Shown: one piece after another, positions 1 to 64,000 of the stretch | Position numbering within the stretch: the stretch's first letter is position 1 | How the letters are laid out: each line of letters starts with the position of its first letter | From: Lytechinus pictus | Taxonomy: Eukaryota | Assembly: GCF_037042905.1 (NCBI RefSeq) | Contig: NC_087251.1 | Location: 37,264,001 to 37,328,000, forward strand | DNA: 64,000 bases | Direction: 5' to 3' | Translations under genes and position numbers: made by a program | Notes under the pieces: model-generated | The model's input: the letters and a program-made list of their open reading frames with translations, nothing else | What the model was told of the DNA's origin: nothing | Database searches by the model: none

Positions 1-63
1 ACTTGTTATTTAGTATTTTACTATATGAAATTATGTTTATCCAAATTTTGTCTTCCAAGAACT

Positions 64-707
64 AAACAAGTGAAATGCCTCTGGCAGTCTCACCTGCATC
101 ACGCGATTCAATATAGCAGCAGTGCTGACTTTGAAACCTACTATAACTCCCACAAAATGTTCAGTGATACTTGGTTACTCTTATGTCCAAGTTTCATGAA
201 TCAGATCCATAAACTTTCAAAGTTATGATGGTAATTCAACAAATACCCCCAATTCGGCCAAAGTTCATTGACCCTAAATGACCTTTGACCTTGGTCATGT
301 GACGTGAACTCATGCAGGATGTTCAGTGATACTTGATTAACCTTATGTCCAAGTTTCATGAACTAGGTCCATACATTTTCTAAGTTATGATGACATTTCA
401 AAAACTTAATCTTAGGTTAAGATTTTGATGTTGATTCCCCTAACATGGTCTAGGTTCATTGACCCTAAATTACCTTTGACCTTGGTCATGTGACATGAAT
501 CTCAGACAGGATGTTCAGTAATACTTGATTAACCTTATAGCCAAGTTTCATGAACTAGGTCCATATACTTTCTAAGTTATGCTGTCATATCAAAAACTTA
601 ACCTTAGGTTAACCTTAGGTTAAGATTTGATGTTGACACCGCTGCCGCCGCCGCCGTCGGAAAAGCGGCGCCTATAGTCTCATACTGCTTTGCAGGTGAG
701 ACAAAAA
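64..707 (+). mobile_element. Helentron-associated (HINE/pearl-like) non-autonomous element, family A
   Basis: 5' gtctcacctgca matches 3' tgcaggtgagac (subterminal inverted repeat); internal tandem units with tgacctttgacct; (GCC)n; 3' hairpin; A-rich ends without TSD. Confidence 0.75.
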
Positions 708-1131
708 TAGATTGACAAGTGATTTAATGCTTTGATCTAATTATTTCAATTAATAATTAAATTTTATAGATATTTATTGCTGCAACTTATCTTATTATAT
801 GGGAGACATACACACATCATTGAAAATATGAAGTAATTATGACATCATGTAATAACATAAGAAAACGAAAAGCGAGGATGTGACAACATCAGCCAACCTA
901 ATGAAGATTCATGACAATGTAAATATAACTGTTTTCCCAAAATATTGATGAATTTTAGTCAGTTACCTGATTTTGATGAAATTTTCAGTATTTTGCTCGG
1001 TGAATTTTACTCTATTTATTTTGATATAAAAATTTTCTCATTCCGGAGTACCCCTTTAATGGTATCTCTGTCATTCATGATGACTTTCCGGTAAAGCAAA
1101 CTCAAAGTTTGAATTGTCTAATATCATTTCA

Positions 1132-1317
<186 letters not shown>

Positions 1318-4110
1318 TCAATCAAAATTCCTCCAAAGACGAAAAACAAAATTTTGACTAACTGACATACAACTTAGATATTTCATTTTCATTATGATGG
1401 GTCATGACCTAGGGCTACCTTAATTTTATGATGCTTTGAACATACAGACTTTGTAGTTTTTTTCCATTATAGTAATCCTAATAATGTGATATCATATCAT
1501 TCTAAAAGTCTAATATTTGGATACATTTAAATAAAACATTTTTTTTATATTTCTGCTTATAACTTCTTCCAATGCCTGTTCTAAGCATAGGTAAAGGGCC
1601 TGTAACATGAATTAGACTTGAGTATCATTCCGTTAGAGTTTGAATGTGGCATCTAGTGCCCTCTTTCCGCAATGTTTCTATATTTACTCAAAATATGCCT
1701 TTGAGCACTTACTTTGATGATTGAGTAATTGGATATTAGAAAGCTACTGACAGATTATATCCTGAAATTTTCAACAAATTACACACTTGAGAAGGGATTT
1801 TATTTATTTTTTTTAAACACACTTATTTTATTTTGATGGGGCACCCGATAAAATTGAATTTGATGTAAAATCATTATATCAATTAAATAAAACAATTTTT
1901 ATTTCATATCCTTCACATCATGTTTTATAATTAAATGCACTTTTACTAAGATTTACCAAAACTAAAGATGCTTTAAAGGATTGGTGGTTAAAAAAAGAAA
2001 TTTGAAATAATTGACTAAAAAAACACTTGGATATTGTATATTAAACAAAGAGACAAGATTTCTTATAACATATAATAATAATAGAATTAGTGAAAAATAT
2101 TTTTAGAAGTTTGATTTTTAAGAAATTCATTGTATTGTAATTCATGTGTCACAAAGTAGACCTGAAGTGCCGAGCTTCCTCAACACAGATCTACGCTTCT
2201 GGTAGTTCTGCCACAATCATCACATATATAATCTGGTTTATAGTCCTTAATTACTTCACGAAGATTACTCTCCTATCTCTTTGTTTCCTTTCTATTTCCC
2301 TTCCTTTCACTGTCATGATGGTCCAAACAGTCCTTTTCAGGATTACCCACATGGTGAACCATAGGCAGCCTCTTCTATGTTGTCATCATGCAAACTTTCA
2401 AAGATCATCCCAAAACACTTAGTACCGGTATTTAAAATTAATCACCATAGCAACCTAGCTTTTGTATGTCCAGACATATTGTAATTCTGGACACAAAGAA
2501 TTTTTTTTTTTAATATCAATGCAATATTTTATTTAAAATATTATATTTTTTATAAACAATGACTCTCTATCAACAAAGTTCATAATTAAAAAAAAAATAA
2601 TAATAAAATCACCATAAAATTCACCTTGCAATGAGTATTGTTGCCATCATTGTGTGTTACCACGGGTGCCGACTTTCTACAAATGCACCACCCAATGTCC
2701 TCGTATACGGTTAGTGCTTTTGTCAGTCACCTACGAGGTCAATATGATCTCCATAAATACCCAGGTTCACGGTGAACCGTAAACCTTCTCCATGTTATAA
2801 ACTCCACCATGCAAACCTAAAAAGATCATCTGAGGTCAATACTGTTATGTTGATCAGTAAATCGGAGTAATATGAAGTAAAACAATACACCAGACGGTGG
2901 ACTGTGCTGTTTCCAGAAGAAGAAGGGGGAATCACTTCCCCTTTCATATTACTCAGATTGACTGATCAACATTTGTCAAAATTATCTGGTCACCTAATCA
3001 CTTGCATCAACCTTTGTTTATTTGGTGAGGTGAATTTTTTTTAGGGATATAGATAAAATTCAGTCAAATTAAGTTCCACAATTAAAAATTACACATCATT
3101 ACATTTTACATGTCATGATAGCCCAACAAAAACTCAAGTTAAAATAACAATGTCGTGTCTGGTCAGGCTTAACTAAACAAATTCAAAAACAAAATTTCTA
3201 CCCATGCAGGAGTTGGGAGCAATTGATTTGTGTATTTTGAAGAGAATGTGTAGTATGGTTGGAACTACCCCTTATCGACCACCTAATCTTCTAAGCATCA
3301 TATCTGCGAAAATATTCATCAATTTTACCCAGTTTTCGTCTCATTTGTGCAGAAAATTGAGCAGATCAGATTCCCATGTTTCGCTCGGCGACTCCGATTC
3401 AATTTGCGTATATATCGACGATCAACGAATGCGACGATTTTCCATTTGCTCATTTGCACCCGTCTTTTGAAACCGACCACCCGCGGTACACTAAGTTTAC
3501 GGCCGATTCTTGTCGCGGTGGCGAAATATTTTTACTCTTTCAAATAAGTTCTATGACGTCAACATGCTAAATGATCGCCTCACTACTTCTACTGCGAGCT
3601 CCAACGCATGATTCGACGATTGACGACGGATATTTGTTCTAAAGCCGTTTCCTATCGGATTTCTTGGTTTTTCAGCGGGTTTTGGGTTTGGTCAATACAA
3701 TTTTGGTTAATTCTACTAAATTTTTACTTTTTGTTGCTTCTTTTTTTCTCGTAAAATCGATTCTTACCGTTTCTATGGACACTGCGCCTACTCCCGCGCG
3801 TATCGTTTGTAATACGCAATAATTTTAACGCGCGCAAGGTGGTCGGTTTCAAAAGAGGTGGTCGATATGTGGTGGTCTTACCATACTCCACGAAGCCAGA
3901 CGTATCAGCTAAATCATGGTTGATTTTTTTTTTAACCCCAGCTCCCAGGCCCAGGAACTCTAGCTCCGGGGACTCTGCCTCAGTCAAGGAACTCCTTGCC
4001 TGCCAGCAGACCTGGGCCGGTTGATGAGCGATCATGGAGCTATCCCCGAAAAAGAATGAACGTAACAACACAATTATTACACTTTTTTTGGCTAATCTAC
4101 GAAACGGTAC

Positions 4111-4175
4111 CTTATCAGGTCCATATTACATGACCCTACGATAACGACATCGACTTGACATTTCTTTAGGCTCAT
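4111..4175 (-). CDS. RBKS: Ribokinase, coding exon 1
   Basis: ATG at 4175 gives MSLKKCQVDVVIVGSCNMDLI(S), the PfkB/ribokinase N-terminal VVIVGSCNMDL motif. GT donor at 4110-4109, phase 2, matches the next exon. Confidence 0.92.
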
Positions 4176-4836
4176 TTCTGATGTTTATTCTCGAAGCTGC
4201 AACAGAAACTTGACAGATTTACTGCGCTGGAGCTGTTCACGTGATTGTCTTTATGGAGGACCAGCTGCAAACATATAACGATTCCACGGCGCAGGCGAAC
4301 GAATTCTGTGCCGGAGAGTCTGGCTAAAGAATGGGTCGACATTTCGTTACCCGTCGTTAGCGCCCTTGCAGCTTTGCCTTTAGCTAGCTGCGATACGAGG
4401 GTAAAATTATTGTCTATTCTAGATTAATTATTTGAATGTTATTTTGGATCCTCTGTAATCAGGAAAAATTAGATAGTTAAATAATAATGAATAATTTTCT
4501 TAATCTTAATTCATATCATTATCAAAATGTATTATGCTATACGATAATTATTGCATGCATTTTTATTTCAAGGTACAAGTAATAAGACTATGTTGTGAGT
4601 CTCGTGTTTATATTGCGTAATAAGTAGGCGGGGCCGGGGTTTAAGACCGGAAAATCCGCCGTTTCGGATTTTGTTTTATTAACATTCTCTGACGATCGTC
4701 TCAACGCAACAACACATCCTGACCCAAATGTACTGATTTTTCGGTCTTGGCCGGGGTTCAACAGCATTTGTACGATAAAGTCAATATTAGCAAAGTGTGC
4801 TTGAAAACATTAAAGACCGAAACAAACTTACAACAT

Positions 4837-5803
4837 AACAAGTGGAATGCCTCTGGCCGTCTCACCTGCATCACGCGATTCAATATAGCAGCAGTGCTGA
4901 TTTTGAAAACTACTATAACTCGCACAAGATGTTCAGTGATACTTGGTTACTCTTATTTCCACGTTTTATGAACTAGACCAATACACTTATAGAGATATGA
5001 TGGCAATTCAACAAATACCCCCAACGTGGCCAAAGTTCTTTGACCTTACATGACCTTTGACCTTGATCATGTGACCTGAAACTCGCACAGGATGTTCAGT
5101 GATACTTGATTACTATTATGTCCAAGTTTTATGAACTAGACCAACACACTTTCAAATTTATGGCTGTAATTCAACAAATACCCCAATTTGGCCAAAGTTC
5201 ATTGACCCTAAATGACCTTTGACCTTGATCATGTGACCTGAAACTTGCACAGGATGTTCAGTAATACTTGATTACTATTATGTCCAAGTTTCATGAATCA
5301 GATCCATAAACTTTTAAAGTTATGATGGTAATTCAACAGATACCCCCAATTCGGCCAAAGTTCATTGACCCTAAATGACCTTTGACCTTGGTCATGTGAT
5401 GTGAAACTCATGCAGGATGTTCAGTGATACTTGATTAACCTTATGTATAAGTTTCATGAACTAGGTCCATATATTTTCTAAGTTATGATGACATTTCAAA
5501 AACTTAACCTTAGGTTAAGATTTTGATGTTGATTCCCCCAACATGGTCTAAGTTCATTGACCCTAAATGACCTTTGACCTTGGTCATGTGACATGAAACT
5601 CATGCAGGATGTTCAGTAATACTTGATTAACCTTATGGCCAAGTTTCATGAACTAGGTCCATATACTTTCTAAGTTATGCTGTCATTTCAAAAACTTAAC
5701 CTCAGGTTAAGATTTGGTGTTGACGCCGCCGCCGCCGTCGCCGTCGCCGCCGCCGTCGGAAAAGCGGCGCCTATAGTCTCACTCTGCTATGCAGGTGAGA
5801 CAA
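4837..5803 (+). mobile_element. HINE-like element family A, four internal tandem units
   Basis: Same termini as 64-707; units begin near 5040, 5203, 5365 and 5557. Confidence 0.78.
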
Positions 5804-6329
5804 TAAAACAAGTCAACATGCAGGGTGGAGGTATATTCTCAATTTTCTTCTTTTCTCCTAGCTCTTTCCGTCTCTTTTTTTAAAAGGGGGTCATATAGGG
5901 CGGTCACCCCCAGTCCAGTGGCGTAAAGCCGGGCTTGGCATGGGGGGCAGTTTGAGAGTTAAACAAAATGCCGCCGGAAAATGAACGGAGAAGAGAGAAG
6001 GAAAGAAAAGGAAGGGAGAAAGTTAAAGAGAGAAGAGGAACTCAGCGGAAAAAAAAAAGAAAGAAAAGGAAAGTGAAAGAAAATGAAGAAAAAGTGGAGA
6101 GGAAAAACGAAAAGGGACAGAAATGAGGAGGGGAAGGAGGAAAGAGAAAAGTCAAAAGGGGAACAAAAATATATAGTTATAGTGATATATGCAAATGAGA
6201 GAGTCGATGAAATCACCATTTATGTGTAGTAGGACCTACTGTTTGAATTATCACATCATTTCATTTTGTTTGCAGATTTAACAATAACGAGACTCTTCAT
6301 TAAATCACAATAAGATATCACAGTTCGAT

Positions 6330-6408
6330 CGGGGAGGAATCAGACCAGACAGACGGACGGATTCCGAGCGTGATACCATACGTCCCGTATATGACGGGCG
6401 TATAAAAA
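6330..6408 (+). mobile_element. 3' end of a third HINE-like family
   Basis: (GACG/GACA)n followed by hairpin atacgtcccgt-atat-gacgggcgtat and an A run. Confidence 0.5.
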
Positions 6409-7316
6409 GGAAACAGAAAGAGTTTTTTTTTATTGAATAAAAGAATATATTTCAAGCGTCCTTATGGGTGAAAATTACGTTGAAACGTCTGTGATGTCAT
6501 TAATATGTTAATTATTACGTAAATGGTGAGTTCAAAGCACAATCAGGGCGTGGTCATTGCGTAATAAAGAGAACCGCAAATGCAGTATGGGTTTAGGCGC
6601 ATTACATTGTGAATGCGCTTGCATAAATTTAACGCGCATTCGTCTTTGTTGGCCCTGGATACTGCAACGTCAACAAACCACATTCTCTTGCAATTTGCTT
6701 TTTGAGAACCTACTGTCAATATTTTTTGGCGATTTTCGAATATTTTCAAACCTCTCCAAGTCTTGCATCCTAATTGCCGGGTAAGTATATCATCACTAGA
6801 TAACAATGAAAAGACTGAACAAGTTTGAAATAATTTCTAACAATAATTTTTCAGTTATCAAGATAAAAACTTAAAAAGACAAGGTTATTTTTCACTGAAG
6901 AGAATGTCAGAATCCCAGACTCGGTGACAGATTACCAGGGGGGGGGGGGTGAATATTTGGACACAGTGCAGTGTTCAGCTCATAAATTCTGCAAGATATA
7001 TTAATTGAAAATGGGAATTGTTGATGAAAGCTCTTCGTATCCCAAGAAGGCCTATAATTTCAAAAAGATCAGTTTATGAATATTATTATAGCAATTCTGT
7101 GTATTTCCATTATATTTTCCTTTTTGCAAAAGGGTGGGGTGGGAAATTTACAGGGAATTGGTTTTCGGCATGAAAATAAGGACTTTCTCTGCAATTCTGT
7201 GTGTTTCCATTATATTTTCCTTTATCCCTTCTTTCCTACACTTGTTCTTACTTTCCGTTACCGTACCGTAGATCGGTAAGTTTCTATTTTCTATCACTTG
7301 GAAACAACGTTTGGCG

Positions 7317-10300
7317 ATGTATTGCGTTGGACGCATTCGACCTCCATACCCCTGGGTCCTTGGTAGGCCGCTGCCCTGCTGCGTCGGGCAAGCTTCTCCT
7401 GTTGCCATCAAACCACCAATGGTTACCTCTATAGATGTAAGCTCTGATGTAATAAACACACACCCACTCACTCACAGGCCTTTTCACCTAATAATGATAT
7501 CTGGGGAGTGTTTCATGAAAGTTGTCAGCACTGACTAAATTGTCAGTGCTGACAATTTCAGTGAAATCATTGGTTTTGATTGGCTATGAGGCACTTGCCT
7601 CTGACTGTTACTATTGACTTGTAACTGTCGGAGAAAGCTAACTTGTCAGTGCTAACAACTTTCATGAAACGCTCCCCAGATGGAAAGGAATGAGAACCGG
7701 CCCCCCCCCCCCTCCAAAATAAAATGTCAAAAACGCAAATATGCGTTAACAAAAACAAACTTCAAATATATAACAATGCTGATGAGGTTCCTTTGATCTT
7801 TCATCCCCCATTTCAACCATTTTTACTACTACTACTACCACTACTACTACTACTATTACTACTACTTCTACTACTACTACTACTACTATTACTACTACTA
7901 AAAGTAATAATACAAAAATAAATAATGATAATACTATAACTACTTTGTAATACCAGATAAAGTTGTCAACTTTAATTCTTCCCTTGAAGTGAAGATGAAT
8001 TGAGATGTTATGATGCTTTATGCATAGAGTGAAAGTTGTAAATCTGTCTGTTGCATCATGAAAGTAATATCTGTTTTGATAGATGTCTAATTTTATTTTA
8101 CTATTAATATATTTCTTGGCATAACTCATTAAACCAAGATGATATGATAATTAAAAAAAAACAAGATTATATGATACTACTACTACTAAATCATCCTTAT
8201 TATTGACACTTTTTGTCATGAGATGCATCATACACACCTAAAGGGTGTTTAATAAAGCTGTTCGTAAGTTAAGAGCGACTTTAAGAACGACTTGTGATCC
8301 TTTCTTATGCGCTAAATAATCACCAACATATAATGGTGAACATCATTTACCACAAGAAAGGATCACCAGTCGTTCTTAACTTACGAACAGCTTTATGAAA
8401 CGGGCCCCTGTGCTCTGTCCTTGTGTGCCTTTAATGGCTCCATCTCTCTGCCCCCTTCCCTCTCTTTCCTCTTTTCTTTCTGTCTCTTTGCCTGCATCTC
8501 TCTCTCTTTCCCATGATTTTGCTCTTCTCATCTTTTCTGACTTTTTTTTACAACCCTGCACCCCAATCCAGCTTCTAGGTTTCATTTATTATCAAGACAA
8601 CCGTTTTCCATGTTTAATCATTTTTTTTTCATCTTTCCATGATTACACAAACAGAAGCTGTGTTGGTCTTACGAGGATCCATTTATCTTCACCCACCCTA
8701 CTCCACCAGCCAATCAGCTCACAGGAAAACTCCTTCTCGAATGCCTCAAGAACTCACAGAAAAGGCAACTTGAGGAACAGCTTCTTGTAAGTCTTTAAGA
8801 TTAGAATTTATTATGGATATCTTAAATTATATTACTAGTATACAAATTTTACAATTTTCTATATGATAAATTAGCGAAATGAGTTGAATATCGTATGATA
8901 TTAATATGATTCTACCAAGTGCCTGGACGAAAATGAACACTTAAAACCTCCCACGTCAATGAATTCCATGGAATTAAATTCAAGTGACTTCTATTCACTA
9001 ATTCCATGTCAAACATGTGAGATACACTCTAAAAATGCAATTAAAAATGTTAAGCATTTTGTATAAGCTTGTCACTCTCACAACTATTATTTTAACTTGT
9101 TGTTTAAACTCTGAAACAAGTTGTTTGAACCTTTAAAAAAAATTGTTTAAAATGTGATTAATTTTTTTAAAGTTTAAATTGTTGTTAATTGAGTGTTAGG
9201 CTTAAACAACATGCTTGAAATTTTAAACAGCATTTTTACAGAGTAAATCTTATTGATACTAGTACTTGCCTTAGAGATAGAGTGTAAAATTGATTCTTTA
9301 TAGAGGAAGATATTTATCATGACATATTTCTTCATCAGAGACTGTGACACAATAATTATTTCAATCAATGACACAAACCATGATTCATGTCATGTGTAAT
9401 ATTATGTTTTCACCCCCAAAAGTCTTAGGAGATCCAGGGAAATACTGCTTGTGAAGTTATACAATGGGCATACTGAACAAACATACAGAGAAACCTGGCT
9501 GGGTATCATGAGTGTTAAAACTTTGAAGCTATATCTGAAAAAATTTGGAATGTTATATAAACAAAATAAAAAGCCGATTAATATGTAGAATAATTCAAAC
9601 ATCTGGATTGATTATGCATTAAATGAATGGGTATTGAAACACAGTGTAGCTGAATAAATGTTTTCAATATGGTGGTTAATAAACAAAAATCGTTTTCAAC
9701 AATTATCCATAATTTATTTTAGAAAGTTATTGTTACTGGTGATGTAATTTCATATTGAATTCTATCTATCATGATTGTAACAGAGCCTGGCATCAGAGCT
9801 TGGAGACAGAGTTGGAGCTGGTGGTGATCTCTCTCAGCTTGTGGATGACATCAGCAGTGAAGTCCATGAAGCCGAGGAGAGACGGCTGGTCGCTGACAAG
9901 AGGGCTCGGGCCATCGAGCAGAAGAACGTCGATGCTGCCATGAAGATCCAAGTCCTGGAAATGGAGCTGGCCGAGGCCAGACGACAGCGAGATTCTGCTG
10001 TCCAGCAACTCCAGGTAAATAAATGTTTGTATTGATCTAACGACAGTAACTGCATTGGATACTTGCACAGCAACTTGATTAATCAACAGGATCCTATGGA
10101 AGCCTGTCAGGGCTTAGAAGGTCAAGATGAGCCAAAAAGAACCTTATTAATTTCATATTGGTTTCAATCACAAAATCAATCTTAATTTCGAAGGATGTAA
10201 AATTTGTAAGATGACTAATTTCATACATACATGTATATGCATCTATTCAGGGCTTGACTTGGCAACCAGCTCTAGCCTCTCCTGTTGTCAGCCAGACTGC

Positions 10301-13300
10301 TCCTGTCACTTGGTAAGAGTTTGGCTTAATCAAGTGATCCAATACTCTTTCCTCTAATAGTTATTTATTTCTTAACCTGAGAATCATGTTGATTTCTGGT
10401 ACAGTTCATTTATTCTGAAGATGTGTAAGCAAAGAGACTTATAAGTAACAACAACTTACATAAATTAATTAAATGAAATAAAGATAAGATAATTATGGAA
10501 GAGCAAAATCCATTAAAACAGCTCTATGCCAATATGTAGTACATGTATACTCAATACAGAACTTTTTAAAAGATATCAACATAATCAGTAAAATTTTTGA
10601 AATTTCAGTTTCCCTGAGGGTACACAACAAACACCTCCCTTAGAGCCATCTGACATTCGAGTAGCATCCAGCCCTCCCCCTTCACCAGACCTTCCCTTTA
10701 CACCAGCACCGTATCCCACCACTACACTAGACACAGCACTCATTGACACCTTAGCTGTGCCCTCTGGGTAAGAATGAGGTGGGAGTCGGTATGAGACCTG
10801 AAAGAATTCAGTATAAATTATTTGTAATTTGAAACTTGTAGCTTTCTTATACATGATAATAAACATGACAATTCAAAGAAAAAAAAGATAAAGATTTGTT
10901 GTAAAAAAATTATCAATGGCACCTTATGAAGATGTGTTTTTTATTTTTCCCTCAAATTATCATCTCCTTCTTTTGCAGACAACCAAGATCTACTAGCCCA
11001 GACGTTAGTGATTTGGTGTCAGAAGTCAACGACCTTCCTCCTCTTGCCATCCCTTCTGCTCCGGCCTCGGTGACCATCTTTTCTTCACCACTCCCAAGCC
11101 CACGGTAAGTGTGTTGAAACATTACTCTAACAGTTGATTAAAACCCTGATTAAAAAAACCTAAAGGTAATAATATACCCAGGTAAGGTGAATGGGTACCT
11201 TCCATGAAATGCGTGTGCGCTGTAATCTTAGTAATTACGGCTGCCAAGCTACAGCTGGGGTAATAATATCCAAGTCCTTTGGAAGCGCATAGGGACATTA
11301 TTCATAATGTGATATGCGCTATACAAGAACTGTATATTATTATTATTATACAACTAAGAGAGGGTTTTAATTTTTTGGTATGTCTGGTACAGGGGCCGCG
11401 GAACCGGGGGGCTGGGGGGGCTTCAGCCCCCCACTTTTTTCCAAAACCGTGTACAAAAACTTAAAATTGACCATATGATTGTGATTTTTAGCATGGTCAG
11501 CCCCCCCACTTTGAAAACCGTTCCGCGGCCCCTGTGGTAGTTTTTTTCCTGTATTCTTTTCTGCTTACTTTCAGGAACCTAAATGAATCAAGTCAAGATA
11601 GCTATCAACATTTGATGTTACCCCACCAAGGAATAACGTTCATACATCAGGTTGAAATGAGATTTCACAAACCATCCTGAACCACACTCAAAAGTTTCTG
11701 CATATTTATCTTCCTAGATCACCATCAGTGGGCGGGGTTGTAGCCACCACGAGCCAGAGCACAGCAGCTGCCCAAGTCACCTCCTCCTTGGTGTGGAGCA
11801 TGGACTACCTCAAGCCCTTCCATCCAGGAGGTGGGGATGTCATCCTGGGCAGCGGGGTCAGCGCTACTGTCCAACTCTTCAGGCACAAGGTTACCAACGA
11901 GCCCATAGCTGTCAAGATCTTCAAACTCCCTGATGACATCCAGGAGATGAACGAGAAGGTTGGTGTATTGGTCATTTTTCATCACTCCCCAAATTCGTAG
12001 TCAATTTGAATTATGGTAAATTTTTATATTAACAAGAATGGCGTTCATTCGTAACAGGGTAATCTAATTTTGGGGAGTTCTACTGCAACCAAAGAAGTTC
12101 AACAAAAGACATACTGAAAGCATCTTACAGATCAATTTTTACACTGGGAAGAACAGAGACAGACAATATAATGTGTCACAAACTAAAACTTGATCTTAAC
12201 TTCTTTACTGTTGACAGATGGGCCACATTGCCGAGGAAGCCGGCCTCCTTGACATCATAGGTGGTAAAAACTGCTTCCCAAGCTACCTGGGCTGCCTTGA
12301 GACAAGCCTGGGCTACGTCGGCCTGGCTATGGAGTTCGTCGGTGACCCGGCCACCGGAGAGTCTTGGACTTTGGCACGAGGTATGCGAGAGCTAGTGTTG
12401 AGTACCAAAGAGTGGTAAGTACCTCTTTTTCACTTCAACAACAAATTACAAATGCTAAAAGGACCATGAATACTCTAGAAAAATTACAATCTGTAGCTTG
12501 AAAGACAACTTCAAGATCCTTTAAAATTGCTAGTTGAAAAGCTGGAATGCATCAATGAAACTTAATTTTTCTAGAGTGATCATGTAGGCCTACATGTACA
12601 TGTATGGGTTAAACTCCATAGAATTTTTCAAGTAGTGTCTTTTCCAAGATTCTTCCAAATTCAAATAAATGACTTCCAGTATCCTCTTCTGCTTTGTTTC
12701 AGGTATCAGCTAGCTCTCGACATCACCATCTCCCTTGGTCAGATGCATGGGATGGGATACCTCATGAACGACCTCAAGGAGGACAACTGCCTCCTAAGGA
12801 AGACCCAGACGGGTCGTTGGGAGGCGGTGATCGTTGACTTCGGGCTGGTCTTCCCACAGGCATCTCCTTTCTTTTGCTATCTTTCTCACCAGGAAAAAGA
12901 GAAGTATAGGAGAAAGGTAAGTATGGTCTTCACTCTGAGTGTCAGATTCAAGTGACAGCTGCTAGTGTTTAAACTTAATACTTTCAATGAATAATATTGC
13001 TTATATATATGAAGGCAATATTGTCATTAACAACTTTTGGTAGGAGGTGAGCCTTGAGGTATGTGGATCAGCTGAAAACAGGTATCCTAACTGTAACATG
13101 TTAGTAATTTGAAGTTCCACATTCATACAGGTGATCATATTGATCAGACTGCCTGAAGATGAGTCTTTCTTATTTCTATAATGAAGCCTGCAAAAAGTAC
13201 TAAAATATTAAGTATAGTATTAGTTGCTAGAGCCAAAGACAGGGTAATAATATCCAAAGTGCTACAGACTTCAGCTGATAGACAGTGTTATCCGAGAATG

Positions 13301-13629
13301 GCGTAATTGTTATCAACATAACAATCTTTATCTTATTCTGTCACTTTCTTAGTAATACAGTGTTGCAAGTTTTAAAAGTCTGGATTGTTTCTTTGTTTTT
13401 AAACTAACAGGAGATCTACACGCACATCGCTCCGGAGTGCACCCTCGACGATCAGGGCACCACCATCATGAGCGATGTCTTCCAGCTTGGACGTGTCCTG
13501 AAGTTGATGGGGGTCGCAGCTGCCTACGACGACGAGCTCAATTTCATCGGCACCGTCTGTACGCAGAAATCTCCCCTCAACCGAATGACCATCAAAGAAA
13601 TCATTGAATACTTTGAGTGTTTGATGTAG
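7317..13629 (+). CDS. Atypical protein kinase (~566 aa): N-terminal coiled coil, Pro/Ser/Thr-rich linker, C-terminal kinase domain; 10 exons
   Basis: Exons 7317-7436, 8655-8786, 9784-10014, 10251-10312, 10609-10767, 10979-11104, 11718-11958, 12218-12414, 12703-12916, 13411-13629 join with GT-AG introns and consistent phases (1701 nt, no internal stop). Motifs: LGSGVSATV (Gly loop), IAVK, EEAGLL (alphaC), YLMNDLKEDN (catalytic loop), VDFG, HIAPE, SDVFQLG, terminal R (NRMT). The first exon is the least certain. Confidence 0.88.
7501..7679. mobile_element. Foldback MITE
   Basis: TIRs ctggggagtgtttcatgaaagttgtcagcactgac / gtcagtgctaacaactttcatgaaacgctccccag. Confidence 0.8.
7823..7900. repeat. 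(ACT)n microsatellite
   Basis: Imperfect trinucleotide run. Confidence 0.95.
8241..8410. mobile_element. Foldback MITE
   Basis: Inverted arms ataaagctgttcgtaagttaagagcgact / agtcgttcttaacttacgaacagctttat. Confidence 0.75.
9023..9245. mobile_element. AT-rich MITE with CACT-like terminus
   Basis: tacactctaaaaatgc ... gcatttttacagagta. Confidence 0.55.
11175..11350 (+). mobile_element. 5'-truncated tRNA-derived SINE
   Basis: Shares acccaggt..gaatgggtac and gctacagctggggtaataata with the SINE at 21060-21345; (TAT)n tail. Confidence 0.7.
11390..11534. mobile_element. MITE with CAGGGG TIRs and 5-bp TSD (hAT5-like)
   Basis: caggggccgcggaac ... gttccgcggcccctg, flanked by TGGTA at 11385-11389 and 11535-11539. 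Confidence 0.8.
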
Positions 13630-14889
13630 ACAGGCAATGTATTGGAAAGGATGTTTAGAAAACAAACATTTTCCTATTTCGACTTCTGAAGTTCAGTTCA
13701 AATGTGGTTTTACTTCTCATATATATCAAAACCAACATTAAATTTCAATACAGCAAAAGATGTAGAAATTACAGAATCCGGATGGATGCATAGCTCATTG
13801 GTATAATTTACATACTTAAACAAATTATTCAAAATGATTATAGGGATATATGCAAAGTTACCAAAGTAGCTAGGGAGGGGTAAAAAAATGCCAAAGGAAA
13901 TCAATTTCTGTAATGCTTTAATCATAAATAATATATCCTTTTTGTAGTACCATAAAGTAAAAACTTGGCAGCAGAAAAAAATGGAAAATTAATAATCACA
14001 ACTGAACAGTCCATGCAAATATGAGACAATTCTTCTATTCTTTGAAACATGAAAATAAAAATAATTCTGCATCTTTTGAAATTGTGGTAAAAACATCTTT
14101 TCTAAATACATTGTCTGGGTAAGTATTTGTAAATATTTTTACATTTATTTGTTTCACCTTAATTACTGCGAAAAATGCAGTCAAACCGGAAATCAAAGGC
14201 ATGGCATAATGGTGTGTCGTCAGAAATAAAATAACAAAACCAACCAAAACGGAAAACTGGAGGTTTGGAGAATAATGATTATATTTCATTTCAATGACAG
14301 CCTGCCATTAAATAAAATGTGCTGACAATCCAAAATTATGAAGAAATACAAGAATTTGGTACCATAAACAAAACTGAAAGTTGCAACATGAAACTGCAGT
14401 AGACAATAAACATTTATATATATTTTTTTTATCTATCTCTCATTAACAACATAGAAAATGGTGGGGAAATAAAAGAGGAAACACGCTTCATGACTGTTTA
14501 ATGCACTTTCAAAATTGATCTAGAAAAATAAAAACTGGATTGCTTGAAAAATGGAGATGGAAAAATCGTTCAATCGAAGGTAGACCATCACAGTGCAGAG
14601 CGGGGCGGGGCTCTACACAAAATTTGTGTTCATATCATGAAAAATTTGAAAACATTTAATATCTGTATTCTGAACTTGCTTTATTTTAAAGGGGGAATTA
14701 ATCAGATCAATTGACACTCGAGCCATTTATCACTGGGAATAACTAAAATAGTTTTCTATGATTTTTTATATACATTTTTCAGCTTTCCATATAAAATAAG
14801 CACGGAGTAAAAACATCTGGTTGTAAGAATACAAGCCTAACACTTTCATTATCAATTGATCTTATTATGTGAACTCAAAAGGGAATAAG

Positions 14890-15665
14890 AAGTGGCATAT
14901 AGATGAAGGGGGGGGGGGCATATGATCATATTAACCACTGGCATCTAGATGAAGGGGGGGGGGGCATGATCATATTAACCACTGGCATATAGATGAGGGG
15001 GGGGGGCATATTATTAACATATACTAGTAGATGAAGGGGGGGCATACCGTATCAACCACTGGCATAGAGATGAAGGGGGGGCATATGATCAGATTAACCA
15101 CTGGCGTATAGATAGAGGGGGGGGCTTGATCATATTAACCACTGGCATATAGACGAAGGGGGCATGATCATATTAACCACTGGCGTATAGATAGGGGGGG
15201 GCTTGATCATATTAATCACTGGCATATAGACGAAGGGGGCATGATCATATTAACCACTAGCGTATAGATAGAGGGGGGCATGATCATATTAACCACTGGC
15301 ATATAGACGAAGGGGGCATGATCATATTAACCACTGGCGTATAGATAGGGGGGGGCTTGATCATATCAACCACTAGCGTATAGATAGAGGGGGGCATGAT
15401 CAGATTAACCACTGGCATATAGACGAAGGGGGCATGATCATATTAACCACTGGCGTATAGATAGGGGGGGGGGGCTTGATCATATCAACCACTAGCGTAT
15501 AGATAGAGGGGGGCATGATCAGATTAACCACTGGCATATAGACGAAGGGGGCATGATCATATTAACCACTGGCGTATAGATAGGGGGGGGGGGGCTTGAT
15601 CATATCAACCACTAGCGTATAGATAGAGGGGGGCATGATCATATTAACCACTGGCGTGTAGATGG
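14890..15665. repeat. ~38-44 bp G-tract minisatellite
   Basis: About 19 units of ggc(a/g)tatagay(g/a)a-Gn-c(a/t)tgatcatattaaccact. Confidence 0.95.
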
Positions 15666-18600
15666 AGAAGGAGGTATGTTGACAGAAAGCAGTGATATGA
15701 TATCATGATCTGAAAATAATGTAAAGATCTTTCATTGGAAAAAGTCACAATTTTCGCTCTCTGGTTTGGCTTTCTCACAACTTAAAAAAAAAATTGCCCC
15801 ATTCAGTATGCAGTGCCCCTCAAAGTTTTTGGCTCATTAAGCTACTGATATTAATTCATGCAATTAAAAAATCTCATTTTATTACACATGTTAAAGAAAT
15901 TAATTGGCCCTTCAAAATCCACGAAACTTCCATAGTGCTGCAAATTAATCTTTAAAAAATGGAAAGGTGAATGAACTATTTCAAAATTAGAAACATTTAC
16001 TTCTGGTGAAATGAGAAGTATATAATTGGGGTTTTCTACTTGCAATAACTAAAAGTCAATTTTGGGTCCCCAAATCAATCAATCTTTTAATTGCAAACTT
16101 TTACTCAATTGCTGGTTTGCTTAATATGGAAACAAAAAGTTTATATTGCTACACGTTGAACTGATTGATCATTTGCAAACTTACAACAAAACTTTTTTTC
16201 TCAAATGATTGCAAATATTTATCTTGGCAGCACCCCGTATATTTCACATTAGGGTACTTAAACTTTAATGTCTTTTCCTGAGAGAAACTAAATCAGAAAA
16301 AATATAAATCTCTTAAAAATACATCATGATCTTATTAGCATTAACAAAAAGGATTATATGGTGCTACATAAAAATGAAATGGTGACCTGAACACAAGGTT
16401 CTATCCAGAGACAGTTTGGCTTAAAAAGAAATCATTCAATTCTTTTTTTAGGATAACACAAAACACAATATCAAGATGATCTACTTATTTCAAATACACT
16501 TGAAAATAAAAACTATCATCCCTAACAAAAGGGGCTTTAGATAATAGAAATGAAAATCAATTTTCTTTGCAATTTCTTACCTGCTCAGAAGTAAATATGT
16601 TCCAAAAAAAGAATGCTTGAAAGATTTAATTATCAATTGAATCTTCAAAGGTTATGTATAATGGTATTCATCACGCCCAATTATAGGCCTTTACTTCTGC
16701 ATCAATGTGAGAGGATTATATGGTGATAACAAAAAAATGAAATAGTGAGATTTCTTTAAAAAAAAAACTCTCCATGAAATAATATATTTTAAAAAATAGT
16801 GATAAGGATAAATAGTTATACATAAAGTCTCTAAGCGCTATTTTGAAAGAAATGTGGTGGACAATCGTTCATTTTATTGTAACTTTATCAAAAAAGAATG
16901 CCATGAGATTGACATGACAAAAAAAAAATGGTTTAGTTAAGATGTCTTTGATGAGAATGGACAATTGGTAGCTTTTTTTATTTTTTTATTTGTATGTAGT
17001 TGCTTTTTCATAATTGCCAATAATCTTTTTGGTACTTTCTTTTGCATTTAGTCACATCTGCCATTCAAGAGAAAAAAGAGTAAGGGTGCATCCTCCTAGC
17101 AATGCCAGAAATGCCCCCCCCCAAAAAAAAAAAACCACCACCAATGGCGACCTGATCACATGTCCCTGTGTTAGTCTCCATAGGTAGTACCCCCTGGAAT
17201 ACTGGTGGTAGGTATGGTATGATAAATAGCATAAATATATGTATAATCAAAATGACATATTCATAGTGACCCCCCCCCCCCCTTTTTTTTTTGCTTGCCA
17301 CATTTGTCATAACAAAAATGACATTCATTTTGTAGTAGAAACCTTCCTTCTTTTTTTTTTTTTTTGGGGGGGGGCTTGTCAAATTGTTAATGCACCAAAA
17401 TCACCTTCATTTTGTAGTGAAACCCTTGCAAGATTTTATTATTTATTTTTTTGGGGGGGTTGCTTTTCAATTGTTTGGTGACCAAAAAGACCTCATTTTG
17501 TAGTGAAAACTTTTTTTTTTTTTTTTTTTTTTGGGGGGGGGGGTCAAATTTAAACCAGCATCCCCTGATAAAAAAAATTGTTCCCAGGACCCTGCCTGAT
17601 AAAAAGGACTTGTCCAGATGCTTACAAGAAAATAATTCAATTCTGTTCATATGTATATAGGCTAATAACAAAAAGCTTTATATCAAGATGATCTACTTAT
17701 CTCAAAATCACTTGAAAATGAAAATTACCACTCAAAAAGGGCTTCAGATAATAGAAATGAAAATTGATTTTTTTTTTCTTTTATCAACTTGCAAACGTCA
17801 CACAAACACCTATCACCAACCAGAAGAGGATAAGTTCTACAATAGGTGCTTGAAATAATTGAAATATAAGTATAATGGTATTCATTATGCCCAATCATAG
17901 GTCTATACTCCTGTAAAAGAATTGTTCATTATGACATGCATTTCGAGAGCAATGCTCCATATTTTATTAGGGCTTGAAAATGATTGGCATAAAGAATGAT
18001 GGTGGGGGGGGGGGTAAAACAGAGTCCAATTAATAGAACATTTACAAAAACAAAATACAACAATGTAACAATCGATTTCCTAAGATGGTGAAAGACTTGA
18101 TTATTTTAGGAAATCAAGAGTTACAAGACTTGGAACTTTTTTTCACTCCTAAAACATAAATCATGGGGAGGGGGGTGTCAATGACTCAAATTTGACAAGA
18201 AATAATATTTCATGTCCATAAGACTTTTTGCCCTTTTTTTTATCAGAGGGTTAAGTTTTAAAGTCCCTACCTCAAACCAACGGCTAGTATGGTCACGGTC
18301 CATGTATAATATCAAATTAGTATCTAGAAAAAAAAATGATTGATCCAATCCTCATAGTACATTGTCAGTTTTGTTTCATTTTTTATCTTAAAAATAATGA
18401 TTTATATTGGATCAATTCCTCTTGATAATGATCATTACTATTTTGAACAAGTTCTCTCCTCTCTCTCTCTCACTCCCTCCCTCTCCATTTACGCCCTCTC
18501 CCCCTCTCTGTATCTCTGCCCCCCCCCCCCCACCTCTAGATCTCTCTCTCCCTTTCAGGAAAATCGTATTATTCACAAGTGATTATAAGCCAAGTAACTT

Positions 18601-20863
18601 AAAAGGTGTTGAAATGTTGTTATTTCATAAATAAATATATATATACATACATGTATATATATATGTATATATGAGTATGAAACATAATGAGATGATAATG
18701 AGTTATATAATGATATATAAACACAACAGTGCTTTTATTTTGAGGACGAATCTATCCAAGTGCCTATTCACTTTTATAAGTCAAATGCAGTATTATTAAC
18801 TCGAGGCTCACAGAAATATCATTCAGTTTGGTTGATAAGATTAACAAAACAATAGAGTCAAAGCTAAGAGGCTTTGAGGGGAGATGTCATCATGATCAAG
18901 CGTGCATACACATAGAAACCACTTAAATGATAGCAAAAGTAATTTGAAAAGGAATTAGAGCATGATACAGTTATCCCTTAACCAGATCTGTATATTTGTA
19001 ACCAATTCCATTTCTCTAATTACAGAGGGTCCTGAATCAGTGGAGAAATGGAAAATCCAGGGATGGCGTCCCAATCCCTGAAGAACAATTTAAATAAAAT
19101 GGAAAAAAGGACAATACATAGGATAGTGTGTAAAAAAAATTGGGGGCTACCCCTTGGCAACAAGGGGGTGATTATGCACTGAAATGATGATTTATCCTGT
19201 TTTACTTTATGCTTTAAAAATTCCTTGTCTATACAGATTATGTATTTTCAACTTGTGTAATTTGAATGTTGGATCCATCACTGATTTTCTATTACAATTC
19301 ATACATACATTACAAAGTTCCTACTAAGTACCAGTACTGTCACCTTTAAAATGAAAAAGATTTTGAAAAAATTACATGAGTCAGCACACATTAAATGCAA
19401 AATTATTATCACTTTTCTGAATTTATTTTGCCAAATATTTTTTCTGGTAATTGTTGCATTTGTTCACCATTCATTGCTTGACCCAGACTCCACTACTGGT
19501 GTTTCACACAGGTTTACGGACATGATATTAGGGAAACTTCAATATTTAACCCTCCTAAATTTGGAACTGCTAATGAAATCCATCCTGAAGAAAAATAAAT
19601 AAAAAATAAAGTCAACCCTAAAGATTTTGCTACTAGTAGTTGTTGCCAATCACTGTTTGAACACAAGAGGTCATTTTAATTCAATGGTTGAATAGCAACA
19701 AATTGATATTGATTAAAATAAATGTTCTAAAATTCACTCGTATTCTGGTATAAAGAAATGCCCCCAGATAAATCAAATATATTTTTACACAGAAGTTATT
19801 CAATAAATGAAACCCTGAAAAAAAAAAACATAAAAAAACCAAGAAATGCTTGTTTGATTTGTGGGTATTTCCTCTTTTTTGTTTGTGGTATGAATAAATA
19901 TTATTTTTTTTAACAGGTCTAGGATATTTATGCAAACTTCAACTGAACTTGAAGAACAATAAATAACATCAATTTTTTCCTGAGTATATCATTTTCTTAT
20001 AAAATCTCTATTCCCATCATCAGAAAATTTTCTGATAGACATGACAAATAAATATCAGTCTATGAAAAACCTTCCTAATTCCAACATATTTTCAAGAAAA
20101 CATTAGATTAGATGAATCTGTATTAGAGTGTACCATAGATGATCGAACATAAGCTTTTTAAGGCTTGCATTGTGGGTAACAGCACAGAAATATCCAGCCT
20201 TCACATCTCATTATCTATTATCATCACCACCTCACCTGCATCAAACCGTTCTCCCTCATCTGGTTTGCAATCCTTTTAAAGGACCTAACCAAGCACAACA
20301 AATAATACTTCTTCCTGTCTGTCTGCTTCTCCATCTATACCAATACAGACTTCTTCAATTTGTTGTTCAAACGGGTACGTCTCATGTGCCCTGGTCGTCG
20401 GTCTTCTTCACTCTGGTAAGACCTATCCAAAGTGGACCACCTTAAGACTTGCCATCTCCTCTACTTCTTCACTTTCTCCTTCCCTTTCTTCTACATCCTC
20501 ATCGGCTCCCCTGCTCTCCATGATTATTCAAGGAGTATCGCTTCTCTACCCTGCAAAAGAATACTTCAGAAGCCAGATCCCGGCCTTTGCCAATATTGTG
20601 TCTCCTCTTTCATGTCAGCGAAGTGCTTCTATCCTTGAGGGCCGAGGTCGCCAGTCTTCTTTTTTACGCTCGAACCAATCCTAAGTGGAACACACTGATT
20701 ATTCTTGGAATACCTCTTTGCCATTCCGTAAACAGATGCTGTAGATCCCCACCTTCACCGAGACAGTCTAGTCATGTCTCCCTTTCATTATTCACACAGG
20801 GATGTCCCCACTTCCAGTTAGAAAGCTGCTAGGATCCAGATCATCAGTATTCTATTTTCCTGG

Positions 20864-20991
20864 TCAAACCATTCCAAAGTGGACCACTTTCAGAGTTGTT
20901 GTTTCCTCTCCTTCTTCTCTTTCTTCTTCTTCCCCTTCTTCTACATTATCACCAACTCCTCTGGGATGGCTAGCAGATGGTCCTGCCACAT
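20864..20991 (-). CDS. WDPCP: WDPCP terminal coding exon
   Basis: Phase-1 acceptor; VAGPSASHPRGVGDNVEEGEEEEREEGEETTTLKVVHFGMV-stop matches the conserved WDPCP terminus (vertebrate LKMIHFGLV, from recall). Confidence 0.9.
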
Positions 20992-21059
20992 CTGTACAAG
21001 AGAAACAAAATACATTTATCCATCTAATAAAACTGTAATGAACATCTTGATAAATATTC

Positions 21060-21345
21060 ATAATAATAATATATGGTCTATTTATATAGTGCAGTTACTA
21101 TATGCATCTACTCTACTGCGCTTGATATTTGGTATCATATTATTACCCCGGCTGTAGCTTAGCCGCCATATAGGTGCTAAAGCATTCAAGGAATAAATCC
21201 TACCGGGTACCCATTCATCTCACCTGGGTCAAGTGCAGTACAATGTGGGTAAATTTAGTGCTGAAGGAAAACATGCCATAGCTGGGATTCAAACCCACAT
21301 CCCTTTGAAAGACCAGAGTCGTAACCACTAGCCCACGACGCCCCC
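21060..21345 (-). mobile_element. Full-length tRNA-derived SINE (SURF-1-like)
   Basis: Minus strand begins gggggcgtcgtgggctagtggtt (A box) ... ggtttgaatccc (B box), core gacccaggtgagatgaatgggtac, (ATT)n tail. Confidence 0.8.
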
Positions 21346-21398
21346 ATCAAAAGTTACGGGAAATTGGGGGAAAGAGGAATAAGACCACAAAATATTTT

Positions 21399-22223
21399 AA
21401 CAAGGCAAAAGCAATTTTATGTCTCGCCCACTTATGAAAATAACCAGAAATATCGTGATTTGCGAGGGCACGTAACAGAATTGTATCGAACTTCATTATG
21501 AAATGACTGGGATGGAATAACACTTGTCATAAGAGTCTTGCACGCAAACTTTAATGTTGACCTCAAAATGAACTTTGACCATACCATGTGATCTCCCAAC
21601 ACAATAGCATGCAGGTCCCCTAAGTACATCTACCATCCAAGTTTGGTTGAAAAGTGATTTATGGTTGCAGAGGTATGTGTCGTAAGAGAGTCTTGCACGG
21701 AAACTTTAACATTGACCTGAAAATGACCTTTGACCTTACCATGTGACCTCCTAATGCAGCATGACATGCAGGTCTCATAAGTTCATCGACAATCCAAGTT
21801 TTGGTGAAAAGTGACTTGTGGTTGATGAGTTAGATGTCATATGAGAGTCTTGCATGTAAACTTTAACATTGACCTGAAAATGACCTTTGACCTTACCATG
21901 TGATCTCTGACTGCAGCATAACATGCAGGTCGCCAAATTACATCTACCATCCAAGTTTGGTTGAAAAGTGACTTGCGGTTGCAAAGTTAGGTGTCATAAG
22001 AGAGTCTTGCATGTAAACTTAAACGTTGACCTGAAAATGACCTTAGACCTTACCATGTGACCTACGACTGCAGCACAACATGCAGGTCCCCCAAATCCAT
22101 CTACCATGCAAGTTTGGTTGAAAAGTGGCTTACGGTTGTGGAGTTACGTGTCATAAGGTTTGTGACGGACGGACGACATTTGGATCCCTAAGTCTCGCCT
22201 ACACCTCTGGTGGGCGAGACAAT
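21399..22223 (+). mobile_element. HINE-like element family B, four ~158-bp internal units
   Basis: 5' gtctcgcccac matches 3' gtgggcgagac; (GACG)n; 3' hairpin; second copy at 56183-56712. Confidence 0.78.
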
Positions 22224-23171
22224 AAAACAATTTGAAAAAGTAATGATCCCTTTGTATGGCCATTGTCAGACATGTTATTCAAATACTGATTTGTAATTCA
22301 GTCTTACTCCAGTAATGTGTTTTTAATAGAATTTTCATTTATACATTCACCAAAAAAGGACTTCAAATGAACTATTATATAAAACTAGATGGATTCTCAA
22401 TGGCACGCAGTAAGAATTTTTGCACAGGTAACTTAAATTTCAAATAATGACCTCTGCAAACTTTGACCTTGTGACCCTCAAATCTAATCAGATCATCATC
22501 ACTCCCAAATGCAAACATGAGCCAAGATTTGAGTTGAATGCTCAAATCATTCGATAGTTATCTCAAGAACAATATATTTTTGGGTATATAATGACCTCTT
22601 AGTCTTTAGACCTTTGATATTGCTTCCCCAAAACTAATCAGAACAAGGTCACTCCGATATGTATGCTTGGAGCAAGTTTGAAGTTGATCACGGGAATGAA
22701 AACGGGACAGACAAACAACCTACAGTGGATGGAGGCATCAAAATAGTAATACCTGGCCACTAAATAGAATCATATAAAAATTTCACATGCACAGACAACA
22801 ATCAATCAAAATTATGCAAATCTGTATGTCTACTGATATAAACAAGTAAGATGTTTAAGACAGTCTGATCACTATAATCCTGATGGTTATAACCTTCCCA
22901 CGGTGCTGATTTTGTTGTTTGTGTTGTTGTTGAGTTGGTGGCATTTCAATTGAACTCTGTGGCCCGTATTCTGAAGTCAGGCTTAACTTAGACCACGGTC
23001 TCAATCTGTGCTAAAATTATAGGGAGCCAAAAATTCTGTTTACATTGTATATTTCTTATGTTTCCTTCTGCTTTCATAAGAAAAATACTGCAGTTATCAT
23101 TCCCAGACATCAATGAACAATTTGGGTGTCATATGAGTTAATAAATTAAAATTGTACTGTTAGGGATGTTT

Positions 23172-23660
23172 TGTTGACCCTAAATGACCTTTGACCTTGG
23201 TCGTGTGACCTGAAACTCACACATGATGTTAAGAGATACTTAAATGCTCTTATGTCTAAGTTTCATGAACTAGATTCATAAAATTTCAAAGTTATATGAT
23301 AATTCGACTAATACCCCCAAGATGGTCAAAGTTCATTGACCCTAAGTGACTTTTGACCTTGGTCATGTGACCTGAAACTCAGGCAGGATCTTCAGTGATA
23401 CATTATTACCCTTATGTTTAAGTTTCATGAACTAGGTCCATATACATTTCAATAACTTAACCTTGGTTAAGATTTCGATATTGATTCCCCCAACATGGTC
23501 TAGGTTCACTGACCCTAAATGACCTTTGACCTTGGTCATGTGACCTGAAACTCAGGTAGGATGTACTTAACCTTTTTCAATGTTGACGACGCCGCCGCCG
23601 CCACCACCGTCGTCGAAAAAGTGGCGCCTATAGTCTCGCTCTGCTATGCAGGTGAGACAA
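23172..23660 (+). mobile_element. 5'-truncated HINE-like family A
   Basis: Tandem units plus the 3' end gtctcgctctgctatgcaggtgagac. Confidence 0.72.
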
Positions 23661-23881
23661 ATACTAATAACTAGACAAAGTGGAAGTAAGACCAACTGTG
23701 CATTAGACCAAATGAGAATTAGACAACCGGTAAGTGGGTATAAGAAAGAGTGTATTGTAGACCAAATTCCAACTAGACCAAAATGGAGTATTGGACCAAC
23801 TGCTAGTACACCAACTGAATATAAACCATTTAGGCTGGCATCAGTAAGACTCGTATTCATTGGCAGGAAGATATACATGTA

Positions 23882-24354
23882 CAGTGTATTCCAGAAAAAA
23901 GGAAACTGGGATTCCCGAACACTTTTTTCAACAAAAATGATTCATGGTATTTCATTTACAGCAACGTAAAATTTCAGTTTTTTTATATTTTTTTTTAAAT
24001 CTAATATGAAACGAACATTTGATGCATGAATAAGCTAGAAGAATTTGACATTTCAATTACAAAACCAGATTGTGCAGGAAAAAATGGTAAGATTTGGCAG
24101 TACCAACTTCACTAGCATTGCTTTTGCAGCCTGTTCAGTTTATTTAATTCATTTCCTAATAAGAGAGGATTGAGATTCATATGTGAGTTTCTGTGAATAT
24201 CCTTGTTTGTAATCTGCCATGCGTGTATGAATTCCCTAAGTTATTTTGTTTCAAATGAAAATATATGTAGACTGTAATAATAATAAAAATGTTAATTTCT
24301 TTGCTTGTGATATCTATATCTGAAATAGGTTTCCTTTTTTTGCGGGACGCACTG
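23882..24354. mobile_element. Tc1/mariner-like MITE
   Basis: TA|cagtgtattccagaaaaaaggaaac ... gtttccttttttgcgggacgcactg|TA. Confidence 0.65.
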
Positions 24355-24517
24355 TACTATGGATTATGAAAAATGTGCCATACTCTCTCTCGTAAATCCC
24401 AGCCCTTACAAGCTTAACAATATAATTCTGTAATAAATTTGCTCTAATAAAAACGAAGATGGATAATAAATAAGTTTGAATTTCTATTCCAACTGAAGTA
24501 CTTTATTTCCTTATCTG

Positions 24518-25653
24518 TAAACAAGTGGCAGTCTCGCCTGCATTTCCAATTCAATATAGCTGCAGGGCTGACTTGTAAACAACTCCATAAAAGAGGAATA
24601 AATTTTCAAAGAGAGAAAAAAAAACACACATTCATTTGATAATGAAAATCCTAATTTCGGTGATCTTGACTAAGAAACCCGGGGGGGCCACTTTCATTGA
24701 CGAGTGGATGCCATGCCCGACCATGGGGTCTTGAAAAGCACCCTAAACACGTATTTTCCATATTCTGAAAATGCACCCCTTAACAAGTATTGGCGTGTGA
24801 AACCCTACCCTTAACAAGTATTGGAAACAAATACTATTGGCAAGTATTCCCAGAACTGAGCCCCTAAACAAGTACAGCGATGTATTTTCCATATTCTGAA
24901 AATGCACCCCTTAACAAGTATTGGAAACAAAACGATACTCTTAGCAAGTATTCCCTGAAATGAACCCCTAAACAAGTACAGAGAAATTTTATTGTTATGT
25001 CACGCGACCGTCAGTCGTTGGTTTTACCTTTAGACACCATTATTTTGGTTTAGTACGGCCCCACCTTCCACACCTCGCGCAAATCAGACTCTAAACACGT
25101 AGTGTTGGGGCAAAAAGGACATCCTTTATAAAACATTTTGATTTTGTTTTATCATCCCCGCATATTTGGCCCTAAACACGTATATTTTTCCGAGCGAAAT
25201 AGATACCCTTTTTTCAATTTTTTTGTGTTTTTGACACCCTTATCACGTAACATGCACTATCTTGAAAAAGACATCCTTTTTACGTGTATTTTTTGGTCGC
25301 GCATGGTATCCACTCGTCAATGTAAGTGGCCCCCCCCCCCCCCCCCCCCCGGGCTAAGAAACTGCATTTCATTTCATACTATATGTGATGTCCAATACAC
25401 AATACACAAGTTTCATTTTATGTGATGGAATATTCTTTAAATGACCTTTGACACTGATCATGTGATCTGAATCTAATGCGAGATGATCAGTGATGCTTGA
25501 TTACCTTTAATGTCCAAGTTTCATGAACTAGGTCCATATAATTCCTCAGTTATGAAGATATTTCAGAATTTGACTTTGGCAAAGATTTTAATGTTGACGC
25601 CATCGTTAGAAAAGTGGCGCATTTAGTCTCGGTATTCTATGCAGGCGAGACAA
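24518..25653 (+). mobile_element. HINE-like family A interrupted by a MITE
   Basis: 5' gtctcgcctgcat and 3' atgcaggcgagac. Confidence 0.68.
24678..25353. mobile_element. MITE with CCCGGGGG TIRs and 8-bp TSD
   Basis: Perfect TSD CTAAGAAA at 24670-24677 and 25354-25361; ~40-bp TIRs; internal ~130-bp duplication. Confidence 0.88.
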
Positions 25654-27614
25654 GAAACAGAGAGCTTAATTCAGGTTAGCCCAGATTGGATGTTGATGTA
25701 TGGCAGCCGTCTTTCCCAAAGCTAACATAGAGGGTGGGCTACTTTACTCCCAATCCCTAACCAAGTACCAATCCCCAAATCTCCCTGTGTAAGGAGGGGA
25801 GATAAGGGGTATACATATCATCGCTGGGCTGTTAAAACCTTGTACCTCAAAACGAACAAAATTTGAAGACAGCCAAGAAAAAGTTAGATTTTAAATTAAG
25901 AACAAGCTAGAAAGAGTTTTCTACAGGAATTAGGAGACTGTTTTCAAACAATATGGCCCGAATTCACAAAGGTGGTTTTGAAAACTTATGAATAAAATAG
26001 CGTGCTTAACCATGGCAACACGCATTTTTTTATATACACAGTAGCTAGCCTGGGAGTAAAATTTGATCCATCGATGCATTCGATCAGTTTGCCAATAATC
26101 GGCACTCGAATGTTACTTTTTAAACTAATCGAATGTTCGCCAGATGATGATTACTGATTTGAAACATTCGATTATCAAAAGTACATGGCTGTTAACTTAG
26201 ATTTTTATAAACAAAGTGCAAGATATCAAATGAAATTTATGCTTAAATTAACAAATTCCAAAGATCGTATCTCTTTCATGACACGACAATGACGGCCAAG
26301 CCGCGGCCACCGCGCACTATTCAGATGTGTTGTGTTGATGTGCATGTCTCTATAGGCACTGTGCTGGACGCACTGAGTCAGCTGAGCTCAGTTCGCTCAT
26401 TATATGTCATTACAGCCACGCCCAATAATCATTTCAAAAGCGCCAACAAATACGCCCATATTGTCATAATAGCTTACATGTACTTGTACGTGAATCCTCC
26501 GAATCAGTCCTCAGAAGCCACGCCTCAGTATCGAGCTTGCTGTATTATGTTATACCCGCCCACTCAAACATTATCAGTGAATTTACCACGTGCGCGCGAG
26601 CATTTTCACGGTAGGAGGTAGTTTTTAGATCACATCATTATACGAACTGTCGCCCTATTATCTATTGTTTTTTTAATTATTTTCCCAATCTGTTATCAAC
26701 TTTGCATAATGATGATTTCAATGTCTCGTAGTTCTCTAGAAAATCTTATAATGGTCCTGTGTTTGTATCGCATAAAAACTTGACCCCAGTGTGTGTCTCG
26801 TTCTTTTAACAGTAACACACAATCTCATTTTAATAACACGCATTGTGTGCATTGTCTGTGGTCTCACACCAAGTCCTAGCCTGTGCGTGGCCATTCACCC
26901 ATTGTAATGTCTGTAGTCCCATACACCCAGTTAGGCGAGTGTTCAATTCCAAATTATGGCCTGTAGTCCCACGCATTATGAACAATGTACATTTCACGTT
27001 CTCCATCACTTTTCAAATTGTCTTCATAATTTTGAATGAATACGATTTCATTAATGAAATATTGATTATTGTGTGGTACTGTATTGTGTTTCCCTAGTTT
27101 CGTCTTAAATCATTATTTTTGTGTTCGTGGATCATGGAACTATACCAAGATCCAAAGTCCCTAACACATGACATTCATTTGTGTATTGGGTCTATTTTTG
27201 TATGTGTGTTATCATCTAATGTGCACTATTGGGTGTATTATCATTTTTTTGTCGAGTGTTTGGTGATGTTTCATGGGCACGAGGGGCTATAGTACAGTAA
27301 CAGGTGCCTAGATTTTCCATGATCGGAAGTATATATTAATACAATAACAAAAGTATACATTTTATTAATTTAAAAAAATGATACTCTTATATATATTTGT
27401 TTAAGGACCCCCCTCTGAACTTGCGAAAGGGGGAGTGGCCTTTGATTTTCAGCATTGAATTAGTGTTTTAATATATTTTGGTATAAATAATTAAGCTGAT
27501 CATTTAAGTTTTTGCCATTTCTTGTGAACTTCGACTGCAAGGAAGTTTTCCTTGATTTTCTGCATGGATAACATGGCCCAACCTTCGAAATAGGAGCTTG
27601 TCCTTAGCAAAAAT

Positions 27615-29530
27615 TTGATTCCAAAAGACAACGCTAAGAGTGGGATATGGACATACTTTGTACCAGAAGGACAAGAGATTGATAAAGGGTCTTCGATTTG
27701 CGCCGTTTGTGGAATAAAGCTTAAGAATTCGGGCTGTACAACCAATTTGAGAAATCATCTTCAATCAAGACATCCTACCCAGTACCGACAATTTACTCAC
27801 AGCAACACCACCGCAGATGCTGCTGCTGGTGCATCGTCAAAATCGAAGGTGTCGAGTCCACCAACAGTTACGGTGATATTCTATTATTTTTCATTACTTC
27901 CAATGTGCAATTTTGAGAGACTATAATATATTACCCTGTTTTTATAATATTATGTTTTTATTTGTTTGTGATTATAATACTGAAAACACATTCCTTTAGT
28001 CTATTTTTTAAATAGAAATGTTGATGAAATTAAAGGGATAAATAATTTTGTTTCTGTCTTTTCATTTTAATTCCACAGGACATGTTCCAAAGATCAGTGG
28101 CATACAATCCAAGCAGTGGCCACTGGCCATGCCAAAGAACTGACAACAGCTGTAGCAAACCAACTTGCCCGAGATATGAAACCAATATACAGTCGAGGAA
28201 CCAGGCTTCGTGAAAATGCTCAATGTGTTCGATCCCAGATATACCCTTCCGTCGAGGAAGACATTTTCTACGTTCGTCATCCCAGAGCTGTACGAAAAAC
28301 TATGCAACAAAATCGTCTATCCCTTCGCTGTTGCAAGTGACAATTTCGCTCTCACTTTGGATCTCTGGACTGCCAGGAATATAAAGCAATATTTAGGAGT
28401 GACAATTCATTCAGTCACTGCGGAGTGGGATCTTTGTACCCACACATTGGAAAACACCGAGTGCCCTCCACCCCATGACGCAGAATGCATCTCAGCATCT
28501 CTTTTATCCGTGCTGGGAGATTGGAAAATGGATGCATCCCACTTGGCGGCGATAGTTACCGACAGTGCTGCAAACATAAGGAAAGTTGTCAGAGACAACG
28601 GATGGGCTCACCTTCCCTGTTTGGATTCACACTAAACTTGACTGCAAGGGCAGGACTGGATTGTAGGCTTATGCATACCCCCCTCGCAAGATGCGTGAAA
28701 TTGGCAGAATTTACGCATAGGAGCGCCAATGCAAGATGTTCACATAAGGTGGAATAGTACCTATGACATGCTATCGCGAATAATCAAACAACAGGCAATC
28801 TGCAGTGTCGTCCTTGAAATGAAGAAGACGGAGATGATGCCCACTATGGCAGAGTTCAAGACGATTGAGCAGGTCATAGCCCTCCTCAAGCCTATTCATG
28901 ACATGTCAGACTTCTTTTGTAGTGCATCAGTTACAACTATTTCCGGTATTTTGCCTTGTGTGTATCAGTTGGAAAATCTATGTGAAGAATGTGAATAATT
29001 AAGACACGCCTGCGACTGCCATGGCAAAGGTAGCAATGAGCCAAAAGCTCTCTGATGTCTATGAAAAGAGATACGTTATCGATCTCTTGCAAATCGCAAC
29101 CTTTTTGACCCCCGCTTCAAAAGCATGCCTTTTTATGGCGAGGATCGCGTTCAGGCTGTGCGCGATTTGGTAGGAAGAGAAACATTCCAAATGCACCTAC
29201 GCAATAACCCCACAGCAACTACGCCTACTGCTACCCCTGAAGAGCAAACTTTGGAACCACAACCTCCAAAAAAGTATACGCAATATTTGGGAAGATATGT
29301 GAAACCAGAAAGGCAGAACCCCAAAAGCCTGAACAAATGGTTCGCGTAGAATTGTCCCGCTATACCGGTGACCCCCCCTCCCTTCCCCTCACTGGAGACC
29401 CCTTGGCATGGTGGTGATGCAATGCTGCTCGATTTCCCATCATTGCAAAATTGGCGTGGAAAATTTTGTGCATCCCTGCCACAAGCGAACCTTGCGAATG
29501 ACTTTTCAGCTCAGCTGGACACAGCTGAAA
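27615..29530 (+). pseudogene. hAT transposase (ZBED1/ZBED4-like) pseudogene with BED finger
   Basis: IWTYF..CAVC..TTNLRNHLQSRHP (BED); intron; LTLDLWT, IVTDSAANI, HLPC..H, QDVHIRWNSTYDML, DPRFK and a dimerization-domain remnant, broken by frameshifts and stops. Confidence 0.9.
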
Positions 29531-30999
29531 AAGGGCCCATGTCATAATCATTGTTCATGCATTCTAACTTCGTTATTGATCTTGGAAATGATTATTTTAC
29601 AAATTCTCTTTTTTATCACCAGACTTTATATTTTCAAAATATCGGCCTCTCAGACTTTCCCGGCAGTGAAAAAAAAATGCTTACATGTTACTGCACCAAT
29701 GATAGCCTTATGCAAATACCTCTTTTTAAATGCACAGTGACAGTATTCAACAAATCTATCTTTTACGGTATGAATTTTGTGTTTAACTCGGCAGTCAACA
29801 AAAGTGATGGACCGATGGTCTAGGCCTATTTCATTTTATAACAATTTGTAGAATAACATAAATGTTGTAATGATTATGTGTACTTGAAAAAAATCATGAG
29901 ATTTATTATGATTGAATTGAAAATTGCATCTATTTCTTCCCGTCTTTGATATGTTATTATCTGTCAATATCTGAAATAACCATTTTCATTTTGCGGTGTG
30001 GTTGAAATAATGGCAAAGAGAACACTTCAATTTTCAGGTGCAAATTTACATGTATGTTCTTTATTTTCTTTTATGAGAGGAATGGTTACAAACTATGTAA
30101 AAAAATATTATTTTGAAGAAATTATTTCCTATATTTGAAATCATTATGCTTTAATTGATTTCGTATAATAATTGATTACCATTGCTATGAAAGCACAAAT
30201 TCATGAGAATGATGGAAATAAGTTTAATAAAGCCATATGTTATTGTTCATTATTAAATAATATTTATGACTTCTCTGATTATGAAATCGTGACTGAGAAA
30301 ATGACTTGTATATTGCTTGAGATAAATTAAACATAATGATGAAGGAACAAGACAGTGACTGATCTTAAATGAAACTGATGGAATTATGAAGACTGAATGA
30401 CTGTGACATGAATTAATGGAATAGTACCTTGTGAAAGAGCAACGGAGTATTATGACAAGAAAAAGAGAGTGATTTTTTAAATGAGTTATTTGAAATTGAT
30501 GAACTGATGAAAATCTGACGGGGAAGAGATTGACCGATTGACAAAATAAAAATAAATTAGACATCGTACTAGTTTGTGCTATGAATGATTGAATGGTAAA
30601 GAGGAAAACGAAAGTGAGAAGTTGATTGAAAAGATGTCTGTTCATACTATGGAAATTATGAGATGCAACAAAGTGAAATCATGGAAGTCAGTGAGAGTTG
30701 AGAAACTTTATTCCTATAGGATTGTATTTGTGTGTTTGCTTGAAAGAAAACCATGTGCTTTCTGAGGTTGCACTTATTTTGATAAATTGACAAATTAAAA
30801 AAAAAATCAGTGCGAATTCCATGTAGGCGTGTATCCTCCAAAAGCACATGGTTTTTAAGACTTATATGTTGCCGAATGCATTGGGTGTTTTCCCTGATTT
30901 CTATATATAATACTGGACCACGTGGTTTTGTTTACAAGGACCACGTACATCCATGGTGATGGGGTTTCCCAATGTGAAGACACGTTCGGTGCAAAAGCA

Positions 31000-32030
31000 C
31001 TACATACTGCACATCCAATCCCACTAATTCCCACCCTATGGGCGGGATTTATGACAATATCAGCGCAAGTACTAAATGCAATACACCGCACATCCATTTC
31101 CAGGCACGGGCATATTTCTCATTCTCCTTTCCTATCGGTTCTTTCATTAGTTTCATGGGTGGGATTTATGATAAAATCAGCGCAATCATGAACATACGTA
31201 GATTACATACGCAACACAATACATGTACATGTACAGCACATCCATTCCCAGTCACGTGCAGTTCTAAATCTCCTATGCTAATTCGTTATTTGAGTGGGCT
31301 TGTGGGCAGGATCTACGTTCGTATCAGCGCAAGTCTAACATAATTATGTAAGACATACAACACATCCATTTCTAGTCACGCACAGTTCTCAATCTCCTTT
31401 GCTATTCGTTCTTTGAGGGGCTCATGGGCGGGATCTACGTTTGTATCTTCAGCGCAAGTTCTAACATATGTAACACATACACACATCCATTCCCAGTCAC
31501 GCGCAGTTCTCAATCTCCTTTGCTATTCATTCTTTGAGTGGGCTCGTGGGCGGGATCTACGTTCGTATCAGCGCAAGTCGAACATACGTAAGACATACAA
31601 CACATCCATTCCCAGTCACGCGCAGTTCTCCTTTGCTATTCGTTTGAGTAGGCTCATGGGCGCGATCTATGTCCATATTGGCGCAAGAACTAACATACTT
31701 AACATACATACAATACATCCATGCACCCTAGCGGTCACGTATACAGTTCTCAATCCATTGTGTGCACTCATGGGCAGGATTTATGACATATCAATGCAAG
31801 CATACCAAATACATACAACACATCAATGCACCATAGCGGTCACCCACAGTTCTCAATCTCCTTTGCTATTCGTCCATTGTGTGCACTCGTGGGCGGGATT
31901 TATGACATATTAATGCAAGTGCAAGCATACCAAATACATACAACACATCAATGCACCATAGCGGTCACGCACAGTTCTCAATCTCCTTTGCTTTTCGTCC
32001 ATTGTGTGCACTCATGGGCGGGATGAATGA
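31000..32030. repeat. ~120-bp tandem array in the hAT 3' subterminal region
   Basis: About 8 units containing catccattcccagtcacgcgcagttctcaatctcc ... gtgggcgggat. Confidence 0.85.
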
Positions 32031-32537
32031 CGAAACAGTGCAAGTACATGTTCCTCGTATGTACATGTACATACAATACATTTATTCCAAGTTCCACTCC
32101 CACCAGTTAGCGCAGCTATCGGTAGGTCAATTTTGTGTGTGTGATATCTGATGTTCCAGGAATCTCGATTGTTCGAACTATTCGATCGTTTACTCTGGCG
32201 AACAATCGAATGGCAAAAAGGGTTTTCGTCCCAGGCCTACTACGCGGTAAATTAAGCGTTAATTCATACAGGGAATATTCATAAACCATGGGTTCAAACG
32301 ATGGTTTTCAAAAACACCTTTGAGAATTCTGGCCTAGGAGGGTGCCTCCATTGCCATATTTCTAAAATATGTCTTTCCCGAGCTGCCCTCAATTTTACTT
32401 AATTTAGGGATACAAGGGTTTTAACTACTCAGCAACCATTAAAAAAAAAAAACCAAAACTGGGGACGTTACACAAGGACACCACACATGAGCAACATTTC
32501 TTTTTTTTTTCGTCATTGAATGAAGTGCATTACTAAC

Positions 32538-32647
32538 TTGGTTTGTCCCATCCAAAGGGATTATCTGCAAGTACTTTGGTGTAGATGTCTCCCGGTATTG
32601 CAGCCAACCCGCTAGCTCCACTCAACAAACCCTCATCCACAGCATCA
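32538..32647 (-). CDS. WDPCP: WDPCP exon
   Basis: tag acceptor and gttagt donor, 110 nt, phase 2 to 1: DAVDEGLLSGASGLAAIPGDIYTKVLADNPFGWDKP. Confidence 0.78.
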
Positions 32648-32950
32648 CTAGATTAAGGAGAAAAGAAAATCCAGACTTATTAGAATCAGTACATTGGGCC
32701 ATATATATATATATATATATAATTTACATATATATATATATTCATACCCTGGTCAGTTCCGTCTACTACCGTCGGTTTCACCCTTTCGGCGATCTTCGGC
32801 GATACATATTTATCTACATCTGCAGTTAAGGCAAATTTCTTTGTCTTCTTTCAATGTTCACAATACGCCTTAACGCCCTCTACCTTCGTCTATATGTGTA
32901 TTATGACGAAATAAACCCTTTCATAGACTTCGCCCTTATGTAGGATGTAT

Positions 32951-33001
<51 letters not shown>
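32951..33001. repeat. (AT)n microsatellite
   Basis: Perfect dinucleotide run. Confidence 0.95.
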
Positions 33002-33004
<3 letters not shown>

Positions 33005-33185
33005 CCCGGGCCCACAGCTTTGAACGTCGGTGCCTTAACCACTAGACCACAGAGACGGGTTAGTTGCTAAGGCGACCCCAATCCGATTGACCATCAGATA
33101 AACAGATTTTCGAAATACTATGCATAAAAAGCAACAATTGCTAGTGCTAGGCTTTTGCCTGGATCAGTATCTATAAAACTATGTA

Positions 33186-36100
33186 CAGTCCAACCTCTCT
33201 TATCCGGACACGTTGGGACCAGCACCAATCCGGATAAGGGATTTATTCGGATCTGGGAGACCCAATATTAAATACACGCAGCTGCTGCCTCAGCCTAAGC
33301 GGTAGCTACACGTTATCTATTGTAGTGGGCGCGCGTACAGACAGTATTCACTGCAGTATCAGTGCAAATTATAGGCGGTATTTTTACGGAAATGAAATCG
33401 ATCGAGGGCCAAAACTGTAGGATAATTTACTTGCTAAAATGGTTGAGGTATACATCGCGCATACCTCGAAAGAAAGAGAATGACTCAATGAAACAAAGTT
33501 TTACAATTCGATCATCGCGGCTTCGCAATGTCAGCCATTGTTATACTGATAGTCCAGGATAGAAGAGACATAACCTTGTTTTTTCATATATTTTTTAATG
33601 GTTTCTTGTCAATTCAAGGGTGCTGATTACGAATCTGAATGATGCCACTCTTGTAACCTTGAGCATTTTCCGCAAATTGGCAAAATCCAATATGGCCGCA
33701 AAAAAATGCATGTTACCCATGAAAATCATAAAATTGCCAGCAAATTGGCTATAAAATGTATGTAATTGTGTTGCAGGAGTGTAATACTCTCTGAAAAAAA
33801 AAATTTTTTGACAAAATATTTATTTCTTGATATTCAAAATGGCCGCAACAGACCTCTGTATATCCATATTATGTACAATATGAACAGGGAAAATTAATTT
33901 TTCACAAAAATGATCACTAAACTGCATTAATTGTGATCTTTGGACGAAGTAATATATGAAAATCATCAATGCTAACATGATATATCATTTATTATGTCAA
34001 GTATGGGAAAATTGTTGTATTTAATATTCAAAGTAGCTGCCACTGGGCCAAATAGTATTATTTTCTATGGCAAAGGGGCCAACAAAAATCGCAAGAGCAC
34101 TAAAATTCATATTAAAGAGAAACGAGTGGAATACTGACTAAAAGACACGATTTCTAACGAAATATATTATTTCATATGCCATGTATATGATAAATGCTGT
34201 ATTTTCATATTCAAAATGGCCGCCAATGGCCCTAAAAGTATTATGTACAGTACATGTACAATGAGAAAGAGGACCAAAGAAATCACAAGAGTGAGCACTG
34301 AAATACATTTGTTTGTGATGAATAAATGGGATACTGTCTCAAAAACATGATTTTTTAAGAAATATATCATTCAGGTTTTAAATTTGTGTTTAATACTGTA
34401 TTTTGACTTTCAAAATGGCCGCCATAGACATTGATTGTATTATGTACAATGCGAACTAGGAAAGAAATTTTCACACGAGTGAGCACCATTAATGCATGTA
34501 ATTGTGATCTATGAGTAAAATATTGTCTGAAAGCATAACTTTTAACAAGATATATCAGTTCTTCTGCCAGGTAGGTGATAAATACTGTATTTTCAAAGTC
34601 AAAATGGCCGCTACAGGCCCCAACAGTATTATGTACAATGTGAATGGGGACAAATGATTTTAACAGATTTTGGCTTTGCTTGACTAAATGGTGTTGTATG
34701 AGTGAAATATTGTCTGAAAACATGATTACTAACGAAATATATCATATCATCTAAAATTTAGGTGATCAATGTTATATTTCAAAATTCAAAATGGCGGCCA
34801 TATGCCCTTTTGTGTAAATTATCTTTCCTTATTCAAATTGTACATAATACAATAAGGGCCCATGGTGGCCATTTTCCATTTTAGAATGCAGCATTTATCA
34901 CCTTAAATGCACCAGATATGATATACCTAGTTAGGAACCATGGTTTAGACAATATTTCACTCTTACATCACAATTATATGCAATACTGCAAGCAAAAACA
35001 AATTATGTCAAAATTATATGTCCCAAATAACAATATTTTTAGGGCCTTTAGCAGCCATTTTGAATTTCAAACTACAGCATTTATTACCTCCATGACTAAT
35101 ATGTGATGCATTTATTTAGAATTCATGTTTAAGACAATAATTATTTTTACTCATCCATCACAATAACATGCATTTTATGATTCTCACTCTTGTAAAAAGT
35201 AGATTCCCTATACGCATGTAACATAATTTAGTTAGGGCTTGTATCAGCTATTTTGAATGTCAAAATACAATATTTATCACTGACACGGCAGAAGAAATGC
35301 TATACAATGTATTTCACAAAAATCATGTTTTCAAATAATGTTTTATCATACAACAGGATTTTATGGATTTCATAGCCAAGTAAATCCAAATTCTTACAAA
35401 ATAACATGTCCCCAGCATTTACATTGTAGATGATACTGTTAGGGCCTATAGGGGCCATTTTGAATTTCACAATACCGCATTTATCTCATGCATGACAAAA
35501 GAAATATGTTTCGCTAGAAAATATGTTTTCAGACATTATTTTACTCTGTGATCACAATTACATGCATTTTATAGTTCTTACTCTTGTGAAAATTAATTTT
35601 TTCCAATCGCATTGTACATAATGTATAATGGGCCTATGGCGGCCATTTTGAATGTCAAAATACAGCATTCATCACATAAATTACATTTATATTTCGTTAA
35701 AAATTATGTTTTTAGCCAGTATTCCACTCGCTTATCTTAATACTATAGTAATATGCATTTTAGTACTCACTCTTGTGATTTTCTTTTGTCCCCATTAACA
35801 TTGTTCATAATACTGTCAGGGCATTTGGTGACTTTTGAATATTTATTACATTATTTATTTATTATTTATTTATTATTAGGCGATTATGTTTTCATTCATT
35901 ATTTCACTAAAAATCACAATTACTTGCAATTAATGCTAATTTTGTGAAATTTAGTTTTCCCCATTCATATTGTTCAAAATATAGGGGTCTAAGGTGGCCA
36001 TTTTGAATGTGTAGAAAATAATTTTTGTCAAAAATGGTTTTTTAGAGAGATTTCACCCCTGCAACACAAATACATACATTTTATAACCAATGTGCGGGCA

Positions 36101-36677
36101 ATTTTATGATTTACATGGGCAATTTGCATATTCTGGCGGCCATATAGGATTTTGCCAATTTGCAGAAAATGCTCAAGGTTACACGAGTGGCATAATTCAG
36201 ACTGTAATCAGCACCCTCGAATTTTTACAAAACACCATTAAAAAAATTGTATATATGAAAAAACAAGGTTTGGTCAATTTTTTATGAGGCCTATCCTGGA
36301 CTATGACTGTAGGCTCAAACATGATAGATGGCGCTGTCTGTATTGAGGCCTAGTGTTAGCTAGCGAGACATGTGTTGTTTTTCCCAGGAAACAAAAAGAG
36401 AACATGATGAAATGTTTGCTCTGCGCCCTGATTTACTGGAAAATTATCCTGCCTAAGTTCTTTCTGTGAGATATTTTCATGAAAAATAATATAGTTGTAT
36501 GTAGACTATTTTGGAAAATATATGTAATCAAAGTGAGTTTGCGTATAGGATTGAGTTTAGATTGAAATCTCATTTCCTCACGTACTAGATTGAATTGAAA
36601 AAAAAAGATTGGCAAGTGTGCGTCCGGATAATAGAGAGATCCGGATAAGGGGAGGCCGGATGAGAGAGGTCGGACAG
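33186..36677. mobile_element. pogo/Tigger-like MITE (TA TSD) interrupted by a foldback element
   Basis: TA|cagtccaacctctcttatccgg ... ccggatgagagaggtcggacag|TA. Confidence 0.72.
33550..36303. mobile_element. Non-autonomous foldback DNA transposon, Academ-like
   Basis: TAG...CTA termini (tagtccaggatag / ctatcctggacta), 3-bp TSD TGA, TIRs of several hundred bp, inverted arrays of ttcaaaatggccgcc units. Confidence 0.78.
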
Positions 36678-37040
36678 TAATTGTTTTTTTTTTTTAAACA
36701 GACCAAACATGCCTTTGATTGTTATTGTACCAGAGTGATATATTATTGTTCAAAACAAAAACAAAGCAAGCAATAGATTAATCTGAAGCACATGATATGC
36801 ATAAGCAGCATCTTCCACACTGTAAGCACAGTATAGATCTAACTTTAACATCTTTCGAAAGAGATTGAATATTCAATTCAAATATATGTTGATAATTGAA
36901 AATATATTCTCAACATTGAAATCGCTTGCTGCTATCCTGCGACATGCATTTCATCATGGTATACTTTTCTCAACAAACAAATGGTGTATTGGGGTCTTCA
37001 GTCATGCATTAATATCTGAAAGAATATCAGTCTTCATTAC

Positions 37041-37148
37041 CCGTGTCTGTAAGCTTCATCAATTCTCTCCTCTGCTCTATGCCACGCATCAACATCTTTC
37101 CTTGACTTTCTTGATTTCATGGGAACATGACCCTGATCGGATGAACTG
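37041..37148 (-). CDS. WDPCP: WDPCP exon (symmetric phase 2-2, potentially skippable)
   Basis: cag acceptor and gtaatg donor, 108 nt, open: SSDQGHVPMKSRKSRKDVDAWHRAEERIDEAYRH. Confidence 0.68.
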
Positions 37149-39050
37149 CTGTGAATATTTCAATGGTAGTGATCATGACAGTGATGAGTGCAGTAGAAGA
37201 ATATGTCATAATGGTGTAAGAAAAAGAAATAAAGATATGACACATCAGTAGAACTTTGCTTTTATATATGAATGAAACTTTAGAAATATATATATGGAAA
37301 TTAATAGATATATGTATGTATATACTGCTGTTGAAAGATAAAATTTAGAAGAAAAAAATAGCAAGGATTGAAACAATAAGTAAATATTAGTGCCCATAAA
37401 AACTGAAATGAGGTCAGAAATTTTCAAATTTGGCCAGTATCTGATTCTTAATAAACAAGAGATCCCTAATTTCTATGGAAATCGTTATACATATAGAGGT
37501 CCTAATTGCTTATGATATAACAACTACTTCTCTATCAAGTACCTACGTAATATTCTTCTCAGAAGGGATACCTACATTAAAACTTAAGTGGAGACTGCAA
37601 GTGAATTAAATACAATGACAAGAATACTGATAATGACAAGTGTAGTCACAATTGTAATATTACGCATCTTGCCACTTCTAGCCCAATCATGGTATATCTC
37701 TATATGAATATTATATTTTCGATACCAACAACATGATTTCTTTTTAAGCATTGTTTAGTGCTGTGAATTAAGTAGCTGTGTGAGTTAATTGTTAATAAGT
37801 ATGGAGTACATGTACGTCAATCAAAACTCTTGTGAAGCTGAAGATATTGAAAACACAAAAAAATAAACACCTTCAAATGTAATCTATTTCCGTTATGAAT
37901 TCCTGACTTAATTCACCTCTGTTCTTTTCCTCTCATCTTTTATATATTTTGTGACATTGTTTTCATCTCGTATACTAGATTTACTTTTCCTGCCTAGAAT
38001 CTCCTCATTTCTACTTTTCGAGTCTTATCACTTTTCGTTTCATAATCACTCTAACTCTGCTCACAGTATTCATACTACTCTCTCTCACTTTTTTTCCTTT
38101 TACTTGCAAGTCTACTTCGGTCCCTGAATCAATAAGAAGTTTTGACTGCGAATTTCCGAGTGTTTGCTAATCTGATTTGCTACAGTTAAAATTGATCTAT
38201 CAATTGTAAAATTGCAACAGAACATTTGCAATTGATTGCAAATATTTTCTTGCAACACATCCTAAGGCTCCTGACTAGCTGCACAAAAGTCTGGGGTTCA
38301 ACCCCCCGCCACAACACCATAGATGATCTTGAGCAAGGTATTTAATCAACGGTGCTCCTTTTATCCCATTTCCAAATAAATGGAAATGCTAGTATAAGCA
38401 TTCTTGGCAACTACCTGTGCACTTAAAAAAAAAAAAAAAATTTTAAATACATGAATTCTTATTCAAACTAGATAGATTCTCAGATGCACACATTTGAAAT
38501 TTATGCCTCAATAAGGTGTTATACATGTAACTTAAAGTTTAAAGAATGACCACTTTGACCTTCGAAGCCACAAATTTAATCAGATCATCGTCACTCCTAT
38601 ACGCATACATAGGTGAAGTAAGAATAAAATCCCTCAAATGATTACGTGGTCAAAAAGCATGTTGCGCAAGGTCCTTGCATTGAAAATCTTTCCATATCTT
38701 GGAAACTATGAATAATGCCATTTATAATTATTGTAATATATAGAACAGACATACCACTTTGATTTTCTGAAAAAAATGGATAGGACCTCAACAGACTGAG
38801 ATAACATTTGAGGTGACTGATGAAGATAAACTCATTAATCGAAGTTGTACATGGGCCTATATTTTCTTTTTACCATTTCTAAAAATAAATTGCATATGAT
38901 TTTTTTTTCAATGTCCAAACTTCAGAAAAAACCTGAAATATTTTGTTCTCATAGTGAATTATTTAACCTGTTGACTCCTGAATTCTTTATTTCCCATAGA
39001 CTTTGTACAGGAATCACCCGGATCCAGTAGGAAATGGTTTACAGTGTTAC

Positions 39051-39219
39051 CTTGTCTCGGGTTTGGGTGGATGGGTCAAAGAGTCCGCTCCTCTGAGAGT
39101 GTCATCATCTCTCCTCCGAGGGTCTCCCTTTCTGTCGTGATCGGGTCGTTCTTCTCCGGTTGAATAGGAGCCATCAGTTACATCTTCTTCACTCAAAGAA
39201 TCTTCAGAATCATAGTCGT
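39051..39219 (-). CDS. WDPCP: WDPCP exon (acidic, low complexity)
   Basis: Open 169-nt exon, phase 1 to 2: DYDSEDSLSEEDVTDGSYSTGEERPDHDRKGDPRRRDDDTLRGADSLTHPPKPET. Confidence 0.8.
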
Positions 39220-39324
39220 CTGAATGGTTTTTAGAGAACAATTGTAGGATCATAAACATACTTTCCTTTCTGTCTACCAGTAAGGAAACCATACATGTTC
39301 TGAGGCCTGTCGCATAAAAGTTAT

Positions 39325-39930
39325 TGTACAATGCCTGCTTAGCTTGTTGCACGCAAGTGACGCAAGCGAATGGAATGTTGAATGTCAAACATTTGTACCA
39401 TTGTACACGTACCAACCAAAACGTATTGTACGACGCCTACTTAGCTTGTTGTACGCGAGCAAATGGGAGACCGAATGTTCTGAACATTTGTACCGTTGCA
39501 CAGTATGTACCATCCAAAATGTACCGTTGCACGGCTTTTAAGAGGTGACGTCACAATACGATTCAATTCATTGCGCTCAGTAAGAAATGAAGGTGAAATA
39601 CGCGTATAGCCTGCTGGCTAAATGTGCAATGCTGCCCGAGGTCATGTGGTTTGTGGAATTTTGCTTTCGCTTTCAATATTTTTGCTCCCTTTTCATAGAT
39701 TACTGCAGGGAAAAACTTTTTTTTCCTATTTTCGTTACATTCCAAGGTGTTGTACAATACAAATAGCGAATATTCTTATTTGCGCAATGGTGCGAGATTT
39801 CGCATAAGGTGAAAGAAAGAGACACTCTTTTCAACTCGGCTAACGCCTTGTTGAATAGAGCATCTTTCTTTCACCTCATGCAAAATCTCCATCTCGCACC
39901 ATCGCACTCGTGCCTATTTGCTATTTGTAT
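39325..39930. mobile_element. Non-autonomous element with one-sided long hairpin (Crypton-like, tentative)
   Basis: Inverted copy at 46824-47330; ~75-bp arms around an asymmetric spacer. Confidence 0.6.
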
Positions 39931-39987
39931 ACCATTGCATGGTCTTCACATCATAAGATTCAATTCATTGCACTTAATAAATGTGCG

Positions 39988-40275
39988 CCATCATCATCTT
40001 CACCATCATCATTGTCATTATCATCACCATCACATACATCAGCAAAATCAGCATCTTCATCATTACCATCTTCATTTTCCTCCTCCTCATTATCCTCATC
40101 ACTATCATTGTCGTCATCATCATAATCATCAACCTCTTCAACATCTTAATTAGCCTCTCATATTCACAATCATCATCATCATCATCAAATCATCTTCAGA
40201 ATCACCGTAATCATCATCATCATCATCATCATCACCATCATCATCACCACCACCATCATCTTCTTCATTATCCTC
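39988..40275. repeat. Degenerate (CAT)n microsatellite
   Basis: Imperfect trinucleotide run adjoining a WDPCP exon donor. Confidence 0.9.
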
Positions 40276-40286
40276 ACTGCACTGAC

Positions 40287-40392
40287 CTGTCCCAGATGTT
40301 GAGGGCAGCTCCATCTCAATTTCCTCAGCCTTCTGCTTGGCGACATTTGCTAGAGCCATTTCCCCTTTATCGATGGCTAGATGGTGAATATC
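40287..40392 (-). CDS. WDPCP: WDPCP exon
   Basis: DIHHLAIDKGEMALANVAKQKAEEIEMELPSTSGT continues the previous exon in phase 0 and resembles vertebrate DIHYLALDKGELALAEVA; phase-1 donor. Confidence 0.92.
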
Positions 40393-40650
40393 CTGTAAAG
40401 AAGATATTAACACATAATCTGAATTAAGTTCCCAGCATTCTCTTTTAAACTAAAAACAATCACAATTTCCATGTCATAAACTAATAGAAATCCATCTTTA
40501 TTTCACTAAAAACTTTGATTAGTAAATCTGCTTAAAAACATAACTTACCTATAGTACAAATAGGCTTATAGGCTTGATTTATATTTTCTGTGGATGTAGA
40601 TTTATTTAATTTGATTCTTGTTTGCTTTTCTGAATTTTCAATTACTTTAA

Positions 40651-42217
40651 GGATGTTCCACGGTTAAAGTGAAATCCATGTCATTTTCACCAAAATTTGC
40701 ACATAGAAACTTTAGCACCTGAATGTTCCAAATATTCAAAATTTAATATGGGTCCATGTGCTTGATTTTTTGCTATAGATCTTCAAATTTCACCCAAATG
40801 GGTTTTCTTAAGAATTGTGAATTCAAAAGTTTTTGCATTTTTAGACCTCATGAGATCACTTCAATGAGTTTAAACCTCTATTAATCAGTCAAAATCTATG
40901 AAAATTTCATGAAATTTCACAATATAGTTCATAATTGTATCCTTAAGATGGAGAATCTATTTATATTGCTATTCGTGTGCTCTTTTAAGTCTAACAGCAC
41001 TGTCAGTGCTTATAAATGGTGTGAAAACTAAGAAAAACACAATCTAAAAAATGTGAAATTTCAATAACAAACTTGAGAAGTACAATAAATGCTGCACTTC
41101 ATTTAAAACCCATGTCATTTTCACCAAACTTTGCAAAATTGTCAAGGAAGGTATACCTAAGAGGTGCAAACATTAACAAAATAGGGGTTCATGTGTTTGT
41201 TTTCAAACTATCAGCACTTTTATTAGAGCAAATGTGCTTTTTAAAACACACAAAAATTACGCCAAATGCTTTGTATCTATGTGAGAAAAAATTCCAAACC
41301 ACTCAGGGTCATATTCGTCATACTTTGCAGCACTGCAGAGTAAAGTATTTAGATTTTTTAAAATGGTCCATGGAATAATTCCAGTGTATTAGCTTCATAC
41401 ATTCAGCCTGATACATTTGTTTCTATGTTTCAAAGGAACAATCTAATCCACACATATCCCACCCGGCTAAGTGACTCCTATCACCTTCCGCGTACTCGCA
41501 CTCTCCTTGCTCAAAGAACAATTGCATTTGAAGGGCCCAGGTTTTGGAACGATCTTCCCGATGATATGGTACATAGTGCCTCACTTAATATATTCAAACG
41601 TAAATTGAAAGCGATGCTTATAAATTCTTATAATTTCCCTTTGTAAAATTTTATATTCATGCACTTTGTTAATACGCTCTGGCCAAGTAATGAGTAAAAA
41701 ATAATTGTCATAGAGTGGCGGACTCTTTTTTATTAATTTTTTTTTTTTTTTTTTGTATTCCTTACACAATCGTCACATTTTTGGCATTACTTTGTTATAA
41801 TCAATTTACTTACCTGTCCTCTCCTCATTAAGACCGATTTTTTTTCTGGATCCTGCAGACTTAACAAGCCTTGCTTTTTTATGCAGGTTCCCTCATATTT
41901 CACTCTTTTAAATTGTCTTTAATTCCAAATCGCTATTTTATTTAATTTGAATTAATTGTTATGCCTTGTCTGATTTGTATTCTCATAAGTTTTCTGATAT
42001 TGTTTCATAATTTTGTTTGTACTTGTGAAATAAAATCAAATAAAAAAAATCAAATCATAAAATAACACATCGGATCTGCAGTTAGAGTGCAGATAATGAG
42101 AAAATTCATCTCATAACTACAGCTGATTAATCACCTGTTCATCCATTGTGACATCAGCGCGCAGAGTGTAAAATATGCGCAGCTCATGATGCACGCAAAC
42201 ATAACTGTGGAACGTCC
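40651..42217. mobile_element. Kolobok-like MITE (TTAA TSD) containing a LINE insertion
   Basis: TTAA|ggatgttccacggtta ... taactgtggaacgtcc|TTAA. Confidence 0.7.
41380..42058 (+). mobile_element. 5'-truncated LINE (CR1/L2-group) ORF2 end plus 3' UTR
   Basis: HTYPTR...RT...GPRFWNDLP...SLNIFKRKLK is a typical ORF2 C-terminus; AT-rich UTR ending aataaa/(aaatc)n. Confidence 0.85.
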
Positions 42218-42709
42218 TTAATTTGTTTTTGTTTTTTGAAGAAGAAGAAAAAGAAGAAAAAAAGGAAGGAGAGGAGAAGGAAAAATGAGAGAAAAGAGAG
42301 GGAGAAGAATAAGAACAAGAGATAAAAAGGAGGGGGAGTAGAAGAATAAAGGAGAGCACCTTCTTTCAAAGAGCTGTTACTGAGGCAAAGAAAAGAGTTA
42401 TGATTTTGAAGCTAAACAAGTGGAATGCTTCTGGCAGTTTCGCCGGCAGTACGCGATTCGATATAGCAGCAGTACTGACTTTGAAAACAACTATTGAATA
42501 ATTATTCACAAAAGAAAACACTCATATGAAAATAAAATACTATGTCCTTTGACCCGAAATTACTTTTGACCATGATCAATCAACCTAAGGCATGTGCAAA
42601 ACAATCATTCATACTTGATTACCCTTATGTTTCATGAAGTACATGTGTAGATCCATAAACTTTCAATTCAACAAATACCCCAAACACGGCCAAAGTTCAT
42701 TGACCTTAA

Positions 42710-45700
42710 TAGATGGGTCAATATACGACCAAAAATAGCCTTACCCGGAACAAATTGCAACAAATGATTTTTCAACGGTATTTTGTACTATTTGACCTCA
42801 GGAATAACATACTAAAAATCTACCAAAATCCGCATCCGGGAAAGTTGTTATTTTCAAGATGGCGTCCAAGATGGCCGCCATTCACTGAAAATGGATACAA
42901 CTGACACATTATCCACCTTATAATACTATTTCTGTTCATATTCCGTGGTCTGGGGGTACAAAAATTGATTTAGGCTAGAATGCATTATAAGCCCCCCAGT
43001 GTACCAGGCAAATCCAAGATGGCGCCCAAAATGGCTGATGTGGGCTGAAAATCAACAATTCATCTAAATTTGTTTCTTATTCAATGGTTTTAAGGGTGAA
43101 ATAGTACATTGAAACAAGTTACGAGGACAGCCAGTGGTCTGGTGTGTCCAAAAATCCAAGATGGCTTCCAAAAATGGAGTTTAAAATGGCTGTTGATAAT
43201 TAAAATGGACATAGTTCATTTCATATCCGCCTGGGACATAATGATTTTGGTGTCTAGACCATGATTTCAATGGTCAAATAAGACATTGGGACAAGTTACA
43301 ATGACAGTCAGTGGTCCAGTATGTTCAAAAATCCAAGATGGCTTTTAAAAATGGAGTCGAAAATTGCTGTTGCTACTTAAGAAAACCCGACATAGTTTGC
43401 TCAATGTCCAGAAATATGATTTTTGTGTCTATACCATGGTTAAATGGGTCAAATAATACACTGGGACAAGTTACAAGGAAGGTCAGTGGTCTGGTATGTG
43501 CAAAAATCCTCGATGGATTCTAAAAATTGATTCTGAAATGGCTGCTAATACTAAAGCGGACAAAGCTCATTTCATTTTGGCCTGGGATATGTGATTTTGA
43601 TGTCTAAACCACTGGTTTCAAGGGTCAAGTAATATATAAGGATAAGTTACAAGGACAGTCAATGGTCTGGTATGTCCAAAAATCGAAGATGGTGTCAAAA
43701 AATTGGTCTTAAAAATATGCTGCTGATACTTAAGCGGACAAAGCTCCTTTCATATCGGCCTGGAAATGTGATTTTGGTGTCTAAACCACTAGTTTCAAGG
43801 ATCAATTAATACATTAGGGCAAGTTACAAGGACAGTCAGTGACCTGGTCGGTCCAAAAATCTAAGTTGGCTTCCAAAAATTGATTCTAAATTGACTGCTG
43901 CTACTTAAAGCGGACATAGCTTATTTCATATCGGCATGGGAAATGCGATTTTGGTGTCTAAACCACTGGTTTAAGGGCCAAAATAATACATTAGGACACG
44001 TTTTGAGGCCAGTCAGTGGTCTGGTATGACCAAAAATCCAATATGGCTGCCAAAACTTGATTCTAAAATGGCTGTTGATACTTAAAAGTGGCATAGCTCA
44101 TTTTAAATCCGCCTGTGAGATATGATTTCTAAACTATGGTTTCAAGGGTCAAATTATATATTAGGACCAGACAATGGCAGTCAGTGGTCTAGTATGTCCA
44201 AAATTACAAGATGGCTTCCAAAAATGGAGTAAAAAAATGTCTTATGTTACTTATAAAAGGACATAGTTTGTTTAATATCTGTCTGGGGAATATGAATTTG
44301 GTGTTAAAAGCATGGTTTAAAAGGGTCAAGTAATACACTAGGGTAAGTTACAAGACGAGTCAATTGTCTGTATGTTAAAAAATCCAAGATTACTTCAAAA
44401 AAAATGGGATGTAAACTGACTATTGCTACTTAAAAGTATGCATAGTTTATTATAAATACACCTTGGAGTTATGGTTTTGCTGTCTATACAAGAGTTTACA
44501 GGGTCAAGCAATACATTGGGTTAAGTTGAAAGGACAGTCAGGTGTCAGGTATGTCCAAAAATCAAAGATGGCTTTAAAAATGGGGGTCTTAAATGACTGC
44601 TGTTACTTAAAAGTGGATGTAGAACATTATAAATACACCTTGGGGATACTATTTTGGTGTCTAAACTAGGGTTTCAAGGGCCAAACAATACTTTGGGACT
44701 GGTTACCATGATATGTAGCTATCCATTTTGCCTTAAAATCCAAGTTGGCTTAAAAAATGGGTTCTAAAGTGACTACTGTTACAAAAAATATCTACCTGTT
44801 AGAAATAATCTTAGTGCCTACACTTAAATGCATGGGGACAAGTTGTCATATTGTTTCATGGGTTGGTAACAGCACAAATTTTAGAATCCATCATGGATTC
44901 TTTGACAAAATGGAGTACTAACCATCCTTGTTACTTGTCCGAATGTATTATTTGACCCTTCATACCACAATTTGGACACCATCATTATTTCTTGCAGATG
45001 AATATTGTAGAACTCTGACCACTATTGAATGATATGAGTCGTTTTAGATTCCTTTTCAAAAAACCCTCTTGTGTTTTAGGCTAACTGGACAACTGCATAT
45101 CAATGTAACCAGTCCAAACGTATTATTTTAACCATGAAAACATAGTGTGGACACCGAAATCATATCTCCTAGGTGGATTTTAACTGAACTATGTCCATTT
45201 TTAACGTTACAGCAGGCATTTTAGACTCCGATTTTTGGAAGCTTTCTTAGATTTTCGACATACTGGACCACTGACTGTCCTTGTAACTAATTTTCTGCCT
45301 TTTGGAACCATGATATAGGCAACAAAATCATATGCCCTTGACGAATAAAACATGAACTATGTCCATTTTTAAATACCATCGCGGCTAATTGATACCATTT
45401 TTTAAGCAACCGTGGACTTTTGGACATACTTGACCACCAATAGTCCTTGTAACTTATCTTAATTTATTATTTGACCCACTTAACCATGGTATAGGCACAA
45501 AAATCATATTCCCGGATATTGAACAAACTATTTTTTTTTTAAAGTAGCAACAACATTTTTTACTCCATTTTTGGAAGCCATCTTGGATTTTTTAACATAC
45601 CGGACCACTGACTGTCCTTGTAACTTGTCCCAATGTATTATTTGACCATTGAAACCATGGTCTAGACACCAAAATCATATCTCTCAGGTGGATGTGATAT

Positions 45701-46223
45701 GAGCTATGTCCATTTTAATGATTAACAGCCATTTTAAACTCAATTTTTGGAAGCCATCTTGTATTTTTGGACGCACCAGACCACTGGCTGTCCTTGTAAC
45801 TTGTCCCGACGTACTACTTCATCATTATCACAATCGAATGGAAACCAAATTAGAGCCACTTAAGTAAGTAATAGATGAATTGTGGATTTTTTAGACTACG
45901 GCAGCCATTTTGGGCGCCTTCTTGGATTTTCCTGGTACCCTGGAGTGCTAATATTCACCCTAACTTGTATAAATAAATTATTTTACCCATTGGACCATAG
46001 AATGTGAACCCAAATAGGATTCTAGGGTGGATAATGAGTGAGTTATATAAATTTTTAGTGAATGGCGGCCATCTTGGACGCCATCTTGAAAATAATCACT
46101 TTCCCGGATGCGGATTTTGGTAGATTTTTAGTATGTTATTCCTGAGGTCAAAAAGTACAAAATACCGTTGTAAAATCATTTGTTGCAATTTGTTCCGGGT
46201 CAAACCATATATTGACCCGTCTA
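42710..46223. mobile_element. Non-autonomous foldback DNA transposon, Academ-like
   Basis: TAG...CTA termini, perfect TSD TAA (42707-42709 and 46224-46226), long near-identical TIRs, inverted arrays of ~180-bp units with aaaatccaagatggc. Confidence 0.85.
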
Positions 46224-46301
46224 TAAATGAACTTGATCTTGGTCATGTGACCTGAAACACACACAGAATATTCAGGGATACATGGTTACTCTTATCTCCA
46301 A

Positions 46302-47590
46302 GGGTGTGTTTAGGCTTCCATTGCAGAGACAGAATCAGCGTTTTCAAATGTCGTTATAGATCGCCGATCGCAAACATCGTTCTGGGACTCTGTTTCTGCT
46401 TCGTTTTTTAGAGGCAAAATCCCAATTTGCAGCTGGCTTCCCATCATAATTTTTGTTGAGCAGGAAATTGAGGTCAAATTTGGTGCACCATTTTTCAATA
46501 GTTTTTTTTCCCTCGAGTGTTTTTTTTATTTCTATCAATTTCTGATCTTTTAGTAATTGCATGGAACTACTTGACATAGCCATAGAATTTCCACCATGAT
46601 GAGGATAATAATAATACAAAATATAGAATACTAAAGTATACGTAAGAAAATAACAAGACATACATTTGTTCATGCTTGTGGGGCTTCTGGCTCAGTGATG
46701 TCTCCTCACCATAATTCATATTCTGGGTTTTTTGTAAATCCCTCAACATGCATCATGATATACATTGGTCATGATTAGAATCAAGGAGATGAAAGGTAAG
46801 TCCCTGTTACAACCATGCGACTGTATACAAATAGCGAATAGGCATGAGTGCGATGGTGCGAGATTTCGCATGAGGTGAAAGAAAGATGCTCATTATTCAA
46901 TGAGGCGTAAGCCGAGTTGAATAGAGCGTTTCTTTCTTTCACCGAATGCGAAATCTCGCACCATTGCACGAATAAGAATATTCGCTATTTGTGTTGTACA
47001 ACGCCTCGGAATTTAGCGAAAATATGAAAAACAAAGAGTTTATCCCTATAGTAATCTATGAAAAGGGAGCAAAAATACCGAAAGCAGAAAGCAAAATCCC
47101 ACAAGCGCACATGACCTTGGGCAGCTTTGCGCATTTAGCCAGCTGGCTTATACGCGTATTGTTCATTTTTACCGAGCGCAATGAATTAAATCGTATTGTG
47201 ACGTCACCTCCTAAAGCCGTGCAACGGTACATTTTGGTTGGTACGTCTTTTGTGCAACGGTACGAATGTTTGACATTCAGCCTCCCATTTGCTCGCGTAC
47301 AACAAGCTAAGTAGGCGTTGTACAATATTTGCCCGCGGATGTTCAACTCACTGGAAGCATGTACCAAATGACGTCATTTGAACAGGTTTACGATCATGGT
47401 TCTGTTTATACTTCCCCGGAAACCCTGATTCTGATCTAACAATGTTTTAAAACGTACCTTTTTGTAAGTTTACGATCTGCATTCTGAAACGTCGTTTAAA
47501 TGAAAGTAAATATGGACACAACTGTGTTATGGATTAATCACATATGAAAACGTTGATTCTGGCCTGAAAAGTGGAAGCATAAACACGCCC
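46302..47590. mobile_element. PIF/Harbinger-like non-autonomous element
   Basis: gggtgtgtttaggcttcca ... tggaagcataaacacgccc, flanked by caa / taa. Confidence 0.65.
46824..47330. mobile_element. Second copy of the hairpin (Crypton-like) element
   Basis: Reverse complement of 39325-39930. Confidence 0.6.
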
Positions 47591-48819
47591 TAAGTTTCAT
47601 GAACTAGATCCATTCAAACTTTTAAGATTATGAAGACATTTCCACAAATAACCCCAATATTGTCAAAATTTGTTGACCCTAAATGACCTTTGACCTTGAT
47701 CATGTGACCTTAATTGATGTTCAGAGATAATTAATTGCTCTTATGTCGAAGTTTTATGAACTAGATCCATAAAATTTCAAAGTTATGATGACAATTCCAC
47801 AAATACCCCCAACATGGCCAAAGTTCGTTGACCCTAAGTAACCTTTGACCTAGTCATGTGACCTGAAACTAACGCAGGATATTCAGTAATGCACTATTAC
47901 CCTTATGTCTAAGTTTCATGAACTAGGTCCATATACTTTCTAAGTTATGATAACCTTTCAAAAATTTAAAATTCGTTAAGATTTCAATGTTGTGGACGCC
48001 GCTGACAAAAACAGGCTTAAATGCGAAAGAGAAAAATAATGTGCAGAGTTGGTCACACCCACAAGCAAGAAGATAAGCCTTCCAATATTATTTTGACAAT
48101 TTTTTTCAGTGATTTTTTTAAGAGGAATAACCAAATAATAAAACTTTTAATGAGTCAAATTCAGACTCATAAATTGAACAGTTACATGTAAGTCCATCTC
48201 CTAGAAGCTCTCAGGTTTTAAATATTCTCTAGGTAGCCTATAATAACACATTAAATTGGTTTTGTTGTGTTTTGTGGTGAATGGTGGATGATTTCTTCAT
48301 TTGATTTTTTTTCTTTGTATAGATAACCAATTCCAAATCATATTTGGCACTCAAATTTACTTATTTATTATTTAATCGGCACTTCAAAGTTCAAACATAT
48401 TCAAGATTACAAAAGCAATATCAATCATTACATAAAATATTATACAGGTACATGCAATATTTGATAGCAGTTTACCCAGTGCATCAGTTGGTGGCCAGGG
48501 AACGGGAGAGCAAACTTAATCACTGTGACCGGATGGTCCCTCCGCCCAACCAACCGATGCACTGGGAATACTGGTAAAATATAGCATGAAGAAAAATACA
48601 ATGACAATTGCGGGGATATAAAGGCAAAAAAAAATATTACGCCTTTATACAAAAATAAATAGATATATTTAAGATAGAAAATCATAAATTAGAAGTATAA
48701 TGTTATAAAACAAAATGAGAAATCATGCGAGGTTTGTACTGAAATTAGATTTAAAACAGTGTGAAGGAATATATCAGAATGATAAAAATGAAGGTAATTA
48801 TTAATGCATATACATGTAT

Positions 48820-49328
48820 GGAAGGGGGTCCTAAAGCTACGCACCACTTATCGCGCATGCAGTTTTAATGGCAAATGCGCACTCTGTGTGTGAAATTTTG
48901 ACTGCAGAGTGACAAATGATTCGATTCAATTTTTTTTCGACAGAGGCTGCAGTAAATCTCTAAATGCAGAGAAAACCCGTAACTGTTTAGAATTTTGGAG
49001 TTATATTTGCATTAATTTCATATTATCCTAAATTATATGAACATATTTTAGAAATTGAGGCACGGAAAATACTATTTTTCTGCATGACAAATCGAGTGAG
49101 TAGCTTTAGGACCCCTTCTACATCGGGCGGCGAAATCAAGAGGTGTTCGGAAAACACGGCGGGATATTTTCGTATTAGTGAGTGTTGTGATATTTTCTTC
49201 TTGGTTACCGGTAATGATCTTTAGAATGTTTGCCACAAATTAGTGAAAGATGATTTGTTCAAATATTAAAATTGGCATAGTTTTTATCGTTTGTAAACAA
49301 AGTGCGTAGCTTTAGGTCCCCCCTTCAT
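48820..49328. mobile_element. MITE with an additional internal TIR copy
   Basis: gaagggggtcctaaagctacgcac ... gtgcgtagctttaggtcccccttc; an extra gtagctttaggacccct near 49100. Confidence 0.65.
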
Positions 49329-50770
49329 ATTACATCTTTCTATTGGAACTGAAAGTTGATAATTATGGCACTAAAAATCACTAAAAATTAAAGGATGAAT
49401 ATACTGTAATAGTGTAATGACCATGACTCTTCAAATAGAGTATAGATAACGATGGTAAGAAAGCTTAACAGTGGTTACAGGATTTTATCATTAGAATAAT
49501 TACAATCATTACAAAAAATTACAAATCATTCCAAATTATATGAAAATGCTAAATAGTACATACAATACTTTTCTTCACCATTAAAACATGTGAAATGAGC
49601 CCTGTCTAGGAAAATACAGTGTAATTTTTTACACTTATTACTTCAGGTTTTAACCCGATCTCACACAATGGATTGAGCTAAACCAGAGTTCAGATTATGC
49701 GTCATTGACCATAAAGATGAATACCAGTTGTGGTAACGATCTCAAAATGAGTTCGAACAGAATCCAACGTAATTGCCACCAAAGTGTTTGTATGTTTAAA
49801 TAAAAAGATATGTGCCAAATAGCTCTGGAAGAAAATTTGTAAATGCTGAGAAATTAGCAAAATAAGCACAGAATTCCATCAAGTGTTGGGTATTTTTTTT
49901 GAAGCAATATTAATACACTGTCCCACATATGCTTTTATGTGTTAATCATCATCACAATTATCGATCAATTACCCTTGATTTAACAGACTTTCTCATGTTG
50001 CTGCAACAAATATCGTTTACCTTAAAGTCTATTAACTAAACATGGATTGGATTAATGGCTTATATCTGCTTGATAACAATCTAACAGTTGAAATTATAGA
50101 AGTTCATCAAGACTCACCAAGGATGATCAAATTTATATCCCTGGAATAGCTTCAAAACTCCATTGGATTTATATCAAATTTTCTCATCATCTGGCCTCAT
50201 AAATAAGTCTTCTTTTACATATTGAGCATGTCTTCTTTTAAATGCAATCATTACAAAAATAATATTCAAACAAAAATTTAAACCCTGAATACAATTCCAT
50301 TCAAAGTCACCTCAATTCTTTAAAAGCAAAATATGTTTCATTCTTGGGTAAAGACATATGGACAAGTGGAAAATCTAGGAGATTAAGAAAATAAGTTCAA
50401 AGGTTCATAGCCCACCCTGAGTCCACCAAACTGAGGTAAATGGAAAATTGCCTTTAAATATACAAGAAGAATTTTTCATTTAGCACAGGTCTACATAAAG
50501 CTTAGCAGCAACAGCTAGAATACCTTTTTTTAAATTATCATTTTGACTGGTTTTCACTAAACTAGTTTAAGAAAGTAGATGAGAAGGTAGTCTTAGCTTT
50601 ACAACCATCATAGAAGTATAGTTATCTTGCCAAAGAAGCAGCTCATGCAAACTTCAGATACCAAGTAATTTCACGGTATAAAGGAAGGAATATTTGATTC
50701 TTTTTCTTTGTATCTATAAGGTGTCTCAGAAAAGACAAACTGCTATTAATTAAGCTTTATCTCACTCAAT

Positions 50771-50929
50771 GGCTGATATTCTGAACTTTGGTGATTTGGA
50801 ATTGATTATCCAGTAGTAAACATTGTACCACATTTGGCTTCCCATATAGTTCAATGGTCAGATTCAAGTTAAACCAAAGTTCAGTCTCTGACCAGTGACC
50901 ATGGTTAATCCAATGTTCAGAATATGGGC
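50771..50929. mobile_element. Small MITE
   Basis: ggctgatattctgaac ... gttcagaatatgggc. Confidence 0.55.
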
Positions 50930-50966
50930 TACTGACCTTAAGATAATGGATTGGATTAATCGCTTT

Positions 50967-53900
50967 TGTCATGTCTCATGCATAACTCAATCATACAAGC
51001 TCATTCATCCAGGACTACCGACAGAACTACGCTAGGCAGTGATTTACAGTTCATACAGTTACTTCGGTATAATGCTTCTTGGTTACAATGACGTCATAAT
51101 CGCAAGTGCATTTGCATATATCACACTCCTCCCTCCTTAGCTTATTCCTCTGTCGCGACCAAAATAATTTAATTAACCTTGTTTTTAGTTTTGTCTGATT
51201 AAAGACACACTAGTTTCTTTTACCGCCGTTTTTAGATACGTCACAATCTTTGCAAAACGTATCACTTATAATTTCCTCCGCTGACTAAGTAGTCCAGCTA
51301 TAATATATTTTCATTATTGCTTAAAGATAACAGTGAAGTATTTGTATATATTAAAAAGAAGATTACATGATATATCAATTGTTTTAATATATTTATTTAT
51401 TACCTACCTTCTCATTCGGAAGCCATGATTTATTTTATTAAAATAGTCCAATAACTCAGGCAAGTCCTTCCGGGAAGGTGCGTTTAGCGTCACTTGCAGC
51501 TAATTAGTAATCGGGAAAGGTGGACCCTGACCGTACGGTATACGTCTTCGATATAAATCGATGTTCTGTTTGTACGTGGCAAGGCATTTAATTAATCAGC
51601 CAAGCCATGTACTACAAATGCGGTCCGCCACCGGGTTCCGAGCTGCTTTCTGCACGTGTATGTGTAAATCATATTTTTACCGCCCCATGGCCAGGGGGTT
51701 CTTTTCTCCTATATTAAAAGAAGTCATCAATCTAACACTTGACTCCGGTGTTTTTCTGTCGGGTGTATTTCTTAATCGAGGAATCTGCTCGGTTTCTTCA
51801 CCTCCAAAACTTTAACCAAAATCCAATGTGTTTTCTTATATGAAAAACTTACATCACTTTTGCTAATTTCCTTCTTTTTTTTTAAAGTTGTTCAACCTTG
51901 TTTTATTCTTTTCTTTTGCAATATAGACAATATCAAAAATTATCACAAGCCAAAAAATTCCTCATTTTTAAAACGTATGTTTTTTTTGTTTGTTTTTTTT
52001 CCAAAAGAAAATCAAGCCATGAAAATACAAATTTTCATCCAATCGATCAATGATGATCTTTGCCCAATTTTGTCTTAGCAACAAATAAGAAACATATTTA
52101 CAAACAAAATCTGAGTTGTGTCGTTGACTTTGTGATTTACAAGTTTTGCACCGTTTTGTTGTACTGCCAAAATATCAATGACAAAAATTAATGTAAGGCT
52201 GGCCAATAAATGGTATATGAAAATCATTTTTTTCCTCCTGTATTTCAACAACGATTTCTTTAAAATTTACGTTTTCCAGTATAGTATGCTAAATACAAAT
52301 AATCGGTTTCAAGTGTTTGTTGGACTTGATTAAAGAATATAATTGCTTTAACTGTCATATCGTGCAAACAACACCACTCAAATCTTGAAGAAAATAAACA
52401 TCAAAAATATCTTCTAACACTAGAAAACTTAAACTATATTTACAAACTTCATCCTTCATCTGTTACATGGACTCGATGAGCCGATCTGGCGTCTTCCTTA
52501 CACGCTTAGAACGTCGAAGAGGGAGTACCTCACCAGAATTGGGAGGCATAGTGTCAGGATCATCTTCGATCTGTGAGTCCGCCTGTATGGGAGAGTGATT
52601 ACCCTCCAGACTTTCTGGGGCAGACAAATGTCTTTCAGTTTCTAAAGTCTCTGTTGGATCCACAGGCGCTGGTGGTGTTGGCACCTGTGTATGAGTGGAA
52701 TCGTTCATCGACACCTTGCATTCTGACCGCAACTGATCCACATGTCTTTTCCAGACTCTGCCATCCTCCAGGATGACTACATAGGACTTTGGTGCTCGTC
52801 GTTCAGCGACTGTTCCTGACCACCAAGTTTCATCTTGACGAAAGTCTTTGACCAACACGCGATCTCCAGGGAAGAATTCACGCAGACCATGATGTTTGTC
52901 ATGATGAAGCTTTTGGTCACTCTGCTTGTTGATGACCTTGTCCTTGGTACTAGGTCTGACCAAGCTGAGACGTGTGCGAAGCTCCCGTCCAAGAAATAAA
53001 CTTGCTGGGGTCTGTACAGTTGTCGCATGCTTGGTTGAGCGATATGTAAGCAGGAAACTATCCAAGCACTGCTGAAAACTGCGACCTTGAGCTTTGCTGG
53101 CACTCAATGATCTTTTAAAGGATTGTACCATCCTTTCAGCTGCACCGTTACTTGCGGCATGATATGGTGCAACCTTGACGTGCTTCACACCATTTCTCCT
53201 GAGAAAATCCTCAAATTCCTCACTCACAAATTGTGGGCTGTTGTCGCTTGCTGAACAAGTCCCTCAATGCTGAAATAGTTGCAGCTGACGTTGTACTTGA
53301 CATCATTATGACCTCTGGCCACTTGGAATATGCATCTGTGATGACTAGATAGTCTTTTCTTGTCCTTCTGGGCATAATCTATGTGTATACGTGTCCATGG
53401 TGACTGTGGCCATACCCATGTCATAAGTGGTGCCACTGTTCGAACGTTCCGAGTCTGCTGGCAAGTCTGGCATGACTTTACCATCTGCTCTATGTCATAG
53501 TCAATCCTGGGCCACCAAACATGACTGCGAGCAATTTCCTTCATACGCACCATGCCAGGATGCGCTGTATGCAACTCTTGTAGAATGTCTCTTTGTAGAC
53601 TAGGAGGGACAATCACTCGATAACCCCACAAGAGGCAATCCTGTTTCATCCTTCCTTCTGATGAATGGTTTGCGTCTTTCATCTTGTTTGTCCTCCACCC
53701 ATGTTCCCGTTTTCACCATGTGGAGAATCCTAGAAAGCACAGGATCTGTTCTTGTCTTGTTCTGGATTTCTTTGCTAGTGATAGGAAGGCTCTCAATGTG
53801 ATAGGCTGTAATGTTATAGATGTCGTCATCTGCTTGCAGTTTCCGGTAAGGGAAGTCGTGACAAAGCATCTGCCACCAGATTCTGGTTGCCTGAAATATA

Positions 53901-55088
53901 CTTCAGGTCATAATCAAAAGCTGACAGGATAATTGCCCATCGTTGCAACCTCTGGGCAGCCAAGGTAGGTATTGCAGTCTTTGGACCTACAATCCGTTCC
54001 AGGGGCTTGTGATCTGTACGTATCACAAACTTCCTTCCATACAGGTACGTGCGAAAACGCTGAAGACCAAACAAAATGGCCAGTGCTTCCTTGTCCAACT
54101 GTGCATAGCCCTTCTCATGCTGATTCAAGCTCCTTGAGGCATATGCTACTGGTTTCCTGTTGCCCTTGTTGTCCACATGAGAGATAACTGCACCCACTCC
54201 ATAGGGTAAAGCATCTACACTCAGTTCTAGCTCCTGCTCTGGATCATAGTGTGTAAGCAATCTCTCTGTAGAGATCGCTTTCTTTACAGCTTGGAAGGCA
54301 TTATCAGAGTCCTTGTCCCAAGACCATGGCTTTGATCCAAGTAAGGCCGCTTACTGGTACTAGATTGACCCTGCTTGACCTGGGTAGCATCCTTACGTCT
54401 GTTGTGTGAATATGACACCTTATTCACCTTCCCATCATCTACTTTAGTATTGGACATGTCCTTGATGTTACATGATGCTGCCTCCTCTGCTAATGCTAAT
54501 TCCACAGCTTCCTGGAATCTATAGTTCTTGGACAAAAGTTTCTTCTGAATGGAACTTGATTACAAGCCTGCAATGAAGCGGTCTCGTAGAGCTTCCTCTA
54601 AGGCTCCCCCTGTGAACTCACATGAAGAAGCAAGCTTTTTCAAGTAGGAGACAAAACCTGAGATTGTTTGACCAGGTGATTGCTTAGCATTATGAAACTT
54701 GAACCTTTCTGATACAACCAAGTGCTTAGGATGGAAATGTCCCCTCAAAATTCCACTGAGTTCATCATACGTTTTCTCACTTGGTTTGCTTGGAAATGCC
54801 AAATCTTTCACCGTTTTGTACGTGTCACTACCAATACCAAAGTACAGTCTCTGCCCAGTGACCATGGTTAATCCAATGTTCACAATATGGGCTACTGACC
54901 TTAAGATAATGGATTGGATTAATCGCTTTTGTCATGTCTCGTGCATAACTCAATCATACAAGTTCATTCATCCAGGACTACCGACAGAACTACGCTAGGC
55001 AGTGATTTACGGTTCGTACATTTACTTCGGTATAATGCTTCTTGGTTACAATGACGTCATTATCGCAAGTGCATTTGCATATATCACA
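50967..55088 (-). mobile_element. Internally deleted Ty3/Gypsy LTR retrotransposon
   Basis: 159-bp TG..CA LTRs at 50967-51125 and 54930-55088 (6 differences); PPT aaggagggaggag next to the left (3') LTR; TSD GCTTT; gag, RNase H and integrase remnants. Confidence 0.92.
52463..54835 (-). pseudogene. Gypsy gag-pol remnant (gag, RNase H, integrase; protease and RT deleted)
   Basis: gag ERFKFH..Q..GQTISGFVSYL..LRDRFIAGL; RNase H VDALPYGVGAV..YASRSL..TDHKPL..ADALSR; integrase LHTAHPG..C..C, PYHAASNGAAERMVQ, W.G.V..RHVDQL; frameshifts and deletions. Confidence 0.92.
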
Positions 55089-55371
55089 GCTTTATATCTG
55101 CTTGATGACATTCTTACGATTGAAATAATAAAATTTCATGAAGAATCACTATAATTAAACTTAAATCCCCCTGATAGCTTTAGAAACTCCATGGAATTTA
55201 TATTAAATTTTCTCATCATCCAGCTTCATAAATTACATCTTCAGCATGTTCCTTTTTTTTATTCAATCACTAAAAGATTAATATCAAAATGATAATTTAA
55301 ACCCTGAATATAATTTCAATCAATGTCACCTTAAATCTTTAAAAGCAAAATATGTATTCCTCTTTGCTTCA

Positions 55372-55718
55372 AACAGGCTGTAGCCCCTCAAATAAATTGG
55401 TTCCAGAATCCAAAGTAACAAAATGGCAAAAGAAAGACCAATGAAAATGAGATGGGATTAAACCAAATGGTCATTCTTTGCTTGACTGCTATTGAGTCCA
55501 TTCATGCATTATGCTTCTTCGACCTCAATAGGTGTGTTTAAAATGTTCATTTCAACTTCCCATAACTGCTTAGTTATTGAGGTAATCAATTAAACATGCT
55601 AATGGCCATACTGTGAACTTTAATTTGTTTAATCCCATCTCATTTCATTGGTCTTTCTTTTGCCATTTTGTACCTTTGGATTCCAAATCCAATTAATTTG
55701 AGGGGCTACAGCCTCTTT
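55372..55718. mobile_element. Foldback MITE
   Basis: ~90-bp arms aggctgtagcccctcaaat..gggattaaac / gtttaatccc..atttgaggggctacagcct. Confidence 0.75.
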
Positions 55719-56182
55719 GTGATTAAACCAATCTCTTAATTATTGACATGTGCTCAGTAAAGATTATTGAAGCTAAACTATGTCAAAATTTTGTTCATTT
55801 TATTTTGACTGAGTGGAATTTGTGTAGTGTGCTTGTGAAGTTTGATGAGTTTCTTTTGAAACCCGGTTTAGTTTAAGAAAGTAGATGAGAATGTGGCCTA
55901 AGCTTTACAACCATCCCAGAAGTAACTAGTTCTCTTCCAAAGAAACAGCTCATCCAAACTTCAGATACAAGTAATTTCATAGAACAAAAGGGGGAATAAA
56001 AGTTAATTAGTTTTTGTTAATACGATAATAACCCCTCGGATTATACATTAGGATACTCTGAGGGATTTGTGATTTTGCTATAAATAAAAGTTGATGCAGA
56101 CGTATTAAAGATTATACTGTGGCTAAGTTACTGCCTGCTTCAACATAAAACCCTGGATGGTTAATGAAACTACTGGTAACAA

Positions 56183-56712
56183 AACAAGGCATAAGCGATT
56201 TTGCGTCTCGCCCACTTATGAAAATAACCAGAAATATTGTTATTTGCGAGGGCACGCAACAGAATTGTATCAAAACTTCATTGCGAAATGACTGGGATGG
56301 AATAACACTTGTCATACGAGTCTTGCCCATAAACTTTAATGTTGACCTCAAAATGAACTTTGACCATACCATGTGACCTCCGAACACAATAACATGCAGG
56401 TCTCCTAAGTCATCTACCATCCAAGTTTGGTTGAAAAGTGATTTACGGTGGCGGAGTTAGGTGTCATAAGAGAGTCTTGCATGTAAACTTTAATTATGAC
56501 CTGAAAATGACCTTTGACCTTACCATGTCACCTCCGACTGCAGCATAACATGCAGGTCCCCAAAGTCCATCTACCATCCAAGTTTGGTTGAAAAGTGACT
56601 TACGGTTGCGGAGTTATGTGTCATAAGGTTTGTGACGGACGGACGACAGACGACGGACGGACAACATTTGGATTCCTAAGTCTCGCCTTCACCTCTGGTA
56701 GGCGAGACAAAA
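56183..56712 (+). mobile_element. HINE-like family B, two internal units
   Basis: Homologous to 21399-22223. Confidence 0.78.
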
Positions 56713-56733
56713 AGGAGTGAAATCTTTCGGGAT

Positions 56734-58061
56734 TTAGGTAGAGGAACCTTTTAGGATATAGGTTGATGAACCACCCAAATGCACAGTCACACCAGCAAAA
56801 TCTTGACCAAATCTATTACATTCTAATGACATATACCATCGCTTTGATTGATGTGACTGTAGTAGTCAGGACTGTAGCAATCGGGGTAAGGGTAGTGGAT
56901 CAGGGAAAGTTTTGTTTTTGGTAAAAAACAGCCATTTTTATATTTTTAATACCGGCTAATACAGGTGGTTTGAATAAAATTTGAATAAGACGGCTGTTTT
57001 CGACTCGCAGCACGGCCGCCTTGCTGTAGAGTAAATGTGACTGAGGTAAAAATACAGTTTGTACCTCAACATCATCATCGAAAAAATACAATTTAAATTA
57101 CATTGAAATATAACAATACAATACATTTGTGAAAGCAGTAAAAGGTCAAGTCCACCCCAGAAAAATGTTGATTGAAATAAATAGAGAAAAATCAAACTAG
57201 CAAAACGCTGAAAATTTCATGAAAATCGGATGTAAAATTCGAAGAGTGCATTGCGCACCACCCCACTCCCCCACACACCGAGACCATGGTGATGATATTC
57301 GCTTTACACTGAGCTGTGATTTACATGAAATGGCTTAGGCGTGATTTTCATTTTGTTGATCATTGTCAAGCTTGGGAAAAGTGTGCAGAAACAAGTATTA
57401 AATGAAAAAATGAAATGTAAACCCACTTTAAATGATAAAACCTTAGTGAACAAATGCTTGAAATGTCTGATATAAACTTTTGTTCAGATTCAGTTATGTC
57501 CTCAGATCCAGCTGGCACAAAAAAGGTAAAGGTTGTGCTTAGATAGAGTAGAGCTTAGGTAGAGGAACCTTTTAGGATATAGGTTGATGAACCACCCAAA
57601 TGCACAGTCACACCAGCAAAAACTTGACCAAATCTATTACATTCTAATGACATATACCATCGGTTTGATTGATGTGACTGTAGTAGTCAGGAATGTACTA
57701 GCAATCGGGGTAAGGGTAGTGGATCAGGGAAAGTTTTGTTTTTTGTAAAAAACAGCAATTTTTATATTTTTAATACCGGCTAATACAGGTGGTTTGAATA
57801 AATTTGAATAAGACGGCTGTTTTTGACTCGCAGCACGGCCGCCTTGCCGTAGAGTAAATGTGACTGAGGTAAAAACACAGTTTGTACCTCAACATCATCA
57901 TCGAAAAAATACAATTTAAATTACATTGAAATATAACAATACAATACATTTGTGAAAGCAGTAAAAGGTCAAGTCCACCCCAGAAAAATGTTGATTGAAA
58001 TAAATAGAGAAAAATCAAACTAGCAAAACGCTGAAAATTTCATGAAAATCGGATGTAAAAT
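56734..58061. repeat. ~505-bp direct duplication (56734-57238 and 57555-58061) with filler DNA
   Basis: Near-identical copies starting ttaggtagaggaacc and ending ggatgtaaaat. Confidence 0.92.
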
Positions 58062-58532
58062 AAGAAAGTTATGACATTTTAAAGTTTTGCTTATTTTTCA
58101 CAAAACCGTGATTTACAACTCAAATGAGACAGTCGATGATGTCCCTCACTCACTATTTCTTTTGTTTTTTATTGTTTGAATTATACAATATTTCATTTTT
58201 TATAGATTTGACAATAAGGACCAACTTGACTGAATCATATAGTATTAAACAATGCTCATTCCACATGTTCAGGGAGGAATTAATCGTTGTTTCACTTGAC
58301 AATGAGAAAAAGAGAATATTCCAAATTTCATATAATAAAATACAAAAGAAATAGTGAGAGGATGACATCATCAGTCTCCTCATTTGCATACCCACCAGGA
58401 TGTGCATATAACTGTTTTGTGAAATTAAGCAAAACCTTGAAATGTCATAACTTTCTTATTTTACATCCGATTTTGATGAAATTTTCAGTGTTATGCTTGA
58501 TGGATTTTTCTCTTTTTATTCAAATCAACTCT
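57963..58532. mobile_element. Kolobok-like foldback MITE, right end truncated
   Basis: aaaggtcaagtccacccc start; internal inverted symmetry (aaatcggatgtaaaataagaaagttatgacatt / aatgtcataactttcttattttacatccgattt). Confidence 0.65.
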
Positions 58533-58544
58533 TCTTAATGATCA

Positions 58545-59461
58545 TTATATATAAGATTTGTAAGAGCGATTACACTCATTTATTTAGTTATTTCCTCTTT
58601 AAGGATATTCATAGCATAATGATTAAAAATATTCCAGAATGTCTCAGTTAAGCTTTGTTAGGCACTATAATAAATGAGATAGAGTAATTTTTGTTATTTC
58701 TGGAATGTTTATTTCTGGAATCTACAAAGATAAACAATAGAATCTGCTATGTAACAGAGACCTCTAGTGGTAGTGGAAAAGAACAATAGGATTAGCTATG
58801 TTGTTTACATTGTTAATTTCACTGAGGTCATTCAAGTGGACTATTCTAGAATGAAGGATAATGTTATTTTTAAAGACTATACTAGAAGCTTCCAGAATAG
58901 TTGAAATTTATATATAAGCTGGCAGTTTCTTCAAGGACATCATCAAATCAGATCAGAACTCAGAGTTTTACACCAGACTTTCTGTCAGAGCATAGGTTAT
59001 TTCCAATTGGAATACAACATTTATCTTCTGTGGAATTATTTGCACGCCATCAATGAACTGTTTGCAGTTATTTTGAGAGAGGAATTAACTCAGTTCTCAT
59101 CGAGATCATCAACCTGTTTTAATGAGCGCTTTTCAACCCATGGATTGCTAAAATTGACTATTTGTCATCATCAACATCGTCTTCCCCAACATTTCAACTT
59201 GTTACAGTGACTCGTATTATTAATCGTGTTTCAGCATTGCCAGCATTGTGGACATTAATTTAAGGAACCTTTGCCAGCCAACCTGGATATATACATCATT
59301 TGGAATATACAAATGGACAACTCAGAAATGACACTTCTGTGAGAAGATCATTATTTTTGTTTTGTTTGTTTGGTGTATGATTGATCTATTTCCTGTAATA
59401 AAAAAAAGGAAATCAAATTTAAAACTAAATTTTCATTGTTATTTGTTGCAGTATCGTAACA
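58545..59461 (+). mobile_element. Putative solo LTR
   Basis: TATA-like tatataagct near 58911, aataaa near 59397, end ...atcgtaaca; no clear TSD or left boundary. Confidence 0.4.
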
Positions 59462-60527
59462 TCATGTGACTTAAAAAACTGTCATGAGGAGGAAACCTTG
59501 TGGAAACAGGTTCCATATAGCATACATAATGGTGTCATTGTTATATATAATTTAAATTGAAATATAAAGAGTGATAACAAAGGATACACTATAAAAACAA
59601 CAACAACAACACAGAGCCGGACAACACTTAAGACAGACAACAAAAACGTCCAGCAGTTAAGTTTCTAGATTTAATGATTAACATCCATGGTCAAGTCTGA
59701 GTTTGCGTTTGAAAGTAAAAGCTTGGTGAGTGCTTTACAGTCTTAAAGGCTCATTGAAAGAATACACAAATAAAACAAAATGGAATGCCCCTGCGAAAGA
59801 AAACCGAGTATGATTCCAATTCAGCGTACTTTCAGCTCTAATCCCCTCATTTCAGTGTAAAACAATGGGTATGGCAGGAAAGTTGCTGTGAAAGATACTG
59901 AGTGGTATTTTCAGTGTCTTTCCCTCATTAATCCTCTAATTTTAGCAGATTCCTGCTAAGAATATTGGTGCCTGGGAGAAAGGAGTGTCCTATATTGGGA
60001 TTTGGGAAATCCACACTGATATCAACTTGGTTTTAAAGGAGAATCCAAACCATCCACTTTTTCTAAACAAGTTAATGCTCATTTCAAAAAGGAAATATTT
60101 CATCCAGATATTTGTTTCTGAAGAAATAGCACTATAAAAACATGTTTACAAAATTAATGTTTTGACTGCGCATGTAAAAAACAATATATCTATAAAGGAA
60201 ATGTGGATGAAGTGTGTAGCACATATATCACATACTTTTAGCCAAGAACTTATTTCTTTCCAAAGGATGACAGAATCTTCATCTAGATGTAAAATGATTT
60301 GATTACATTGTTCTGTGTTTTATCACTGTAAAAAACTGTAAATTATCACCAATTTATGTTTCTGCGGTTGATAAAATGTTATATAAACTGAAGGTAAGCA
60401 AGTAATAAATACTATTTTTTCAAATAATGAACCTCACAACATGGATGAAAAAAAACGATACCAATCCCGTCAGATAACAATAACATCAGCATCAATCTGA
60501 TTGATTAGTAAAGTGTCATTGAAGGTG

Positions 60528-60696
60528 TAATACCATGGTCACATTTGCTCTACGGCGGCCGTACGGCGAGTCGAAAACAGCCGTTTTATTCATTTTTACT
60601 AAAACCACTTATATGTAGCTGGTACAAACAAATGTTAAAACGGCTGTTTTCGACTCGCCGTACGGCCGCCGTAGAACAAATGTGACCAAGGTATTA
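60528..60696. mobile_element. Near-perfect hairpin MITE
   Basis: ~60-bp arms ggtcacatttgctctacggcggccgtacggcgagtcgaaaacagccgtttta and its complement; relatives at ~56920-57050 and ~57745-57870. Confidence 0.85.
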
Positions 60697-60954
60697 CTTC
60701 TACACCTTCAACACCAATATCAGTTTTCATCATTGCACCTGAAATCACCATATGCTCACTCTTTAAAAAATAAAATTAGCACCAATCCGATTTACTAGTT
60801 CAGTGTCACTGAAGGCGATACTTCTACACCATCATCCACACAACATCAGTTTTTATCATTGCACTTGAAATCGCCCTATAACAAATAAAACAGCATCAGT
60901 CTGATTTACTAGTTTAGTGTCATGGATGATAATACTTCTACATCTTAAACCCCA

Positions 60955-61543
60955 CAACAAAAGTATTGCAATCACCCCATGCTCATTCATTACTGATAGA
61001 GGGCACTATCAAAGTATAATCCACAGAGTTGCCAACCTTGTGAAACCCCCCCCCAAAAAAATCATAATGGTGGGAAAAAGGAATATCCAACCAAAAAAGG
61101 GATTGCATGGACTAAGCTGATCACTCTGAGGGTGTTGAATTATTGTTTTACTCTCTCATTGTTTTACTTTCTTCATTTGTATACTGCTTTTCTACCATCT
61201 ACCATCCAACAAAAGTATTGCAATCACCCCATGCTCATTCATTACTGATAGAGGGCACTATAAAAGTATAATCCACAGAGTTGCCAACCTTGTGAAACCC
61301 CCCAAAAAGAAATCATAATGGTGGGAAAAAGGAATATCCAACCAAAAAAGCAGAGACAGCGCCAAAATTGGAGTCTCCAGTTTGCTAGGGGATCCAGACG
61401 GGAGAGTCTCCAGATCAGAAGGTGCTTGGGGTTGGAGTCTCTGAAAAAGGGATTGCATGGACTAAGCTGATCACTCTGAGGGTGTTGAATTATTGTTTTA
61501 CTCTCTCATTGTTTCACTTTGTTCATTTGTATACTGCTTTTCT
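60955..61543. repeat. Tandem duplication (60955-61193 and 61207-61543)
   Basis: Copy 1 lacks ~100 bp present in copy 2, bounded by aaaaag. Confidence 0.88.
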
Positions 61544-62406
61544 TTGAAATAAAGAAATGATTACAATCAAAATTTTGGATGATTGCAAGCATTTATTTTG
61601 GAGGAAAGGGTAAATTGGTTTCAAATCGTTGCCGATCGTACGATTGCTATGACTTTAATAGGACTAGATATCAAATTCGCTTTTATTCTAATAAGGATGG
61701 TAGCACAGTCACACATTGACACAAGTATTTGTATGATAATTTAGAACTTTACACAGTACTTGTTCCATGTCTCAATATAAGATCAAATGTGTTTACGTTT
61801 CATTCCAAAATTGGGTCGCAGAACAATCGTAAGGTGTGCCGTGGCCTTAAGATCACACTTTTTCTAAGCTGTGTTCAATTTTTTTTTCAATTTTGAGATA
61901 GGTTTTAACAGCCAGCAATGATGATTTTTTTTTTCTTTGAATGCTCCATAAATATGCAAAATATTATGTAACATTATTGTAAAAACATGTAATCATGAAT
62001 AAATGAAGTTTCTTTACTATTAAAGTTACATAAACTGAAATATTTCATATTAAGCAAATAATCACATTTTGTAAAAGTGATGGGACACGAGATCATTTAC
62101 AAGGCAAGTTGGATGTAGATCTATGCCCTTTATTTCAAGAGCAATCTTTGACAATGGAGCGTATCACAGAAATTTTCATTCTAAATTTTGATAAAATTTC
62201 ATTTCATTTATTGCTTCAACCAATTTTAAAAACTGACAAAATTACAATATTCAAATGTACAATACAACCAAACATCATACCCCAAAATGGAAATGGATAT
62301 AATTTGAAAGCTCACAATCATAGTAATTTACCATCCTAATTTACCTTTACTTGAATTGCATTTTCCATATTTACCCAATTGTTCATGTTTTTTTAAATTT
62401 ACTTAC

Positions 62407-62470
62407 CATAAACAGATCCCTTGAATGAAGATCAACAGCGAGCAAAAAGGCCTTTTCAAATCTCTGATAT
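62407..62470 (-). CDS. WDPCP: WDPCP/fritz (CPLANE subunit) exon; gene begins beyond right edge
   Basis: AG/GT-bounded exon YQRFEKAFLLAVDLHSRDLFM, closely matching the conserved WDPCP C-terminal segment as I recall it (YQRFEKAFLLAVD...RDLFM). Confidence 0.93.
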
Positions 62471-62788
62471 CTGTAAACATAAAAAGAATTGATATATCTT
62501 CACTTATAATAAAACAAAAGAAAACAAAACAGAAACAGAAAATGTTTTGTCTAAAAAATTTATTCAATAACCTGTCTGTTTTTTATTCCTAATTAATTAA
62601 AAGATTTTTTTTCCTGAATTGCATAACTCTTTTAAACAGTTTTCGGGGTTGTTTCCCCCTAATTGATGCACAGACCAGAGATGACTTTTCCTCAGAACTA
62701 CGAAAGAACTTGGTGAATGTTCCATAAAGCTACTTGAGTGAGCTTTTGAATGACTGGTAATCCTTTGTTGTGTTAAATGATACACACA

Positions 62789-63031
62789 AGGGCCCCATCT
62801 TACGGAGACTTACGACTTATTCATTCAATCTCAAGTATATGGAAATCCATCAACGTCATAATATTTTCTTCAGGAAATTCGCACACTGAATTTTCAAGAA
62901 AAATATGAAGGTATGAATATACATCATATCTAGAAAATATTTTGAACAAACGTTTTAGATGTTGACGTTGCTGGCTTTCCATTGTTAAGGTTGATCGGAT
63001 CAATCGCATCACTTTGTAAGATGGGGCCCAG
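62789..63031. mobile_element. MITE
   Basis: gggccccatcttac ... gtaagatggggccc. Confidence 0.65.
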
Positions 63032-63686
63032 ATTTTCACCGGTATTGATTTAGTACCAAAGAAAGGGTCACCAGTCGTTCGTAGAGTCATTCGCAACTCG
63101 GGAACATATTTATGAAATACCCACCTGTTCCATTACAAACTTATACTTCATTCTTTACCTATATAGTAATAACTTTAAATACTCTAAGGTCCTGATTAAT
63201 TGATAAGTTTAAATCAAATGTGCAGTCACATGTGACTCACTTTCAAGCATTGCACACGTTTTTCTGAACAACGTGCAACTCCTCAAACTCTTTCACAAAA
63301 ACTCTTTCATGAAATACTTTCAAATTAACTATTTACAGAACTCCCCTTATCCCCTATAATACATGCTCCAAATGAGCATCCACCTCCACCCAGATCCACT
63401 GCTGAAACTAGAGCATTTGAATTAAGATATATACATACATTTTTAATCATGTCTAAAGATTAAGAAATATCTGTCTGATCCCGAGATACAAAATTTCTGA
63501 AATTTACCGGTAATTATTTATAGGATTGCATATTTATTTATTATTAAAGCCGAGTACTGCAGAGATGTTTAATAAATGAGACTCATAGAGAAATGATATC
63601 TGGGATAAAAATCTCATACATATTGGTAAAGGGAAAAGGGGTCAAGGTTTATATAATTACTATTCCTGTTATACAGACTTGATATA

Positions 63687-64000
63687 CAGTGCGTATCAAA
63701 AAAAAGTTTACACTTAGAAAAAATCCTGTAAAATTATACATTTGTAATTTCCTGAAGATTTTTCCACATTTTAACATTGGTACAGATCCATTTAAGCAAA
63801 TGACGATATAATTGCCAACAAATATTTCCGCTTGAGTGAGCACCACTTACTTTTGAAAAGTTATGCAAATAAAAGTACATGTTAATCATGAAGAACACAT
63901 AGAATTTAGCTTGTAAAATTGATTTGAAGATATCTTTTACCTAATTTAACTTGTTTCCTTGCCCAAAACACTTCGAAGAGTGCATCGCGCCCCACCCCAC
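63687..64000. mobile_element. Tc1/mariner-like MITE left part
   Basis: TA|cagtgcgtatcaaaaaaaagtttacact; its last bases match the filler at 57239. Confidence 0.6.

What the first reader, a model, noticed from the sequence alone, without database searches (positions are those of the whole stretch)
7317..13629. Intact atypical kinase with an NDLKEDN catalytic loop, coiled coil and Pro/Ser linker
Seen: ten phase-compatible exons encode an uninterrupted ~566-aa protein. The catalytic Lys, Asp, Asn, DFG and APE are retained, but the H-R of HRD is replaced by M-N, the Gly loop is GSGVSA, the activation segment is a charged FFCYLSHQEKEKYRRKEIY, and the C-lobe is very short. Established: non-RD kinases bypass activation-loop phosphorylation and are enriched in innate-immunity signalling; the HRD His belongs to the regulatory spine. 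Inference: an active but unclassified, probably lineage-expanded kinase that oligomerises through its coiled coil.
Basis: partly seen in the sequence, partly recalled or inferred. Interest (0 to 1): 0.7.

Follow-up and report, generated by a model that had tools for sequence, protein, structure and literature searches.

The report
Unnamed sea-urchin kinase, transposon-linked family
This sea-urchin gene model codes for a protein kinase of a large, unnamed marine-invertebrate family that keeps every catalytic residue but lacks the usual on/off switch, so it is likely always active; relatives of the coral and anemone type sit beside transposon genes, so the family likely spread as cargo of jumping DNA.

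Summary
Ten GT-AG exons give 566 aa with K343, E364, D446, N451, DFG, APE and the alphaF Asp intact. Residues 1-61 have no homologue, and no spliced read was listed. The gene is from a Lytechinus-type sea urchin. It is not a lone oddity. It belongs to a large unnamed family of 'HND' kinases in echinoderms, Lingula and cnidarians. In 202 members Asn replaces the HRD Arg (178), the activation segment is long (helix predicted) and helix alphaG is missing. In a 30-member echinoid clade the His site varies freely (M, I, W, Y, L, C, R, H) while N-D is invariant. The likely mechanism is a phosphorylation-independent Ser/Thr kinase that dimerises through a coiled coil (predicted 0.51, control 0.02). 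The new lead: cnidarian-type members are mostly intronless and often broken. In 10 of 16 contigs of 4 kb or more they lie beside CACTA transposases or a recurrent zinc-finger partner gene. Intron positions differ between clades, which fits a transposon-borne kinase tamed in sea urchins; no background control was possible. This copy shows some drift. The immunity link is unsupported.

The parts
7317..7436 (+). Candidate exon 1 (residues 1-40); start codon unproven
   Evidence: ATG at 7317, GC-rich island, good donor; no homologue among 239 proteins
8655..8786 (+). Exon 2 (residues 41-84); its second half is the first helix shared with paralogues
   Evidence: Profile of five paralogue N-termini hits this frame at E 0.002, best in the window; zero RNA depth in its bin
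9784..10014 (+). Exon 3 (residues 85-161), predicted parallel coiled-coil dimer
   Evidence: 48-53% identical to P0006-P0008; homodimer score 0.51 vs best control 0.02; one long helix in paralogue model
10251..11104 (+). Exons 4-6 (10251-10312, 10609-10767, 10979-11104): Pro/Ser/Thr-rich linker, which runs from residue 162 to about 300 in exon 7
   Evidence: Pro 19%, Ser 16%, Thr 12% over residues 162-300; aligned to P0003-P0008; no structure predicted in paralogue P0007
11718..11958 (+). Exon 7 (residues 277-357): end of linker, Gly loop GSGVSA, beta3 Lys343
12218..12414 (+). Exon 8 (residues 358-423): alphaC Glu364, gatekeeper Met395, hinge
12703..12916 (+). Exon 9 (residues 423-494): alphaE His438, catalytic loop MNDLKEDN, DFG, predicted activation-segment helix 485-492 with Tyr491
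13411..13629 (+). Exon 10 (residues 495-566, stop): APE, alphaF Asp516, alphaH, Arg552, alphaI; no alphaG

Best explanation
The gene model codes for an intact kinase domain of a large unnamed 'HND' family of marine invertebrates, which likely works as a constitutively active Ser/Thr kinase, is predicted to pair through an N-terminal coiled coil, and likely descends from a kinase carried by DNA transposons. Shown: all catalytic residues are present; the family exists; Asn replaces Arg family-wide; the His site is free in echinoids; the C-lobe is about 28 residues short; cnidarian-type relatives lie beside transposon genes. Predicted by models: an ePK fold without alphaG, a helix at 485-492 in the activation segment, and a parallel dimer of residues about 114-160. 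Inferred: (a) Met444 fills the regulatory-spine slot, held by Asp516. (b) Asn445 ties down the activation segment instead of binding a phosphate, as Asn140 helps to do in granulovirus PK-1. (c) The activation helix with invariant Tyr491 packs where alphaG is missing and fixes the active form, like the ASCH helix of MPSK1. (d) Control therefore comes from expression, dimerisation and location through the coiled coil and the 140-residue linker, not from loop phosphorylation. (e) The sea-urchin clade left the elements, gained introns and expanded in clusters; this copy is young and under relaxed constraint outside the catalytic core. The substrate is not known. A role in a host-element or germline conflict is my most likely guess.
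For: Catalytic sites among 202 family members: D446 200, N451 201, D468 198, K343 188, E364 194, D516 183. In the 30-member echinoid clade each is invariant wherever aligned, including Y491 30 of 30. Lys at D+2 gives the Ser/Thr-type loop (established knowledge). AlphaFold model of P0001: pLDDT 91.8, helix in the activation segment, alphaF followed directly by alphaH and alphaI. Family median alphaF-Asp to Arg distance is 36 (n=96, range 32-40). Fold matches are generic ePKs at Z 20-23 and 17-25% identity, with no standout. An HND kinase can be constitutively active (PK-1, PMC7881018, passages), and an activation-segment helix goes with constitutive activity (MPSK1, PMC2194165, passages). Dimer model: score 0.51, best of 3 controls 0.02, runs agree in at least 89% of contacts, pLDDT at least 79; the mark was reached by 17 of 29 eukaryotic homodimers and 0 of 30 single chains, but by only 1 of 7 without an older solved relative. 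Transposon link: of 45 metagenome loci, 28 are animal-type family members; 14 have the kinase in one frame, 1 is cut by the contig end, 9 are broken by stops or frameshifts and 4 have introns. Transposase_21 lies beside the kinase in L026 and L028 (61 and 72 bits, cut-off 28.6), Mutator in L034 (79 bits) and THAP in L033. One unknown zinc-finger partner gene flanks the kinase in 8 loci, although those kinases are only 30-59% identical between groups. Four loci share about 4 kb at 81-90% DNA identity including non-coding DNA. Intron sites differ by clade: profile positions 130, 197 and 267 here; about 145 in P0010/P0138; 147 in L011/L013/L031; 143 and about 200 in L026; none in the kinase domain of P0020, P0025, P0028.
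Against: No activity data. No spliced read was listed. The RNA reads cover introns too and lie almost only first-mate-plus, which in common stranded libraries means an antisense RNA. Start codon unproven. Against a sister haplotype or species, exon 3 shows 7 non-synonymous to 3 synonymous changes among those displayed (pN/pS 0.76). The window copy has derived changes at 4 positions where all aligned close relatives agree (307, 373, 505, 562) and shares 6 more with P0001, including Gly-loop Ala326 and Met553 for Pro. No transposase or partner gene lies near this copy, no terminal repeats were found around the cnidarian-type loci, and no background rate of transposon genes in such contigs was measured. 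All transposon-linked loci fall in one cnidarian clade (95.9/100); deep nodes joining it to the echinoid clade have bootstrap 13-67, and a bacterial HND kinase (L029) joins at the base. Several loci are near duplicates, and some breaks may be assembly errors.
Confidence: 0.55

Rival explanations
1. This particular copy is a young duplicate on its way to pseudogene status. The frame is still open, but it is not properly spliced or selected, while other family members are the functional ones.
For: Exon 3 pN/pS 0.76 on 10 changes. Twelve amino-acid differences from P0001 over 262 residues, four at otherwise uniform sites. No start Met where close paralogues have one. Sparse, intron-covering, possibly antisense RNA reads and zero depth over exon 2.
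Against: Nine intact GT-AG introns and no stop in 566 codons. No catalytic residue is hit. Ten changes cannot exclude omega 0.3 (P 0.14), and the variant list was truncated. Diadema relatives have Leu at the same position and start further upstream. Only about 6% of each RNA run was read.
Confidence: 0.2
2. An ordinary ancient host gene family, expanded by tandem duplication and retroposition; intronless copies are retrocopies and the neighbouring transposon genes reflect repeat-rich genomes.
For: Named records cluster on single chromosomes (five Diadema records on one 40.4-Mb contig, five on another). Echinoderm members have no transposon context on record here. No termini were found. No background control.
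Against: The same unknown zinc-finger gene flanks kinases that are only about 30% identical. Multi-kilobase copies include non-coding flanks. Intron positions are not shared between clades, as descent from one intron-bearing parent would predict.
Confidence: 0.3
3. An innate-immune non-RD signalling kinase that oligomerises downstream of a receptor.
For: Non-RD loop; expansion in sea urchins; fast-evolving N-terminal part; predicted dimer.
Against: No receptor, death, TIR or other immune domain in 85 longer members. The plant receptor kinase P0229 falls outside the family. IRAK4, RIPK and IRAK1 score no better than other kinases. No expression data in immune cells.
Confidence: 0.15
4. A pseudokinase scaffold: loss of His and Arg plus alphaG leaves a fold that binds ATP or partners but does not phosphorylate.
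For: The spine His and the alphaG substrate platform are missing, and the third Gly is replaced.
Against: Every residue used to define pseudokinases (VAIK Lys, catalytic Asp, DFG Asp; PMC7586955 and PMC3682881, passages) is kept in 188-200 of 202 members, which is hard to explain without catalysis.
Confidence: 0.07
5. The family came from a virus (PK-1-like) or a bacterium.
For: Granulovirus PK-1 also has HND. Bacterial HND kinase L029 groups with the family at 98.5/98. Bacterial clusters rank 2-3 in the Atlas feature search.
Against: No relative in viral contigs with the single query. The four viral hits with the profile are weak (E 6e-5 to 1e-4, 40-59 residues). Baculoviral PK-1 ranks 49th among viral folds at 15% identity. 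The partner gene is absent from viral contigs. Long-branch attraction can explain L029.
Confidence: 0.1

Closest known systems
Cydia pomonella granulovirus PK-1 (PMC7881018, passages read)
   Same: HND-type catalytic loop; Asn helps to hold the activation loop; constitutively active; dimer; divergent Gly loop.
   Different: Viral; keeps the spine His; has alphaG and an acidic alphaF-alphaG insert; dimerises through alphaC, not a separate coiled coil. No special sequence or fold closeness.
NAK family, MPSK1/STK16 (PMC2194165, passages read)
   Same: Helix inserted in the C-terminal half of the activation segment that is thought to fix the active form.
   Different: MPSK1 keeps HRD, with Arg147 tying the segment. 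Its fold match (Z 20.9, rmsd 2.7, 227 aligned) is tied with many other kinases.
KRMA kinases of nematode Mavericks (bioRxiv 10.1101/2022.07.12.499685, passages read)
   Same: Kinase family carried as cargo of mobile DNA in animals, with intron-bearing members.
   Different: KRMA resemble CtkA/HipA/MavQ and start with a ubiquitin-like domain. This family has an ePK fold and, in cnidarian-type contigs, lies beside CACTA, Mutator and THAP genes.
Rhoptry kinases (PMC3682881, passages read)
   Same: Lineage-specific expansion of divergent, mostly single-exon kinases; two Eimeria subfamilies have HNDLK loops.
   Different: Secreted parasite effectors; those HNDLK subfamilies lack the Mg-binding Asn that this family keeps. 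No relationship was tested.
RefSeq LOC135154245 (Lytechinus pictus, P0001) and paralogues P0002-P0008
   Same: 95% identical kinase domain (P0001); same MND loop; same coiled coil, linker and kinase layout in P0006-P0008.
   Different: Uncharacterised or auto-named only; P0001 and P0002 are annotated as kinase-only proteins.

Membership tests
Eukaryotic protein kinase (ePK) superfamily | Bilobed fold with beta3 Lys, alphaC Glu, catalytic Asp and Asn, DFG, APE, alphaF Asp, subdomain XI Arg | tested here: met
   Pfam Pkinase 44 bits vs cut-off 31.7 for P0001
Eukaryotic protein kinase (ePK) superfamily | His-Arg before the catalytic Asp | tested here: not met
   Met444-Asn445; family His 151, Asn 178 of 202
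Eukaryotic protein kinase (ePK) superfamily | Helix alphaG between alphaF and alphaH | tested here: not met
   37 residues vs about 65; no such helix in the model
Eukaryotic protein kinase (ePK) superfamily | Phosphotransfer activity | not testable with these tools
   needs an assay
Pseudokinases | Loss of VAIK Lys, catalytic Asp or DFG Asp | tested here: not met
   K343, D446, D468 present
Non-RD pattern-recognition kinases (IRAK/Pelle/RLK; definition recalled) | No Arg before the catalytic Asp | tested here: met
Non-RD pattern-recognition kinases (IRAK/Pelle/RLK; definition recalled) | Receptor, death or other immune domain attached | tested here: not met
   none in the window's exons or in 85 longer relatives
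Non-RD pattern-recognition kinases (IRAK/Pelle/RLK; definition recalled) | Kinase domain in the IRAK/Pelle clade | tested here: inconclusive
   one plant receptor kinase falls outside the family; no animal IRAK in the tree; fold scores tied
NAK family (MPSK1, AAK1, GAK) | Helix in the activation segment | tested here: met
   predicted helix, P0001 181-188 = 485-492
NAK family (MPSK1, AAK1, GAK) | HRD Arg anchoring the activation segment | tested here: not met
   Asn445 vs Arg147 in MPSK1
Baculovirus PK-1 | HND loop with spine His | tested here: not met
   MND here; HND in 151 of 202 relatives
Baculovirus PK-1 | alphaC side-to-side dimer of the kinase domain | not tested
KRMA Maverick-cargo kinases | [quoted passage not shown] | tested here: not met
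   N-terminus helical; top fold matches are ePKs
Cargo gene of a DNA transposon (this copy) | Transposase or partner gene and terminal repeats flanking the gene | tested here: not met
   no tblastn hit of 21 neighbour proteins in the window; no long-range inverted repeat among the five longest listed for 1-20000
Cargo gene of a DNA transposon (cnidarian-type relatives) | Adjacent transposase, multi-copy flanks, broken copies | tested here: met
Cargo gene of a DNA transposon (cnidarian-type relatives) | Terminal inverted repeats and target-site duplication enclosing both genes | tested here: inconclusive
   none found in six contigs of 4.7-12.9 kb, which may be shorter than the elements

The most novel reading that the evidence does not exclude
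An undescribed animal kinase family, without alphaG and switched on by a built-in activation helix, travels as standard cargo of several DNA-transposon superfamilies together with an unknown zinc-finger gene. Sea urchins domesticated it, giving intron-rich coiled-coil kinases that gained introns independently and lost the regulatory-spine histidine at least eight ways. This would be a natural experiment on what the HRD His is for, and a case of transposons supplying a signalling enzyme to their host.
Probability: 0.35. Interest if true: 0.75.

Novelty: new variant of a known kind. Interest (0 to 1): 0.5.

Why it matters
The HRD His and Arg and helix alphaG are among the most conserved parts of protein kinases. 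A family of hundreds of sequences that keeps catalysis residues while dropping all three gives a direct test of which parts the active state needs (M444H, N445R, Y491F). If the transposon origin holds, it adds a second, unrelated kinase family moved by mobile DNA in animals, after the nematode KRMA kinases, and a clean system for intron gain after domestication. Domesticated genes were used for that question in mammals (PMC3369469 and PMC3257199, search listing only). The single gene in the window is one of many paralogues and is ordinary within its clade.

Tried and rejected
No whole genome is held, so paralogues were counted from database records only. No RNA holder was listed by the run finder. 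The four 'RNA?' runs laid (X1, X5, X6, X10) gave contigs that run through introns, so they were treated as DNA. Single-sequence PDB search: 0 hits; the family profile hit BRAF, CTR1, JAK and CDPK about equally. Viral origin: 0 loci with P0001, 4 weak loci with the profile, 0 for the partner gene. A scan of prokaryotic genomes with the profile did not run and was not repeated. Single-sequence fold of full-length P0007 was poor (pLDDT 40); only its N-terminal helices were used. A six-residue look-alike of the paralogue N-terminus in another frame of exon 1 did not rank among the 12 best profile rows and was rejected as chance. No second copy in the 64-kb window. No host gene on the minus strand spanning the locus was identified. 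The Atlas gave no name for the partner protein. EnSpm-like motifs in L021 and a polB-like motif in L013 are recalled likenesses with no Pfam hit and were not counted. The RAG1-like hit in L023 is below cut-off (E 0.005). Literature: ten searches found no description of this family or of kinases in cnidarian DNA transposons. The library lacks most subscription papers; the 2006 sea-urchin kinome paper, KinBase and Repbase (all recalled, not seen) could already list it, and no supplements were read. Earlier-findings look-ups by place, sequence and words found nothing on this family. Trees left out 69 of 286 sequences with under 190 aligned residues; the IQ-TREE run used 61 of 217.
Full report
Gene model. 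Ten exons between 7317 and 13629 on the plus strand, joined by nine GT-AG introns, give 566 residues and a stop. Exon 9 finds sea-urchin proteins at 61-97% identity. The nearest is Lytechinus pictus P0001, 95% identical over residues 305-566. L. pictus and L. variegatus P0006-P0008 align from residue 75 to the end at 44-46%, so the window is from a Lytechinus-type urchin and exons 3-10 are backed by homology. The second half of exon 2 matches the paralogue N-terminus (E 0.002). Residues 1-61 match none of 239 fetched proteins, so the start is open.

Expression. In three RNA runs read at about 6% depth, non-repeat bins from about 9170 to 13607 have depth 0-4.5, and the bins just outside have almost none. 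The reads include intron positions, lie nearly all first-mate-plus, and give no exon-exon joint among the 15 of 36 joints listed. In common stranded libraries that direction means a minus-strand RNA; no control gene was laid, so the strand is unresolved. The other runs behaved as DNA. Splicing is therefore not shown.

The family. P0001 finds 545 cluster representatives at E up to 0.001 and 100 at 1e-10. Named members come from Lytechinus, Strongylocentrotus, Diadema, Asterias, Antedon, Amphiura, Lingula, Actinia, Actinostola, Porites, Acropora and Montipora. All are uncharacterised or auto-named. Among 202 aligned members the catalytic Asp (200), Asn (201), DFG Asp (198), Lys (188), Glu (194) and alphaF Asp (183) are kept. 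The HRD Arg is Asn in 178, and the HRD His is kept in 151. The window protein sits in an MND clade of Lytechinus, Strongylocentrotus and Diadema, inside a 30-member echinoid clade (0.96; 97.3/93). In that clade the His site is M 16, I 3, W 3, Y 3, L 2, C 1, R 1, H 1, and N-D is 30 of 30. A second clade with Lingula has also lost the His. Named paralogues number at least 7 in L. pictus and 17 in D. setosum, several on one chromosome. No Pfam domain other than kinase models was found in 85 longer members, apart from one weak Striatin row and one probable fusion with PDS5.

Structure. The model of P0001 (pLDDT 91.8, pTM 0.87) is an ePK fold with a helix at 181-188 (485-492 here) inside a 36-residue activation segment. 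After alphaF it goes straight to two last helices. The alphaF Asp to Arg distance is 37, with family median 36 (n=96), against 65-67 in four of seven canonical kinases measured: alphaG is absent family-wide. Foldseek and VIA-align give generic kinases with no standout (best Z 23.3, rmsd 3.0, 227 aligned). Exon 3 was predicted as a parallel homodimer: score 0.51, best control 0.02, contact agreement at least 89%, pLDDT at least 79. The mark was reached by 17 of 29 eukaryotic homodimers and 0 of 30 single chains, but by only 1 of 7 without a solved relative, so a generic coiled-coil likeness may drive the pass. A heptad shuffle test was not significant.

Mechanism. In kinases switched on by loop phosphorylation, the HRD Arg binds the phosphate (PMC3513839, passages). 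Here it is Asn, so that switch cannot work as usual. Granulovirus PK-1 has HND, uses the Asn to help hold the loop, and is constitutively active (PMC7881018, passages). MPSK1 fixes its loop with an inserted helix (PMC2194165, passages). I infer that this family combines both devices: the activation helix with Tyr491 (30 of 30 in the clade) packs where alphaG is missing, and a hydrophobic residue can then replace the spine His. Control would come from expression, pairing and location. Lys at D+2 points to Ser/Thr substrates (established knowledge). The substrate is unknown.

Origin. A profile scan of one eighth of the metagenome collection gave 45 loci. I judged 28 to be animal-type family members by profile score and base composition, and left out 14 bacterial or viral and 3 weak short loci. 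Of the 28, 14 have the kinase in one frame, 1 is cut by the contig end, 9 are broken and 4 have introns; three pairs are near duplicates. Those placed in the tree group with named anemone and coral proteins (95.9/100). Transposase_21 lies tail to tail with the kinase in L026 and L028, Mutator lies upstream in L034, and THAP and a marginal Ulp1 hit lie in L033. An unknown zinc-finger gene flanks the kinase in L010, L012, L019, L020, L023, L027, L033 and L036, with a weak RAG1-like frame in three of them. Of 16 contigs of 4 kb or more, 10 have the transposase or the partner gene. L012, L019, L020 and L036 share about 4 kb at 81-90%. Many of these kinases start with a basic stretch that the window protein lacks. 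Intron sites inside the kinase domain differ between clades, and several echinoid-clade members have none. The reading for P-numbered proteins rests on single-frame gene calls from contigs of unknown type. This fits an intronless mobile ancestor with separate intron gains. Against it: no termini were found, there is no background control, the window has no such neighbour, and the deep nodes are unresolved.

State of this copy. Of the differences displayed against a related organism, exon 3 has 7 non-synonymous and 3 synonymous (pN/pS 0.76). This rejects omega 0.2 at P 0.04 but not 0.3. Twelve residues differ from P0001, and six derived residues are shared with it, including Ala326 and Met553. 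No catalytic residue is touched. Relaxed constraint is likely; decay is possible.

Comparison and novelty. It is an ePK by fold and catalytic residues, and not a pseudokinase. It fails defining tests for NAK, PK-1 and KRMA membership while working like the first two. Kinase cargo in animal mobile DNA has a precedent in KRMA (bioRxiv 10.1101/2022.07.12.499685, passages). Ten paper searches found no account of this family, but the library lacks most subscription papers, and KinBase and Repbase were not seen. Verdict: real; a new variant of a known kind; interest 0.5, most of it from the family and its transposon link rather than from this copy.

Noticed in passing
L023:1210-2019 (-), L012:634-1143 (-), L033:8115-8765, L010:6193-7541, L027:2911-4020: Unknown conserved protein (C2H2 finger plus a domain with invariant W, H, P and a TRExxxIWWP motif) repeatedly next to HND kinases; the non-finger domain has no Pfam, PHROGs, NCBIfam or Atlas name.
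   Followed up: partly
L033:2073-9021: Cluster of Ulp1-like protease, RAG1-like frame, kinase, zinc-finger partner and THAP within 7 kb; may be part of one large DNA transposon.
   Followed up: partly
L029:3458-4789, L030, L032: Bacterial HND kinases; L029 groups at the base of the family in the tree (98.5/98), possibly by long-branch attraction.
   Followed up: no
window 9170-13607: RNA reads are almost all first-mate-plus and carry alleles at 9806, 9808 and 9890 that match organism B contigs rather than the window; antisense RNA, another allele or a close paralogue.
   Followed up: partly
window 7499-7681 and 8247-8401: Two high-copy elements with 34-37-nt inverted ends in intron 1, MITE-like.
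   Followed up: no
window 11173-11534: Repeat-derived stretch in intron 6 that is absent or replaced in contigs of X1, X10 and X15: a presence/absence polymorphism.
   Followed up: no
window 27594-28998 (+): Broken BED-finger transposase remnant, hAT-like by recall (zf-BED E 1.6e-8).
   Followed up: no
window 52463-54931 (-): Broken LTR-retrotransposon remnant with RNase H and integrase pieces.
   Followed up: no
window 39047-39436 and 40150-40449 (-): Two acidic, exon-like frames with no Pfam hit, possibly of another gene.
   Followed up: no
P0030 (Lingula), P0167/P0168 (Diadema): A Lingula member has three kinase domains in tandem; Diadema members have greatly extended Glu/Arg/Ala repeat helices in place of the short coiled coil.
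   Followed up: no
P0001 residue 92 (window residue 396): The nearest relative has Gly at the hinge position where the others have Glu or Asp, a hint of drift in that copy too.
   Followed up: no
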